A DNA stretch of 59,238 nucleotides from a virus. Its lineage: Duplodnaviria; Caudoviricetes. Below are positions 1 through 59,238 of the stretch, piece after piece. A program made the translations under genes and the position numbers. Position 1 is the first letter of the stretch. Every line of letters begins with the position of its first letter. The notes beneath the pieces are model-generated. The model ran no database searches. It was not told where the DNA came from and was given only the letters and a program-made list of their open reading frames with translations. The stretch is from the IMG/VR virus record IMGVR_UViG_3300049925_000138, positions 1-59,238 of that record, one strand, 5' to 3'.

Positions 1-241
1 GGTAATGGAGTGGATTCGTACCCACTTTGAGAGTGTGAGCGGCAGAGCAGGATACGCTGACTTCTATAAGCGTGATTGCCAGCTGAAGCTTCTTGATCCT
101 GTTGGAACGGTTATTGAGCTTTGGGATATCAAGGGTGCTTTTATCACATCAGCAAACTTTGGTGATCTTGGATATGATGGCGACGATCTTCTGGAAATTC
201 AGCTAGATATGCGCTTTGATAACTGCGTTCTGCAGTACTGA
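1..241 (+). CDS. Tail tube protein (T4 gp19-like), C-terminal part; truncated by window edge
   Basis: WIR...GRAGYADFYKRD.QL.LLDPVG..IE.W.IKGAF.TS.NFG.L.Y...D.LEI.L..RFD matches the gp19-type tube C-terminal pattern; followed by a terminator and tail genes. Confidence 0.85.
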   Translation, partial: VMEWIRTHFESVSGRAGYADFYKRDCQLKLLDPVGTVIELWDIKGAFITSANFGDLGYDGDDLLEIQLDMRFDNCVLQY

Positions 242-248
242 CAAACTC

Positions 249-299
249 GGAATAGAAGAATACAGCTTAATGAGTTGTATCTTCTATTCCATTTTTATT
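249..299 (+). terminator. Rho-independent terminator after tail tube gene
   Basis: GGAATAGAAGA(249-259)...TCTTCTATTCC(280-290) stem followed by ATTTTTATT. Confidence 0.7.
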
Positions 300-318
300 A
301 AATGGATGTCATTTATTC

Positions 319-1080
319 ATGAATATCGGATTAGTCCCAATGTCAGCCAAGCCTTATCATCTTGGACATCATTTGCTTGTTCAATTTGCTGCATTGGGTG
401 TTCTGAGTAATGAAATAAAGAGGACTGAAGGTCCTGAAAATGACTTAGTTTTAGTTTTTGTTTCATTTTCTAGTAGAGGGACAAAGAAAACTTCAAAAGG
501 TGAGATTCCACTTGCAGGTGATACTCCTGTGTATGGCAGTGATATGCGTTATATTTGGAAAAATTTATTAATTCCAAATTTGAATTTGCCAAAAAATGTT
601 AAGTTTTTAACACCAGATGAAGGAATCCCTTCATCACCTGTATTATCTGTTCTAAACATTCTTAATGCTGTTCATCAAGCTAAAAAAAATGATGAAATGA
701 CAGTGAGAATACCTTATGCTGATGTTGAAGTTGATTTGGGTGATTTAGCAATAAACATTTACTCTGATGAAGAAGATATTGCAGCAAATTATCCTGATGC
801 TGATCTTGAAAGAAGATATCCTGGATTACTTCAATCAACAATTAATAAAATTGGTTTGTCTAGATCTGCAACTATTGATATTAGTGGAACAAAAATGAGA
901 AATTATCTTTGCACAGGAGAGCGTGATAAATTTATTAAATTGCTTCCTCCTGTTTCCAAAGATATTGCAATAGAAATTTATGAAACATTAAAGACTTCAG
1001 TTGAAAATAGTTGCCCTAGATCAGTTTGGAAACCTACTGCTGAAAGCTTGCGCCGCAAGCTCATAAGGCTAATGATATGA
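319..1080 (+). CDS. HIGH-motif nucleotidyltransferase (cytidylyltransferase/NMNAT-like superfamily)
   Basis: N-terminal KPYHLGH (HxGH) and C-terminal ISGTKMR (SxT/SxxR) motifs. Confidence 0.7.
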   Translation: MNIGLVPMSAKPYHLGHHLLVQFAALGVLSNEIKRTEGPENDLVLVFVSFSSRGTKKTSKGEIPLAGDTPVYGSDMRYIWKNLLIPNLNLPKNVKFLTPDEGIPSSPVLSVLNILNAVHQAKKNDEMTVRIPYADVEVDLGDLAINIYSDEEDIAANYPDADLERRYPGLLQSTINKIGLSRSATIDISGTKMRNYLCTGERDKFIKLLPPVSKDIAIEIYETLKTSVENSCPRSVWKPTAESLRRKLIRLMI

Positions 1081-2108
1081 TTGAATCTCTTCTTCGAAAT
1101 TACATTCGCGCTTTAATTATGGAAAGCACGCCTAGAATCAAAGACTTACACACTGATGATATTATAAATCTTCTTGAAGATATTCTTGGTCGCAAACCTT
1201 TTTTAAGTTTTACTGAAAAACTTGCTGGTCAATTTTTTGAAGTAAAAATTGAAAATGGTCTAGTCACAGCAAACTATAAAGAGACAATTGAAAAAGGGAT
1301 TCCACATTCACCCACAGCCGATTTAGGTGGTGTTGCAAGAGTAATAAAAAATTCAAGATTTGCAAAAAGTAAAGATGCAAAATTTAAGTTTGAAGTGATT
1401 AAACCAGAAAATAGGCCTGATTATATTGATTATGCAATTGGAGATATTCCAGTTGCAATTGAATTTACAGGTGCAATGTCAAAAGCATTATGCGTTCATT
1501 TAAATGAAAAACAAAATTTTGTAAAGTTTCTATGTAAAGAAGATATCACAAAAAGACCTAAGCCTCTACGCCCTGAACTGCAAGAAAAATTAGAAAATAT
1601 TTATAATTTGCTTGTTTCTAATCCAAAAATTTCAAGATTAAAAAAAATAGAAATCGAAAATTTTGTATCTGAGTCATTCATTGAAATATTCGGAGAAAGC
1701 GTTTTTGGTGGAACACCTGAAGGTGTGTTTGCTACCGGAGCATCAAAAGATTTTAAGATACCAAATTTAGCTTATGCCAACATTCAAAGAATTCAGGCCC
1801 CCGTGTATGCAATTTTTTCACAAAAAAGCCAATACACAAATGATCAAATTATTGAAAGAATTGAAGGTCTAGTCAATAATCCTGACAAGCTTAAAACAGA
1901 TAAAATGCTTATTGATCTTCACAAATATTTAGAAGCAGCTTCTCAAGGATTTTCTAAAGGGTTTAGAACATTCTTTTCTCAAAAAGAAGCATCACTTCTT
2001 CTTTCAAATATGGAAGAAATTATGGGCGGGGCTGATCACTTAGTTTATGATTTTTATGATAAAATAAATAGAAGAATTAATAATAAGAGAGCGTGGGTTT
2101 CTACCTAA
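1077..2108 (+). CDS. Hypothetical protein, possible degenerate ligase-like nucleotidyltransferase fold; has putative head-targeting leader
   Basis: ATGA overlap with upstream gene; TEKLAG resembles motif I TEKxDG and PEGVF resembles motif IV EGxV; N-terminus LLRNYIRALIMES. Confidence 0.4.
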   Translation: MIESLLRNYIRALIMESTPRIKDLHTDDIINLLEDILGRKPFLSFTEKLAGQFFEVKIENGLVTANYKETIEKGIPHSPTADLGGVARVIKNSRFAKSKDAKFKFEVIKPENRPDYIDYAIGDIPVAIEFTGAMSKALCVHLNEKQNFVKFLCKEDITKRPKPLRPELQEKLENIYNLLVSNPKISRLKKIEIENFVSESFIEIFGESVFGGTPEGVFATGASKDFKIPNLAYANIQRIQAPVYAIFSQKSQYTNDQIIERIEGLVNNPDKLKTDKMLIDLHKYLEAASQGFSKGFRTFFSQKEASLLLSNMEEIMGGADHLVYDFYDKINRRINNKRAWVST

Positions 2109-2164
2109 TTCATTTTACTTTGATTTTTAATCAAATAAGAATTAAATGTTATTAGGAGAAATTT

Positions 2165-3001
2165 GTGGGAGAAAATCGTAGCGATCTTTTTGGTGGTGCT
2201 GTCCCAGCTGGGATTCAGACTAAGGATGTGATGAAGGATGATTTCGGATTTGAAATTCCAGTTGAGTCTGTTCCTCTTCCTTCAAATGGCTTAACTTATC
2301 CATCCGATTCACCACTTCATTGTTCTGAAACTGTTGATATTAGATCAATGACTGCTCGTGAAGAAGATATTTTGACTTCTCGCGCCCTGATTAAGAAAGG
2401 AACAGTCATCACTGAGCTTATTAAGAGCTGTCTCATTGACAAGAGAATTAATGTTCTTGATATGCTAGCTGGCGATCGTAATGCCATCATGGTTGCTTTG
2501 CGTATCACTGGTTATGGTAAGGATTATGTTGTAGAGTCTGATTGTCCTAAGTGTGGTAATCGATCAAAGCAGACATTTGATCTTGCAAATATGCCTATTA
2601 AGCGACTTGAAATTGAGCCAGTTTCTAAGGGATCAAACGCATTTGAGTTTAAGCTACCAGTCACAAAGAAGTCTGTTGTCTTTAAGTTTATCACTGGTAG
2701 GGATGAAGAAGAGATTCTAACTGTTCAAGAGCGAATCAAGAAGCAAGGCGCTCTTGCCGATAACATTGTCACCACTCGTTTGCAATATACAATCATTTCA
2801 ATTGATGGTCGATCAGATCGTGGAGCAATTAACTCTTTCGTTAGAAGTATGCCAGCTCGCGATTCGATGGCACTCAGAAAGTATATTGAGCAGCATGAGC
2901 CTGGTATTGAAATGAAGTCGGAGTATGATTGTAATTCCTGCAATGAGGTAAGCGAGGTGCGCGTACCGCTGGGTGCCGGATTTTTTTGGCCTGAGGCCTG
3001 A
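2165..3001 (+). CDS. Tail/baseplate assembly chaperone (T4 gp26-like hub assembly protein)
   Basis: GTG start with AGGAG RBS; VPLPSNG..Y, IRSMTAREEDIL, GDRNAIMVALRITGYG..Y, two CxxC pairs, ends FFWP; lies between tube and tape measure. Confidence 0.75.
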   Translation: MGENRSDLFGGAVPAGIQTKDVMKDDFGFEIPVESVPLPSNGLTYPSDSPLHCSETVDIRSMTAREEDILTSRALIKKGTVITELIKSCLIDKRINVLDMLAGDRNAIMVALRITGYGKDYVVESDCPKCGNRSKQTFDLANMPIKRLEIEPVSKGSNAFEFKLPVTKKSVVFKFITGRDEEEILTVQERIKKQGALADNIVTTRLQYTIISIDGRSDRGAINSFVRSMPARDSMALRKYIEQHEPGIEMKSEYDCNSCNEVSEVRVPLGAGFFWPEA

Positions 3002-3251
3002 AGATCGACAAATTTATCTTGAGCACTCTTTCCTCCTTATGTACTATATGGGGTTCTCATATTGGGAATGCTACAACATTCCCATTTCATATAGAGTGTG
3101 GTTTATTGAACGATTAAATCGTGAATTAACAAAGAACTCAGATAAACAAAATGTTCCATCACGAGCTGCTCATCAAAATGACCCACAAACAAGAGCTTTG
3201 ATGGGTCTTCACCGTGGTGAAACTCCTGCAAAGCTTCGCCGATTTACATAA
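2973..3251 (+). CDS. Probable frameshift extension of the tail assembly chaperone (G-T-like)
   Basis: Overlaps upstream ORF across T7 run (2981-2987); both frames read FF at that site; YNIPISYRVWFIERL typical of these extensions. Confidence 0.6.
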   Translation: MPDFFGLRPEDRQIYLEHSFLLMYYMGFSYWECYNIPISYRVWFIERLNRELTKNSDKQNVPSRAAHQNDPQTRALMGLHRGETPAKLRRFT

Positions 3252-3272
3252 TAATTAGATATGGAGGTCATT

Positions 3273-3524
3273 ATGGCGAATCCTTTATTAGAAGTGTTTA
3301 AGTCGGCGGGTGAATACATTGTTGAGGGTGGAACTCAACCAAAATTTGTAGGATCACGCAATCAAGTAGATTCATTGCGTAGAGCTATGCTTGCATCTAA
3401 AATGCTTTATGAAACATTATCATCTGACAATTCAACAATTGATGCGGTGATGGTTGCTTTAAATGAAAAAAAAGAAGCTGCAAGAAATTTTAAGAACAAT
3501 TTTGGGATTGATTGGCCATTCTAA
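3273..3524 (+). CDS. Hypothetical protein
   Basis: GGAGG RBS at 3263-3267 before ATG 3273; ATAATTA motif upstream. Confidence 0.55.
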   Translation: MANPLLEVFKSAGEYIVEGGTQPKFVGSRNQVDSLRRAMLASKMLYETLSSDNSTIDAVMVALNEKKEAARNFKNNFGIDWPF

Positions 3525-3566
3525 AATTTCAAATCTTGATACTTAATCGATAGAGGAATTATTAGT

Positions 3567-6500
3567 ATGGCCGAAGTTGATGCAGATCATTTTGATAATC
3601 TTATAAATTCTATTGATAGATTAGATAAAGCTATTGAAAACATGAATAGGACCTCAACCGGAGGTCTTACTCCTGATTTAGTAAATGATAATGCATCAGC
3701 TTCAAGTTTAGGTGGTCAATCTGCAATTGCAGATGATTTAACAAAATCTCTTGCTAGTGCAAACGTTGAATCTAAAACACTTAATAATTCTTTAACATTT
3801 CTTCAATCAGCATTTTCTGGACTGGGTGAAGGTGCTAATTCATTAATTGATTCAATGGGAAGTTTTGTTGAATCAATTCCTGGTGCAAGTATAGTTATTG
3901 ATTCTTTACGCAATGGAATTAGTCTTTTATTAACAAATATTGAATCAGTGTCAATGGCAATTATGGGTCCAATGGCCGCCGCCTTTGGATTTTTGTCAAC
4001 AGTGTATGATTCATTAATTCAAAAAGCTGCTGACCTTGCAAAAGCAGGATATGATTATGCTCGTGCATTAGAAGAAATTCGTGAAAAGACAGGTAGTTTT
4101 AATGAAACTACATCTCGAACAATAAAACAAACAGCTGAAGGTCTTACACATTCATTAAATAAAGCTGCTGGGAATTCAAAAGCATTTAGCTCTAAATTTT
4201 CTCCAGGTGTTCAAGGTGCAATTGAAAAATTGCGTGCAATAGATAGTATTTCAACAGAATTTGGAGCAACACTTGATAATTTAGGTCAAAAACAAATTGA
4301 TGATGCTTCAGCGCAACTTTTTGTCTTAAAAAAGGGACTTAATTTTACAAGTGAAGCAATGAAGCAAACAGCAGTTCTTGCTCAACTAAGTGGGAAGTCT
4401 TTAAAGTCGTTTAGTCAAGATATCATGGCATCAGTTGATAAGATTGGAAAACGTTGGGGTGTTTCTACTAAAGTTCTTGGTTTAGATGTTGGAAAAGCTC
4501 TTTCAAACTTTAAATTACTTGGAAAAATGACAGGTGATTATGTTGTGGAAATGACAAAAGCTTCAACATATACAAGAAAATTAGGAATTGATATTAATGA
4601 ACTGACGGGTATTGTAGATAAGTTTGATAACTTTGAAAGTGGAGCCGAGGCCGCCGCCCAATTAGCTCAAGGGTTTGGAATGGTTCTTGATCCTTTAACT
4701 ATGATAAATACTGAAGTTGGTCCAAGATTAAAGTCTTTACAAAGCTCATTTGCTGCAACTGGAAGATCTATTGACTCAATGACTCGACAAGAAAGAAAAT
4801 ATCTTGCTGAAACTGCGGGTTTGACGGAACAACAAACACTTCTTGCATTTTCAGCAAAAGGCCTTTCAATGTCATATGATGATATTGTTGCCGGTTCAGA
4901 TGCAGCTATGAAAAAACATAAATCGACTGAAGAAGTAATTAATGATTTAGCAGATAATATCCAAAATGTTATTGTTGAATTTAAAAATTTCACTGGATTT
5001 ATTAGCGCATTCATTGAGGGATTTTTGGCAGGGTTTATGGGAACAAACTCAATTATGAGACTCATAAGTCAATTTGCTCATCAATTACTTAGAGTTGCAG
5101 CAATTGGTAGAGAAACAGGTAAAATGTTTGGAACATTGCTATTTGGTGAAAGTAATATGGCCGGCGGGAAAAAATTATTATCACTTTTTAGTAAGTTTGG
5201 TGATATGGCAGTCGAAATTGCTGGTCACATTCGTACTTTTACAAGTTTGCTAAATGGAAATGTCGCAGATGCATTTCAACATCTTCTTGAAAATATTATG
5301 CACTCTGTTGACAAAATGTTTGGCGCTGCGGGTGGAGCAAACTTTGGTAGTATGATAAAGAAAGTTGCTACATTTATGACAAATATTGTAAAGGGTGCTC
5401 TACAATTTATTTTAAAGGAAATTCCAAACATAGTTCAAAGTTTAAAATCAGCATCAGGTAGTGGTGCTTCTGATACACTTCTTAGTTCTATTTTTGGAAC
5501 ATTTAAAGATTTATCAGCAACCATCCAGCCTTTGCTTAAAGATTTAGCATTTGCTTTACCTGAGCTTGGTGCTGCTCTTATTGATGCAATAGTTGATTTT
5601 ATCAAATCACCAGATAATATGGGTATAAAAGCTTTGTTAACCGGCGGTCCCGCCATGGCTGCAATTGGAACATTTTTTAGTTCAATTTTTGATGTGATCA
5701 AAACACTTGCTACAAAGTGGTTTGCTGGTGAAGACTTGACAAAACTTTCAGGTGATATTGGCGCAAATTTTAAGTCAAAGATGACTGATGGTATTACTGC
5801 AGCTTTTGCGGCCCCCGGTGACGCTAAAGCGGCTGCCGCATTAAAAACCGCCGCGGCCGGAGTGACGGCTGATGTGGCGGATGCTATGAGCGGCGGCGCA
5901 GCGGCAGCGGCCATCCCTGAGCTTGGACCTCTTGATAGTCTTATGGCGCAGGGTGGAGATCTTATAAAAAAAGCTGGAAAATTAGGAGCTATTGGATTAG
6001 GTGTTGCATTATTGCCTTCACTTATAGAAGATATTGCAAGTGGAATGGTAGAAGTTCTTAGAATTTTTAATGAACCGCGGGATTGGGAAGGTGTTCAGGT
6101 CGGTAAGATATCATTTTTGGGTCTTTTGAAAAGAGATGTAGAAATGTTTTCAAATTTTAATCCTGATGCGCTTGATTCAGCTGGAACATTTTTATTAAAG
6201 ATTATTGGTGGTGGAATTTTAACAGGCGCAGCTGCTTTATTTCAATCGCTTGTAGGAAAAGACAATGAAGTTGATACTGAGGCAATGACAACTACGTTGA
6301 ATTCACTTGTTGGTGTTCTACAAAGTGCTATAGATAAATTTACTAGTAAAGATGTGAAATCTGCTTTGCAAAAAGCTCCCACTGCTGCAAAAAATCTTGG
6401 AATCATTAGTCCAATAATGGAAAGCTTTGTTGATATAATAAAAAATACAATTGGAGTGCTTTCTCTTCTTCCAAAAGATGAAGATTTGCCAGTCACAAAT

Positions 6501-7514
6501 GACAAATCATATGAAGACAAATTACGTGAAGCAATAATGCTACCTTTTAATATTTTAATTGATGGTGATAACTCAATTTTAAGCAAAATTAGAGGAATCA
6601 ATTTAGCAGATTTTAATAAAGACAAAATCGAGAATTTATCATCAATTTTTGATATGTTGGGCAAAGCCAGCACTGCTGCTCAAGAATTTTCTAAAACTGG
6701 TGGGACTAAGTCTGCCGAGGTTGAAATTGCTAATGCTTCTGTAAACATTATGCGACTTTTGGAATGGACTCCATCAATTTTGAAACTGGGGGCTGATCTT
6801 GATGATGTTAAGCAAATGACCCAAGCTGAAACAAAAATTATTGGAGCTATCAATGTTACTAAATCGTATTTAACGGGTCTTAGTGATTTATCAGAAAAAT
6901 ATAATTCTTTGAAAGATGTTAATATTGATTTAAATAGTGGTGTGTTTTCCCTTATTAACCCAGCGCCGCCAATGAAAGATTCTGGCTTAAAACAAATAAT
7001 TAACTCATTTATAGATTTTAAAGACTCTATTGCAGAAATCGACTTATCAAGCTTAGATAAAACGTTTTTGTCAATTAGTAATACTATGACTAATTATATT
7101 AGTATGATAGAAAGTATTTTAAGTATAAATAGTCCAGCTAATCGTTCAATAGAAGCAGTTTTAAGCATTGTGCACGTAGCTGAAACAGTAAAAGGAATTT
7201 TACAAAATTTAGGTGCAATTGATATCGATGCGGCTATTGAAGATTACAATGGTGGTAATAATGTTGCTTCATCTGCTATCACAATCAACGGTGGCGCTGT
7301 TAATGTGACCGTGAATATGAATGTCACAATGGATGCAATGAAATTAGCAGGTCAGCTTGTAATTGCTGGAACTGTTGAGCCAACAGCAGACTTTAATTCA
7401 TATTTAGCAAATCATGAACAGAAAAGAGTATTTGATTGGACACACGGAAACAACGGAAAAGCATATTATGATTATAACGGTATAAAATACATTGGGGGCG
7501 TTAGGCAGCCATGA
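3567..7514 (+). CDS. Tape measure protein
   Basis: 1315 aa, Ala/Gly/Leu-rich helical protein with hydrophobic segments, immediately after chaperone/frameshift genes. Confidence 0.8.
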   Translation: MAEVDADHFDNLINSIDRLDKAIENMNRTSTGGLTPDLVNDNASASSLGGQSAIADDLTKSLASANVESKTLNNSLTFLQSAFSGLGEGANSLIDSMGSFVESIPGASIVIDSLRNGISLLLTNIESVSMAIMGPMAAAFGFLSTVYDSLIQKAADLAKAGYDYARALEEIREKTGSFNETTSRTIKQTAEGLTHSLNKAAGNSKAFSSKFSPGVQGAIEKLRAIDSISTEFGATLDNLGQKQIDDASAQLFVLKKGLNFTSEAMKQTAVLAQLSGKSLKSFSQDIMASVDKIGKRWGVSTKVLGLDVGKALSNFKLLGKMTGDYVVEMTKASTYTRKLGIDINELTGIVDKFDNFESGAEAAAQLAQGFGMVLDPLTMINTEVGPRLKSLQSSFAATGRSIDSMTRQERKYLAETAGLTEQQTLLAFSAKGLSMSYDDIVAGSDAAMKKHKSTEEVINDLADNIQNVIVEFKNFTGFISAFIEGFLAGFMGTNSIMRLISQFAHQLLRVAAIGRETGKMFGTLLFGESNMAGGKKLLSLFSKFGDMAVEIAGHIRTFTSLLNGNVADAFQHLLENIMHSVDKMFGAAGGANFGSMIKKVATFMTNIVKGALQFILKEIPNIVQSLKSASGSGASDTLLSSIFGTFKDLSATIQPLLKDLAFALPELGAALIDAIVDFIKSPDNMGIKALLTGGPAMAAIGTFFSSIFDVIKTLATKWFAGEDLTKLSGDIGANFKSKMTDGITAAFAAPGDAKAAAALKTAAAGVTADVADAMSGGAAAAAIPELGPLDSLMAQGGDLIKKAGKLGAIGLGVALLPSLIEDIASGMVEVLRIFNEPRDWEGVQVGKISFLGLLKRDVEMFSNFNPDALDSAGTFLLKIIGGGILTGAAALFQSLVGKDNEVDTEAMTTTLNSLVGVLQSAIDKFTSKDVKSALQKAPTAAKNLGIISPIMESFVDIIKNTIGVLSLLPKDEDLPVTNDKSYEDKLREAIMLPFNILIDGDNSILSKIRGINLADFNKDKIENLSSIFDMLGKASTAAQEFSKTGGTKSAEVEIANASVNIMRLLEWTPSILKLGADLDDVKQMTQAETKIIGAINVTKSYLTGLSDLSEKYNSLKDVNIDLNSGVFSLINPAPPMKDSGLKQIINSFIDFKDSIAEIDLSSLDKTFLSISNTMTNYISMIESILSINSPANRSIEAVLSIVHVAETVKGILQNLGAIDIDAAIEDYNGGNNVASSAITINGGAVNVTVNMNVTMDAMKLAGQLVIAGTVEPTADFNSYLANHEQKRVFDWTHGNNGKAYYDYNGIKYIGGVRQP

Positions 7515-7756
7515 CAACTAATATAGTTAATTTACTTATGAATTCCAGCATTTATAAAAAGATGCTGGAGCAAGTTCCAGAAGATGAGCGTGATCAGGCT
7601 TTAAAAGAATTAGCTGAAGAAGTTGAGCCTCTTGGTGCTATTCTTTTATCAACTCCTGGAGCAATGGATATCTTCACTTCAATGTTGTCTAATCAAGAGG
7701 ATGTTGAGGCCAAAAATGAACCTCAGCCTGCCCGACGGCCTCCAAGGAGATTTTGA
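7511..7756 (+). CDS. Hypothetical protein
   Basis: ATGA-coupled to tape measure and to next gene. Confidence 0.55.
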   Translation: MTTNIVNLLMNSSIYKKMLEQVPEDERDQALKELAEEVEPLGAILLSTPGAMDIFTSMLSNQEDVEAKNEPQPARRPPRRF

Positions 7757-10700
7757 TGTCAAGCACAAGAATTGCTCCACCATATCCAACATTTGAAGAT
7801 GTCGATGGAGACGGCAACGTTAATTTTCAAAATGATGATATCACTGATAGAAATAAACAAGTTCTTAGATCATATTTGTCTGATCTAACACTTGGAAGAA
7901 ATCCTGATGAAAGTGATGCTGTAATTGAATACAATGGACAATTGCCTCCAAATCATGCAAACCCTTATCCATTAACTCCTATTGAGTCTCCACAGCCAGT
8001 TTATACTGATCAAGTCGGTCTGCAAGAAGCAGTTGATCTGAGTAATCAACCTTCAGAATTATTTGGAGATACAAATAGAATAGTTCATACTGGACCTCTG
8101 GGTGAAGCATCTTCTGAGGCAGCTGGAACAGGTCATGAATTTCTCCCAGGTGTAATTGGATCTGAGCTAAGAGATGGCCCAGTCAGAACCAGTAATCCTG
8201 AAGCCAAAAGATATGTAGAAACATTAGGGTCAAGTCTTAAGAAGAAAAATTTATATGTTGGTACTTTAAAAGTTAGTGATGCAGATGGAAATAATCCTAT
8301 TTCAGTGGTTGAAAGTAATGAATTTTCTGGAGAAAATATTAGGGATGTTTCTTCATCACAGCGTGTGAATTTAGGAAATACACTTGAAGGAACTCTAAGT
8401 CATAGCTTTGATGCCGCTGACGCTAAGTTTATTAAAGAAGCAAATTTGAAAAAAGTTGCAGTCCAATTAATGGAAGCTGCAATGGGCAACAAAGAAGTCC
8501 AAGCCGGCAAAAAGCGTATTAAGAATTCTAATTCAAATATTAGAGCTGCAAACTCTACAGGATTTGAAAAGTTTAATAGAACAACTCTTGGTCTGGGCCA
8601 AGATGCAATTGACTCAGGCGAGTCAGATAATGGCTCTAATTACACAGACGTTTCGTGGGGAAATTATTTTTCACCAAATAAACAATACACAGGTTCTGAA
8701 ACAGCCAAAGGGGCATTTCTTTTAACTGCAAATTTTTTAGCAATTATTCTTGCCGTTGCGGCCGTGATTGGTGTATTTGCATTAAAAAGTGAAAACAAAG
8801 ATAGAGTTCCAACTGAAATTGATTACAAGGATCAAACTGCTCTTTATAGAAAACTTGCAATGGGCGAATTCAAATTTCAGCCAATTAACGGATTTGCAAT
8901 TGGTTTGACAACAGTTCTTAAAGTTGCAAGTAGCATAACAGGTCTTGATATAAATAATCCTATTTATCGTCCTACAAATCCAACAGTAAATTATGGAGAT
9001 TGCGTCGTCGCCGGATTTGCATCGTTTTTAGGTGTTTCATATGTTATAGATTTAAAACTTATTAAGTCTGCACTTGGTGGCTTGTTCATATTAAACTTTA
9101 ACACATTTATCATACTTGCAGAAATTGTTGTAAGATATGCAACACTTTTGATTGATAATCCGCAACGCCAATATTATATGAACATATTCAGGTTATTGCA
9201 AAGAGATCGCGTACATTTATCACATCTTAAAGATAATGTGGGTGACGACGAAAAAATTGGTGACAAAATAGAGGCTGGTGCCGAATTTATTAGTGAATTA
9301 TTTGATTCAAAGCTTTTTAAATTTGTTAATACTCTTGCAAAAATTGGTGACCTTGAATACACTCAAGCAATTGCTAGAAAATTTCGAGCAACAGATGTTG
9401 AAGTCTCGCCTGGTGTAGCTTATTCAGAAGGATTTGATTACTCAAAAGATGATTCTAAAGGTCTACAAACATTTTTAGCAAAAGGATTTGCGTCTCTTAG
9501 AGTGTCATCCAACAAATTGGCAGAGCGTAGAGGAGTGACTTGGGGTATTGCTGATTTACCATCACTTCATTTAATACCTGGTGGATCTGGACAAATTTAT
9601 AAAGATCTCATTGGTGATAGTTCATATGCAAGAAAGAGATTGACATCCACCGAGCCTGGTGGGAAAAATAGATTTACGCCTGAACAAGTTTCTGCAATTG
9701 AAGATGTGTTAGACGCTGAATATATGCCATTTTATTTTCAAGATTTAAGAACAAATGAAATTGTGGCATTTCACGCATTTTTAGATGACCTTTCAGATAG
9801 TTATAGTGCAAACTTTAATAAGACATCAGGTTATGGTCGAGTAGATGATGTTCAAACATATAAAGACACAAAGCGTAGTGTAGGAATTACATTTCATCTT
9901 GTTGGAACAAATCCTTCTGATTTTGATTATATGTGGTGGCAAATCAATAAACTAACAACAATGGTTTATCCACAATGGTCACAAGGAAGAAAAATGCAAA
10001 CATCAGATAGACTTAGTTTTTTGCAGCCATTTTCTCAAGTGATTACAGGATCTCCAATAGTGCGTGTGCGGTTAGGCGATGTGATCAGATCAAATTATTC
10101 AAGATTCAACTTGAAGAGATTGTTTGGCTGGCAAGATGCTGAACTTAAACAATCTGATGATACGACGGCGATTGAGTATTATCTTCCTGTTGGTGCAATT
10201 TTGAGTTTATATCCTGATGGATCTGGAGATCATGTTAAATTAACAGAAGAATATTCACTTGGGTTTAAAAAACCAAAAATATTCAAAGAGGGTTCATTTC
10301 AAGTTTTGTACTCTGATCCAGACAATCCTGGATACTCGCAATTGAAGTTTGCACAATCTGTTTTAATAAGACAAAGAAATACCAAATCCATAAGTCAAAT
10401 CGCAAATGATTTTTATAAATATGAAAATAACACTATCATTAAATCATTTGAAGATTCACACGGTAAAGGCCTCGCTGCTGCTGTGACACAACTCAATTTT
10501 ACTTGGGGCGTTGCAGACCATCCTTGGGGAACAGGAGGTGATGGTCCTGGAAATCGTGCTCCAAGATATTGCAAAGTGCAAATGAACTTTGATCCAATTC
10601 ACGACATTGCTCCTGGAATTGACTCGGATGGATTTAATCGTGCTCCTATATATCCTGTTGGTGATATTGTTAATAGCATTGTTGAAGGCGGTGAAGATCA

Positions 10701-10815
10701 ACCATACGGTGTTGGAACATTTAGTAATTCTGTGAGTGATGCAAGTAATAAAAAATCTCAAATTGTGTATAATATTGCAAACGAGCCAGGTTATTTTAAA
10801 AAATTTAGCTTGTAG
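7753..10815 (+). CDS. Baseplate/tail-tube initiator-like protein with long N-terminal extension and hydrophobic segments
   Basis: C-terminal MPFYFQDLRTNEIVAFHAFLDDLSDSY...YGRVDDVQTYK.TKRSV.ITF and PIVRVRLGDVI resemble gp48/gp54/CIS tube-like domain; position between TMP and LysM gene. Confidence 0.6.
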   Translation: MMSSTRIAPPYPTFEDVDGDGNVNFQNDDITDRNKQVLRSYLSDLTLGRNPDESDAVIEYNGQLPPNHANPYPLTPIESPQPVYTDQVGLQEAVDLSNQPSELFGDTNRIVHTGPLGEASSEAAGTGHEFLPGVIGSELRDGPVRTSNPEAKRYVETLGSSLKKKNLYVGTLKVSDADGNNPISVVESNEFSGENIRDVSSSQRVNLGNTLEGTLSHSFDAADAKFIKEANLKKVAVQLMEAAMGNKEVQAGKKRIKNSNSNIRAANSTGFEKFNRTTLGLGQDAIDSGESDNGSNYTDVSWGNYFSPNKQYTGSETAKGAFLLTANFLAIILAVAAVIGVFALKSENKDRVPTEIDYKDQTALYRKLAMGEFKFQPINGFAIGLTTVLKVASSITGLDINNPIYRPTNPTVNYGDCVVAGFASFLGVSYVIDLKLIKSALGGLFILNFNTFIILAEIVVRYATLLIDNPQRQYYMNIFRLLQRDRVHLSHLKDNVGDDEKIGDKIEAGAEFISELFDSKLFKFVNTLAKIGDLEYTQAIARKFRATDVEVSPGVAYSEGFDYSKDDSKGLQTFLAKGFASLRVSSNKLAERRGVTWGIADLPSLHLIPGGSGQIYKDLIGDSSYARKRLTSTEPGGKNRFTPEQVSAIEDVLDAEYMPFYFQDLRTNEIVAFHAFLDDLSDSYSANFNKTSGYGRVDDVQTYKDTKRSVGITFHLVGTNPSDFDYMWWQINKLTTMVYPQWSQGRKMQTSDRLSFLQPFSQVITGSPIVRVRLGDVIRSNYSRFNLKRLFGWQDAELKQSDDTTAIEYYLPVGAILSLYPDGSGDHVKLTEEYSLGFKKPKIFKEGSFQVLYSDPDNPGYSQLKFAQSVLIRQRNTKSISQIANDFYKYENNTIIKSFEDSHGKGLAAAVTQLNFTWGVADHPWGTGGDGPGNRAPRYCKVQMNFDPIHDIAPGIDSDGFNRAPIYPVGDIVNSIVEGGEDQPYGVGTFSNSVSDASNKKSQIVYNIANEPGYFKKFSL

Positions 10816-10823
10816 GATGACTA

Positions 10824-11117
10824 ATGCCTGTTAGTAGATATAGAAAAGACAACATCATTTTGAACCCAAAAAGGCTTGCCACTGCTGAAGCTGTGACAAG
10901 AATTAGAAATTCTATTGCTAATGGGACAATAACAACTTCTGAGCTCACACTGTCTGAAGGCCAGCGTCTTGATCACCTGGCCGGCAAATATTATGGTGAT
11001 GGCAGATATTGGTGGGTAATTGCAATTGCAAGTGGAATTGGGTGGGGACTTCAAGTTCCACCTGGAACAAGAATACTTATTCCAAATGATTTAAATTCCC
11101 TCCTTGAGGTAGCATAA
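10824..11117 (+). CDS. LysM-like baseplate wedge protein (gp53/tail X-like)
   Basis: EGQRLDHLAGKYYGDGRYWWVIA.ASGI......PGTRILIP. Confidence 0.85.
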   Translation: MPVSRYRKDNIILNPKRLATAEAVTRIRNSIANGTITTSELTLSEGQRLDHLAGKYYGDGRYWWVIAIASGIGWGLQVPPGTRILIPNDLNSLLEVA

Positions 11118-14100
11118 TGCCTCGCTCACCGGCCCTTACTAAATCTACAAATGAGCTTGCTGAATATTTTGGAGCAACAACTGATGCAACATTCATTGAC
11201 AAAACATGGGCTATAAAAAAATTTGCAAAAGATACTAACAGAAACCTAATAGCTAGTGGTAGCGCAAATAAAGATCAATTAGATTACTATAGAGGTGTTG
11301 AAACCGCCGCCAATTTAGTTTCAGGTATTAGTCACGCTGAAAATATTTCAAATTTAGTGAATGGTTCTTTGTCATTTACTGAATTTGAAATAGCAAATCA
11401 TGATAATACTAGTTACAAAGATCAGTTTAAGTTTTATAAAATAAATGCCACCGCCGAAGGCCCCCAACAAATAACAGAAATAACACCATCACCACCCTGG
11501 AATCAAAAAGATGATGTAATTTATGCAATCAATGTTTTCAATCCTTATCTCGGGCCTATGACTCGCGATACTGGTGCTATAGAAGTATTTGCAAATGCAA
11601 TGCCAACAATCGAGTTGTCAAAGTGTGTTCCATATTTATCAATTGATGTTATTAGCCTATATAAAACTGAAAAGACTGCTCCACCTATGAGCTTAATTGG
11701 ATTTTTAAATCCAAGTGGTTTAAGTAGTGTTGATATTTCAATGATAAATGGCCAAAAAGAAAAAGTTTCATCAGAGCAGATGAATCTTGGTGACGGCTAC
11801 AGAGCTGGTATGGAATTATTTTTAATGCCACAAACTCTTTCATCAATAGGAAATAATGGTGAAAGATTTGTGCCAGTGATTGACAATATGAGACCACTTA
11901 TGTCACTTAAAAATCTTAGTATGAGCACTAAGATGCAAGGTGGAACAATATTATTTACATCAGGGCGTCTTGAGCTTGTTCTTCATGACAGATCAAGATT
12001 ACGTGACATTGCACCGTTTGTCAGACTAGATCTTTATGGAACAACATTTTTAGATATTTCTTATGGATGGTCTCACCCAAATGGTGATATCAATTCTAAT
12101 AATTCTTTTGGAAAATTTTTAAATTCATTAAAAGTTGAAAGACGTTATAGAATTTCAAATTCTACTTTTGCATTTGAAGAAGGTGGTCAAGTCAATATAA
12201 CATTGTCTATTCAAACCGTTGGATCAATTGATCTTCTTTATCTTCCTGTAAGAAACATACCATCAATAGGTCAACTTACACAAACGTTTGAAAAATTAAT
12301 TCAAAAAATTAATGATATAAAAAGTAGAACTAATTTACCAATTCCCGATATGAATCGATATGATTTTATAACAGGAATACAAGATAGATCTAGTTTATTA
12401 AAACTTGTTGGAGACGCAGATTTTAGAAAAAAAATAAATGATATAGAGAGTAAATCACCAGCGGATATAAAAGACATAATCGATGAAATGATTGGCACCC
12501 CTGGTGGCTCAACCGGTAGATTAGACACAGTTAAAAATGATGTCATCACGGGATATAAAACGATTTTAAATCGTTGTCCTGATTTTTTTACTCGTGACGA
12601 AAAGTCGATTTCAAGTGAGTTTAATGATAGACAATTTAACATAATGAAACAAATATATGATACAGCATCACCAAGCACAATTATTGATGAATACAAAAAG
12701 AAATTTGTTTCATATGGTGATATATTTTTGCAATACATCACAATCCCAATCAAAGAATCAAAATATTATGATGAAGTTCAAGTAATATTTTATCCATTTA
12801 ACAGTTATGCTGGTCTTGTTCATGATCTGCCAATTAGTTGTTTTCCAATTGATAAAAATCGTTTTGAAAAAATGATTGGGAAAATGGCTGAATCAACACC
12901 AGAAATCACGGCAAGAATGTTATTAAATACAATCAATCAATGGTTCACAGGGTTTCTTGCTGATAAAAGTTATTTATTGGCTGATTCATATGATACAAGC
13001 AAAGATGATGTGACAGTAGAATATACAACAGCAGTTAAGGAAAATATAGAAACACACCCAGAAAGCATTCAAAAAAAACTTGAAGACAGATGCATTAGCG
13101 CAGGAATACCAGAAGCAAAACTTGTGCCTGGTAATGTTCAAATTCACGTTGAAGGATGTAAATTATATGATACTGCTGGAAATCCTATTGTTGATGGTGG
13201 AAAATCAAAAACATTAATTAAAATTCACGTTTACGATGCTGCATGTGATCCACACAACACATTAACTGATATTATAAAATCTGCAAAAGATAATGAACTT
13301 GATCTTTTTAGAATTCCAATATCTAATTACAATTCTTCACAAAATGGGGCTAATAAAGATTTAGCCATTGCGGCTATTAAATTAGGACTTGAAAGTGGAG
13401 CTTTTGAAGTTGTTGATTTATCATCAAACACTGTTTCGACTAATTTTGAAAATTTACAACAAGCTTTGATAAATCCAAATGTTTATATAAGAAATAAGCT
13501 TGATTTTGATAGTTTGAAAAAATTTATTTCAGCTGGGATGCCTACCATAACATATGGATCTTCAACATCAATTGTAACAAATGCAAGTTTATCATCTGAT
13601 TCTAGTTCTGCACTATCAAATTTATTATTGCAACGTGCGTGGTCTGAGCCTGCAACAACATCAGCAGAAAATGTTGGAACAGGACCTCCAATGCAAGTAA
13701 TGCCTGCTCAATTGAATATATCAACAATAGGATGTCCACTTTTTTATCCAATGCAACGTTTTTTTGTTGATTTTGGAACGGGAACGTCAATTGACAATGT
13801 GTATAACGTTATAAGTGTTGATGACAAAATAGGAAAAGATGGATTCACATCAGATGTTAAACTACAATATGGAGAAGGGTATGCAACTTATCGTAGTCTT
13901 GATCAAAATTTAAGAATGATGTCATTGTATATTCAAAAAGAAGCCAACACAGAAAGATCCATTCAAATCAAGTCTCCAACTCCTATCACGCGTTCTGCTC
14001 CAAGTATCGAATTTATGCATAATTGGTTGCATGAAATTCTTGTGAAAGCACTTGTTCCAGCTTATGAAACAAAAATTGAAGTTGAAGAAAGAATACGAGT

Positions 14101-14422
14101 CGAAGTTGAAAAAGTTCAAGCTAAAGTTGAAGCAAAAATTCAAGAAAAACTTGCTGATGCTCGAGCTAAAGCTGAAGCCCTGGCTGCTCCTATTATTAAA
14201 GCTGCTGAAACTGTTAAGAAAGTTGAAGAAGAAGTGCAATACAAAATTGAACAAGCACAATATTATGCAGCACAAATTGCATATTACACTGCACTTTTAG
14301 CATCAATACCGCAAATTGCAGCCCAGCTCGGCCCAGAGGCGGCTGCTGCTTTGACGGCCGAAGTGCAGGCCGCATTAGATGATGCAGAGGCCCAGGCAAA
14401 AAGAAATAAAGAAAATGAATGA
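11117..14422 (+). CDS. Baseplate hub-like protein (gp27/gpD-like) with C-terminal coiled coil
   Basis: Follows LysM gene; ISYGWSHP and C-terminal ISTIGCP...F.VDFGTGT.IDNVY.V.SV..KI...GF.S.V.L typical of hub proteins; EAK-rich helical tail. Confidence 0.55.
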   Translation: MPRSPALTKSTNELAEYFGATTDATFIDKTWAIKKFAKDTNRNLIASGSANKDQLDYYRGVETAANLVSGISHAENISNLVNGSLSFTEFEIANHDNTSYKDQFKFYKINATAEGPQQITEITPSPPWNQKDDVIYAINVFNPYLGPMTRDTGAIEVFANAMPTIELSKCVPYLSIDVISLYKTEKTAPPMSLIGFLNPSGLSSVDISMINGQKEKVSSEQMNLGDGYRAGMELFLMPQTLSSIGNNGERFVPVIDNMRPLMSLKNLSMSTKMQGGTILFTSGRLELVLHDRSRLRDIAPFVRLDLYGTTFLDISYGWSHPNGDINSNNSFGKFLNSLKVERRYRISNSTFAFEEGGQVNITLSIQTVGSIDLLYLPVRNIPSIGQLTQTFEKLIQKINDIKSRTNLPIPDMNRYDFITGIQDRSSLLKLVGDADFRKKINDIESKSPADIKDIIDEMIGTPGGSTGRLDTVKNDVITGYKTILNRCPDFFTRDEKSISSEFNDRQFNIMKQIYDTASPSTIIDEYKKKFVSYGDIFLQYITIPIKESKYYDEVQVIFYPFNSYAGLVHDLPISCFPIDKNRFEKMIGKMAESTPEITARMLLNTINQWFTGFLADKSYLLADSYDTSKDDVTVEYTTAVKENIETHPESIQKKLEDRCISAGIPEAKLVPGNVQIHVEGCKLYDTAGNPIVDGGKSKTLIKIHVYDAACDPHNTLTDIIKSAKDNELDLFRIPISNYNSSQNGANKDLAIAAIKLGLESGAFEVVDLSSNTVSTNFENLQQALINPNVYIRNKLDFDSLKKFISAGMPTITYGSSTSIVTNASLSSDSSSALSNLLLQRAWSEPATTSAENVGTGPPMQVMPAQLNISTIGCPLFYPMQRFFVDFGTGTSIDNVYNVISVDDKIGKDGFTSDVKLQYGEGYATYRSLDQNLRMMSLYIQKEANTERSIQIKSPTPITRSAPSIEFMHNWLHEILVKALVPAYETKIEVEERIRVEVEKVQAKVEAKIQEKLADARAKAEALAAPIIKAAETVKKVEEEVQYKIEQAQYYAAQIAYYTALLASIPQIAAQLGPEAAAALTAEVQAALDDAEAQAKRNKENE

Positions 14423-14447
14423 AAAATCATCAACCTTACCTTAAAAT
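14419..14447 (+). promoter_or_regulatory. Putative sigma70-type promoter, probably leaderless
   Basis: ATGAAA-N17-TAAAAT, 5 nt before ATG 14453. Confidence 0.4.
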
Positions 14448-14452
14448 AAGGT

Positions 14453-15607
14453 ATGATTAGTCTTTCAAGAAAGTTTCTTTCATCAACAAAAAATTTTGTC
14501 TATTCTGATAAAGCTTCTTGGTCCAATGATATAGAAGCTTGGACTTTTGGTGATCAGCACTCTCAATGGAGTGCTGATGCTCTTTTTGAAACTATGCAAA
14601 AAGATATGCCAAGTGTCATTCCAAATGAATTCATTAAATCAATGTCAGGAATTTCTCGAGGAGCTGTTCCTTGGCCTCTTATTATTCCTCCATCAATTCT
14701 TTCTGAGCATGCCTCCGGACTCAATTCTGAAGTTGAGCTTCTTTTAGAAGAAATGGGTGAATATTCTAATATCTTGCAAAAGAGTAGAAAAACTCTTGCG
14801 GCTTTAAAGCCTTGCAAAATTGATGAATCAATTTATCAAATTGAGTTAAGATCAACTGCATCTGCAATTATTGAATCTTTTAAGCCAAACGAAGATTCAT
14901 TTGCAAATACGCCCGTGTATTCTCACGCAACTTCAACGGGCCGTTTGACTGTTAAAGATGGCGCAAACATTCTGGGTCTCAAAAAAGCTCAGCGTAGAAT
15001 TCTTCAAAGTCGATTCAATGGCGGCCAAATGATGTTAATTGACTTTGTTTCACTTGAACCACGAGTTCTTCGTCTCTTGTTAAAAGGCGAAGCTCCAAAA
15101 GACATTTACGAAAATATTTCTCATATTCTCGATGTTTCTCGCGACCAAGCAAAGAAAGCAACACTTCAATTGCTTTATGGATCGTCTATTAGTGCTGTGT
15201 CATCTGATGTAAAAGATCTTACACGAGAAAAAGTGAAAGAGATTGAAAAATATTTTGATATTCAAAAGTTGAAATCTAAACTATCTCATCAGCTTCATGA
15301 TGATGGGTGTATCAAAAGTTGGTGGGGCCGCCCACTAAAAGAAGCTAATAATGAGCATCTTTTAATTTCTCATTACACACAATCTACTGCTGTTGATGTT
15401 GCCCTTCAAGGATTTTCACTTATTTTAGACAAAATCAATGATGCAAATCTTGATATTGTTCCTTGTTATGTAATTCACGATGCAATTATTCTTGATGTTT
15501 CTCCATCAAGCCTTGATGATTTAAAAGACATTGTAGATGACGGTGTCGATCTTGATATGGGTCATTTTGAACTTTCATATGGACCAGCATATTTAGATGA
15601 GGAGTAA
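14453..15607 (+). CDS. polA: Minimal family A DNA polymerase (polymerase core only)
   Basis: TSTGRL, motif A IDFVSLEPR, motif B RDQAKKATLQLLYG, TQSTAVD, motif C VIHDAI; only 384 aa. Confidence 0.85.
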   Translation: MISLSRKFLSSTKNFVYSDKASWSNDIEAWTFGDQHSQWSADALFETMQKDMPSVIPNEFIKSMSGISRGAVPWPLIIPPSILSEHASGLNSEVELLLEEMGEYSNILQKSRKTLAALKPCKIDESIYQIELRSTASAIIESFKPNEDSFANTPVYSHATSTGRLTVKDGANILGLKKAQRRILQSRFNGGQMMLIDFVSLEPRVLRLLLKGEAPKDIYENISHILDVSRDQAKKATLQLLYGSSISAVSSDVKDLTREKVKEIEKYFDIQKLKSKLSHQLHDDGCIKSWWGRPLKEANNEHLLISHYTQSTAVDVALQGFSLILDKINDANLDIVPCYVIHDAIILDVSPSSLDDLKDIVDDGVDLDMGHFELSYGPAYLDEE

Positions 15608-15612
15608 TAACA

Positions 15613-16050
15613 ATGTCTGAAATAGCGATGAAAAGTCGTATAAGAGATCTTTATAAGCAAAAGTATTCTTGGTTTGGAGGCCGCCCAGGCTGGTTTCCAG
15701 ACAAATATGTAAAAAGAGCTGATAGCATTAATCAAAATCTTGGGCTTGGATCTTTTCAAATTAGTGAAGCAACAAATCCTTTAGAAGATATTAGAGCAGC
15801 ACTTGACATTGCAATTAAATCAAAATATTTAAATGGACTGTATGATACACCTCGATTTGCAAATAATGGAAAATCAATAGTAGTTGGCTTTGAAAAAGAT
15901 CTATACACACATACCGATCTTGCTGTCAAAATGATTCAAATCGCTTTGGCTTGTGCTGATGTCAATGGAAAACTTGCGCTACCAAGTAGTTTGCAAGTTC
16001 AATTGACAAAAGGAGAACGAACATTAATAATTTTTATTGTTGGAACATGA
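15613..16050 (+). CDS. Hypothetical protein
   Basis: GAGGAG RBS; ATATTTA motif upstream at 15589. Confidence 0.55.
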   Translation: MSEIAMKSRIRDLYKQKYSWFGGRPGWFPDKYVKRADSINQNLGLGSFQISEATNPLEDIRAALDIAIKSKYLNGLYDTPRFANNGKSIVVGFEKDLYTHTDLAVKMIQIALACADVNGKLALPSSLQVQLTKGERTLIIFIVGT

Positions 16051-16070
16051 ACATTCATTAATCATTTTGT

Positions 16071-16099
16071 TTGTAAAATAGTGAATATCGTTCCATAAT
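16071..16099 (+). promoter_or_regulatory. sigma70-type promoter, probably leaderless
   Basis: TTGTAA-N17-CATAAT, 6 nt before ATG 16106 with no SD. Confidence 0.55.
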
Positions 16100-16105
16100 A
16101 TTCAT

Positions 16106-16711
16106 ATGACAAATGAACAACAGCTTGAAAACATCGAAAAGAAATGGAACATTTTTAATGATCTTATTGATCATCTTGATGATGATCGCAAAGCTTCTGT
16201 CAAGTCACTTGTTGAGTTTTTTGGAACTCGATTGGCAATGTGTCCTGCCGATCCTCGGCATGATGCGCCCGGCAGCTATCATGGTGGTCTTGTTGCGCAA
16301 GCTATTCTCTTAACAAAGACAATGAAAAAGATGAAAGACACATTCAACTTTGATGATGTTGAAAATAGTTCTATCATCATGGTTGGGCTTTTTCATGAAA
16401 TTGGAAAAGTAGGCTCACTTGAACATGAGTATTTTCTTCCTGAAACTGATAATTGGCGGCGAGATAAGCTTGGCGCTCGATTTAAGGTGAATGAAAATAT
16501 TTCAAAGCTCACTGTCCAAGAGAGGACCTTATTTCTTCTCCAACATTTTGGAGTTCAATTAACTGAAGATGAGTTTTTGGCAATTCGAGGTCCAGTAAAA
16601 AATCATGACTGGATCGAAAATCGTCTTGCTCCCACCTACGAACCAAGGATTTCAGTCTTGCTTCGGGCAGCTCGTGATCTTTATGTTAGAGCAATTATTA
16701 ATCCCAAATAA
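16106..16711 (+). CDS. HD-domain protein (YhaM-like), degenerate motif
   Basis: PA...H...YHGGLVAQ (usually H..Y.GGL..H), GLFHEIGKVG (usually LLHDLGK), LTEDEFLAI. Confidence 0.65.
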   Translation: MTNEQQLENIEKKWNIFNDLIDHLDDDRKASVKSLVEFFGTRLAMCPADPRHDAPGSYHGGLVAQAILLTKTMKKMKDTFNFDDVENSSIIMVGLFHEIGKVGSLEHEYFLPETDNWRRDKLGARFKVNENISKLTVQERTLFLLQHFGVQLTEDEFLAIRGPVKNHDWIENRLAPTYEPRISVLLRAARDLYVRAIINPK

Positions 16712-16747
16712 TAATTTGCTGTATATTTAGTAATATCAGGAGTAAAA

Positions 16748-16960
16748 ATGTCTAAAATAAACCTTAAAGAATCAAACTTGAGGCTAATAATCATTGAAGC
16801 TCTTGATGAAATTGCTGCTGAAGCTGCTATGACTGATGAGGAACAAGAGCTTGATGAATTTTCTGGTGCTGCGGGCGGAGCAGTTGCTGGTTATACACTT
16901 CCTCTTGGAATGAGACCAAACGGTCCTAGAGCAGCAAAAAACAAAAGCAAAAAAAATTGA
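16748..16960 (+). CDS. Small hypothetical protein with putative head-targeting leader
   Basis: AGGAG RBS; LKESNLRLIIIEALDE; LDEFS.A.GGAVAGYTLPLG. Confidence 0.6.
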   Translation: MSKINLKESNLRLIIIEALDEIAAEAAMTDEEQELDEFSGAAGGAVAGYTLPLGMRPNGPRAAKNKSKKN

Positions 16961-16985
16961 AAAAATAATAAACGAATATTATGAT
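16957..16985 (+). promoter_or_regulatory. sigma70-type promoter for ssb
   Basis: TTGAAA-N17-TATGAT. Confidence 0.6.
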
Positions 16986-17105
16986 TTCCATACGTTCCGC
17001 TAAGGGGCGTATGGACAAAACAAGTGAAGGGAAGATAGTATCAAAACTTCACTATTAACAACAACAAACACAAAACAAAAACAAACAAGGTAAAAAATAA
17101 ATAAC

Positions 17106-17987
17106 ATGGCAATCGATCTTAATGCAATTCGTCGTAAGCTTGGTGAGCTCTCTGGTAAGAATAACAAGCGTGATCAGCAGTGGAAGCCTGAAGAGGGGAA
17201 GGAATACACTGTTCGATTGATTTCTTTCTCTAACAATGATGGTCTTCCTTTTAAGGATCGCTATTACTACTGGAATATTGGTAAGGCCGGCATTCTTTCT
17301 CCTCACCAGTTTGGTAAGCCTGATCCCATTCGTGAGCTTCGCAACAAGCTTTATGAGGAGGGCACCGAGACCAGCAAGGAGATCGCTAAGAAGCTTTCTC
17401 CCAAGTTGCGCATTTTCGCTCCTGTGATTGTTCGTGGTGAAGAGGATAAGGGCGTTCGTATTTGGTCCTTTGGTAAGATGGTCTATCAGTCTCTTCTGGA
17501 GCTCATCACTAATGAGGATTATGGTGACATCACCGATCCTGTTGAGGGCCGCGATATTAAGGTCCAGATGATTAAGCTTCCTGGCAAGCAGTATGCTGAT
17601 ACTAAGGTCACTGCTCGAGTGAAGACTGAGCCTCTCAGCCGCGATCCTAATCTTGCCAAGAAATGGTTGGATTCGATTCCTACTGTTGATGAGGCTTCCG
17701 ACCTGAAGTCTTATGAAGAGATCGAAAAGGTTGTGAATGATTGGCTCATGGGTGGTAATGAAACTGATTCTACTGGAACTACTCGTGGTGACCAGCAGAC
17801 TGGGACCTCCACCACTTCAGCAAACGCTGCTAAGGATCGCCTGGCAGCCTTTGATGATGATGACGATACTGGATTCTCTACTGCATCTAAGCCCGCTGCT
17901 GCCCCGGCTCGAAAGCCTGCCCGGAAGTCTTCTGCTGAGCAGGATTTGAATGATGCTTTTGCTGATCTTGAGCGAGACGGTCACTGA
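17106..17987 (+). CDS. Single-stranded DNA-binding protein (T4 gp32-like)
   Basis: WKPEEGK..VRL, PDPI.E, PKLR.FAPVIVRGEEDKGVRIWSFGK..Y, DYGDITDPVEGRDI, acidic C-tail ending DAFADL; directly upstream of recA. Confidence 0.85.
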   Translation: MAIDLNAIRRKLGELSGKNNKRDQQWKPEEGKEYTVRLISFSNNDGLPFKDRYYYWNIGKAGILSPHQFGKPDPIRELRNKLYEEGTETSKEIAKKLSPKLRIFAPVIVRGEEDKGVRIWSFGKMVYQSLLELITNEDYGDITDPVEGRDIKVQMIKLPGKQYADTKVTARVKTEPLSRDPNLAKKWLDSIPTVDEASDLKSYEEIEKVVNDWLMGGNETDSTGTTRGDQQTGTSTTSANAAKDRLAAFDDDDDTGFSTASKPAAAPARKPARKSSAEQDLNDAFADLERDGH

Positions 17988-18007
17988 TTCTCAATAAAGA
18001 TTAAATG

Positions 18008-18036
18008 AGGCAGAGAGTAAAATCTCTGCCTTTTTT
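18008..18036 (+). terminator. Rho-independent terminator after ssb
   Basis: AGGCAGAGA-GTAAAA-TCTCTGCCT followed by T-run. Confidence 0.8.
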
Positions 18037-18063
18037 GTAATTTGTCACAACATAATCTAAAAT
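18035..18063 (+). promoter_or_regulatory. sigma70-type promoter for recA
   Basis: TTGTAA-N17-TAAAAT, then AGGAG RBS. Confidence 0.55.
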
Positions 18064-18079
18064 AAACACAGGAGAAAAA

Positions 18080-19279
18080 ATGGCTAAAAAAGATACTTCA
18101 CAGCAAAAAGCTCAAGTTGATGATTTCACAAATGATTTAATTACATCTCTTAACAAAGATCACGGCTCTAGAATTGCATACAATCTCTCTGTAGATACTT
18201 CTCCTACACATGTTAAGCGTTGGATTTCAACTGGTTCTAAACAGCTTGATTTGATTGTTTCAAATCGAACCAAGGGCGGACTGCCTGAAGGTCGAATTGT
18301 TGAAATTTTTGGTCCGCCTTCAATTGGTAAGTCACATATTGCAACTCAAATTGCAAAAAGCACTCAAGCTTTGGGTGGCATTGTAGTTTATATTGACACT
18401 GAAAATGCCACCTCTGTTGAAAACTTGGCCGCTTTAGGTGTTGATGTTTCAAAGCGATTTGTGTATGTTGATACTCACTGCACAGAAGAGGTTCTTGAAA
18501 CTGCTGAAAAGACAATCTTAAAGGCAAAAGCAATGGCAAAAGATATCCCAGTGACAATTATTTGGGACTCTGTCGCCGCAACTTCTCCAAAAGCTGAGCT
18601 TGAGGGTGCATATGATAAAGACACCATTGGTCTTCAGGCCCGCGCTATTTCAAAGGGCATGCGAAAGATCACTGGTATCATTGGTGATCAAAATGTGTTG
18701 TTTGTTATTCTGAATCAGATCAGAACAAAGATTGGTGTTATGTATGGTGACCCAACTACTACTCCGGGTGGTATGGCAATTCCATTTCACGCATCTGTTA
18801 GATTGAAGCTGGGCGCTGGCCAACAAATTCAAAATAAAGATGGTGATGTGATTGGAATCAATGTGTCTGCAAAGACAATTAAAAACAAAGTCGCTCCACC
18901 CTTTAGAAAGGCTGATTTTAGAATCATCTTTGGAAAGGGAATTGAAGAGCATGAAGAGGTGTTTGATCTTCTTCGTGAATATGGTCCTGACTCCGTGAAT
19001 GATCATCTTGTTTCTCTTGAAGGCACTGGCGCTTGGAAGACACTCAAGGTCACTTCTGAAACTGGCGAAGTCATCATTGAAAAGAAGTTTTATAAGCCTG
19101 ATTTTGGAGCAGTGTGGGCAAACCCTGAGTATAAGTCGTGGATTGATGGTCTTCTTGATGTTGCTATGATTAAGACTAACATTAGTTTTAGTGATGTCGA
19201 TATTGATCACGATTCATACACTGAAATGAAGGCACTTTCTGATGAAATCGGAAATGTGAATGAATCTATTAGCGCTTAA
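18080..19279 (+). CDS. recA: RecA/UvsX recombinase
   Basis: ISTGS..LD, GGLPEGRIVEIFGPPSIGKS (Walker A), YIDTE, WDSVAA, NQIRTKIGVMYGDP.TTPGG, KNKVAPPF. Confidence 0.95.
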   Translation: MAKKDTSQQKAQVDDFTNDLITSLNKDHGSRIAYNLSVDTSPTHVKRWISTGSKQLDLIVSNRTKGGLPEGRIVEIFGPPSIGKSHIATQIAKSTQALGGIVVYIDTENATSVENLAALGVDVSKRFVYVDTHCTEEVLETAEKTILKAKAMAKDIPVTIIWDSVAATSPKAELEGAYDKDTIGLQARAISKGMRKITGIIGDQNVLFVILNQIRTKIGVMYGDPTTTPGGMAIPFHASVRLKLGAGQQIQNKDGDVIGINVSAKTIKNKVAPPFRKADFRIIFGKGIEEHEEVFDLLREYGPDSVNDHLVSLEGTGAWKTLKVTSETGEVIIEKKFYKPDFGAVWANPEYKSWIDGLLDVAMIKTNISFSDVDIDHDSYTEMKALSDEIGNVNESISA

Positions 19280-19314
19280 TTGAAAATTTTTGATTTTCTT
19301 GATTATTATTCTCT

Positions 19315-20298
19315 ATGGATACTAATCAAGAAAAAATTGAACGCATCAAGCCCATTCTACTTGTAGATGGGCTTAATGTTTTTACAAGACATTTTTGCGC
19401 AAATCCTACAATGAGCTCAAACGGGCTTGCAGTGGGCGGAATTGTAGGATTTTTAAATGATCTTTCTAATAAAGTTGATATGATTGATCCTTATCGAGTT
19501 ATTGTTATATGGGAAGGTGGTGGCTCACCCCGCCGCCGGCAACTATTTTCAGAGTATAAATCAAAGCGCAAGCCTCAAAAATTGAATAGATACTATGAAG
19601 GCGATATTCCAGATACAATTGGTAATAGAAACTGGCAAATATCAACGCTTGTTCAAATTATGAAAAATTTGCCTATTCAACAATCATACATTACTGACTG
19701 TGAAGCTGACGATGTGATTGGTTATATTGCAAAATATAAATTCAATGATAGACCATGCGTCATTATGTCATCTGATAAAGATTACTATCAACTATTAAAT
19801 GACAGAGTCAAAATTTGGAGTCCAACATCTAAATCTTTTGTGAAAGAGTGTGATGTTATTGACAGGTTTGGTTGTAATGTTGCAAACTACATTACGGCAA
19901 GGTGCTTTGTGGGTGATCCGGCCGATGGCATTTCAGGTGCCGAAGGAGCTGGGTGGAAAACAATGGCAAAGCGCTTTCCCGAAATTGCTAGTGAAACTAA
20001 ACTAATGCCTGAAGACATCATTGCTCGTGCCCAAGAGTTGAAAGAAAGTTCAAAAATAAAGTTGTATGATAATATCATTCAATTTGCAGAGATGGCTCAG
20101 CTAAATTGGAAGCTTATGACTTTAGATATGAATATGATTTCAGGAACTCAAATAGGAAAAATTGAATCATCAATTGATATGTTCAAACCTGAGTCAAACA
20201 AACTTGAATTCATCAGGTCTTTAAACAAGGCGTCGATCATTAATTTCGATAGAGACAGCGTCTATGTTCAGCTAACGGCCGGACTAAAGAATATTTAG
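19315..20298 (+). CDS. 5'-3' exonuclease / flap endonuclease (PolI N-terminal / T4 RNase H-like)
   Basis: LLVDGLN, YKSKR, EADDVI, SSDKDYYQL, GDPADGISGAEGAGWKT. Confidence 0.9.
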   Translation: MDTNQEKIERIKPILLVDGLNVFTRHFCANPTMSSNGLAVGGIVGFLNDLSNKVDMIDPYRVIVIWEGGGSPRRRQLFSEYKSKRKPQKLNRYYEGDIPDTIGNRNWQISTLVQIMKNLPIQQSYITDCEADDVIGYIAKYKFNDRPCVIMSSDKDYYQLLNDRVKIWSPTSKSFVKECDVIDRFGCNVANYITARCFVGDPADGISGAEGAGWKTMAKRFPEIASETKLMPEDIIARAQELKESSKIKLYDNIIQFAEMAQLNWKLMTLDMNMISGTQIGKIESSIDMFKPESNKLEFIRSLNKASIINFDRDSVYVQLTAGLKNI

Positions 20299-20311
20299 TA
20301 AAAATATGAAA

Positions 20312-20340
20312 ATGCAAAACGACATACCGGCAGGTAAAAT
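20312..20340 (+). promoter_or_regulatory. Promoter of ATGCAA class upstream of helicase
   Basis: ATGCAA-N17-TAAAAT. Confidence 0.5.
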
Positions 20341-20378
20341 AAACTAGTTAGGTAATGGCATGCAAAAATGGAGTGTGC

Positions 20379-21770
20379 ATGAGTGAAGATGTGTCTGTTG
20401 CTCTTTTTAAATCGTACGGCAAGAAGTTTCAAGAGCAAATTTTCCAAGGTTTGCTGACTGATCACACATGGGCGACACAAATGGTCGAGGTGATGAGTCC
20501 AGCATACTTTGATCTCAAGTATTTGTCGTTTTTGACTGACAGATACTTTAAGCATTACAACAAATATAAAACTTTTCCAACAATGCAACTCTTGATCTCT
20601 ATTATCAAAGAGGATTTGCAACAAGGCCCTGATGCTATTCTAAAAGATCAAATCGTAGATTATTTGCATCGGGTGAGGGCCAATCCTGATCCTGGTGATC
20701 TTCCTTATGTGAAAGAAAAGTCTCTTGATTTTTGTCGACGCCAGGCTTTTCGTGAAGCCCTTGAAAAGGCTGTTGAGATGGTTGCAACCGATAAGTTTGA
20801 ATCGGTTGTCGATTTGATGAAGAAAGCTGTTTCAGTTGGTATGGAAAATACAACTGGTCATGACTTCTTTGAAGATGCTGAGGCTCGATTCGTTAAAATC
20901 AATCGTAATCCTTGTCCGACTGGACTGGAAGTTCTTGATGGAAAAGACATTTTGCGCGGCGGGCTTGGCCGAGGTGAGCTTGGCGTTGTTGTAGCTCCTA
21001 CTGGTGTTGGTAAGTCGCATTGGCTGACAGCAATGGGCGCTCATGCATTAAAAATGGGCAAGAATGTTGTCCATTATACATTTGAGCTCACTGAAACTGC
21101 CGTTGGGCTTCGTTATGATTCAAATCTTTGCTCGATTCCATCAAACGATGTTCCTGATATGAAGGATGATGTTTTAAAGACATACGAGACAATGGATCTT
21201 GGTCGTCTAATCATTAAAGAATATCCAACTGGAACAGCGACTGTTCAAACAATTAGAAATCATATTGAAAAGCTTGGTCTAAAAGGCTTCAAGCCTAATG
21301 TTGTAATCATTGACTACGCCGATATTATGCGTTCTTCTAGAACTTTTGATTCTCTTCGTCATGAATTGAAACTTGTTTATGAAGAGCTTCGTAATCTAGC
21401 TATGGAAATGAATTTGCCAATTTGGACTGCTTCTCAAGCAAACCGCGAAGCTTCTGGAGCCGAGGTCGTTGGACTTGAGAACATGAGCGAAGCCTATGGA
21501 AAGGCAATGGTTGCCGATGTTGTTGTTTCACTCTCTAGAAAGCCATCTGAAAAAGCTGATGGTTCGGGCCGACTTTTTGTAGCAAAAAATCGCGCAGGCA
21601 AAGATGGCATCTTATTTCCTATTCACATTGACACTTCTCAGTCTAAAATCACTATTCTAGATGAAAATAGTTTGACTCTGTCTGAAACAGTGTCAAATGA
21701 TAGACGCGACGAAAAGAAGCTCCTTCGAAAGAAGTGGCTGGAAGTTACAGGCAACAAAAAGGAAGAATAA
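20379..21770 (+). CDS. dnaB: Replicative DnaB-like helicase (gp41-like)
   Basis: GGLGRGELGVVVAPTGVGKS, TFEL, IIDYAD, WTASQANR, VAKNRAG; GGAG RBS before ATG 20379. Confidence 0.9.
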   Translation: MSEDVSVALFKSYGKKFQEQIFQGLLTDHTWATQMVEVMSPAYFDLKYLSFLTDRYFKHYNKYKTFPTMQLLISIIKEDLQQGPDAILKDQIVDYLHRVRANPDPGDLPYVKEKSLDFCRRQAFREALEKAVEMVATDKFESVVDLMKKAVSVGMENTTGHDFFEDAEARFVKINRNPCPTGLEVLDGKDILRGGLGRGELGVVVAPTGVGKSHWLTAMGAHALKMGKNVVHYTFELTETAVGLRYDSNLCSIPSNDVPDMKDDVLKTYETMDLGRLIIKEYPTGTATVQTIRNHIEKLGLKGFKPNVVIIDYADIMRSSRTFDSLRHELKLVYEELRNLAMEMNLPIWTASQANREASGAEVVGLENMSEAYGKAMVADVVVSLSRKPSEKADGSGRLFVAKNRAGKDGILFPIHIDTSQSKITILDENSLTLSETVSNDRRDEKKLLRKKWLEVTGNKKEE

Positions 21771-24259
21771 TGTCTTACAAGAAAAGCGAAGTTAAGAAGA
21801 TTGCACTTGAGTACTTTGACGGTGATGATCTTGCCCCTGATGTCTTTGCAAAGTATGCTTTGCAAAATCATGACGGAGATTATCTAGAGGCAAGCCCTGA
21901 TCAAATGCATCGCCGCTTGGCACGAGAGTTCAATCGCATTGAAATGAAGTATAAAAACCCACTAAGTGAAGATGAAATTTTTAATTTGCTAAGTCGGTTT
22001 GAAAATATTATCCCTCAAGGCTCTCCGATGTCTGGAATTGGGAATCCACTTCAGCTTCAATCTCTTTCAAATTGTTTTGTTATTGATCCTCCACATGATT
22101 CTTATTCGGGAATTCTTTTTACTGATCAAGAGCAAGTTCAAATTATGAAGCGTCGTGGTGGAGTTGGCCACGACATCACCAACATTCGCCCAAAGGGAAT
22201 GCCAACTTCTAATGCCGCCAAGACCACTGATGGAATTGGTGTCTTTATGGAAAGATTCTCTAATTCTACTCGTGAAGTTGCTCAAGGCGGCCGGCGTGGT
22301 GCATTGATGATGACAATCGACTGTCGTCATCCCGAGATTGAGACTTTCATTAACATTAAGCGTGACCTAAAGAAGGTTACCGGTGCAAACCTGTCAGTTC
22401 GATGGACTGATGAGTTTATGAAAGCTGTTAGAGATGGATCTGATTTTTGTCTTCACTGGCCTGTTGGATCAAGCAATCCCGAAATTAAAAATGTTGTTAA
22501 TGCTCGACAAGTTTGGGACAAGTTCATTGATGCAACTCATGCTTCGGCTGAGCCCGGCGCTCTATTTTGGGATACACTGATCAATAATAGCATTGCTGAT
22601 TGCTATAGTGATGTTGGTTATAAGACCATTTCTACAAATCCGTGCGGTGAGCTTCCTCTTCCTCCATATGATTCTTGTAGATTGATGGTTGTTAATCTTA
22701 CATCTTTTGTTTTGAATCCATTCACTGATAAATCAAAATTTGATTTTAATCGTTTTGGTGATGTTGTCCTGAAAGCTCAGCGGTTGATGGACGACTTGAT
22801 CGATTTAGAAATTGAAAGTGTTGATAATATTATTGCAAAGATTACAAACGATCCAGAGCCCCTGTCTGTTAGACGCGTTGAAATTGATCTTTGGCATAAG
22901 ATTAGAAATACTTGTTTAAATGGTCGTCGAACTGGTCTTGGCATCACTGGTCTTGGTGACGCTTTGGCAGCTCTTGGAATGAAATATGGTGCCAGCGACT
23001 CTATTGATATGACTGAAGCCATTTATCAGCATCTTGCGATGTGGTCACATATTTCATCTGTGAAAATGGCTGAGGAGCGCGGCGCATTTCCTGTCTTTGA
23101 CTGGAACAAAGAGAAAGATCATGTTTATTTGAATAAGATTATGGACGCCGCCGTAAATGTCTATCCTGACATCAAAAATATGTGGAAGACAACGGGTCGT
23201 AGAAATATTGCAAATACAACTACCGCTCCTGTGGGATCTGTTTCTTGTCTTACTCGTACAACCTCTGGCATTGAGCCTGCATTCCTTTTGTCTTATAAGC
23301 GTCGCCGTAAGATTACACAAGGTGATTTAGAATCTCGTGTTGATTTTGTTGATGCTATGGGAGATAAGTGGCAGGAATACATTGTCTATCATCACTGGTT
23401 TAAGAAATGGATGGAAGTTTCTGGTAAAACCAATGTAGAAGAGAGTCCATATTGGCAAGCAACAGCCAATGATATTAACTGGGAAGATTCTGTCAAGATT
23501 CAGGCCGCCGCTCAGCGTTGGGTTGATCACTCTATTTCTAAGACTTGTAATCTACCAAATAGCGCCTCAAAAGAGCTTGTTCATGAAATTTATATGAAGG
23601 CTTGGTCTCTTGGTTGCAAGGGATTCACAATTTATCGTGATGGTTGTCGTGACGGCGTTCTTGTTAATGATGTTCCCGCTCCCGAAATGAAGAAAGACGA
23701 AGAGACAAGATCTTCTCCTAAGAGACCGAAGTCTCTTCCTTGTGATATTCATCGTGCAAGTATTAGAAATGGTAATGTGACTGAATCTTGGCTTGTTTTG
23801 GTTGGTCTTAATGATGGAAAGCCATATGAGGTATTTTGCGGAATGCCTGAGTTAATTGAGTTTCCAAAGAAGTACAAGTCTGGATCTATCACAAAGAATG
23901 GCAAGCGTAATGGAGTCACAACTTATAATTTGCTTGTTCCTGTAGGCGACGGTGAAAATCTTGTTTTCAAAGACATCACCGATTTGTTCAACAACCCAAC
24001 AGAAGGCGCATTCACTAGAACAATTTCGCTCGCTCTACGGCATGATGTGCCATTGCATTATGTGGTCGAACAGTTGCAAAAAGATAAAAATAGCGATATA
24101 TTTTCATATGCCCGGGTTATTTCACGGGTATTAAAAGGGTACATCAAGGATGGGACCAAAACGACTGGGAATAAATGTACAAACTGCGGCAGTGGGGACC
24201 TTGTCTACCAAGAAGGTTGTCTCTCATGCAAGAGCTGCGGTCACGCTAAGTGCGGATAA
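21770..24259 (+). CDS. nrdJ: Class II (adenosylcobalamin-dependent) ribonucleotide reductase
   Basis: SLSNC, RRGGVG, QGGRRGALM, TNPCGE, RRTGLG.TGL, AP.GS.S, TSGIEP, SISKT.N, C-terminal CxxC..CxxC ribbon; no beta subunit adjacent; TAATG coupling. Confidence 0.9.
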   Translation: MSYKKSEVKKIALEYFDGDDLAPDVFAKYALQNHDGDYLEASPDQMHRRLAREFNRIEMKYKNPLSEDEIFNLLSRFENIIPQGSPMSGIGNPLQLQSLSNCFVIDPPHDSYSGILFTDQEQVQIMKRRGGVGHDITNIRPKGMPTSNAAKTTDGIGVFMERFSNSTREVAQGGRRGALMMTIDCRHPEIETFINIKRDLKKVTGANLSVRWTDEFMKAVRDGSDFCLHWPVGSSNPEIKNVVNARQVWDKFIDATHASAEPGALFWDTLINNSIADCYSDVGYKTISTNPCGELPLPPYDSCRLMVVNLTSFVLNPFTDKSKFDFNRFGDVVLKAQRLMDDLIDLEIESVDNIIAKITNDPEPLSVRRVEIDLWHKIRNTCLNGRRTGLGITGLGDALAALGMKYGASDSIDMTEAIYQHLAMWSHISSVKMAEERGAFPVFDWNKEKDHVYLNKIMDAAVNVYPDIKNMWKTTGRRNIANTTTAPVGSVSCLTRTTSGIEPAFLLSYKRRRKITQGDLESRVDFVDAMGDKWQEYIVYHHWFKKWMEVSGKTNVEESPYWQATANDINWEDSVKIQAAAQRWVDHSISKTCNLPNSASKELVHEIYMKAWSLGCKGFTIYRDGCRDGVLVNDVPAPEMKKDEETRSSPKRPKSLPCDIHRASIRNGNVTESWLVLVGLNDGKPYEVFCGMPELIEFPKKYKSGSITKNGKRNGVTTYNLLVPVGDGENLVFKDITDLFNNPTEGAFTRTISLALRHDVPLHYVVEQLQKDKNSDIFSYARVISRVLKGYIKDGTKTTGNKCTNCGSGDLVYQEGCLSCKSCGHAKCG

Positions 24260-24329
24260 CAGCAATCCTAGAAATAATTCTAAGGTTGCTGAAGAGCTAG
24301 AAATCAACTTTGACACAACGGAGTATGCA

Positions 24330-24932
24330 GTGAATTTTATTGCTGAAGTTTCTAATCATATCAAGTCGATTGAGCTGAAGGTTGATCCAATCATCATTCG
24401 CGTGAATGAATTTACTGAAGAGTCTGCTAAGGAGTTTACTGACGCAATGAGCCGGGCCCAGAACACCGGCCAGGGTGTCATTCCTATTGTTATTGATAGT
24501 TATGGTGGCCAGGTTTATTCTCTTATGGCTATGATTGGTGCAATCAAGGCTTCTCGTCTTCCTGTTGCAACGATTGTTGAAGGTAAGGCAATGAGTTGTG
24601 GTGCCATTCTCTTCAGCTTTGGTGCTAAGGGAATGCGGTACATGGATCCTGACGCTACTCTTATGATTCATGATGTTTCTTCTTCGGCTTATGGAAAGGT
24701 CGATGAGTTGAAGGTTAGTGTTCGTGAAGCCGAGCGCCTGAATGAAAAGGTGTATAAGATGATGGCGCGCAATTGTGATAAGGATGAAAATTATTTTCTT
24801 GAGCTTGTTCATCAAAAGGGTCATGCTGATTGGTTTCTTGATGCTAACGAGTGTGTGACTCATAATCTTGCAAATCATTTGAAGATTCCAACTCTTACTT
24901 GTAAGGTTGATCTGAACTTTAAGCTGGAGTAA
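24330..24932 (+). CDS. clpP: ClpP-like protease subunit
   Basis: IDSYGGQV, GKAMSCG (catalytic Ser), LMIHD (His), DWFLDA.E; GGAG RBS before GTG 24330. Confidence 0.85.
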   Translation: MNFIAEVSNHIKSIELKVDPIIIRVNEFTEESAKEFTDAMSRAQNTGQGVIPIVIDSYGGQVYSLMAMIGAIKASRLPVATIVEGKAMSCGAILFSFGAKGMRYMDPDATLMIHDVSSSAYGKVDELKVSVREAERLNEKVYKMMARNCDKDENYFLELVHQKGHADWFLDANECVTHNLANHLKIPTLTCKVDLNFKLE

Positions 24933-24934
24933 AA

Positions 24935-25126
24935 TTGTCTAATAGAGCTATGAAACTTGTAATATGGAGAATGATTTCAATTATTACAAGTATCATGCTG
25001 AATGGATTGATTACCGGGAGCTGGAATATGGCTCTCGGTATTGTTATTTTCAATAGTGTTATTTTGACATTTGGACAAGCAATTTTTGAATCACAGTGGG
25101 AGAAGCGGTTTGGAACAAGAAATTAG
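24935..25126 (+). CDS. Small membrane protein (DUF2061-like)
   Basis: K..IWR.IS....., ITGSW..A, two hydrophobic helices, FE..W. Confidence 0.55.
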   Translation: MSNRAMKLVIWRMISIITSIMLNGLITGSWNMALGIVIFNSVILTFGQAIFESQWEKRFGTRN

Positions 25127-25766
25127 TCATTCAAATAAAGTTGAGCTTGTAGGATGGTATGGATCTGATGAAATTCATGCGCTCTCTGCTTGGACATCTA
25201 CTTCAAGAGATCTTGATGAAGAGAAGCGCGGTCGTATCCCACAGCTCTTGAAGATGCTTGCTGAACAAGGTCATCACACTCCTTTTGAAAAGAGTTCTCT
25301 CCATTTTCTTGTGACTGTAGATTGCGCTACACATATTCACCTTTTGAAGCACCGAATTGGTGTGTCAATCAATGGTGAGTCTGCTCGATATAAAGAATTG
25401 AAAGACGACAAGTTTTATGTTCCACGCGACTGGCCACTTGATGAGCAAGAGTCTTACATTACTTTTATGGAAGACGCAATTAAGAAATATCATGAATGTT
25501 TAGAGCGACTTGTTAAAGGAGGGATGAAGCGCAAGAGAGCTAAAGAAACTGCAAGATTTTATCTTCCTTATGGAAATCAAATCACAATGGATGTGATGTT
25601 TAATTGGCGCTCTTTTAGCCATTTTCTTGGTTTGAGGATGAAACCAGAAGCTCAGCTTGAGATTAGTAATCTTGCTGAAGAGATGTTAAGGCAAGTTGCA
25701 AAAATTGAAAATAAGCCATTTAAGCATACAATTCGAGCTTTTGGTTTAAATAATACACTGTACTAA
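25110..25766 (+). CDS. thyX: FAD-dependent thymidylate synthase
   Basis: GHHTPFE, HLLKHR..SINGESARY (RHRxxSxxxxSxR variant), AKETARFYLP, LRMKPEAQLEI; likely TTG start at 25110. Confidence 0.9.
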   Translation: MEQEISHSNKVELVGWYGSDEIHALSAWTSTSRDLDEEKRGRIPQLLKMLAEQGHHTPFEKSSLHFLVTVDCATHIHLLKHRIGVSINGESARYKELKDDKFYVPRDWPLDEQESYITFMEDAIKKYHECLERLVKGGMKRKRAKETARFYLPYGNQITMDVMFNWRSFSHFLGLRMKPEAQLEISNLAEEMLRQVAKIENKPFKHTIRAFGLNNTLY

Positions 25767-25793
25767 TCCTAATTAGGGTAGGAGATATCAACA

Positions 25794-26171
25794 GTGAGTA
25801 TCAATTACCCTATTGCACATGAAAATTATGTGCCTGCATATCAAACATCAGCTACACCGTTTGTCACAGCTTCATCTGTGACAACAACATCTCAAGTAGC
25901 ATTCCCATATGTCACAAAGTTCTTCACTATTCAAAATAGAAGTTCTCTTGAGCTCAGAGCAGGATTTACACTGTTGGGTGTTCAAGGAACAAATTATTTT
26001 GTAATCCCATCGGGTAGTCAAGTTAGTGGTGAATTTAAAGTAATAGATTTGTTTTTATCATCATCAACTGGTAATCAAATAGATTATGTTGTGCTTGCAG
26101 GTCTAACAGGAATTAAAGGTTCACAATTTACTACTCCAACAGGCTCCAATGGGTTTGGAGGTGTTGGATGA
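25794..26171 (+). CDS. Small beta-rich virion structural protein (putative)
   Basis: AGGAG RBS and CTAATTA motif; VPAYQTSATPFVT.S, FPYVTKF; Ser/Thr/Gly-rich. Confidence 0.5.
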   Translation: MSINYPIAHENYVPAYQTSATPFVTASSVTTTSQVAFPYVTKFFTIQNRSSLELRAGFTLLGVQGTNYFVIPSGSQVSGEFKVIDLFLSSSTGNQIDYVVLAGLTGIKGSQFTTPTGSNGFGGVG

Positions 26172-26947
26172 AAATTTCTGAAGCAAAATTAAGAAATTTA
26201 ATTAGAAATATCCTTACTGAAATTTCTGATGTAAATCAAGCACCATTAACTCCTCTTCCTCAAGACACAATTAACGCCATTTTAAATTGGTCAAAAGAAA
26301 AAGTCAAAGAAAAAATTGATGACAAAGTTAAAGGATTTATACCAGATCAAGCAGCTTCCGCTGCTCTTTCTTCATTTGGTGTAAACTCAATGGGTAAATG
26401 GACGGCAGCTAAAACAGCTTATACTGCAGCCGGTGCGGCTGGTGGTGTAACAACACTTTCCGGAGCTGGAGCGGCAGCCACTGTTCTTTTGCCCGAAATA
26501 TTGATTGCAATAACATCAAGAGAATTGGCAAAAGCATTTTATGAAGGCTATCAAGCGATAACAGCACAAATGGAGGCTGCTGACCCTAGAACAAAAACTG
26601 CGTTTAAAACAGCAATTGGACAAATTTTTGCTGCTGGAGTTCAAGCAGGTAAACAATCAAAGTGGTGGAATGATGAACAATCAAAAATTGCATTTGCAGC
26701 ATACCAAAAATTTATTAATTTACAACAAATGAATAAGCAAGAAATTGCAGCAATCGCACTTGTTGATTCACATGTAAATGACACTATTTTTAGTAATGCC
26801 TTTAATAAAGCAAGAAGTGCTGAGTATGTTAATCTAACACAACTTGAAGTATTAATTGCGCAATATAGAACAATGATTAAAAATAATCAATTTCACATTA
26901 TGCAACAAGCCAGTAGTTTAATGCAAAATGCAAAAAAACAAACTTAA
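26168..26947 (+). CDS. Hypothetical protein with putative head-targeting leader
   Basis: MKISEAKLRNLIRNILTE N-terminus; Ala/Gly hydrophobic stretch. Confidence 0.55.
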   Translation: MKISEAKLRNLIRNILTEISDVNQAPLTPLPQDTINAILNWSKEKVKEKIDDKVKGFIPDQAASAALSSFGVNSMGKWTAAKTAYTAAGAAGGVTTLSGAGAAATVLLPEILIAITSRELAKAFYEGYQAITAQMEAADPRTKTAFKTAIGQIFAAGVQAGKQSKWWNDEQSKIAFAAYQKFINLQQMNKQEIAAIALVDSHVNDTIFSNAFNKARSAEYVNLTQLEVLIAQYRTMIKNNQFHIMQQASSLMQNAKKQT

Positions 26948-26965
26948 CATTATTTGAGGTGTGCT

Positions 26966-27769
26966 ATACCTGAAGGCGCAGAGTGTAGAGTCGTTGCAGA
27001 AAGTCTTGCTCGTGTATTGACCAATAAGTCAATTGAAAATATTGAGATTTTATCTGGTCGTTATAGCAAAAAGCCGTTTGATGGCTTTCAACAACTTGTT
27101 GCAAGTTTGCCTAAACGAGTTGTTGGTGCCGGCTGTCACGGAAAGTTTATTTATATTCTTCTTGATGGCGGCGATTCATCAATTTGGAATACACTTGGTA
27201 TGACGGGTGGATGGACAAATTCAATTACGCGACACACCAGGGTGGTTCTGACCCTCACTGGAGGTGAAAAGGTATATTATAATGACATTAGAAACTTTGG
27301 TACTCTAAAGTGGTCAGAGGGTCGTAAGGCCCTTGCAAAGAAATTGAAATCTTTAGGGCCGGATATGTTGGCAACTGATGTTTCTGATGATGATTTTCAA
27401 AATGCTTTGCTTGCATATCCAAAATTAACACTTGCTGAATCAATTATGGATCAAGGAATCATTTCAGGTGTCGGAAATTATGTAAAAGCTGAATCTTTGT
27501 GGAGAGCGTCATTGTCTCCTCATAGAATTGTTGATTCACTTTGTTTAGAAGAGTTTCAACTTTTGAATAGCAGCATTAAAGATGTTCTTCGTGAATCATT
27601 TGCATCACAAGGAGCCACGATCAAATCATATAAAAACTTCAACAATGAAGTTGGTAAGTTTGAAATGAAATGTTATGGCAGGGCGAATGATGCAAATGGT
27701 GAAATTGTAAAGAAAGAAGATACAAAAGACGGAAGAGCTACTTGGTGGGTTCCTACCCGACAGGTATAA
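26966..27769 (+). CDS. Fpg/Nei family DNA glycosylase/AP lyase (Nei-like, zincless finger), probable ATA start
   Basis: (M)PEGAE N-terminus, HGKFI, LGMTG.W, YNDIRNFG, LGPD, H2TH MDQ..ISGVGNY.KAE.LW; C-terminal GRATWWVP..Q lacking Cys ligands. Confidence 0.9.
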   Translation: MPEGAECRVVAESLARVLTNKSIENIEILSGRYSKKPFDGFQQLVASLPKRVVGAGCHGKFIYILLDGGDSSIWNTLGMTGGWTNSITRHTRVVLTLTGGEKVYYNDIRNFGTLKWSEGRKALAKKLKSLGPDMLATDVSDDDFQNALLAYPKLTLAESIMDQGIISGVGNYVKAESLWRASLSPHRIVDSLCLEEFQLLNSSIKDVLRESFASQGATIKSYKNFNNEVGKFEMKCYGRANDANGEIVKKEDTKDGRATWWVPTRQV

Positions 27770-27809
27770 AAAGACTAACAAACACATATAATCACAAAAG
27801 GAGAAACAA

Positions 27810-28040
27810 ATGAAGTTAAAGCTATCTGATCAAGTAATTGCACGCATGGTTGATCTACTGCAGATTGCCATTTTGACTGGCACTGACATTGTTGATAATT
27901 TTAGAACTCTTACTCTTGTTCCTGAGGATGGGTTATTGATTATTCACCCTGATGATAATGCTGCTTTTGTTGAAGCTGTTAATAATCTTGCTGCAAAAGC
28001 TGCATCTCTTGAAAAGAGTGATTCGTATGAGCTTACCTGA
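27810..28040 (+). CDS. Hypothetical protein
   Basis: AAGGAG RBS; KLSDQVIA..V.LLQ.AILTGTDIVDNFR. Confidence 0.6.
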   Translation: MKLKLSDQVIARMVDLLQIAILTGTDIVDNFRTLTLVPEDGLLIIHPDDNAAFVEAVNNLAAKAASLEKSDSYELT

Positions 28041-28404
28041 TAAGTTAGACGATATGTTCACACTCCGTAAGGAGTTTATGGACATGCTGAATGAGAAAAT
28101 GGATGCATATCCTCCACTTCCTCTTGATCTAACTAACAAAAAGTCTCAAATTCTTCTTCGTGACATCACCTTAAAAGGTGTAGAAGAAATATTTGAAGCT
28201 CTTCAAGAATTAAAAAATGTAAAATCACATCGCCAAACTGATATTCCTCATTTTGATCGCGATGCTTTTCTTGAAGAAAATGTAGATGCTCTCAATTTTT
28301 TCTTCACAAGTTTAAGACTTGTAGGTGTCACCTCTGAAGAGCTTTATGATGCGTATGTAAAAAAGCATCAAAAGATTTGTCAGCGTTTGAATGATGGATA
28401 TTGA
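28027..28404 (+). CDS. All-alpha NTP pyrophosphatase (MazG/dimeric dUTPase/dCTPase-like)
   Basis: EEIFE (ExxE), K.HR, LEENVD (EExxD), ELYDAYVKK...QRLNDGY. Confidence 0.8.
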   Translation: MSLPDKLDDMFTLRKEFMDMLNEKMDAYPPLPLDLTNKKSQILLRDITLKGVEEIFEALQELKNVKSHRQTDIPHFDRDAFLEENVDALNFFFTSLRLVGVTSEELYDAYVKKHQKICQRLNDGY

Positions 28405-28453
28405 CATCAACTATGTCGTAAAGTGATAATAAATTAGCTTTACGACATATTTA
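28401..28453 (+). promoter_or_regulatory. Promoter overlapped by a 12-bp inverted repeat
   Basis: TTGACA(28401)-N18-GATAAT; TATGTCGTAAAG(28412-28423)/CTTTACGACATA(28438-28449); ATATTTA at 28447. Confidence 0.55.
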
Positions 28454-28460
28454 TGTCATA

Positions 28461-39122: not shown

Positions 39123-39186
39123 TTTTACAAGCCAAGGTATTTCAATATTGCCTTGGCTTGTAAAATTTTAGGTTGTTGATTATAAT
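39121..39186 (+). promoter_or_regulatory. 17-bp inverted repeat (terminator/operator) overlapping a sigma70 promoter
   Basis: AATTTTACAAGCCAAGG(39121-39137)/CCTTGGCTTGTAAAATT(39151-39167); TTGTAA(39158)-N17-TATAAT(39181). Confidence 0.75.
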
Positions 39187-39202
39187 AATTTGTGAGGCAA
39201 AA

Positions 39203-40264
39203 ATGAAAATTGGTTATAGTTTTTGGGGGTTCCTGACCCCCTTTGACCAGCTGTCCGTCACTGCAACTCCCGATCATTATCGCGGTGGTCGAATTGACAT
39301 TGTTGAAGAGATGACCCGCCGAGGTCACGAAGTCTATCGACTGCAAGTTCAGCGTGACCAACACCCTTATCCAAACATTCAACAAGCTGACAAGTATTTT
39401 CCTGATGTTGATCTTGCTCTTTTTGAATGGCGATGGCCGACTTGGAAGAACGATCCCGCCATTGGTGGGACTCGCGCAACTGAACCTGATTATCATCGTC
39501 AAATGGAGTGCTTGCGTTATTATCACAACAAAGGAACTCCTATCATCATTCACGATGGTGATTTGCAAATGACTCATAATGATGAGCTTATGTTTCCAAA
39601 TGCAATTTTGACTGATGCTTGCAAGACTCCTCGAGTTCTCACTCGTAAGCGTTCATTTCTCCCCTGGGTCTCAGCTTCAAAGAAAATGTTTGCTCCAGCT
39701 GAGTATGCTTATGATTACACTTATGTTGGAAACAATTACGACCGCGACCCACAATTTATGAAGTATTATTCAGCACCCAGTTTTCATCTGCGTCGTCTGG
39801 GTATTCAGACAAAGGTGTGGGGCAATTGGCTTGAGCGCTCTCCAGAGCGCCGTGATCCTGTTTATCTTATTCAACAGCATCCACACATTGCATTTGGTCA
39901 TCGACTCTCTTATAAGGACATTTTCACAGCACTCAATAAGTCTATCGCTGTGACACATATTACTCGTGATGAGTATGCTCTTTATGGCAATATTACAATG
40001 CGATTTACTGAATCGTATCAGGCGGGTGTTGTTTCACTGATTCCTGCAGAATATACTGACGCTTTGCCAATTGGATTGGGTGAATTTGTTGTGAAAGACC
40101 ACGAAAGCGTTATTCGAGCAGTGACTTCACTTAATCAAATGAGCGTAAGAGAGCGCGGAATGATTGTTGAGCAGCAATTTGCTGAGTTGAAAAAGCTTGC
40201 TGATCCAAGTCCAGAAAATCATCTCAATATTATTGAAGACCTTGTAAAGAACTACAATCCTTAA
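39203..40264 (+). CDS. GT-B glycosyltransferase, T4 beta-glucosyltransferase-like (putative DNA glycosyltransferase)
   Basis: MKIGYSFWG start, GHEVY, YDYTYVGN, GNITMRFTESYQAGVVSLI resembling the BGT C-terminal ITLRVWE..A segment (recalled, not aligned); first gene of nucleotide-modification operon. Confidence 0.65.
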   Translation: MKIGYSFWGFLTPFDQLSVTATPDHYRGGRIDIVEEMTRRGHEVYRLQVQRDQHPYPNIQQADKYFPDVDLALFEWRWPTWKNDPAIGGTRATEPDYHRQMECLRYYHNKGTPIIIHDGDLQMTHNDELMFPNAILTDACKTPRVLTRKRSFLPWVSASKKMFAPAEYAYDYTYVGNNYDRDPQFMKYYSAPSFHLRRLGIQTKVWGNWLERSPERRDPVYLIQQHPHIAFGHRLSYKDIFTALNKSIAVTHITRDEYALYGNITMRFTESYQAGVVSLIPAEYTDALPIGLGEFVVKDHESVIRAVTSLNQMSVRERGMIVEQQFAELKKLADPSPENHLNIIEDLVKNYNP

Positions 40265-40278
40265 TCAGGAATTAAAGA

Positions 40279-40794
40279 ATGATTCTTACTTTTGAAGGCC
40301 CTGATCGATCAGGTAAGTCAGAGATTTCTTCTGCTCTATCGATTGATTTGGGTATTCCTCGCTTTAAAAACAAAGGCGAGTGGCTTGATGATATCAAAAA
40401 CTCTTCGTATTTTGTAAATACACTCACATATGGCAACACAATGCTCATTGATTTTATTGAGCAAGTCCAATGTGATGTTATTTTTGATCGTCATTACCCA
40501 TCTGAATGGGTTTATTCTCGATTTTTTGGTCGTCAAACAAATGAGCAAGTTCTTAGAAAGATTGATGATAAACTTGCTGAAATGGGCGCAATGATTGTTA
40601 TTTGCCGCCGAAAGTCGTATAATGGCATTCAAGACGATCTTTATTCATACATTGATAGTGATGCTCTGAAAAAGATTGATGCACTTTACGAAGATTTCAC
40701 AAAATGGACAAAGTGCAAGGTTCTTACATTGTGGGTTGATGATGAAAATTTGACCCGCGAAATTACTGAAATTAAGGAGTGGATCAAATCTTGA
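40279..40794 (+). CDS. Deoxynucleoside monophosphate kinase (thymidylate kinase-like)
   Basis: TFEGPDRSGKS P-loop, IFDRHYPSEWVY. Confidence 0.8.
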   Translation: MILTFEGPDRSGKSEISSALSIDLGIPRFKNKGEWLDDIKNSSYFVNTLTYGNTMLIDFIEQVQCDVIFDRHYPSEWVYSRFFGRQTNEQVLRKIDDKLAEMGAMIVICRRKSYNGIQDDLYSYIDSDALKKIDALYEDFTKWTKCKVLTLWVDDENLTREITEIKEWIKS

Positions 40795-41774
40795 AAACTT
40801 ATAAGAACTTTACTTCTGCTTATATTGATTTAGCTCGAATGATTCGGGACAATTTTGATTTTGAAGTGAGTCCTCGCGGAATGAAAGTGAAGGAAAAGTT
40901 GGGTGTTCAATTCCGAATCACTAATCCGCGCAATCGTCTCCCTTATGTGAAGGGTAGAAACTTTTCATTGTCGTATTTTGTGGCGGAATCTATTTGGTAT
41001 ATGAGTGGCTCTAATAGCACAGAGTGGATTTCAAAATATGCTCCATTTTGGCGTAATATTAGTGATGATGGAGTCACTGCAAATTCGGCGTATGGAGCTC
41101 GAATCTTTAAGACAAATCCTCGAATTGCTGGAAGCCAGTTAATTCAATGGAATTATGTTCTTGAAGAGCTTCGCCGGGATCCTGATTCACGCCGGGCAGT
41201 TATTCATATCAGAACTCCAGATGATTCGATCTCTGCAAAGAAAGATATGCCTTGCACTCTATCGCTGCAGTTCTTTATTCGAGAAAACAAGCTGCACTTG
41301 CATGTGAGTATGAGATCAAGTGATGTTATCCTTGGTCTTGCTTATGATGTTCCTGCTTTTACTCTTATGCAAGAAGTAATGGCAAATGATCTTGGAGTAG
41401 AACTGGGTGAATATGTTCATACAAGCAATTCACTTCATTGTTATGATCGTGATTATGAAATGCTTAATGACATTGCCAATACTCAGCTTGATTCAAATTT
41501 TGAAAACAGCAATTATTTGGAAATGCCGCCCTTGCCAAAGGAGTTTCCAACTGATGAGTTGTTTAAGCTTGAAGCCAATGTTAGCAAAATGAAAAATGAA
41601 GTAGACCCAATCGTCAATTTTGACGGCCAACCTACTTCAGAAAGTGTGCATCTTATTCAAGATTGGATTTTTATTCTTCGATCTGCTCAAGCTCGAAAGA
41701 TGAAGAATCAATTTCTATGTGATCAATACATCAACTTGACCAGCTTTAATGGTTATCATTACTTTAGGAGATAA
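40791..41774 (+). CDS. Thymidylate synthase-fold enzyme, probable dCMP hydroxymethylase-like base modifier
   Basis: NSAYG.R, DPDSRRAV, DMPCT..LQF.IR..KL...V.MRSSD..LGLAYD (Asp at the ThyA Asn177 position), SLHCY. Confidence 0.8.
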   Translation: MKTYKNFTSAYIDLARMIRDNFDFEVSPRGMKVKEKLGVQFRITNPRNRLPYVKGRNFSLSYFVAESIWYMSGSNSTEWISKYAPFWRNISDDGVTANSAYGARIFKTNPRIAGSQLIQWNYVLEELRRDPDSRRAVIHIRTPDDSISAKKDMPCTLSLQFFIRENKLHLHVSMRSSDVILGLAYDVPAFTLMQEVMANDLGVELGEYVHTSNSLHCYDRDYEMLNDIANTQLDSNFENSNYLEMPPLPKEFPTDELFKLEANVSKMKNEVDPIVNFDGQPTSESVHLIQDWIFILRSAQARKMKNQFLCDQYINLTSFNGYHYFRR

Positions 41775-41775
41775 A

Positions 41776-42783
41776 ATGAGAAATAAGCATGTTCTTGTGA
41801 CTGGTGGATGTGGATTTATCGGATCGTATGTTGTTCGTGAACTTGTTCAACACGATTACATTGTTGATATTGTTGATGATATGTCGGCCGGGTCTTTAGA
41901 CTCTCTGAATGGCCTTACCTTTAGGTGTGTTCCTGGCAGTCTTCTTCAGGCTTACGAAGATAAGCATCCCCAAACTGATCGTCAGCCTGGATCGATCTTA
42001 GTAATTGAAGATGATTTTGCTTCTAGAAGAATTATGGAAAGGTCGGCCAAGGGCCGATGGGGTGCCATTTTTCATTTAGCCGCAATGCCACGGGTTGCTT
42101 ATTCTGTTGAGAATCCTTTTGATTCAAATTCGACAAATGTGACAAAGACTTTGGCTCTTCTTGAAAATATTCGAAATACTGATACAAAGTTTGTCTTTTC
42201 TTCGTCATCTGCAGTTTATGGAGATGCAGAAAATATTCCAACAAGTGAATATGATATGACGAATCCTCAATCTCCATATGGTTTGCAAAAGAGAATTGTT
42301 GAAGATTACCTTGTCATCTTTGGTCGTCTCTACAACCAGCATAGCGTCTGTTTGCGTTATTTTAATGTTTATGGTCCTGGGCAAGATGGATCGTCTCCTT
42401 ATTCGACGGCTGTTTCAGCTTGGTGTTCTGCTCTAAAGAATGGTCAGCCTTTGCGGTCTGATGGTGATGGTGAGCAGTCTCGTGATCTTGTGTTTGTGAC
42501 AGATGTCGCTCGAGCAAATAGATTGGCTGCTGAATCACAGGATCCTTTTAGAGGTCATTCAATCAATATTGGCTCTGGGGTCTCTTACACAAATAATCAA
42601 ATTCTTGATAAGCTTAAGAGCAAATTTCCATCTTTGCAAGTTCAAAATGCTCCAGCCCGAGAGGGTGATGTGAGAGCTACCAGGGCTGACATCAGCATTG
42701 CTGAAGTAGTTATTAATTGGTCACCTCTTGTTAGTTTTGATGATGGACTTGCTTTTACGCTTAATTGGTGGGAATTGCAATGA
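41776..42783 (+). CDS. NAD-dependent nucleotide-sugar epimerase/dehydratase (extended SDR)
   Basis: LVTGGCGFIGS, FHLAA, FSSSSAVYG, PYGLQK (YxxxK), LRYFNVYGP, GDGEQSRD..FV.DV. Confidence 0.9.
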   Translation: MRNKHVLVTGGCGFIGSYVVRELVQHDYIVDIVDDMSAGSLDSLNGLTFRCVPGSLLQAYEDKHPQTDRQPGSILVIEDDFASRRIMERSAKGRWGAIFHLAAMPRVAYSVENPFDSNSTNVTKTLALLENIRNTDTKFVFSSSSAVYGDAENIPTSEYDMTNPQSPYGLQKRIVEDYLVIFGRLYNQHSVCLRYFNVYGPGQDGSSPYSTAVSAWCSALKNGQPLRSDGDGEQSRDLVFVTDVARANRLAAESQDPFRGHSINIGSGVSYTNNQILDKLKSKFPSLQVQNAPAREGDVRATRADISIAEVVINWSPLVSFDDGLAFTLNWWELQ

Positions 42784-43352
42784 AAAATAATGAGTTAGTT
42801 CTTTTTCTGGGACCTATGTTTTCTGGGAAGACAACCCGACTGCTGGCAGCAATTGAGCGCCATATTTTACGCCAGCAGTCCGTTGTTTGTTTTAAGCCCA
42901 AAATTGATGACAGGTATTCAGACAATGAAATTGTCACTCATTCTAAGTTAAAAATTCCAGCCGTTTCAGTTAAAAACTGGAATGAGATTATGAAAGCAGT
43001 CAATGATATGCCAAGCAAGCCAAATGTGATTGCAGTTGATGAAGCATTCATGATTGAAGATTGCCATAAGGCTCTTCTTTCTTTATTTGCTGCAGGAATT
43101 ACAATCTATGTGTCGTCGATTGATATATCTGCAAATTTGAATTCATTCACTGTAATTGACAAGTTGCTTCCATATTCAACACAAGTTGTGAAGTGCGCTG
43201 CAATTTGTGCCTCGTGTTTAGGTGATGCGCAACTTACTTATAGAAAGTTTGCGTCAAGTGCAGAAATTTCTGTTGGCGGCGGCGACAGTTATGAACCGCT
43301 ATGTTGGTCTTGTCACCCACTTGTAGAAAAAAAGCCCTGGTTGCAGGTATAA
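42780..43352 (+). CDS. tdk: Thymidine kinase (type II)
   Basis: GPMFSGKTT, KPKIDDRY, VDEA, CxxC...VGG..SYEPLCxxC. Confidence 0.9.
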   Translation: MKNNELVLFLGPMFSGKTTRLLAAIERHILRQQSVVCFKPKIDDRYSDNEIVTHSKLKIPAVSVKNWNEIMKAVNDMPSKPNVIAVDEAFMIEDCHKALLSLFAAGITIYVSSIDISANLNSFTVIDKLLPYSTQVVKCAAICASCLGDAQLTYRKFASSAEISVGGGDSYEPLCWSCHPLVEKKPWLQV

Positions 43353-43375
43353 TTAGGCTGTTAAAAGGACAAAAC

Positions 43376-44218
43376 ATGTTTGATCCATCAAGTGTAAATT
43401 TAGTCATTTATCACGGCAATTGTTCTGATGGTTATGGCGCTGCATGGGCAGCTTGGAAACTATTAGGTGATCGTGCAGAATATCTTCCAGCATTTTATGG
43501 ACAACCTGCTCCTGATGTGAAAGGTAAAACTGTTGTTTGTCTTGACTTCAGCTATGATAATGCTACTACAAAAAGACTTATTAGCGAAGCTGATAACTTT
43601 TATATTATTGATCATCATAGAACCGCTATGATTAATCTTCATGATGTGTCAAATACTCATTTTGATATGAATCATAGCGGTGCATATCTTTCTTGGAAGT
43701 TCTTTCATCCTGGTAAAGAAGTTCCAAGATTAATCAAGTATATTGAAGATCGTGACTTGTGGAAGTGGGAAATGCCTTACTCAAAAGAGTTTTCGACATT
43801 TTTTTACACTGTTCCATTTGACTTTGAAGAGTATGACAACTATCTTGATGATAGTGCAATTGATGCAGCACAAGAAAGTGGATCGCATATTGTAGCATAC
43901 ACCAAAGCTGCAATTTCACGGCTTATCAAAAAGCCTGCAATGAGAAAGCTTGACGGTAAGTCAGTTGCTGTTATTAACACATCTCAATGGGTTGATGAAA
44001 TTGGTAATGCTCTTGCTATAAAATGTGACTTTGCTCTTATGTGGCATTATGATCATAAATTAAATATGACTTCTGTTAGCCTGCGTGCGTTTCATGATGA
44101 TGTTGATGTGAGTGAAGTTGCAAAGCGCTTTGGTGGTGGGGGTCACAAAAAGTCTGCAGGTTTTAGATTAGAAAATGGTCGGTTTATTGAATCTATCTTT
44201 GATAAAGAGAGTGAATAA
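43376..44218 (+). CDS. DHH/DHHA1 phosphoesterase
   Basis: YHGNCSDG, LDFS, IDHH, IEDRDLW, SLR, GGGGH.KSAGF. Confidence 0.85.
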   Translation: MFDPSSVNLVIYHGNCSDGYGAAWAAWKLLGDRAEYLPAFYGQPAPDVKGKTVVCLDFSYDNATTKRLISEADNFYIIDHHRTAMINLHDVSNTHFDMNHSGAYLSWKFFHPGKEVPRLIKYIEDRDLWKWEMPYSKEFSTFFYTVPFDFEEYDNYLDDSAIDAAQESGSHIVAYTKAAISRLIKKPAMRKLDGKSVAVINTSQWVDEIGNALAIKCDFALMWHYDHKLNMTSVSLRAFHDDVDVSEVAKRFGGGGHKKSAGFRLENGRFIESIFDKESE

Positions 44219-44659
44219 ATGAACGAACGCCATCTTCAAAAAATGAGAACTTATATGAATATTTGCGAGTCAATCGCATCTTTGTCATATGATCCCAAAT
44301 TTAAAGTTGGAACAGTCATCATAACAGATGATTTTCGTGAAATTTGTGCTGTTGGTTATAATGGAAACTATAAGGGTGGTCCAAACGCGCGTGATTCAGA
44401 AGAAACAGGTGGTTCTGGATTCCTTCATAGTGAAGAGAACGCACTTTTTCATTTAGGAAAGCCTTATGAATTGCGAGGTTATTTAACAATGCTTTGCACT
44501 CATAAGCCTTGTCCAATGTGCGCAAAGCGAATTGTGAATTCAGGACTTAAAAAAGTAATTTATAAGACTGATTATACAGCTTTGGGACATGGTGCTGATG
44601 ATATTTTTGAAAAATCAGAAATCACCTGTGTAAGTATCGATCAATACGCCTTGAAATAG
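44219..44659 (+). CDS. dCMP deaminase
   Basis: KVG.VI, GYNG, HSEEN (HxE), PCPMCAK. Confidence 0.85.
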   Translation: MNERHLQKMRTYMNICESIASLSYDPKFKVGTVIITDDFREICAVGYNGNYKGGPNARDSEETGGSGFLHSEENALFHLGKPYELRGYLTMLCTHKPCPMCAKRIVNSGLKKVIYKTDYTALGHGADDIFEKSEITCVSIDQYALK

Positions 44660-44665
44660 TTAAGG

Positions 44666-44698
44666 TGCTTCACAATATTCAGTTGTGAAGCATATTTA
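44666..44698 (+). promoter_or_regulatory. 10-bp inverted repeat abutting ATATTTA motif
   Basis: TGCTTCACAA(44666-44675)/TTGTGAAGCA(44683-44692), ATATTTA 44692-44698. Confidence 0.5.
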
Positions 44699-44737
44699 TA
44701 TCGTAATGTGTTATAATCATGTTAGAGGAGATGTAGC

Positions 44738-45064
44738 TTGAAAAGAGAAAGAGCACTCATTAAGCTTATGCGTGAGCAATATGAGCAGCAAATATACTCA
44801 CGACTTTTAGAAATTGATGTCTCCGCTGCTGGTGGAAAGATTCTTGTTGATGCTGGTCTTGAAGTCACTGATGTAAAAACAGGTGAAAAATTCACAATTC
44901 AATCAGTTCATCGTCAAAATGATGGTGATGTGTTAATTAGTTTAATTCCACCAGAAAGTGTTTCTGGTCCCATTACTGCTCACGGTCAAAATACAATTGT
45001 ATCTCCTGGTCAAAAGCCTCATGTTTATAATTTAAATGACTTTGAAAAGAAGTTCAAGGTATAG
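44738..45064 (+). CDS. Hypothetical protein
   Basis: GAGGAG RBS before TTG; LIKLMRE...RLLE leader. Confidence 0.55.
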   Translation: MKRERALIKLMREQYEQQIYSRLLEIDVSAAGGKILVDAGLEVTDVKTGEKFTIQSVHRQNDGDVLISLIPPESVSGPITAHGQNTIVSPGQKPHVYNLNDFEKKFKV

Positions 45065-45072
45065 GATCAACA

Positions 45073-45774
45073 ATGAAATTTAATGAATTAGAGATCGAAA
45101 AAATTATCAAAGAAACTTTGACCGGTCGCAAAACACAGCTAGAAGAGTCTGTGATCAATGAAGCTTATGTTGTGTCTGCTCGCAAGTATGATTTAACAAC
45201 TGAAAAATTGAGTGAGGAAAATAAGCAGGCTCATGAAGCTCTTATGGAAGGATACGTCAAATCTTTAAATGAGATTTCGGCAAATCTTGAAACTGCTGAT
45301 AGAGAAAATGTTGGTCCCAATGGATCCACATTTCGTAATTTAAAGCTTGATGAAGCATACAACTTGAATGCTGTATTCCTTCATGGAATGTTTTTTGAAA
45401 ATATATCAGATATGCGTTCGCAAGTGTCAATGGATTCACTCTCTTATATGAGATTTGAGCGTGACTGGGGTTCTTTTGAAGCTTGGCAGCGCGATTTCAT
45501 TGCGTGTGCAATGAGCGCTCGAAATGGTTGGGTTGTGACGGTCTATAACTTTATGCTTCGTAGATATATGAATGTGATTGTTGATCTTCACAGCACAGGT
45601 ATTCCATTCTCCTCAGTTCCAGTTGTAGTTCTTGATTGTTGGGAACATTCATATTATCGTGATTACTTAAAAGATCGTAAGTCTTATGTCTTTTCAATGA
45701 TGAAAGAGTTGCGTTGGGAAAAAATTGAAGAGAGAATTAGAAGAGTTGAGCGCATGGCCGAGGCTCTAAAATGA
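45073..45774 (+). CDS. Fe/Mn superoxide dismutase-family protein with N-terminal leader
   Basis: AHEAL..GY, NAVFLHGMFFENI, WGSFEAW..DF, GWVV, LDCWEHSYY.DY. Confidence 0.85.
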   Translation: MKFNELEIEKIIKETLTGRKTQLEESVINEAYVVSARKYDLTTEKLSEENKQAHEALMEGYVKSLNEISANLETADRENVGPNGSTFRNLKLDEAYNLNAVFLHGMFFENISDMRSQVSMDSLSYMRFERDWGSFEAWQRDFIACAMSARNGWVVTVYNFMLRRYMNVIVDLHSTGIPFSSVPVVVLDCWEHSYYRDYLKDRKSYVFSMMKELRWEKIEERIRRVERMAEALK

Positions 45775-46583
45775 ATAAAAACAATATCAAAAAAATCATT
45801 TTAAAAGAAATGTATGGAACAAGTCTCAGGGTCTTATACGAGGCCGATGAACCAGCTGATCCAACAGCGCCAGCCCCAGGTGCCGAGCCTGCCCCACCAG
45901 CTCCTGACGCTGCTGCTCCCCCTGGGGCTCCGCCACCTCCTGGTGGCGACCCAACAGCTCCAGGTGCCCCTCCTGGCGGTGATCCAGGTGCTCTTGGTGG
46001 AGGGCCACCTGGTGCTCCTCCTGATCTTTCGATGCCCCCAATGGGTGGTGGTCTTCCTCCAATGGGTGGGCCGCCTGGACCTCCTCCCGGACCACCAGGC
46101 GCTCCTCCAATGGGCGGGCCTCCTGGAGCACCTCCTAAAAAAGAAAATAAACCAAAGCCTGCTAAAGCTCCTAATCCTGATAAACAACAGGTTGCTTCAA
46201 AACTTCATACTGCATTAATGAATGCAATTTCGAGTGCAAGTCAAGATATTTCCGAAAGTCTTAAAAAGAAAAGTTTGCGCTTTCTTTATGAAGAAGATGA
46301 AAAATCAAATGACAAAAACGCTCCAAAAATTGATATGGAAAAATACGCAGGAGAAGTTGCAAACTTAATAAATAATTACACATCACTTATTGATATCAAA
46401 AAGAGTGTAATCACTCAAGCTGAACAGGATCTTGATACCCAATTTCCAAATGACGGTGTTGCTCTTAAAAAGCAATTAAAAGATTTACTGCGAACACAAT
46501 ACCATCTATCATTAGAAAAACAAAATGAACCACCAGAAACTTATGCAGTCGGAGCGAAGAGCGGCGCAGGAGGCCCTGCGTGA
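45771..46583 (+). CDS. Proline/glycine-rich low-complexity protein
   Basis: ~100-aa PPG/GGPPG tract flanked by LR.LYE motifs. Confidence 0.65.
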   Translation: MNKNNIKKIILKEMYGTSLRVLYEADEPADPTAPAPGAEPAPPAPDAAAPPGAPPPPGGDPTAPGAPPGGDPGALGGGPPGAPPDLSMPPMGGGLPPMGGPPGPPPGPPGAPPMGGPPGAPPKKENKPKPAKAPNPDKQQVASKLHTALMNAISSASQDISESLKKKSLRFLYEEDEKSNDKNAPKIDMEKYAGEVANLINNYTSLIDIKKSVITQAEQDLDTQFPNDGVALKKQLKDLLRTQYHLSLEKQNEPPETYAVGAKSGAGGPA

Positions 46584-46587
46584 AAAA

Positions 46588-46851
46588 GTGGCTGCAATCG
46601 TCGAACCAAGACGATGCGTCCATTTAAAACTTCCGGCTGAAGTCCATCAAGAGCTCAGAATTTTTGCAATAAAAAATAAACTTTCATTGCAAGAAATGAT
46701 AACAGAGATGTGTCGTCTTTTAATTGATGGCGACAATTATCTGTATAATCGAATGTTGTTTCTTTCTAAAAAGAAGAAAGAAAAACAAATTAAAAAAATA
46801 TCTGTAAAAGATGAAGAAGACATTTATAATCATATTGTTGGTAATGAATAG
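46588..46851 (+). CDS. Ribbon-helix-helix DNA-binding protein (start uncertain)
   Basis: RRCVHLKLPAEVHQELRIFAIKNKLSLQEMITEMC. Confidence 0.6.
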   Translation: MAAIVEPRRCVHLKLPAEVHQELRIFAIKNKLSLQEMITEMCRLLIDGDNYLYNRMLFLSKKKKEKQIKKISVKDEEDIYNHIVGNE

Positions 46852-46891
46852 ACCAACCTGATTGTTCAACAAAAAAATAAAAGGAGAAAAA

Positions 46892-47128
46892 ATGCTTCGT
46901 AATTCTATGGTTTTTCTTGCTCTCATGACTGCTTGTGGTGCTGATAACACTGTTGAGCAGGCTCCCGTTTCGGCAGGTCCAACCACCACCGAGGCCGGTG
47001 CTGTTGAGATCACTGACCCTGAGACTTCTGAGGTTGTTCCTACCGTTGAGGATGCAAGTGAGACCGTTGATCCTGTCACTGCAACTACTGGTCCTACTGA
47101 GCCAACTGACCAGACTACTACTCGTTGA
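46892..47128 (+). CDS. Small acidic Thr/Pro-rich lipoprotein
   Basis: AAGGAG RBS; MLRNSMVFLALMTA-C lipobox; low-complexity mature part. Confidence 0.65.
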   Translation: MLRNSMVFLALMTACGADNTVEQAPVSAGPTTTEAGAVEITDPETSEVVPTVEDASETVDPVTATTGPTEPTDQTTTR

Positions 47129-47148
47129 ATAAACAATTTCTTTAAGAA

Positions 47149-47178
47149 AAAAAAGCGCCACATTTGTGGCGCTTTTTT
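47149..47178. terminator. Bidirectional-type intrinsic terminator
   Basis: AAAAAAGCGCCACA-TT-TGTGGCGCTTTTTT. Confidence 0.8.
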
Positions 47179-47230
47179 CATTTCTGACGACTGATGACTA
47201 TAATATTTAATCATACGCAAGAGGTCGTCA

Positions 47231-49267
47231 ATGCCAACAGTGACAGTTAAAAGATCAATTCTTGAGAATTTAATCAAGAGATCACTATTTGAATCAGACA
47301 GTATGTCAGAAAAGCTTATTAAGCCAGATGACTCACCGCTTCAATCTGATTTACCATTAAAGCCAGACAACAAGATTATTGTTGATCAACCTGGAGCTGA
47401 AAGACCTCCTGTTGAAGATGATGAATATGTTCCTGAAAACTCAAGGGAGCTTGGACTTGCTATGAAAGCACTATCTGAAATGATCCCTACTGAGAATGTT
47501 AGTCAAGCGTATGATGCAATGAAAAAAGCAATTGAAGCAATAAATAATCAACCAGACAAAAATGTCGAAGGAAATGACACTAGCATGGCAACTTTGGATG
47601 AAAAGAAGCGTTTAACCTTGAGAAAAATGGTTTTAAGAGCACTTAATGAAATTGACAATGATGATGATTTTGAAGATGAAGACGAAGATCCAAAAGATCC
47701 ATTTAGCAAAGGATTTTATCGTGATCTAAATGCATCTTTTGGATCCGGTGGAGGCGGTGATGAGGATGATGACCAGCAATCTTCAACTGATCTTCATATG
47801 TTTGCCGGCGAAGATGAAAAGCTTATTAAGCGTTTTATTATGAACACTGACACAATCAGTGACATTGAAGATGCTCTTGGTAGCAATGAAGATGCTCGTG
47901 ATAAGTTCCTTTCAATTCTTCGTATGCTTGAAAATGTTGAAGGAATGAAGCACCGTAAGCTATCTGATAACAAGCAAGCCGATGCTGAAATCAGACAGAA
48001 GTATATTCCTCCTGCTGAGAATCTTGGTGAAGCATTCCATAAAAATATTATTGATATGGCAAAGACCAATATCGACTCATCAAATCTTTCAGCATTAATT
48101 TATGATACATTTGATGATTTGTCTGATATCATTGATAAGATTAACGAATTAATCAAGACAGAAAAGTTTGAATATCAGTCACAAGCTCCTAAGTATGGAT
48201 ACGGTGCCGCTTCAGGTCTTAGACAGACAATGGTAAGAGACTTGCAGGGTGTTAGAATGGTCCAGCAGTATTGGCAAGATGATGATATCACTTATGTTCA
48301 AAACAATGCAAAGAAGAAATTCCTTGAAATTTTAGCAAACAAGAGCAATGAAAAATTCTTGCGCACTCTCTTTGATGAAGAGGGTCTTGATGAGTATATC
48401 AAGTATATCAATCAAAATCCAAAGGCCTTGTTAGGCTCTCTCATTTATAGAAACTTTGAAGGCTTACTTTCTTATATCACAAGTCAAAGAATTTCTGATA
48501 TGAAGTTTGGTGAGGGAATTAGTGAAGCTGTTAAGTCTGCCGAAGATATTGCAGATGCGCTCCAGTCAAATGGATTTGACGAGTTTAGTGAAGGCGATGC
48601 AAGCTATATGCTTGAACTTGTGCCTAAGTATCTTACTACAAATGAGCTGAATGCTTTTATTGAGTTTATGTCTTCAGCAGATGACGCCGCCGTTAGTCGT
48701 TTAAGCGATAGATTGATGGTTGCTGTTGGTGAAGATGAAGAGACTTTGGCAAAATTCATTAAGACATTCACCAGCAAGATGAAGTCTTCTATTGAAAAGC
48801 CTCTTGGTCGTGAAGTTGGTAAGTCATTCCAGTCTGACTTCCCTGAAAATGAGCCTATGAATAAGTCAGAAGAAGAGCAGATTGAAAAGATGATCGATCA
48901 AGGCGTTGTTAAGAAAGTGTTTGATCAGGTTGTCGCTGAAGCCTATGAAAAGTCTAAACTTCTTGCTGCAATAGGCGCCGCTGCTTCGATGGCTGCAGAG
49001 GACATTGATGTTGGTATAATTGGAAAATATACTGAGCCTGCGTTTGCTTCACTTAAGAAGTATGCTACTCGTGTTATGACAGGAACACCTGGAGCTGCCG
49101 TCGGTATTTACCAGGATGCCGCTGAAATGGATCCAGATTATGCTAAGAAGTATCAAGGTGATGTTGAAGGCGAATTCAAGGCAATTCTGAAGAAAGATAA
49201 GGCAGCTGCCAAAGCCGCCGGAGCAAATGAGCCAGTTGGTAAGAAGCTTGGCAAGAAAGGAGTATAG
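47231..49267 (+). CDS. Large acidic hypothetical protein with putative head-targeting leader
   Basis: ILENLIKRSLFES and LRKMVLRALNE; ATATTTA upstream. Confidence 0.55.
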   Translation: MPTVTVKRSILENLIKRSLFESDSMSEKLIKPDDSPLQSDLPLKPDNKIIVDQPGAERPPVEDDEYVPENSRELGLAMKALSEMIPTENVSQAYDAMKKAIEAINNQPDKNVEGNDTSMATLDEKKRLTLRKMVLRALNEIDNDDDFEDEDEDPKDPFSKGFYRDLNASFGSGGGGDEDDDQQSSTDLHMFAGEDEKLIKRFIMNTDTISDIEDALGSNEDARDKFLSILRMLENVEGMKHRKLSDNKQADAEIRQKYIPPAENLGEAFHKNIIDMAKTNIDSSNLSALIYDTFDDLSDIIDKINELIKTEKFEYQSQAPKYGYGAASGLRQTMVRDLQGVRMVQQYWQDDDITYVQNNAKKKFLEILANKSNEKFLRTLFDEEGLDEYIKYINQNPKALLGSLIYRNFEGLLSYITSQRISDMKFGEGISEAVKSAEDIADALQSNGFDEFSEGDASYMLELVPKYLTTNELNAFIEFMSSADDAAVSRLSDRLMVAVGEDEETLAKFIKTFTSKMKSSIEKPLGREVGKSFQSDFPENEPMNKSEEEQIEKMIDQGVVKKVFDQVVAEAYEKSKLLAAIGAAASMAAEDIDVGIIGKYTEPAFASLKKYATRVMTGTPGAAVGIYQDAAEMDPDYAKKYQGDVEGEFKAILKKDKAAAKAAGANEPVGKKLGKKGV

Positions 49268-49273
49268 AATAAT

Positions 49274-49657
49274 ATGAGCAGGTTCCAAGTTTCGAGCTTG
49301 CTACGCGAATATTTTGATCATCAACCACAAGTTGGGGTTATACGAGACTTTTCAATAGATACAAGAAACCTTCCGGTCAGTCCTGCAGCAACTTCTAAGT
49401 GGGTTGTCAAGGACAGACCGGAGCGTTTATGTAGAACATTTGAGTTTTCTAATCGCGAATCTTGTCGTCATTTTATGAATGAATTGATGGATTATGAAGA
49501 TCGTAGCAAACATCACGCTGTGATTAAGTGTCATGGAACAATATTGACACTTGAAATTAACACCAAAGACATTGATTGTGTGACTGAACTTGATAAAGAT
49601 TATGCAAAAGAAGCAGATGCAATTTATGATGAAATGAGGGCATATGGAAGCATCTGA
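49274..49657 (+). CDS. Pterin-4-alpha-carbinolamine dehydratase-like protein
   Basis: W......LCRTFEF.N....FMN.L..YE....HHA.I......LEINT.D...VTELD..YA..AD. Confidence 0.75.
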   Translation: MSRFQVSSLLREYFDHQPQVGVIRDFSIDTRNLPVSPAATSKWVVKDRPERLCRTFEFSNRESCRHFMNELMDYEDRSKHHAVIKCHGTILTLEINTKDIDCVTELDKDYAKEADAIYDEMRAYGSI

Positions 49658-49961
49658 ATCATTTTTTGTTTCAAATGATATCGCAGATATTATTGACTTA
49701 AAAAGCGTGTCATCGTCGTCACACTTAAAATCAAATCAGCTTGATAAAGATATTAAAAATAATATCACATCAGCATGGTTTGATGATAAAGGAATGATCA
49801 TGATTAAAATTAAGGGATCAATTTATGAATACCTTAATTCTTTTCTTGATAAAGAAGTTTATGGAATTGAAATTAGTAATCAAAAATATAAATGCGAAGT
49901 CATAAAGTTAGAAAAAGACGATGTATATTTACGGTTGGAGAAAGAATATGCAGGAATTTGA
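49644..49961 (+). CDS. Hypothetical protein
   Basis: Overlapping-operon ORF with GAGG RBS. Confidence 0.45.
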   Translation: MEASESFFVSNDIADIIDLKSVSSSSHLKSNQLDKDIKNNITSAWFDDKGMIMIKIKGSIYEYLNSFLDKEVYGIEISNQKYKCEVIKLEKDDVYLRLEKEYAGI

Positions 49962-50127
49962 ATTTGAAAAATTTATGAAAGACATTGTTAAGCGTGAAGA
50001 TGCTGCTCGTGAGCATATTAAAGAGTATGCTGAAAATCATGCAGACACTCCGCAGCGCCGTTATAATGCCAAATATCGTGAGCATGCTCACAATCGAATC
50101 AAATATGACGGCGGAGAGCAATCATGA
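49948..50127 (+). CDS. Hypothetical protein
   Basis: GGAG RBS before ATG; FEFEKFMKDIVKRE. Confidence 0.5.
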   Translation: MQEFEFEKFMKDIVKREDAAREHIKEYAENHADTPQRRYNAKYREHAHNRIKYDGGEQS

Positions 50128-50636
50128 AAATTAAAACTGAGAGTCAGCTGCTAAATCTTTTAAAGAAGCTTCATGAGCAAGATGAAATGCAAATGGCTCA
50201 GCCAGCTGCTGCGCCCGCTCCAGCAGCTCCTGCTCCGGCCACTCCCGGTAGTACTGCACCTGCTCCAGCCGCTCCATCACCAACTTCTCAAGCTCAACCA
50301 ATCACCCTAGATGATATTATTGAAAAATTGAATATTATTAGAGCTGGTCGTTCAACTAAAGATGATGATGTTAAATCAGAGCTTGAAAATTATGTTCTTC
50401 AGTTTAGTGAAGAAGATAAGAGTTCATTACTTGCTTTTCTTGATGGCTTAGGAAGAATTTTGACACCACCTGATCAATTTGCTTTGGCACAAGGTCAGCC
50501 TGCAGGAACACCTGTCAAATCAGCTCCTGCTCCTGGTGCTGCACCACCCTCTGCACCAGCAGCTCCTAAGCCAGCCGCAGCACCCCGTCCAGCAGCTTCT
50601 AAGTCACCTGTTCCAATAAATGTTGGTGGTATTTAA
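50124..50636 (+). CDS. Ala/Pro-rich protein with putative head-targeting leader
   Basis: MKIKTESQLLNLLKKLHEQ; core IIEKLNIIRAGRS.KD. Confidence 0.6.
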   Translation: MKIKTESQLLNLLKKLHEQDEMQMAQPAAAPAPAAPAPATPGSTAPAPAAPSPTSQAQPITLDDIIEKLNIIRAGRSTKDDDVKSELENYVLQFSEEDKSSLLAFLDGLGRILTPPDQFALAQGQPAGTPVKSAPAPGAAPPSAPAAPKPAAAPRPAASKSPVPINVGGI

Positions 50637-50639
50637 ATT

Positions 50640-51767
50640 ATGAAAAATAAAAAGCTATTAACTGAGTCATATTATCCAAGCTATATGACTATGACACAAG
50701 AAGAAGCCAGTGAAATAATTGAGAGTTTTATCAATATTTTCAAATCTATATGGTCATCAGTTAAATTGCTTTTTAATACTCTAAAATTGAATATCAATGT
50801 TGTAGCTGCAAGTTGGGCTGGTAATGATACTTGGCTAAAAAACTCTTACGCGGAATTTGAAGCAGAAAGAGCAAATTATGCTAAAGAAATGCAAGGCAAT
50901 TTAAAATATTTTTATAAAGCAATTGGAAATGGTGAGAATAGAACGCTTGAACAAAGCGCTACTAGATTATTTCTAATGGCAGCAAACCCACTTGCATATG
51001 CTGCATATGCAACAACACCACTTGCACCATCTTCAAGTGGTGACTCTTCTAAAAAACCAAGTGAAATGTCTGATCGTCTTAAGCGTGCACTTGTTATGTT
51101 TGGAATAATTCAAAATGAATCAATCAATTCTCGTGATATTCTTTTTGAAGCAGCAAAGGCTCCCCAAGTTATACCACCAGCTGAAGTTGAAAAATATCAA
51201 AAAATTGCAAAACAATACATCGAGCAAGAAAAGAAAAAGATGGAAACAGTCACCAATAAGATGGCTGATGATATTTCAACATTAAAAGGATTGGCTGAAG
51301 CTAAAAATTTTGAAGAGCTTAAAAATGCTATTAAAGACGCTCAGAAAAAAGGAATAAAATTAGTCGATAACGGGCTAGATAATGTCGAAAATAAATTGAA
51401 ATTAGGTATTCAAAATTATGAAAAAACAAACCAGCAAGATTTTAAAGATAAAGTAGCACAAATCAAAAAAGAGCATCCTGATCTTGCAAAGATGAATGAT
51501 CAGGATGCAATGACAACTTATGTTTTTGGTGTAATAAAATCTCAACTTCAACAAAACTTAATTAAGCTTTATAATGCGACTGTTAAAAACTCAAAGTCTA
51601 TTATTGTTCCAAATTTAAGTCCTGCTGAAACTAAAGCTTTAAGTGAGACTCCTGTTGGACAGGAATATCTTAGAATGTTGCAAGAGTTTTCAGACAATAT
51701 TGATAATGGGAATAAAAGTATTAAAAAGAAGAAAGAAGATTTAACTCAGAATCCTACTGCTTTATAA
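50640..51767 (+). CDS. Hypothetical protein
   Basis: 375-aa ORF; KKLLTES leader, internal QNE/LFE motifs. Confidence 0.55.
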   Translation: MKNKKLLTESYYPSYMTMTQEEASEIIESFINIFKSIWSSVKLLFNTLKLNINVVAASWAGNDTWLKNSYAEFEAERANYAKEMQGNLKYFYKAIGNGENRTLEQSATRLFLMAANPLAYAAYATTPLAPSSSGDSSKKPSEMSDRLKRALVMFGIIQNESINSRDILFEAAKAPQVIPPAEVEKYQKIAKQYIEQEKKKMETVTNKMADDISTLKGLAEAKNFEELKNAIKDAQKKGIKLVDNGLDNVENKLKLGIQNYEKTNQQDFKDKVAQIKKEHPDLAKMNDQDAMTTYVFGVIKSQLQQNLIKLYNATVKNSKSIIVPNLSPAETKALSETPVGQEYLRMLQEFSDNIDNGNKSIKKKKEDLTQNPTAL

Positions 51768-51774
51768 ATAATTT

Positions 51775-52173
51775 ATGAAAAACACAACTAAGAAAAAGTC
51801 GGCCCCCTCAACCTGGATCCCTGAGATTATGTATGAGGAGAATTCACAGATTCCATTTATCAATGTTCCAAGAGGTGAAAGTGATCCTGACTCACTTTTC
51901 ATCTCATTAGTTCATCAAACTGATGAGACTGAGCCTGATATGGAAGGGAATGAGATTCCAGTTTATGAAATGTCAATTGAGCATTACATTCGTATGTCTG
52001 GATTAAAATCTAAAATTTCTGCAGAAGATTTTGATAAAGTAAGAGTTGCACTTGGGTTTAAAAAAATTGCTGAGGCCAAAGCTGAAGGTCTTGCAATCTC
52101 CAATAAAGTTCAAGAAAATGTTATAAAACTTGCTGAACTTGCTAATAAAAATCCCACAGATAGTAATACTTAG
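51775..52173 (+). CDS. Hypothetical protein
   Basis: WIPEIMYEE, IPFI.VP, DKVRVALG. Confidence 0.55.
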   Translation: MKNTTKKKSAPSTWIPEIMYEENSQIPFINVPRGESDPDSLFISLVHQTDETEPDMEGNEIPVYEMSIEHYIRMSGLKSKISAEDFDKVRVALGFKKIAEAKAEGLAISNKVQENVIKLAELANKNPTDSNT

Positions 52174-52240
52174 AATTGGGTGAATGATAAAAATCTTTCT
52201 CCAATTTATTTAAGCCGAATAATTATCGGTGGAGGCAATA

Positions 52241-52723
52241 ATGGTTTTCGATAAGTCTAGAATGGCAAAGCTCTCTGGTATCCTGACTGAGAGCAAGAAG
52301 GGTATCAAGGATGCCATGGCTAACCAGTTTGGCGGTGGTAAGGAAGAGGGCGACCCCTGGCTGGACGGCGAGGTCACCACTGAAGGTGCTGAGGAAGACG
52401 ATGAGTCTATGATGCACGAATTTGATGATGAAGATGAGTCCATGATGAATGAAATGGATGAAGATGAAGTTTGTGAGAGTGATGAAGACGAAGATATGAA
52501 TGAGGCTGCTCTTCGCCGCATGATTCGTAGCGCTCTTAATGAAGCAAAGAAAGAGATTGATGATAAGAAAGCTAAGGCCAAGAAGGCCAAGGCTAAGAAA
52601 GCTAAGGCTAAGAAGGATGATGAAGAGAAGGCTGTCCGTGAGGCCGTCCGCTCTGAAATCCGCTCAGTTCTTCGTTCGCGTGGAATCACAATGGGCGGAA
52701 CCGGTTGGGGCTTTAAGCGATAA
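52241..52723 (+). CDS. Highly charged protein (acidic tract plus KAKKAK repeats), putative internal head/scaffold-like
   Basis: GGAGG RBS; RMAKLSGILTES, EAALRRMIRSALNE, KKAKAKKAKAKKAKAKK. Confidence 0.6.
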   Translation: MVFDKSRMAKLSGILTESKKGIKDAMANQFGGGKEEGDPWLDGEVTTEGAEEDDESMMHEFDDEDESMMNEMDEDEVCESDEDEDMNEAALRRMIRSALNEAKKEIDDKKAKAKKAKAKKAKAKKDDEEKAVREAVRSEIRSVLRSRGITMGGTGWGFKR

Positions 52724-52776
52724 ATCATTGATTTACATACCTGCTTATAGTAATACTAAAATTTAGTATTGCAGGT

Positions 52777-52805
52777 ATGCAATCCAGCAGGTGGCAGGAT
52801 ATAAT
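52777..52805 (+). promoter_or_regulatory. Promoter of ATGCAA class, probably leaderless
   Basis: ATGCAA-N17-TATAAT, 6 nt before ATG 52812. Confidence 0.6.
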
Positions 52806-52811
52806 GGTGGT

Positions 52812-53192
52812 ATGAGCAAACCTCTACCACCATTTGTCGTTGGCCAGACGATTTTTCTCATTCCCAATGAGAGTCGCTCTGTCATTCCTGCCATTGTCGT
52901 TGAAGAAATCACAAAGAAAACGATCAATGGATCCCACACTTCTTGGGCAATCTTAACTCCAAATAATCCGAAGCCTGTTAAGCTTGACCCTTCTACTTGT
53001 GAAATCTTTATCAATCTTTCAGATGTGAAAGACTCGCTACTTCAGCGAGTCACTCTTGCAATTGAAAATATGATTGACGAAGTTCGAACCATTAGTGAAG
53101 AGCTAAATGGAGGCTCTAAGTCTACAGTGAATGAAACTGCACCTAGTGTTATCACTCTTGAAGATGGAACCAAAGTGAGGGTTGTTAAGTGA
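52812..53192 (+). CDS. Hypothetical protein (SH3/KOW-like N-terminus)
   Basis: FVVGQTIFLI...VIPAIVVEEITKK; C-terminal TLEDGTKVRV. Confidence 0.5.
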   Translation: MSKPLPPFVVGQTIFLIPNESRSVIPAIVVEEITKKTINGSHTSWAILTPNNPKPVKLDPSTCEIFINLSDVKDSLLQRVTLAIENMIDEVRTISEELNGGSKSTVNETAPSVITLEDGTKVRVVK

Positions 53193-54040
53193 CTGAACAG
53201 ACTGCTAAGCGTGTTCTCATTATTGACGGCATGAATCTTATTCACCGGGCTCGAGTGGCTATGAAAGGCCATGGAAATGGCTTGACCTATGCTGCTCTGC
53301 GCTCAATTAGAGCACTTGTGAATAAGTTTGATCCCAATATTGCGTACTTTGTGCTTGAAGGAAAGCCCAAGCGTAGAATCGCTCTTTCTGAAGGTACTTA
53401 CAAAGCTCAGCGAGAAAAGTCTGATGATGCATTCTGGGATCAGGTGAAGTTGCTTGTAGAAATTGTTTCTACCCACCTCCCGTTGAAAGTTGTTCGCCAT
53501 CCAGATTTTGAGGCTGATGATGTTATTGCGCACTTGGCTAGTCGAGTTCATTGTAATGATTTCTGCACTGTCGTATCGACAGACACGGATTTTACGCAGC
53601 TGGTGACGGAAGCATCAAAGAATACATTTTCACTCTATTCTCCTATCAAGGATATTTTTGTTCAGCCCACTCCATATGATTATGTCTTGTGGAAGTCGCT
53701 TCGCGGTGATGGTGCTGATAACATTGATGGTGTTCCTGGAATTGGTGATAAGCGCGCAACAAATTTGGCATTGGACCCAATTCAGCTGCGACTCTTTTTC
53801 AATAAGAATCCTGCTGCAAAAAAGATTGTTGAACACAACCTGGCAATGATCAAATTTGAAGATATGACTCCTCATTGGGAAGGTGTTAGTATTTCGGCAC
53901 CAGTCCGTGACAATGATGGATTTAGAAATCGTCTTCAAGCTCTTGACATGAATTCAATTACCAACGATAAAAATTGGTCAAAGTGGATTGCTTCATTCAA
54001 TCAGCTCTGGTTTAGTTTCCTTTTGAAGAATGCAGCATAA
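53189..54040 (+). CDS. Second 5'-3' exonuclease / RNase H-like flap endonuclease
   Basis: LIIDGMNL.HRA, YKAQR, FEADDVI, STDTDFTQL, LRGDGADNIDGVPGIGDK. Confidence 0.9.
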   Translation: MTEQTAKRVLIIDGMNLIHRARVAMKGHGNGLTYAALRSIRALVNKFDPNIAYFVLEGKPKRRIALSEGTYKAQREKSDDAFWDQVKLLVEIVSTHLPLKVVRHPDFEADDVIAHLASRVHCNDFCTVVSTDTDFTQLVTEASKNTFSLYSPIKDIFVQPTPYDYVLWKSLRGDGADNIDGVPGIGDKRATNLALDPIQLRLFFNKNPAAKKIVEHNLAMIKFEDMTPHWEGVSISAPVRDNDGFRNRLQALDMNSITNDKNWSKWIASFNQLWFSFLLKNAA

Positions 54041-54061
54041 AATACTCCTACTCATGTAGGA

Positions 54062-54283
54062 GTGTTTATGTCTTTAACTCAAAATGTTTTTGGATTTGAT
54101 CAGCCCCTCACCGGGGCTGAACAAGTTTCTCTTCGCTCACAGGGGCTACTTTCTGAATCTGAGATTGCAGTCAGAGCTGGTGATCTGCTTATAGCAGTAA
54201 ATACTTTGACAGGCACTCGCCGTGCTCTTTCAAGTGAAGGTACGCTTTCTGAATCAACTCAGCGTCGCCTCCTGAGAGACTAA
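54062..54283 (+). CDS. Small hypothetical protein upstream of groEL
   Basis: AGGAG RBS inside hairpin; GLLSESEIA...GDLL.A.N.LTG.RR; LSES..RRLL. Confidence 0.55.
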   Translation: MFMSLTQNVFGFDQPLTGAEQVSLRSQGLLSESEIAVRAGDLLIAVNTLTGTRRALSSEGTLSESTQRRLLRD

Positions 54284-54284
54284 T

Positions 54285-55871
54285 ATGAGCGAAGCCTTCA
54301 GAAATCTTGTTTTTGATAGTGACGCTCGAGATAGTCTTAAAGCTGGTGTTGATGCTTTGGCAAAAGCTGTCAAGGTGACAATGGGTCCCAGTGGTCAAAA
54401 TGTGATTATCGAAATGCCAGGTGCTCCTCCTATTGTCACAAAGGATGGTGTGACCGTTGCAAGAGCCATCAATTTCAGAGACAGAAATATGAATCTGGGG
54501 GCTCAGATTATTAAGGAAGCCGCCAGTCGAACTTGTGATGCCGCTGGTGATGGAACAACCACATCAACTGTTTTGGCACAATCAATTTTTAATGGAGGGC
54601 TTCGTGTTCTTTCAGGAGATCACAGTTATCCTGAAATGCGTGCAGGAATGCAGTGGGCTGTAAACGCTCTTATAAATGAATTGCGATTTATGGCCCGTCA
54701 AATAACTTCTGATGAAGAGGTTATCCAAGTAGGAACCATTTCGGCAAATGGTGAAAGAAGTATTGGTGAACTTCTTGCCCAGGCAATGAAAGCTGTGGGA
54801 CGAGATGGAACAATCACTGTTGAAGATGCTAAAGGGTTTGGAACATCTTTACAGGTTGTTGAAGGAGCAGAAATTGATCGCGGCTATCTTTCACCTTATT
54901 TTGTGACTGATTCAGAAAAAATGGTGGCCACTCTTGAGTCTCCATACATTTTGCTAACAAACAATAGAATCACATCACTTAAAGAAATTTTGCCAATTCT
55001 TGAAAAAGTGCATAATGCTCAAAAGCCTATCTTAATTGTTGCTGATGAAGTTGAAGGCGAAGCAATGCAAGGACTTGTTTTAAATCGCACAAAGGGAATC
55101 ATTAATGTTTGTGCAATTAAGGGTCCTGAATTTGGTGAAAATCGTCTTCATGCTTTACAAGATTTAGCAATTTTGTTAGGAACACGAGTTGTTGGTGATG
55201 ATCTTTCAACCATTCAGCTTGGAGAGCTTGGTCGTTGTAAGCGTGTAATTGTAGGAAGGTATCGTTCAATTTTCATTGATGCAATGGGTGAAAAAAATCT
55301 TATTGCAGCTCGATCAACTGAATTGCGCTCACAATTGAGTGATATGACTCTTGAATCACACGACATTGAAGCTTTAAAGCGACGCTTGTCTCGTTTAGCT
55401 GGTGGAGTTGCAGTGCTAAGAGTTGGTGGCGCTACAGAAGCTGAATTAAAAGAGAGGCGTGATCGAGTTGATGATGCTCTACACGCTACTCGAGCAGCGG
55501 TTGAAGAAGGAATTCTTCCGGGCGGAGGAACTGCTCTTGTTAGAGCCGCAGCAAAAACTAGATCAAAAATTTCACGAAATTCGTCTGATTCATTTAAGCA
55601 AGGCGCTGATGTAATTTTGCAAGCATGTGTTGTTCCACTAAAACAAATTGTGATTAATGCAGGTCTCAATCCTGATATGGTTCTTTCTAAAGTTGAAAGA
55701 CTAAAGGGTGATAATGGATTTAATGCTTCAACTGGCAAATATGTAAGTACATTTGAAGCGGGAATTCTTGATCCATTAAAAGTTGTGAGACTTGCACTTG
55801 AGAACGCACATTCAGCTGCAAGCGTTTTGTTGAGTGTTGGATGCACTGTAGTCGATGATAATCCTGCATAA
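54285..55871 (+). CDS. groEL: Phage-encoded group I chaperonin GroEL
   Basis: AVKVTMGP.G.NV, TKDGVTVA, AGDGTTT, DRGYLSPYF, RL.RLAGGVAV..VGG.TE.E..ER.DRV.DAL.ATRAAVEEG; no GGM tail. Confidence 0.95.
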   Translation: MSEAFRNLVFDSDARDSLKAGVDALAKAVKVTMGPSGQNVIIEMPGAPPIVTKDGVTVARAINFRDRNMNLGAQIIKEAASRTCDAAGDGTTTSTVLAQSIFNGGLRVLSGDHSYPEMRAGMQWAVNALINELRFMARQITSDEEVIQVGTISANGERSIGELLAQAMKAVGRDGTITVEDAKGFGTSLQVVEGAEIDRGYLSPYFVTDSEKMVATLESPYILLTNNRITSLKEILPILEKVHNAQKPILIVADEVEGEAMQGLVLNRTKGIINVCAIKGPEFGENRLHALQDLAILLGTRVVGDDLSTIQLGELGRCKRVIVGRYRSIFIDAMGEKNLIAARSTELRSQLSDMTLESHDIEALKRRLSRLAGGVAVLRVGGATEAELKERRDRVDDALHATRAAVEEGILPGGGTALVRAAAKTRSKISRNSSDSFKQGADVILQACVVPLKQIVINAGLNPDMVLSKVERLKGDNGFNASTGKYVSTFEAGILDPLKVVRLALENAHSAASVLLSVGCTVVDDNPA

Positions 55872-55887
55872 TTTTTTTCAGGAAAAT

Positions 55888-55953
55888 ATGCAAATCCGGC
55901 CACCACTATAGTATATTAATTCTGGAAGGCAGGAATGGTCAAGCCTTCCAGAA
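55888..55953 (+). promoter_or_regulatory. ATGCAA-class promoter followed by an 11-bp leader hairpin
   Basis: ATGCAA-N18-TATATT; TTCTGGAAGGC(55920-55930)/GCCTTCCAGAA(55943-55953). Confidence 0.5.
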
Positions 55954-55982
55954 AATGAAATGTAATGAGGTAGATTGAAGCA

Positions 55983-59238: not shown

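Follow-up and report, generated by a model that had tools for sequence, protein, structure and literature searches.

Closest described systems

A known anti-restriction strategy of phages is to convert cytosine to hydroxymethylcytosine and then to add a sugar. In T4 the parts are the gp42 dCMP hydroxymethylase, the gp1 kinase, the gp56 dCTPase, the Cd deaminase and an alpha- and a beta-glucosyltransferase (BGT), and the b-gt gene adjoins gene 42. In phage clusters of the TET type (Pyle et al., "subclass II") a glycosyltransferase (GT) comes with a partner sugar epimerase. According to the available portion of that source (10.1101/2023.12.21.572611), GT activity needed the partner epimerase, 5-hydroxymethylcytosine (5hmC) gained a hexose, HexNAc or hexuronic acid, and GT-B enzymes are frequently found near thymidylate synthase (TS) homologs (about 28%). 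The tested TET-type pathways form 5hmC after replication, by a C5-methyltransferase and a TET-like dioxygenase.

A third system, the arabinosyl-5-hydroxycytosine pathway of RB69 and DLP3, combines a dCMP-acting TS-fold enzyme and a Tmk-like kinase in the cluster with DNA glycosyltransferases and sugar-nucleotide genes of its own (PMC13326640, available portion). Its TS-fold enzymes are flavin-dependent hydroxylases carrying D169N, and its arabinose comes from a set of isomerase, kinase/pyrophosphorylase and phosphatase. Two small siphoviruses of Bacillota also carry related genes by their depositors' annotation: Enterococcus phage VPE25 has a TS homolog near a beta-glucosyltransferase and a "nucleotide sugar synthetase-like protein", and in Lactobacillus phage ATCCB the genes for a TS homolog, a beta-glucosyltransferase and a UDP-galactopyranose mutase are neighbours.

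A seven-gene operon behind dnaE

The window analysed here is the whole 59,238-nt stretch of the IMG/VR virus record IMGVR_UViG_3300049925_000138. It comes from a large, uncultured phage and, as the sequence-only reading had proposed, this phage is not T-even and its replicase is DnaE. That reading had also placed seven genes of a DNA hypermodification pathway directly after dnaE; all seven were confirmed by coordinates and by Pfam/PHROG family assignments, on the + strand within 39203-44659. The transferase gene begins 81 nt after the end of dnaE, and spacing inside the operon is between -26 and +14 nt. The relevant features are:

25071-25766, + strand: ThyX, flavin-dependent thymidylate synthase (PF02511 1.6e-36; TIGR02170 106.5 bits vs cut-off 87.9)
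27952-28404, + strand: all-alpha NTP pyrophosphohydrolase (phrog_12184 6.5e-13; PF08761 2.5e-4)
35637-39122, + strand: DnaE-type DNA polymerase III alpha, syntenic anchor of the module (PF07733 2.8e-59; PF17657; PF14579; PHP)
39158-39186, + strand: sigma-70-like promoter match TTGTAA-17-TATAAT in the dnaE-transferase gap (pattern match only)
39203-40264, + strand: GT-like ORF (ATG start; alternative upstream TTG at 39173)
40279-40794, + strand: Tmk-like (d)NMP kinase (phrog_761 thymidylate kinase, 2.1e-10)
40779-41774, + strand: TS homolog (PF00303 6.6e-32)
41776-42783, + strand: extended-SDR NDP-sugar 4-epimerase (PF01370 1.8e-46; phrog_540 3.8e-64; alternative start 41749)
42765-43352, + strand: thymidine kinase (TK), nucleotide salvage (PF00265 1.4e-37; NF003296 2.1e-39)
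43301-44218, + strand: DHH/DHHA1 phosphoesterase, NrnA/RecJ-like (phrog_4771 2.4e-76; PF02272 1.2e-5; PF01368 4.9e-4; alternative start 43376)
44219-44659, + strand: dCMP deaminase (PF00383 1e-17; phrog_174 1.2e-32)
44665-44693, + strand: terminator-like hairpin with a stem of 12 pairs, directly 3' of the deaminase stop codon (pattern match only)

The sigma-70-like site is a weak candidate for the single promoter proposed for this operon: it is a pattern match, and promoter-like sites in this region number 24, compared with 17.5 +/- 4.1 in shuffled sequence.

From sequence and gene context, we consider it probable that the locus replaces cytosine before replication in the manner of T4 and, once the DNA is made, modifies it with a DNA glycosyltransferase. 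The TS homolog would convert dCMP and methylene-tetrahydrofolate to 5-hydroxymethyl-dCMP, which the Tmk-like kinase would phosphorylate; host NDP kinase would complete hm-dCTP, and the phage DnaE would incorporate it. The BGT-like GT-B enzyme would then move a sugar from a UDP-sugar to the hydroxymethyl group in DNA. The 4-epimerase probably determines which sugar is donated, turning host UDP-Glc or UDP-GlcNAc into UDP-Gal or UDP-GalNAc; this step is less well supported than the others. TK, the DHH phosphoesterase, the dCMP deaminase and ThyX would serve general dNMP supply rather than the module itself; the DHH enzyme, which is retained in relatives that have no GT or TS homolog, probably supplies mononucleotides from oligonucleotides. 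If this scheme is true, the phage DNA is expected to resist restriction enzymes and Cas nucleases.

Like T4, the window combines a TS-fold hydroxymethylase candidate with identical diagnostic residues, lying close to the GT gene, with a dNMP kinase and a dCMP deaminase, and the donor domain of its GT-B enzyme shows homology to BGT. Unlike T4, it replicates with DnaE rather than a family B polymerase, its kinase is Tmk-like rather than gp1-like, a UDP-sugar 4-epimerase lies inside the operon, its pyrophosphohydrolase is not linked to the pathway by distribution, and it has one transferase only, which falls outside PF09198 and has an acceptor domain that cannot be aligned. The tested TET-type pathways differ in making 5hmC after replication, whereas the window has a TS homolog acting, as predicted, before it. 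Calling the pathway new, as had been done, was an overstatement, since epimerase-dependent glycosylation of 5hmC and the link between GT-B enzymes and TS homologs are both published (10.1101/2023.12.21.572611, available portion); the gene set is most likely a variation on the known strategy.

The TS homolog has a dCMP hydroxymethylase signature

The motif RSSDVILGLAYD was found in the TS homolog, and its final Asp aligns with N177 of E. coli ThyA. The sequence-only reading had taken this Asp as a mark of the T4 dCMP-hydroxymethylase type, and alignment with T4 gp42 and ThyA extends the resemblance to the full gp42 signature: at the eight diagnostic E. coli positions 126/143/146/147/165/167/169/177 the residues are R/D/C/T/M/S/D/D, identical to T4 gp42, compared with L143 and N177 in E. 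coli ThyA and N177 in the SPO1 dUMP hydroxymethylase. In the available portion of PMC13326640, N177D confers dCMP specificity, L143D/E accompanies hydroxymethylation and D169N marks hydroxylation in TS-fold enzymes; selection of deoxyribose over ribose is assigned to R126 and S167 in the portion of PMC5175136 used here. The best PDB match is the cytosine-specific CMP hydroxymethylase MilA (1.3e-38; ThyA 2.8e-22), and the protein is extended at its C-terminus by about 100 residues. Enzymes of cultured phages are less than 45% identical to it. Those of VPE25 and ATCCB are among the closest (38-43% identity) and share D143/D169/D177, although these phages differ from the window in lacking the DnaE synteny and in having transferases that are recognisable members of the BGT family. 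We predict from these residues that the product is 5-hydroxymethyl-dCMP, and not dTMP, hmCMP or 5-hydroxy-dCMP.

Two other products were weighed. The hydroxycytosine option of the sequence-only reading would mean that 5-hydroxy-dCMP is made, as in RB69 and DLP3, with the sugar ether-linked at C5. N177D and an acidic residue 143 are also common to 5hodCMP synthases (PMC13326640, available portion), and the set of tested enzymes behind the signature rules is limited. However, the D169N marker is missing from the TS homolog, which disfavours this option: Asp169 is present in the window and in 53/53 GT-linked homologs, while our control, the RB69 5hodCMP synthase (gp48), has E143 and N169. The arabinose set of RB69 and DLP3 is absent from the window, with no arabinose-nucleotide genes near the operon, and Asp143 speaks against 5-methyl-dCMP (PMC13326640, available portion). 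We regard a 5-hydroxy or 5-methyl product as very unlikely. Still harder to credit is ordinary nucleotide metabolism, with the TS homolog as a second dTMP synthase among unrelated neighbours. The phage does hold a broad dNTP supply set (TK, dCMP deaminase, ThyX and RNR), but Asp177 and Asp143 are incompatible with the dUMP-to-dTMP signature, the NCBIfam thymidylate synthase models score the protein far under every cut-off (best 100 bits vs 327), and dTMP already comes from ThyX, which is present separately as had been read.

The preferred reading, a 5-hydroxymethyl-dCMP pathway, gives the Tmk-like kinase (P-loop GPDRSGKS) the predicted role of phosphorylating hm-dCMP. It is 23% identical over its full length (E 1e-5) to the "thymidylate kinase" RB69p045, which is located in the RB69 cytosine-modification cluster, and it adjoins the GT in 49/57 viral loci (tblastn). 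The all-alpha pyrophosphatase had been compared to the T4 gp56 dCTPase. The enzyme is indeed present and is a candidate dCTPase/dUTPase, with a 40-residue match at the gp56 C-terminus (E 6e-4, pairwise), but its distribution gives no link to the pathway, since it also occurs in three of four partial records in which GT and TS homolog are missing. Full replacement of cytosine is without support from a pathway-specific dCTPase.

A distant relative of T4 beta-glucosyltransferase

The GT ORF itself had no match in Pfam, PHROG or NCBIfam, nor in PDB by sequence, and Pfam's model for BGT, PF09198, had no match at E <= 1 among the 62 members of the ORF's family. A profile of these 62 members (A1) found T4 BGT as its sole significant sequence match in PDB (E 1.1e-4); among the members, 35 match PF13524 and 16 match phrog_7922, "beta-glucosyltransferase". 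In hhalign comparisons A1 reached 60% with T4 BGT alone, 88.8% with the annotated b-gt of VPE25 and 96.1% with a 30-sequence BGT family (E 3.7e-9, 169 columns, the entire C-terminal donor domain), against 0.8% for T4 alpha-GT as a negative control. In the BGT-family alignment the invariant R181, R267 and E270 of the GT stand opposite R195, R269 and E272 of BGT.

Structure comparison gave the same first relative. With an AF2 model of the GT (pLDDT 93.6, pTM 0.91), the top Foldseek hit was BGT 1c3j (2.2e-10), and the top three rows in VIA were all BGT (Z 22.9-23.4, residues 1-350 vs 1-351), the best match to T4 BGT having Z 23.4 and rmsd 3.4 over 308 aligned residues. Fold by itself does not set BGT apart, because other GT-B enzymes score within 1-1.5 Z of it (PimA 22.5, BshA 22.0, T4 AGT 21.9). 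The N-terminal acceptor domain gave no sequence alignment with BGT, and a forced global alignment is unreliable there, so that no residue is assigned as the equivalent of the catalytic Asp100 of BGT. The description of this protein as BGT-like hence stands by profile and by fold, with BGT on top by both, but not by any direct family match. It is most likely a GT-B enzyme distantly related to T4 BGT, and we predict from sequence and model that it glycosylates 5hmC in DNA.

GT and TS homolog travel together

We surveyed the linkage of the GT in 57 IMG/VR viral loci holding a relative of it. The TS homolog lies beside the GT in 53 of these, and three of the four loci without it are cut by contig ends. 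All 53 GT-linked TS homologs have Asp177, and 51 have Asp143. A DnaE relative is present in 55/57 loci. The pairing persists through altered gene order, and GT relatives only 25-29% identical (L048-L056) still come with a TS homolog and a Tmk-like kinase. By comparison, loci picked via the SDR have a TS homolog in only 9/80. In one locus (L072) a different GT-B family, with TM 0.69-0.81 to GT1/GT4 clusters in an ESM Atlas structure search, is encoded between the kinase and the TS homolog.

This linkage bears on whether the GT acts on DNA at all. It might target a protein, lipid or small molecule, while a modified dCMP made by the TS homolog leaves the DNA with bare 5hmC or another derivative; the acceptor domain without sequence similarity to BGT, the near equality by fold of GT4 enzymes acting on lipids or small molecules, and the nearest ESM Atlas clusters by features, which are mostly bacterial PF13524 proteins, would all fit. 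Yet the pairing in 53/57 loci survives reshuffling of the genes and GT identities as low as 25%, another GT-B family holds the position in L072, and the only protein of solved structure to which the GT is related by sequence glucosylates DNA, so we think a non-DNA target improbable. Hydroxymethylation of cytosine followed by glycosylation, as first proposed, is supported by the TS signature, the BGT kinship of the GT and their linkage.

The epimerase and the sugar

The SDR, with motifs TGGCGFIGS, SSSSAVYG and YGLQK, is by sequence a 4-epimerase of the WbpP/WbgU/GalE type, its nearest relatives being UDP-HexNAc/hexose 4-epimerases. Its family profile (A3) scores 6dnt at 267, WbgU at 244 and WbpP at 231 bits vs 158 for E. 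coli GalE; Thr stands at the position of GalE Y299, and the NCBIfam galE model scores under its cut-off (154.5 vs 262.3).

Was this epimerase dedicated to the pathway, as had been claimed? That is not secured. In four distant relatives (L068, L069, L071 and L073) the block of SDR, TK, DHH and deaminase is kept behind DnaE, with the SDR 47-48% identical, and no GT, kinase or TS homolog lies within 10 kb of it. Across these whole records, which are partial (57-108 kb, CheckV completeness 20-48%), we found no PF00303 homolog and no A1-type GT save a 41-aa fragment that scores at chance level (E 0.0017, 11.9 bits) and contains a stop. The SDR can thus exist without the module. It may then be a backbone gene of this phage group with a different task, for instance in virion or host-envelope glycans, while the GT draws on a host donor, UDP-glucose for example, and makes glucosyl-5hmC as in T4. 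A cupin still adjoins the SDR in L068, four distant GT relatives (L049, L052, L054 and L056) pair with a TS homolog and have no SDR match, and in its donor domain the GT shares homology with an enzyme that uses UDP-glucose.

Against this, the four records in which GT and TS homolog are missing are incomplete, and the SDR has a match in 45/57 GT loci, at 39% identity or more in 42. The sugar-nucleotide genes beside the GT also change by subclade (UDP-galactopyranose mutase, a second SDR, a cupin), which fits tailoring of the donor, and phage GTs strictly dependent on a neighbouring epimerase are documented (10.1101/2023.12.21.572611, available portion). On balance a backbone role for the SDR seems unlikely to us, though it deserves serious consideration.

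If the epimerase does set the donor, its surroundings hint at the sugar. Sister clades carry a UDP-galactopyranose mutase, which is added in 21/57 GT loci (in L008, PF03275 1.3e-76). This mutase needs UDP-galactose, the product of a 4-epimerase, and its presence points to a galactose-type sugar. A small cupin follows the SDR in the seven nearest relatives and is absent from the window, so the sugar chemistry differs even between close kin.

Gene content of the operon

In the 59,238-base viral contig that forms the window, the plus strand holds every long ORF except one, and seven genes are tightly packed downstream of the DnaE gene, with spacings of -26 to +14 nt. The genes that the sequence-only reading had named behind dnaE, as well as a separate ThyX and an all-alpha pyrophosphatase, are all present, with the following coordinates and family matches.

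Features of the operon and associated genes in the window
35637-39122, +, DnaE-type polymerase (PF07733, 2.8e-59)
39158-39186, promoter-like site at the upstream edge of the block (pattern match only; such matches are common in the region)
39203-40264, +, glycosyltransferase (GT) ORF, 353 aa (no family match of its own)
40279-40794, +, Tmk-like kinase (phrog_761, 2.1e-10)
40779-41774, +, thymidylate-synthase-fold enzyme (TS homolog; PF00303, 6.6e-32)
41776-42783, +, extended-SDR NDP-sugar epimerase (SDR; PF01370, 1.8e-46; phrog_540, 3.8e-64)
between the SDR and DHH genes, +, thymidine kinase (TK)
after TK, +, DHH/DHHA1 phosphoesterase (DHH; phrog_4771, 2.4e-76)
last of the seven genes, +, dCMP deaminase
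44665-44693, terminator-like hairpin at the downstream edge of the block (pattern match only; such matches are common in the region)
25071-25766, ThyX
27952-28404, all-alpha NTP pyrophosphohydrolase (phrog_12184 nucleotide pyrophosphohydrolase, 6.5e-13)

The role of TK, DHH, dCMP deaminase and ThyX is the general supply of dNMPs, and the first three are retained in relatives whose partial records show no GT/TS module. Megablast of the full operon against deposited phages gave zero matches, and no tRNA genes were found in the window.

The pyrophosphohydrolase had been proposed as a dCTPase acting like T4 gp56. The all-alpha enzyme is there, as a candidate dCTPase whose link to the pathway is doubtful: its match to gp56 covers only 40 C-terminal residues (pairwise E 6e-4), it also occurs in three of the four related records that have neither GT nor TS homolog, and nothing links it to dCTP exclusion.

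The TS homolog is a predicted dCMP hydroxymethylase

The PF00303 match of the TS homolog spans residues 14-231, and the protein falls far under the cut-off of every NCBIfam thymidylate synthase model. The closest solved structure is MilA, a cytosine-specific hydroxymethylase (1.3e-38), well above the best ThyA (2.8e-22). We aligned the TS homolog with E. coli ThyA, T4 gp42, SPO1 gp29, RB69 gp48 and other references, all taken from annotated records, and use E. coli ThyA numbering throughout. The catalytic Cys stands opposite C146, and at positions 126, 143, 146, 147, 165, 167, 169 and 177 the window enzyme has R, D, C, T, M, S, D and D, identical to T4 gp42 at all eight sites and including the Asp in place of Asn177 from which a dCMP-type enzyme had first been suspected.

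The window enzyme, T4 gp42 and every one of the 53 TS homologs linked to a GT carry Asp177, whereas E. coli ThyA and the dUMP hydroxymethylase SPO1 gp29 have Asn. According to the accessible part of PMC13326640, the N177D change leads to dCMP specificity, with cytosine in place of a uracil substrate; the same part associates an acidic residue at position 143 (L143D/E) with hydroxymethylation, in which water is admitted and the product carries a hydroxymethyl group instead of a methyl group, a correlation that falls short of proof. Residue 143 is Leu in E. coli ThyA and Asp in both the window enzyme and T4 gp42, as it is in 51 of the 53 GT-linked enzymes (L053 and L054 have Asn). As for the sugar, R126 and S167 of the window stand opposite Lys and Ala in the alignment with MilA, and in the accessible part of PMC5175136 Arg126 and Ser167 are described as selecting deoxyribose over ribose, MilA having Lys and Ala. 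We therefore predict from these residues that the TS homolog would be a dCMP hydroxymethylase, making 5-hydroxymethyl-dCMP (5hm-dCMP) from dCMP and methylene-THF.

Other assignments were weighed and rejected. A dTMP synthase or a CMP enzyme would go against the diagnostic residues (D143 and D177; R126 and S167). A 5-hydroxy-dCMP (5hodCMP) synthase of the RB69 gp48 or DLP3 gp80 type would share the acidic residue 143, which is E143 in RB69 gp48, but D169N is given in the accessible part of PMC13326640 as the mark of the flavin-dependent hydroxylases, the 5hodCMP synthases. RB69 gp48 duly shows N169 in our alignment, while the window enzyme and each of the 53 GT-linked ones retain Asp169.

A quick IQ-TREE tree of 51 TS rows, in which branches are long and deep forks are open, clusters the window with L001 and L003-L007 (99% SH-aLRT), loci from IMG/VR that carry a GT relative; it gives no statement on origin, only this grouping. 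The window enzyme and its lineage relatives (320-351 aa) are also extended C-terminally by about 100 residues (about 232-331), which are missing from T4 gp42 (246 aa) and E. coli ThyA (264 aa).

The transferase shares its donor domain with T4 BGT

Relatives of the GT form 128 cluster representatives at E <= 0.001 in a collection of 5.8 billion proteins; they are mostly unnamed, and many lie on contigs of 100-260 kb. By tblastn, no relative was found among 50,697 records of deposited phages. As a single query, the GT matched nothing in Pfam (E <= 0.01), PHROGs, NCBIfam or PDB sequences (phmmer, E <= 10). At the level of the family, represented by an alignment of 62 members (A1), 35 of the 62 match PF13524 (Glyco_trans_1_2) and 16 match phrog_7922, 'beta-glucosyltransferase'. 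None of the 62 matches PF09198, the Pfam model of T4 DNA beta-glucosyltransferase (BGT), at E <= 1; this model, which we take to be CAZy GT63, is carried by all 42 relatives of T4 BGT.

The sole significant PDB sequence match of the A1 profile is T4 BGT (E 1.1e-4). By hhalign, A1 reaches 60% with T4 BGT alone, 88.8% with the annotated b-gt of phage VPE25 and 96.1% with a 30-member BGT family (E 3.7e-9, 169 columns), compared with 0.8% for the T4 alpha-glucosyltransferase (AGT) as a control. The alignment with the BGT family (A1 165-349 against BGT 177-351) covers the entire C-terminal donor domain. Residues R195, R269 and E272 of BGT are donor contacts of the UDP-sugar-binding domain, and opposite them stand R181, R267 and E270, which are invariant in the GT family; BGT R191 is opposite an Asn.

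An AlphaFold2 model of the GT (pLDDT 93.6, pTM 0.91) has a two-domain GT-B fold of BGT size. Foldseek places BGT 1c3j first (2.2e-10), and the top three VIA-align entries are again BGT (Z 23.4-22.9, rmsd 3.4-3.5, 303-309 residues aligned), led by 1qkj (Z 23.4, rmsd 3.4, 308 of 351 residues, 1-350 against 1-351). Other GT-B enzymes are statistically tied with BGT in this comparison, namely PimA (22.5), BshA (22.0) and T4 AGT (21.9). A feature search of the ESM Atlas, taken as a lead only, also returned PF09198 clusters among the neighbours.

The N-terminal acceptor domain gave no profile alignment with BGT, and a forced global hhalign had near-zero confidence in that half. The catalytic base of BGT, Asp100, lies in this N-terminal domain; D70, D96 and D118, invariant in A1, are candidate catalytic bases of the GT. 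The BGT-like character proposed for this ORF is supported by homology of the donor domain and by BGT as the top fold match, with the other GT-B enzymes tied. Judged by profile and model, the transferase is a GT-B enzyme with a donor domain in common with BGT, but it does not belong to the BGT family in Pfam's definition.

Transferase and TS homolog recur together in uncultured phages

An IMG/VR scan with A1 yielded 57 loci, whose neighbours were counted by tblastn with the window proteins. A relative of the DnaE is present at 55 of these loci, the kinase at 49, the TS homolog at 53 and the SDR at 45 (42 of them with at least 39% identity). Three of the loci without a TS homolog (L002, L029 and L047) end at a contig edge, and the other, L055, is not cut.

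Gene order varies between subclades. The window and six of its seven nearest relatives share the order GT-kinase-TS-SDR (L001, L003-L007, L026; the seventh, L002, is cut by the contig end directly after the kinase), L008-L024 and L034 have TS-mutase-GT-kinase-SDR, the mutase being a UDP-galactopyranose mutase, and L027-L040 have kinase-GT-SDR2 ... SDR-TS. A GT-SDR fusion suspected in L038 was rejected, the two ORFs being parted by a stop codon. At the most divergent GT loci, L048-L056, where the GT has 25-29% and the DnaE 29-31% identity, the GT again adjoins a Tmk-like kinase as well as a TS homolog with Asp177. When loci were instead picked via the SDR as a contrast set, just 9 of 80 had a TS homolog, and 5 of these 9 were GT loci again.

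One SDR-side relative (L072, a 267 kb record) has a 440-aa protein of another family in the kinase/TS slot (L072:7663-8985, record G005). This family comprises 433 relatives, including one of 48% identity in L076. The ORF had no match in Pfam or among PDB sequences and was negative by hhalign to A1, A2 and T4 AGT; an ESM Atlas structure search places it among GT1/GT4 GT-B proteins (TM 0.69-0.81), one neighbouring cluster being named tRNA-queuosine mannosyltransferase. Our main argument that the GT acts on the product of the TS homolog in DNA is that the two genes pair again and again despite rearrangement, and that in at least one case the GT seems to have been replaced by a non-homologous protein. 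Action on 5-hydroxymethylcytosine (5hmC) in duplex DNA we infer from gene neighbourhood only.

In the mutase-bearing subclade, L008 has an MT-A70-family adenine methyltransferase (PF05063, 4.6e-26; L008:11728-12456) in the interval from DHH to dCMP deaminase, where the window has nothing comparable.

The epimerase and the identity of the sugar

The SDR has the motifs TGGCGFIGS (NAD site), SSSSAVYG and SPYGLQK (catalytic Ser and YxxxK), which line up with 6dnt, 4zrm and WbgU; a dehydratase would carry Asp or Glu after the Ser/Thr. As a single query the SDR found no viral locus, and a family alignment (A3) was needed to retrieve loci. With regard to its class (GalE, WbpP or UXS), the A3 profile scores highest on UDP-HexNAc/hexose 4-epimerases, with 267 bits for 6dnt, 244 for WbgU, 242 for T. 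maritima GalE, and 231 for WbpP, against 158 for E. coli GalE and 129 for human GALE. The SDR is under the cut-offs of the named equivalogs (154.5 against 262.3 for TIGR01179 galE, 123.6 against 760 for TviC), and by fold and motifs we therefore place it in the family, but not as a named equivalog. At the 'gatekeeper' position, E. coli GalE Y299, a small residue admits N-acetylated sugars; 6dnt, 4zrm and WbgU have Ser there, and the phage SDR has a Thr that is invariant in its 18-sequence family.

Further sugar-nucleotide genes accompany the GT elsewhere. The mutase adjoins it in 21 of the 57 loci (PF03275, 1.3e-76 at L008:6850-7962 and 1.6e-52 at L048:6356-7456). UDP-galactopyranose mutase acts on UDP-galactose, the product of a 4-epimerase, and its position beside the GT suggests galactofuranosyl-modified DNA in those subclades. 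In other subclades a second SDR, or else a small cupin, has been added; the window has neither. The cupin, of about 140 aa (PF07883, 1.3e-6) and similar to the C-terminus of mannose-6-phosphate isomerase, directly follows the SDR in the window's seven nearest relatives (L001, L003-L007, L026), and is also found in a relative without GT (L068:11313); the window passes straight from SDR to TK.

The sequence-only reading had described the epimerase as the pathway's own. An extended-SDR 4-epimerase is indeed what motifs and profile indicate, but its dedication to the pathway is doubtful. In L068, L069, L071 and L073, with DnaE of 38-42% identity, an SDR (47-48%) followed by TK, DHH and deaminase lies behind DnaE, with GT, kinase and TS homolog absent within 10 kb and none of them found in the whole records of 57-108 kb (only 20-48% complete by CheckV), where the GT profile gave a single chance-level fragment in one record (E 0.0017, 11.9 bits, 41 aa, with an internal stop). 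It follows that the module may make use of an epimerase belonging to the phage backbone, or that the epimerase may have nothing to do with the module, and we give a galactose-type sugar roughly even chances.

Upstream of the SDR, these GT-less relatives encode a protein of 304 aa that is Tmk-like in its N-terminal half only (L068:9026-9940), preceded in L068 by a gene of the GMP reductase/IMPDH family (L068:7938-9029; PF00478, 6.3e-74).

A probable glycosyl-5hmC module in DnaE phages

We consider that the operon is best read, with fair probability, as a glycosyl-5hmC module, in which the TS homolog would supply the hydroxymethylated nucleotide, the kinase would phosphorylate it, DnaE would incorporate it and the GT would add a sugar to 5hmC in DNA. 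The overall logic is that of T4. Among cultured phages, the clusters of VPE25 and ATCCB are the closest analogues; Lactobacillus phage ATCCB has, by its depositors' annotation, the same triad of TS homolog, b-gt and mutase. None is close, since DnaE identity to the window does not exceed 31% and that of the TS homolog is below 45%.

More tentatively, at somewhat less than an even chance, the GT family, unknown in cultured phages, could be the DNA-glycosylating enzyme of widespread uncultured large DnaE phages that vary the sugar on pre-replicative 5hmC by swapping adjacent sugar-nucleotide enzymes. The series would run from a 4-epimerase alone in the window, through epimerase plus mutase in other subclades, to a second SDR or a cupin elsewhere, with galactosyl- or N-acetylgalactosaminyl-5hmC in the window and galactofuranosyl-5hmC in relatives.

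Epimerase-dependent glycosylation of 5hmC in phages, and frequent association of GT-B enzymes with TS homologs in metagenomes, are reported in the accessible part of 10.1101/2023.12.21.572611, and PMC13326640, as far as its accessible part goes, deals with glycodiverse cytosines derived from the products of TS homologs. Our literature search turned up no publication that treats this GT family or an hmC glycosylation module of DnaE phages, and no description of galactosyl-, N-acetylgalactosaminyl- or galactofuranosyl-5hmC made by the TS-homolog route; the supplements of these two papers, which possibly list related contigs, were outside its scope. An identification of the lineage with the 'moraphage' (PMC12619734) was rejected, the accessible part of that paper making no mention of DnaE, thymidylate synthase or epimerase.

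If the prediction of a glycosyl-5hmC module is right, T4-style replacement of cytosine and glycosylation would not be limited to T-even-like phages, and would be standard in a lineage of large environmental phages, abundant and uncultured, whose replicase is of bacterial type. The GT family, with its 128 cluster representatives and 57 IMG/VR loci, would then be a new and easily recognised metagenome marker of DNA glycosylation, and the partners that vary around it (epimerase, mutase, second SDR, cupin) a natural series on the evolution of donor specificity. Such enzymes would be a source of new sugars on 5hmC, useful for 5hmC labelling, and the DNA of these phages may prove refractory to handling that relies on restriction enzymes or Cas nucleases.

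Other genes in the window

The window also encodes RecA (18080-19279), ClpP (24150-24932) and, besides DnaE, a 384-aa ORF (14453-15607, +) with a weak match to family-A DNA polymerases (PF00476, 1e-7, under cut-off; phrog_17, 4.4e-17). An Fpg/Nei-type DNA glycosylase (26954-27769, +; PF01149, 1.7e-14; PF06831, 9.5e-16), which lies upstream of DnaE in several relatives too, is unusual cargo for a phage whose own bases are probably modified. At 29922-32027 (+), a 701-aa ORF has 54.5% G+C, all other 2-kb windows of the contig having 32-44%, and repeats several times a motif some 30 residues long, L-x-F-N/D-G-x-D-L ... R-V/I-V-Y/F-A-G-x-S-G-x-L-V-D-S; it had no match in Pfam or PHROG and could be a fibre or decoration protein that the phage acquired from elsewhere. 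Further unusual cargo, located in 45073-46583, 49274-49657 and 54285-57064, comprises a protein with the C-terminal Fe/Mn superoxide dismutase domain alone (PF02777, 7.9e-18), a Pro/Gly-rich ORF of 270 aa, a pterin-4a-carbinolamine dehydratase (PF01329, 9.8e-12), a GroEL-type chaperonin (PF00118, 1.6e-61) and a sigma-70 family factor.
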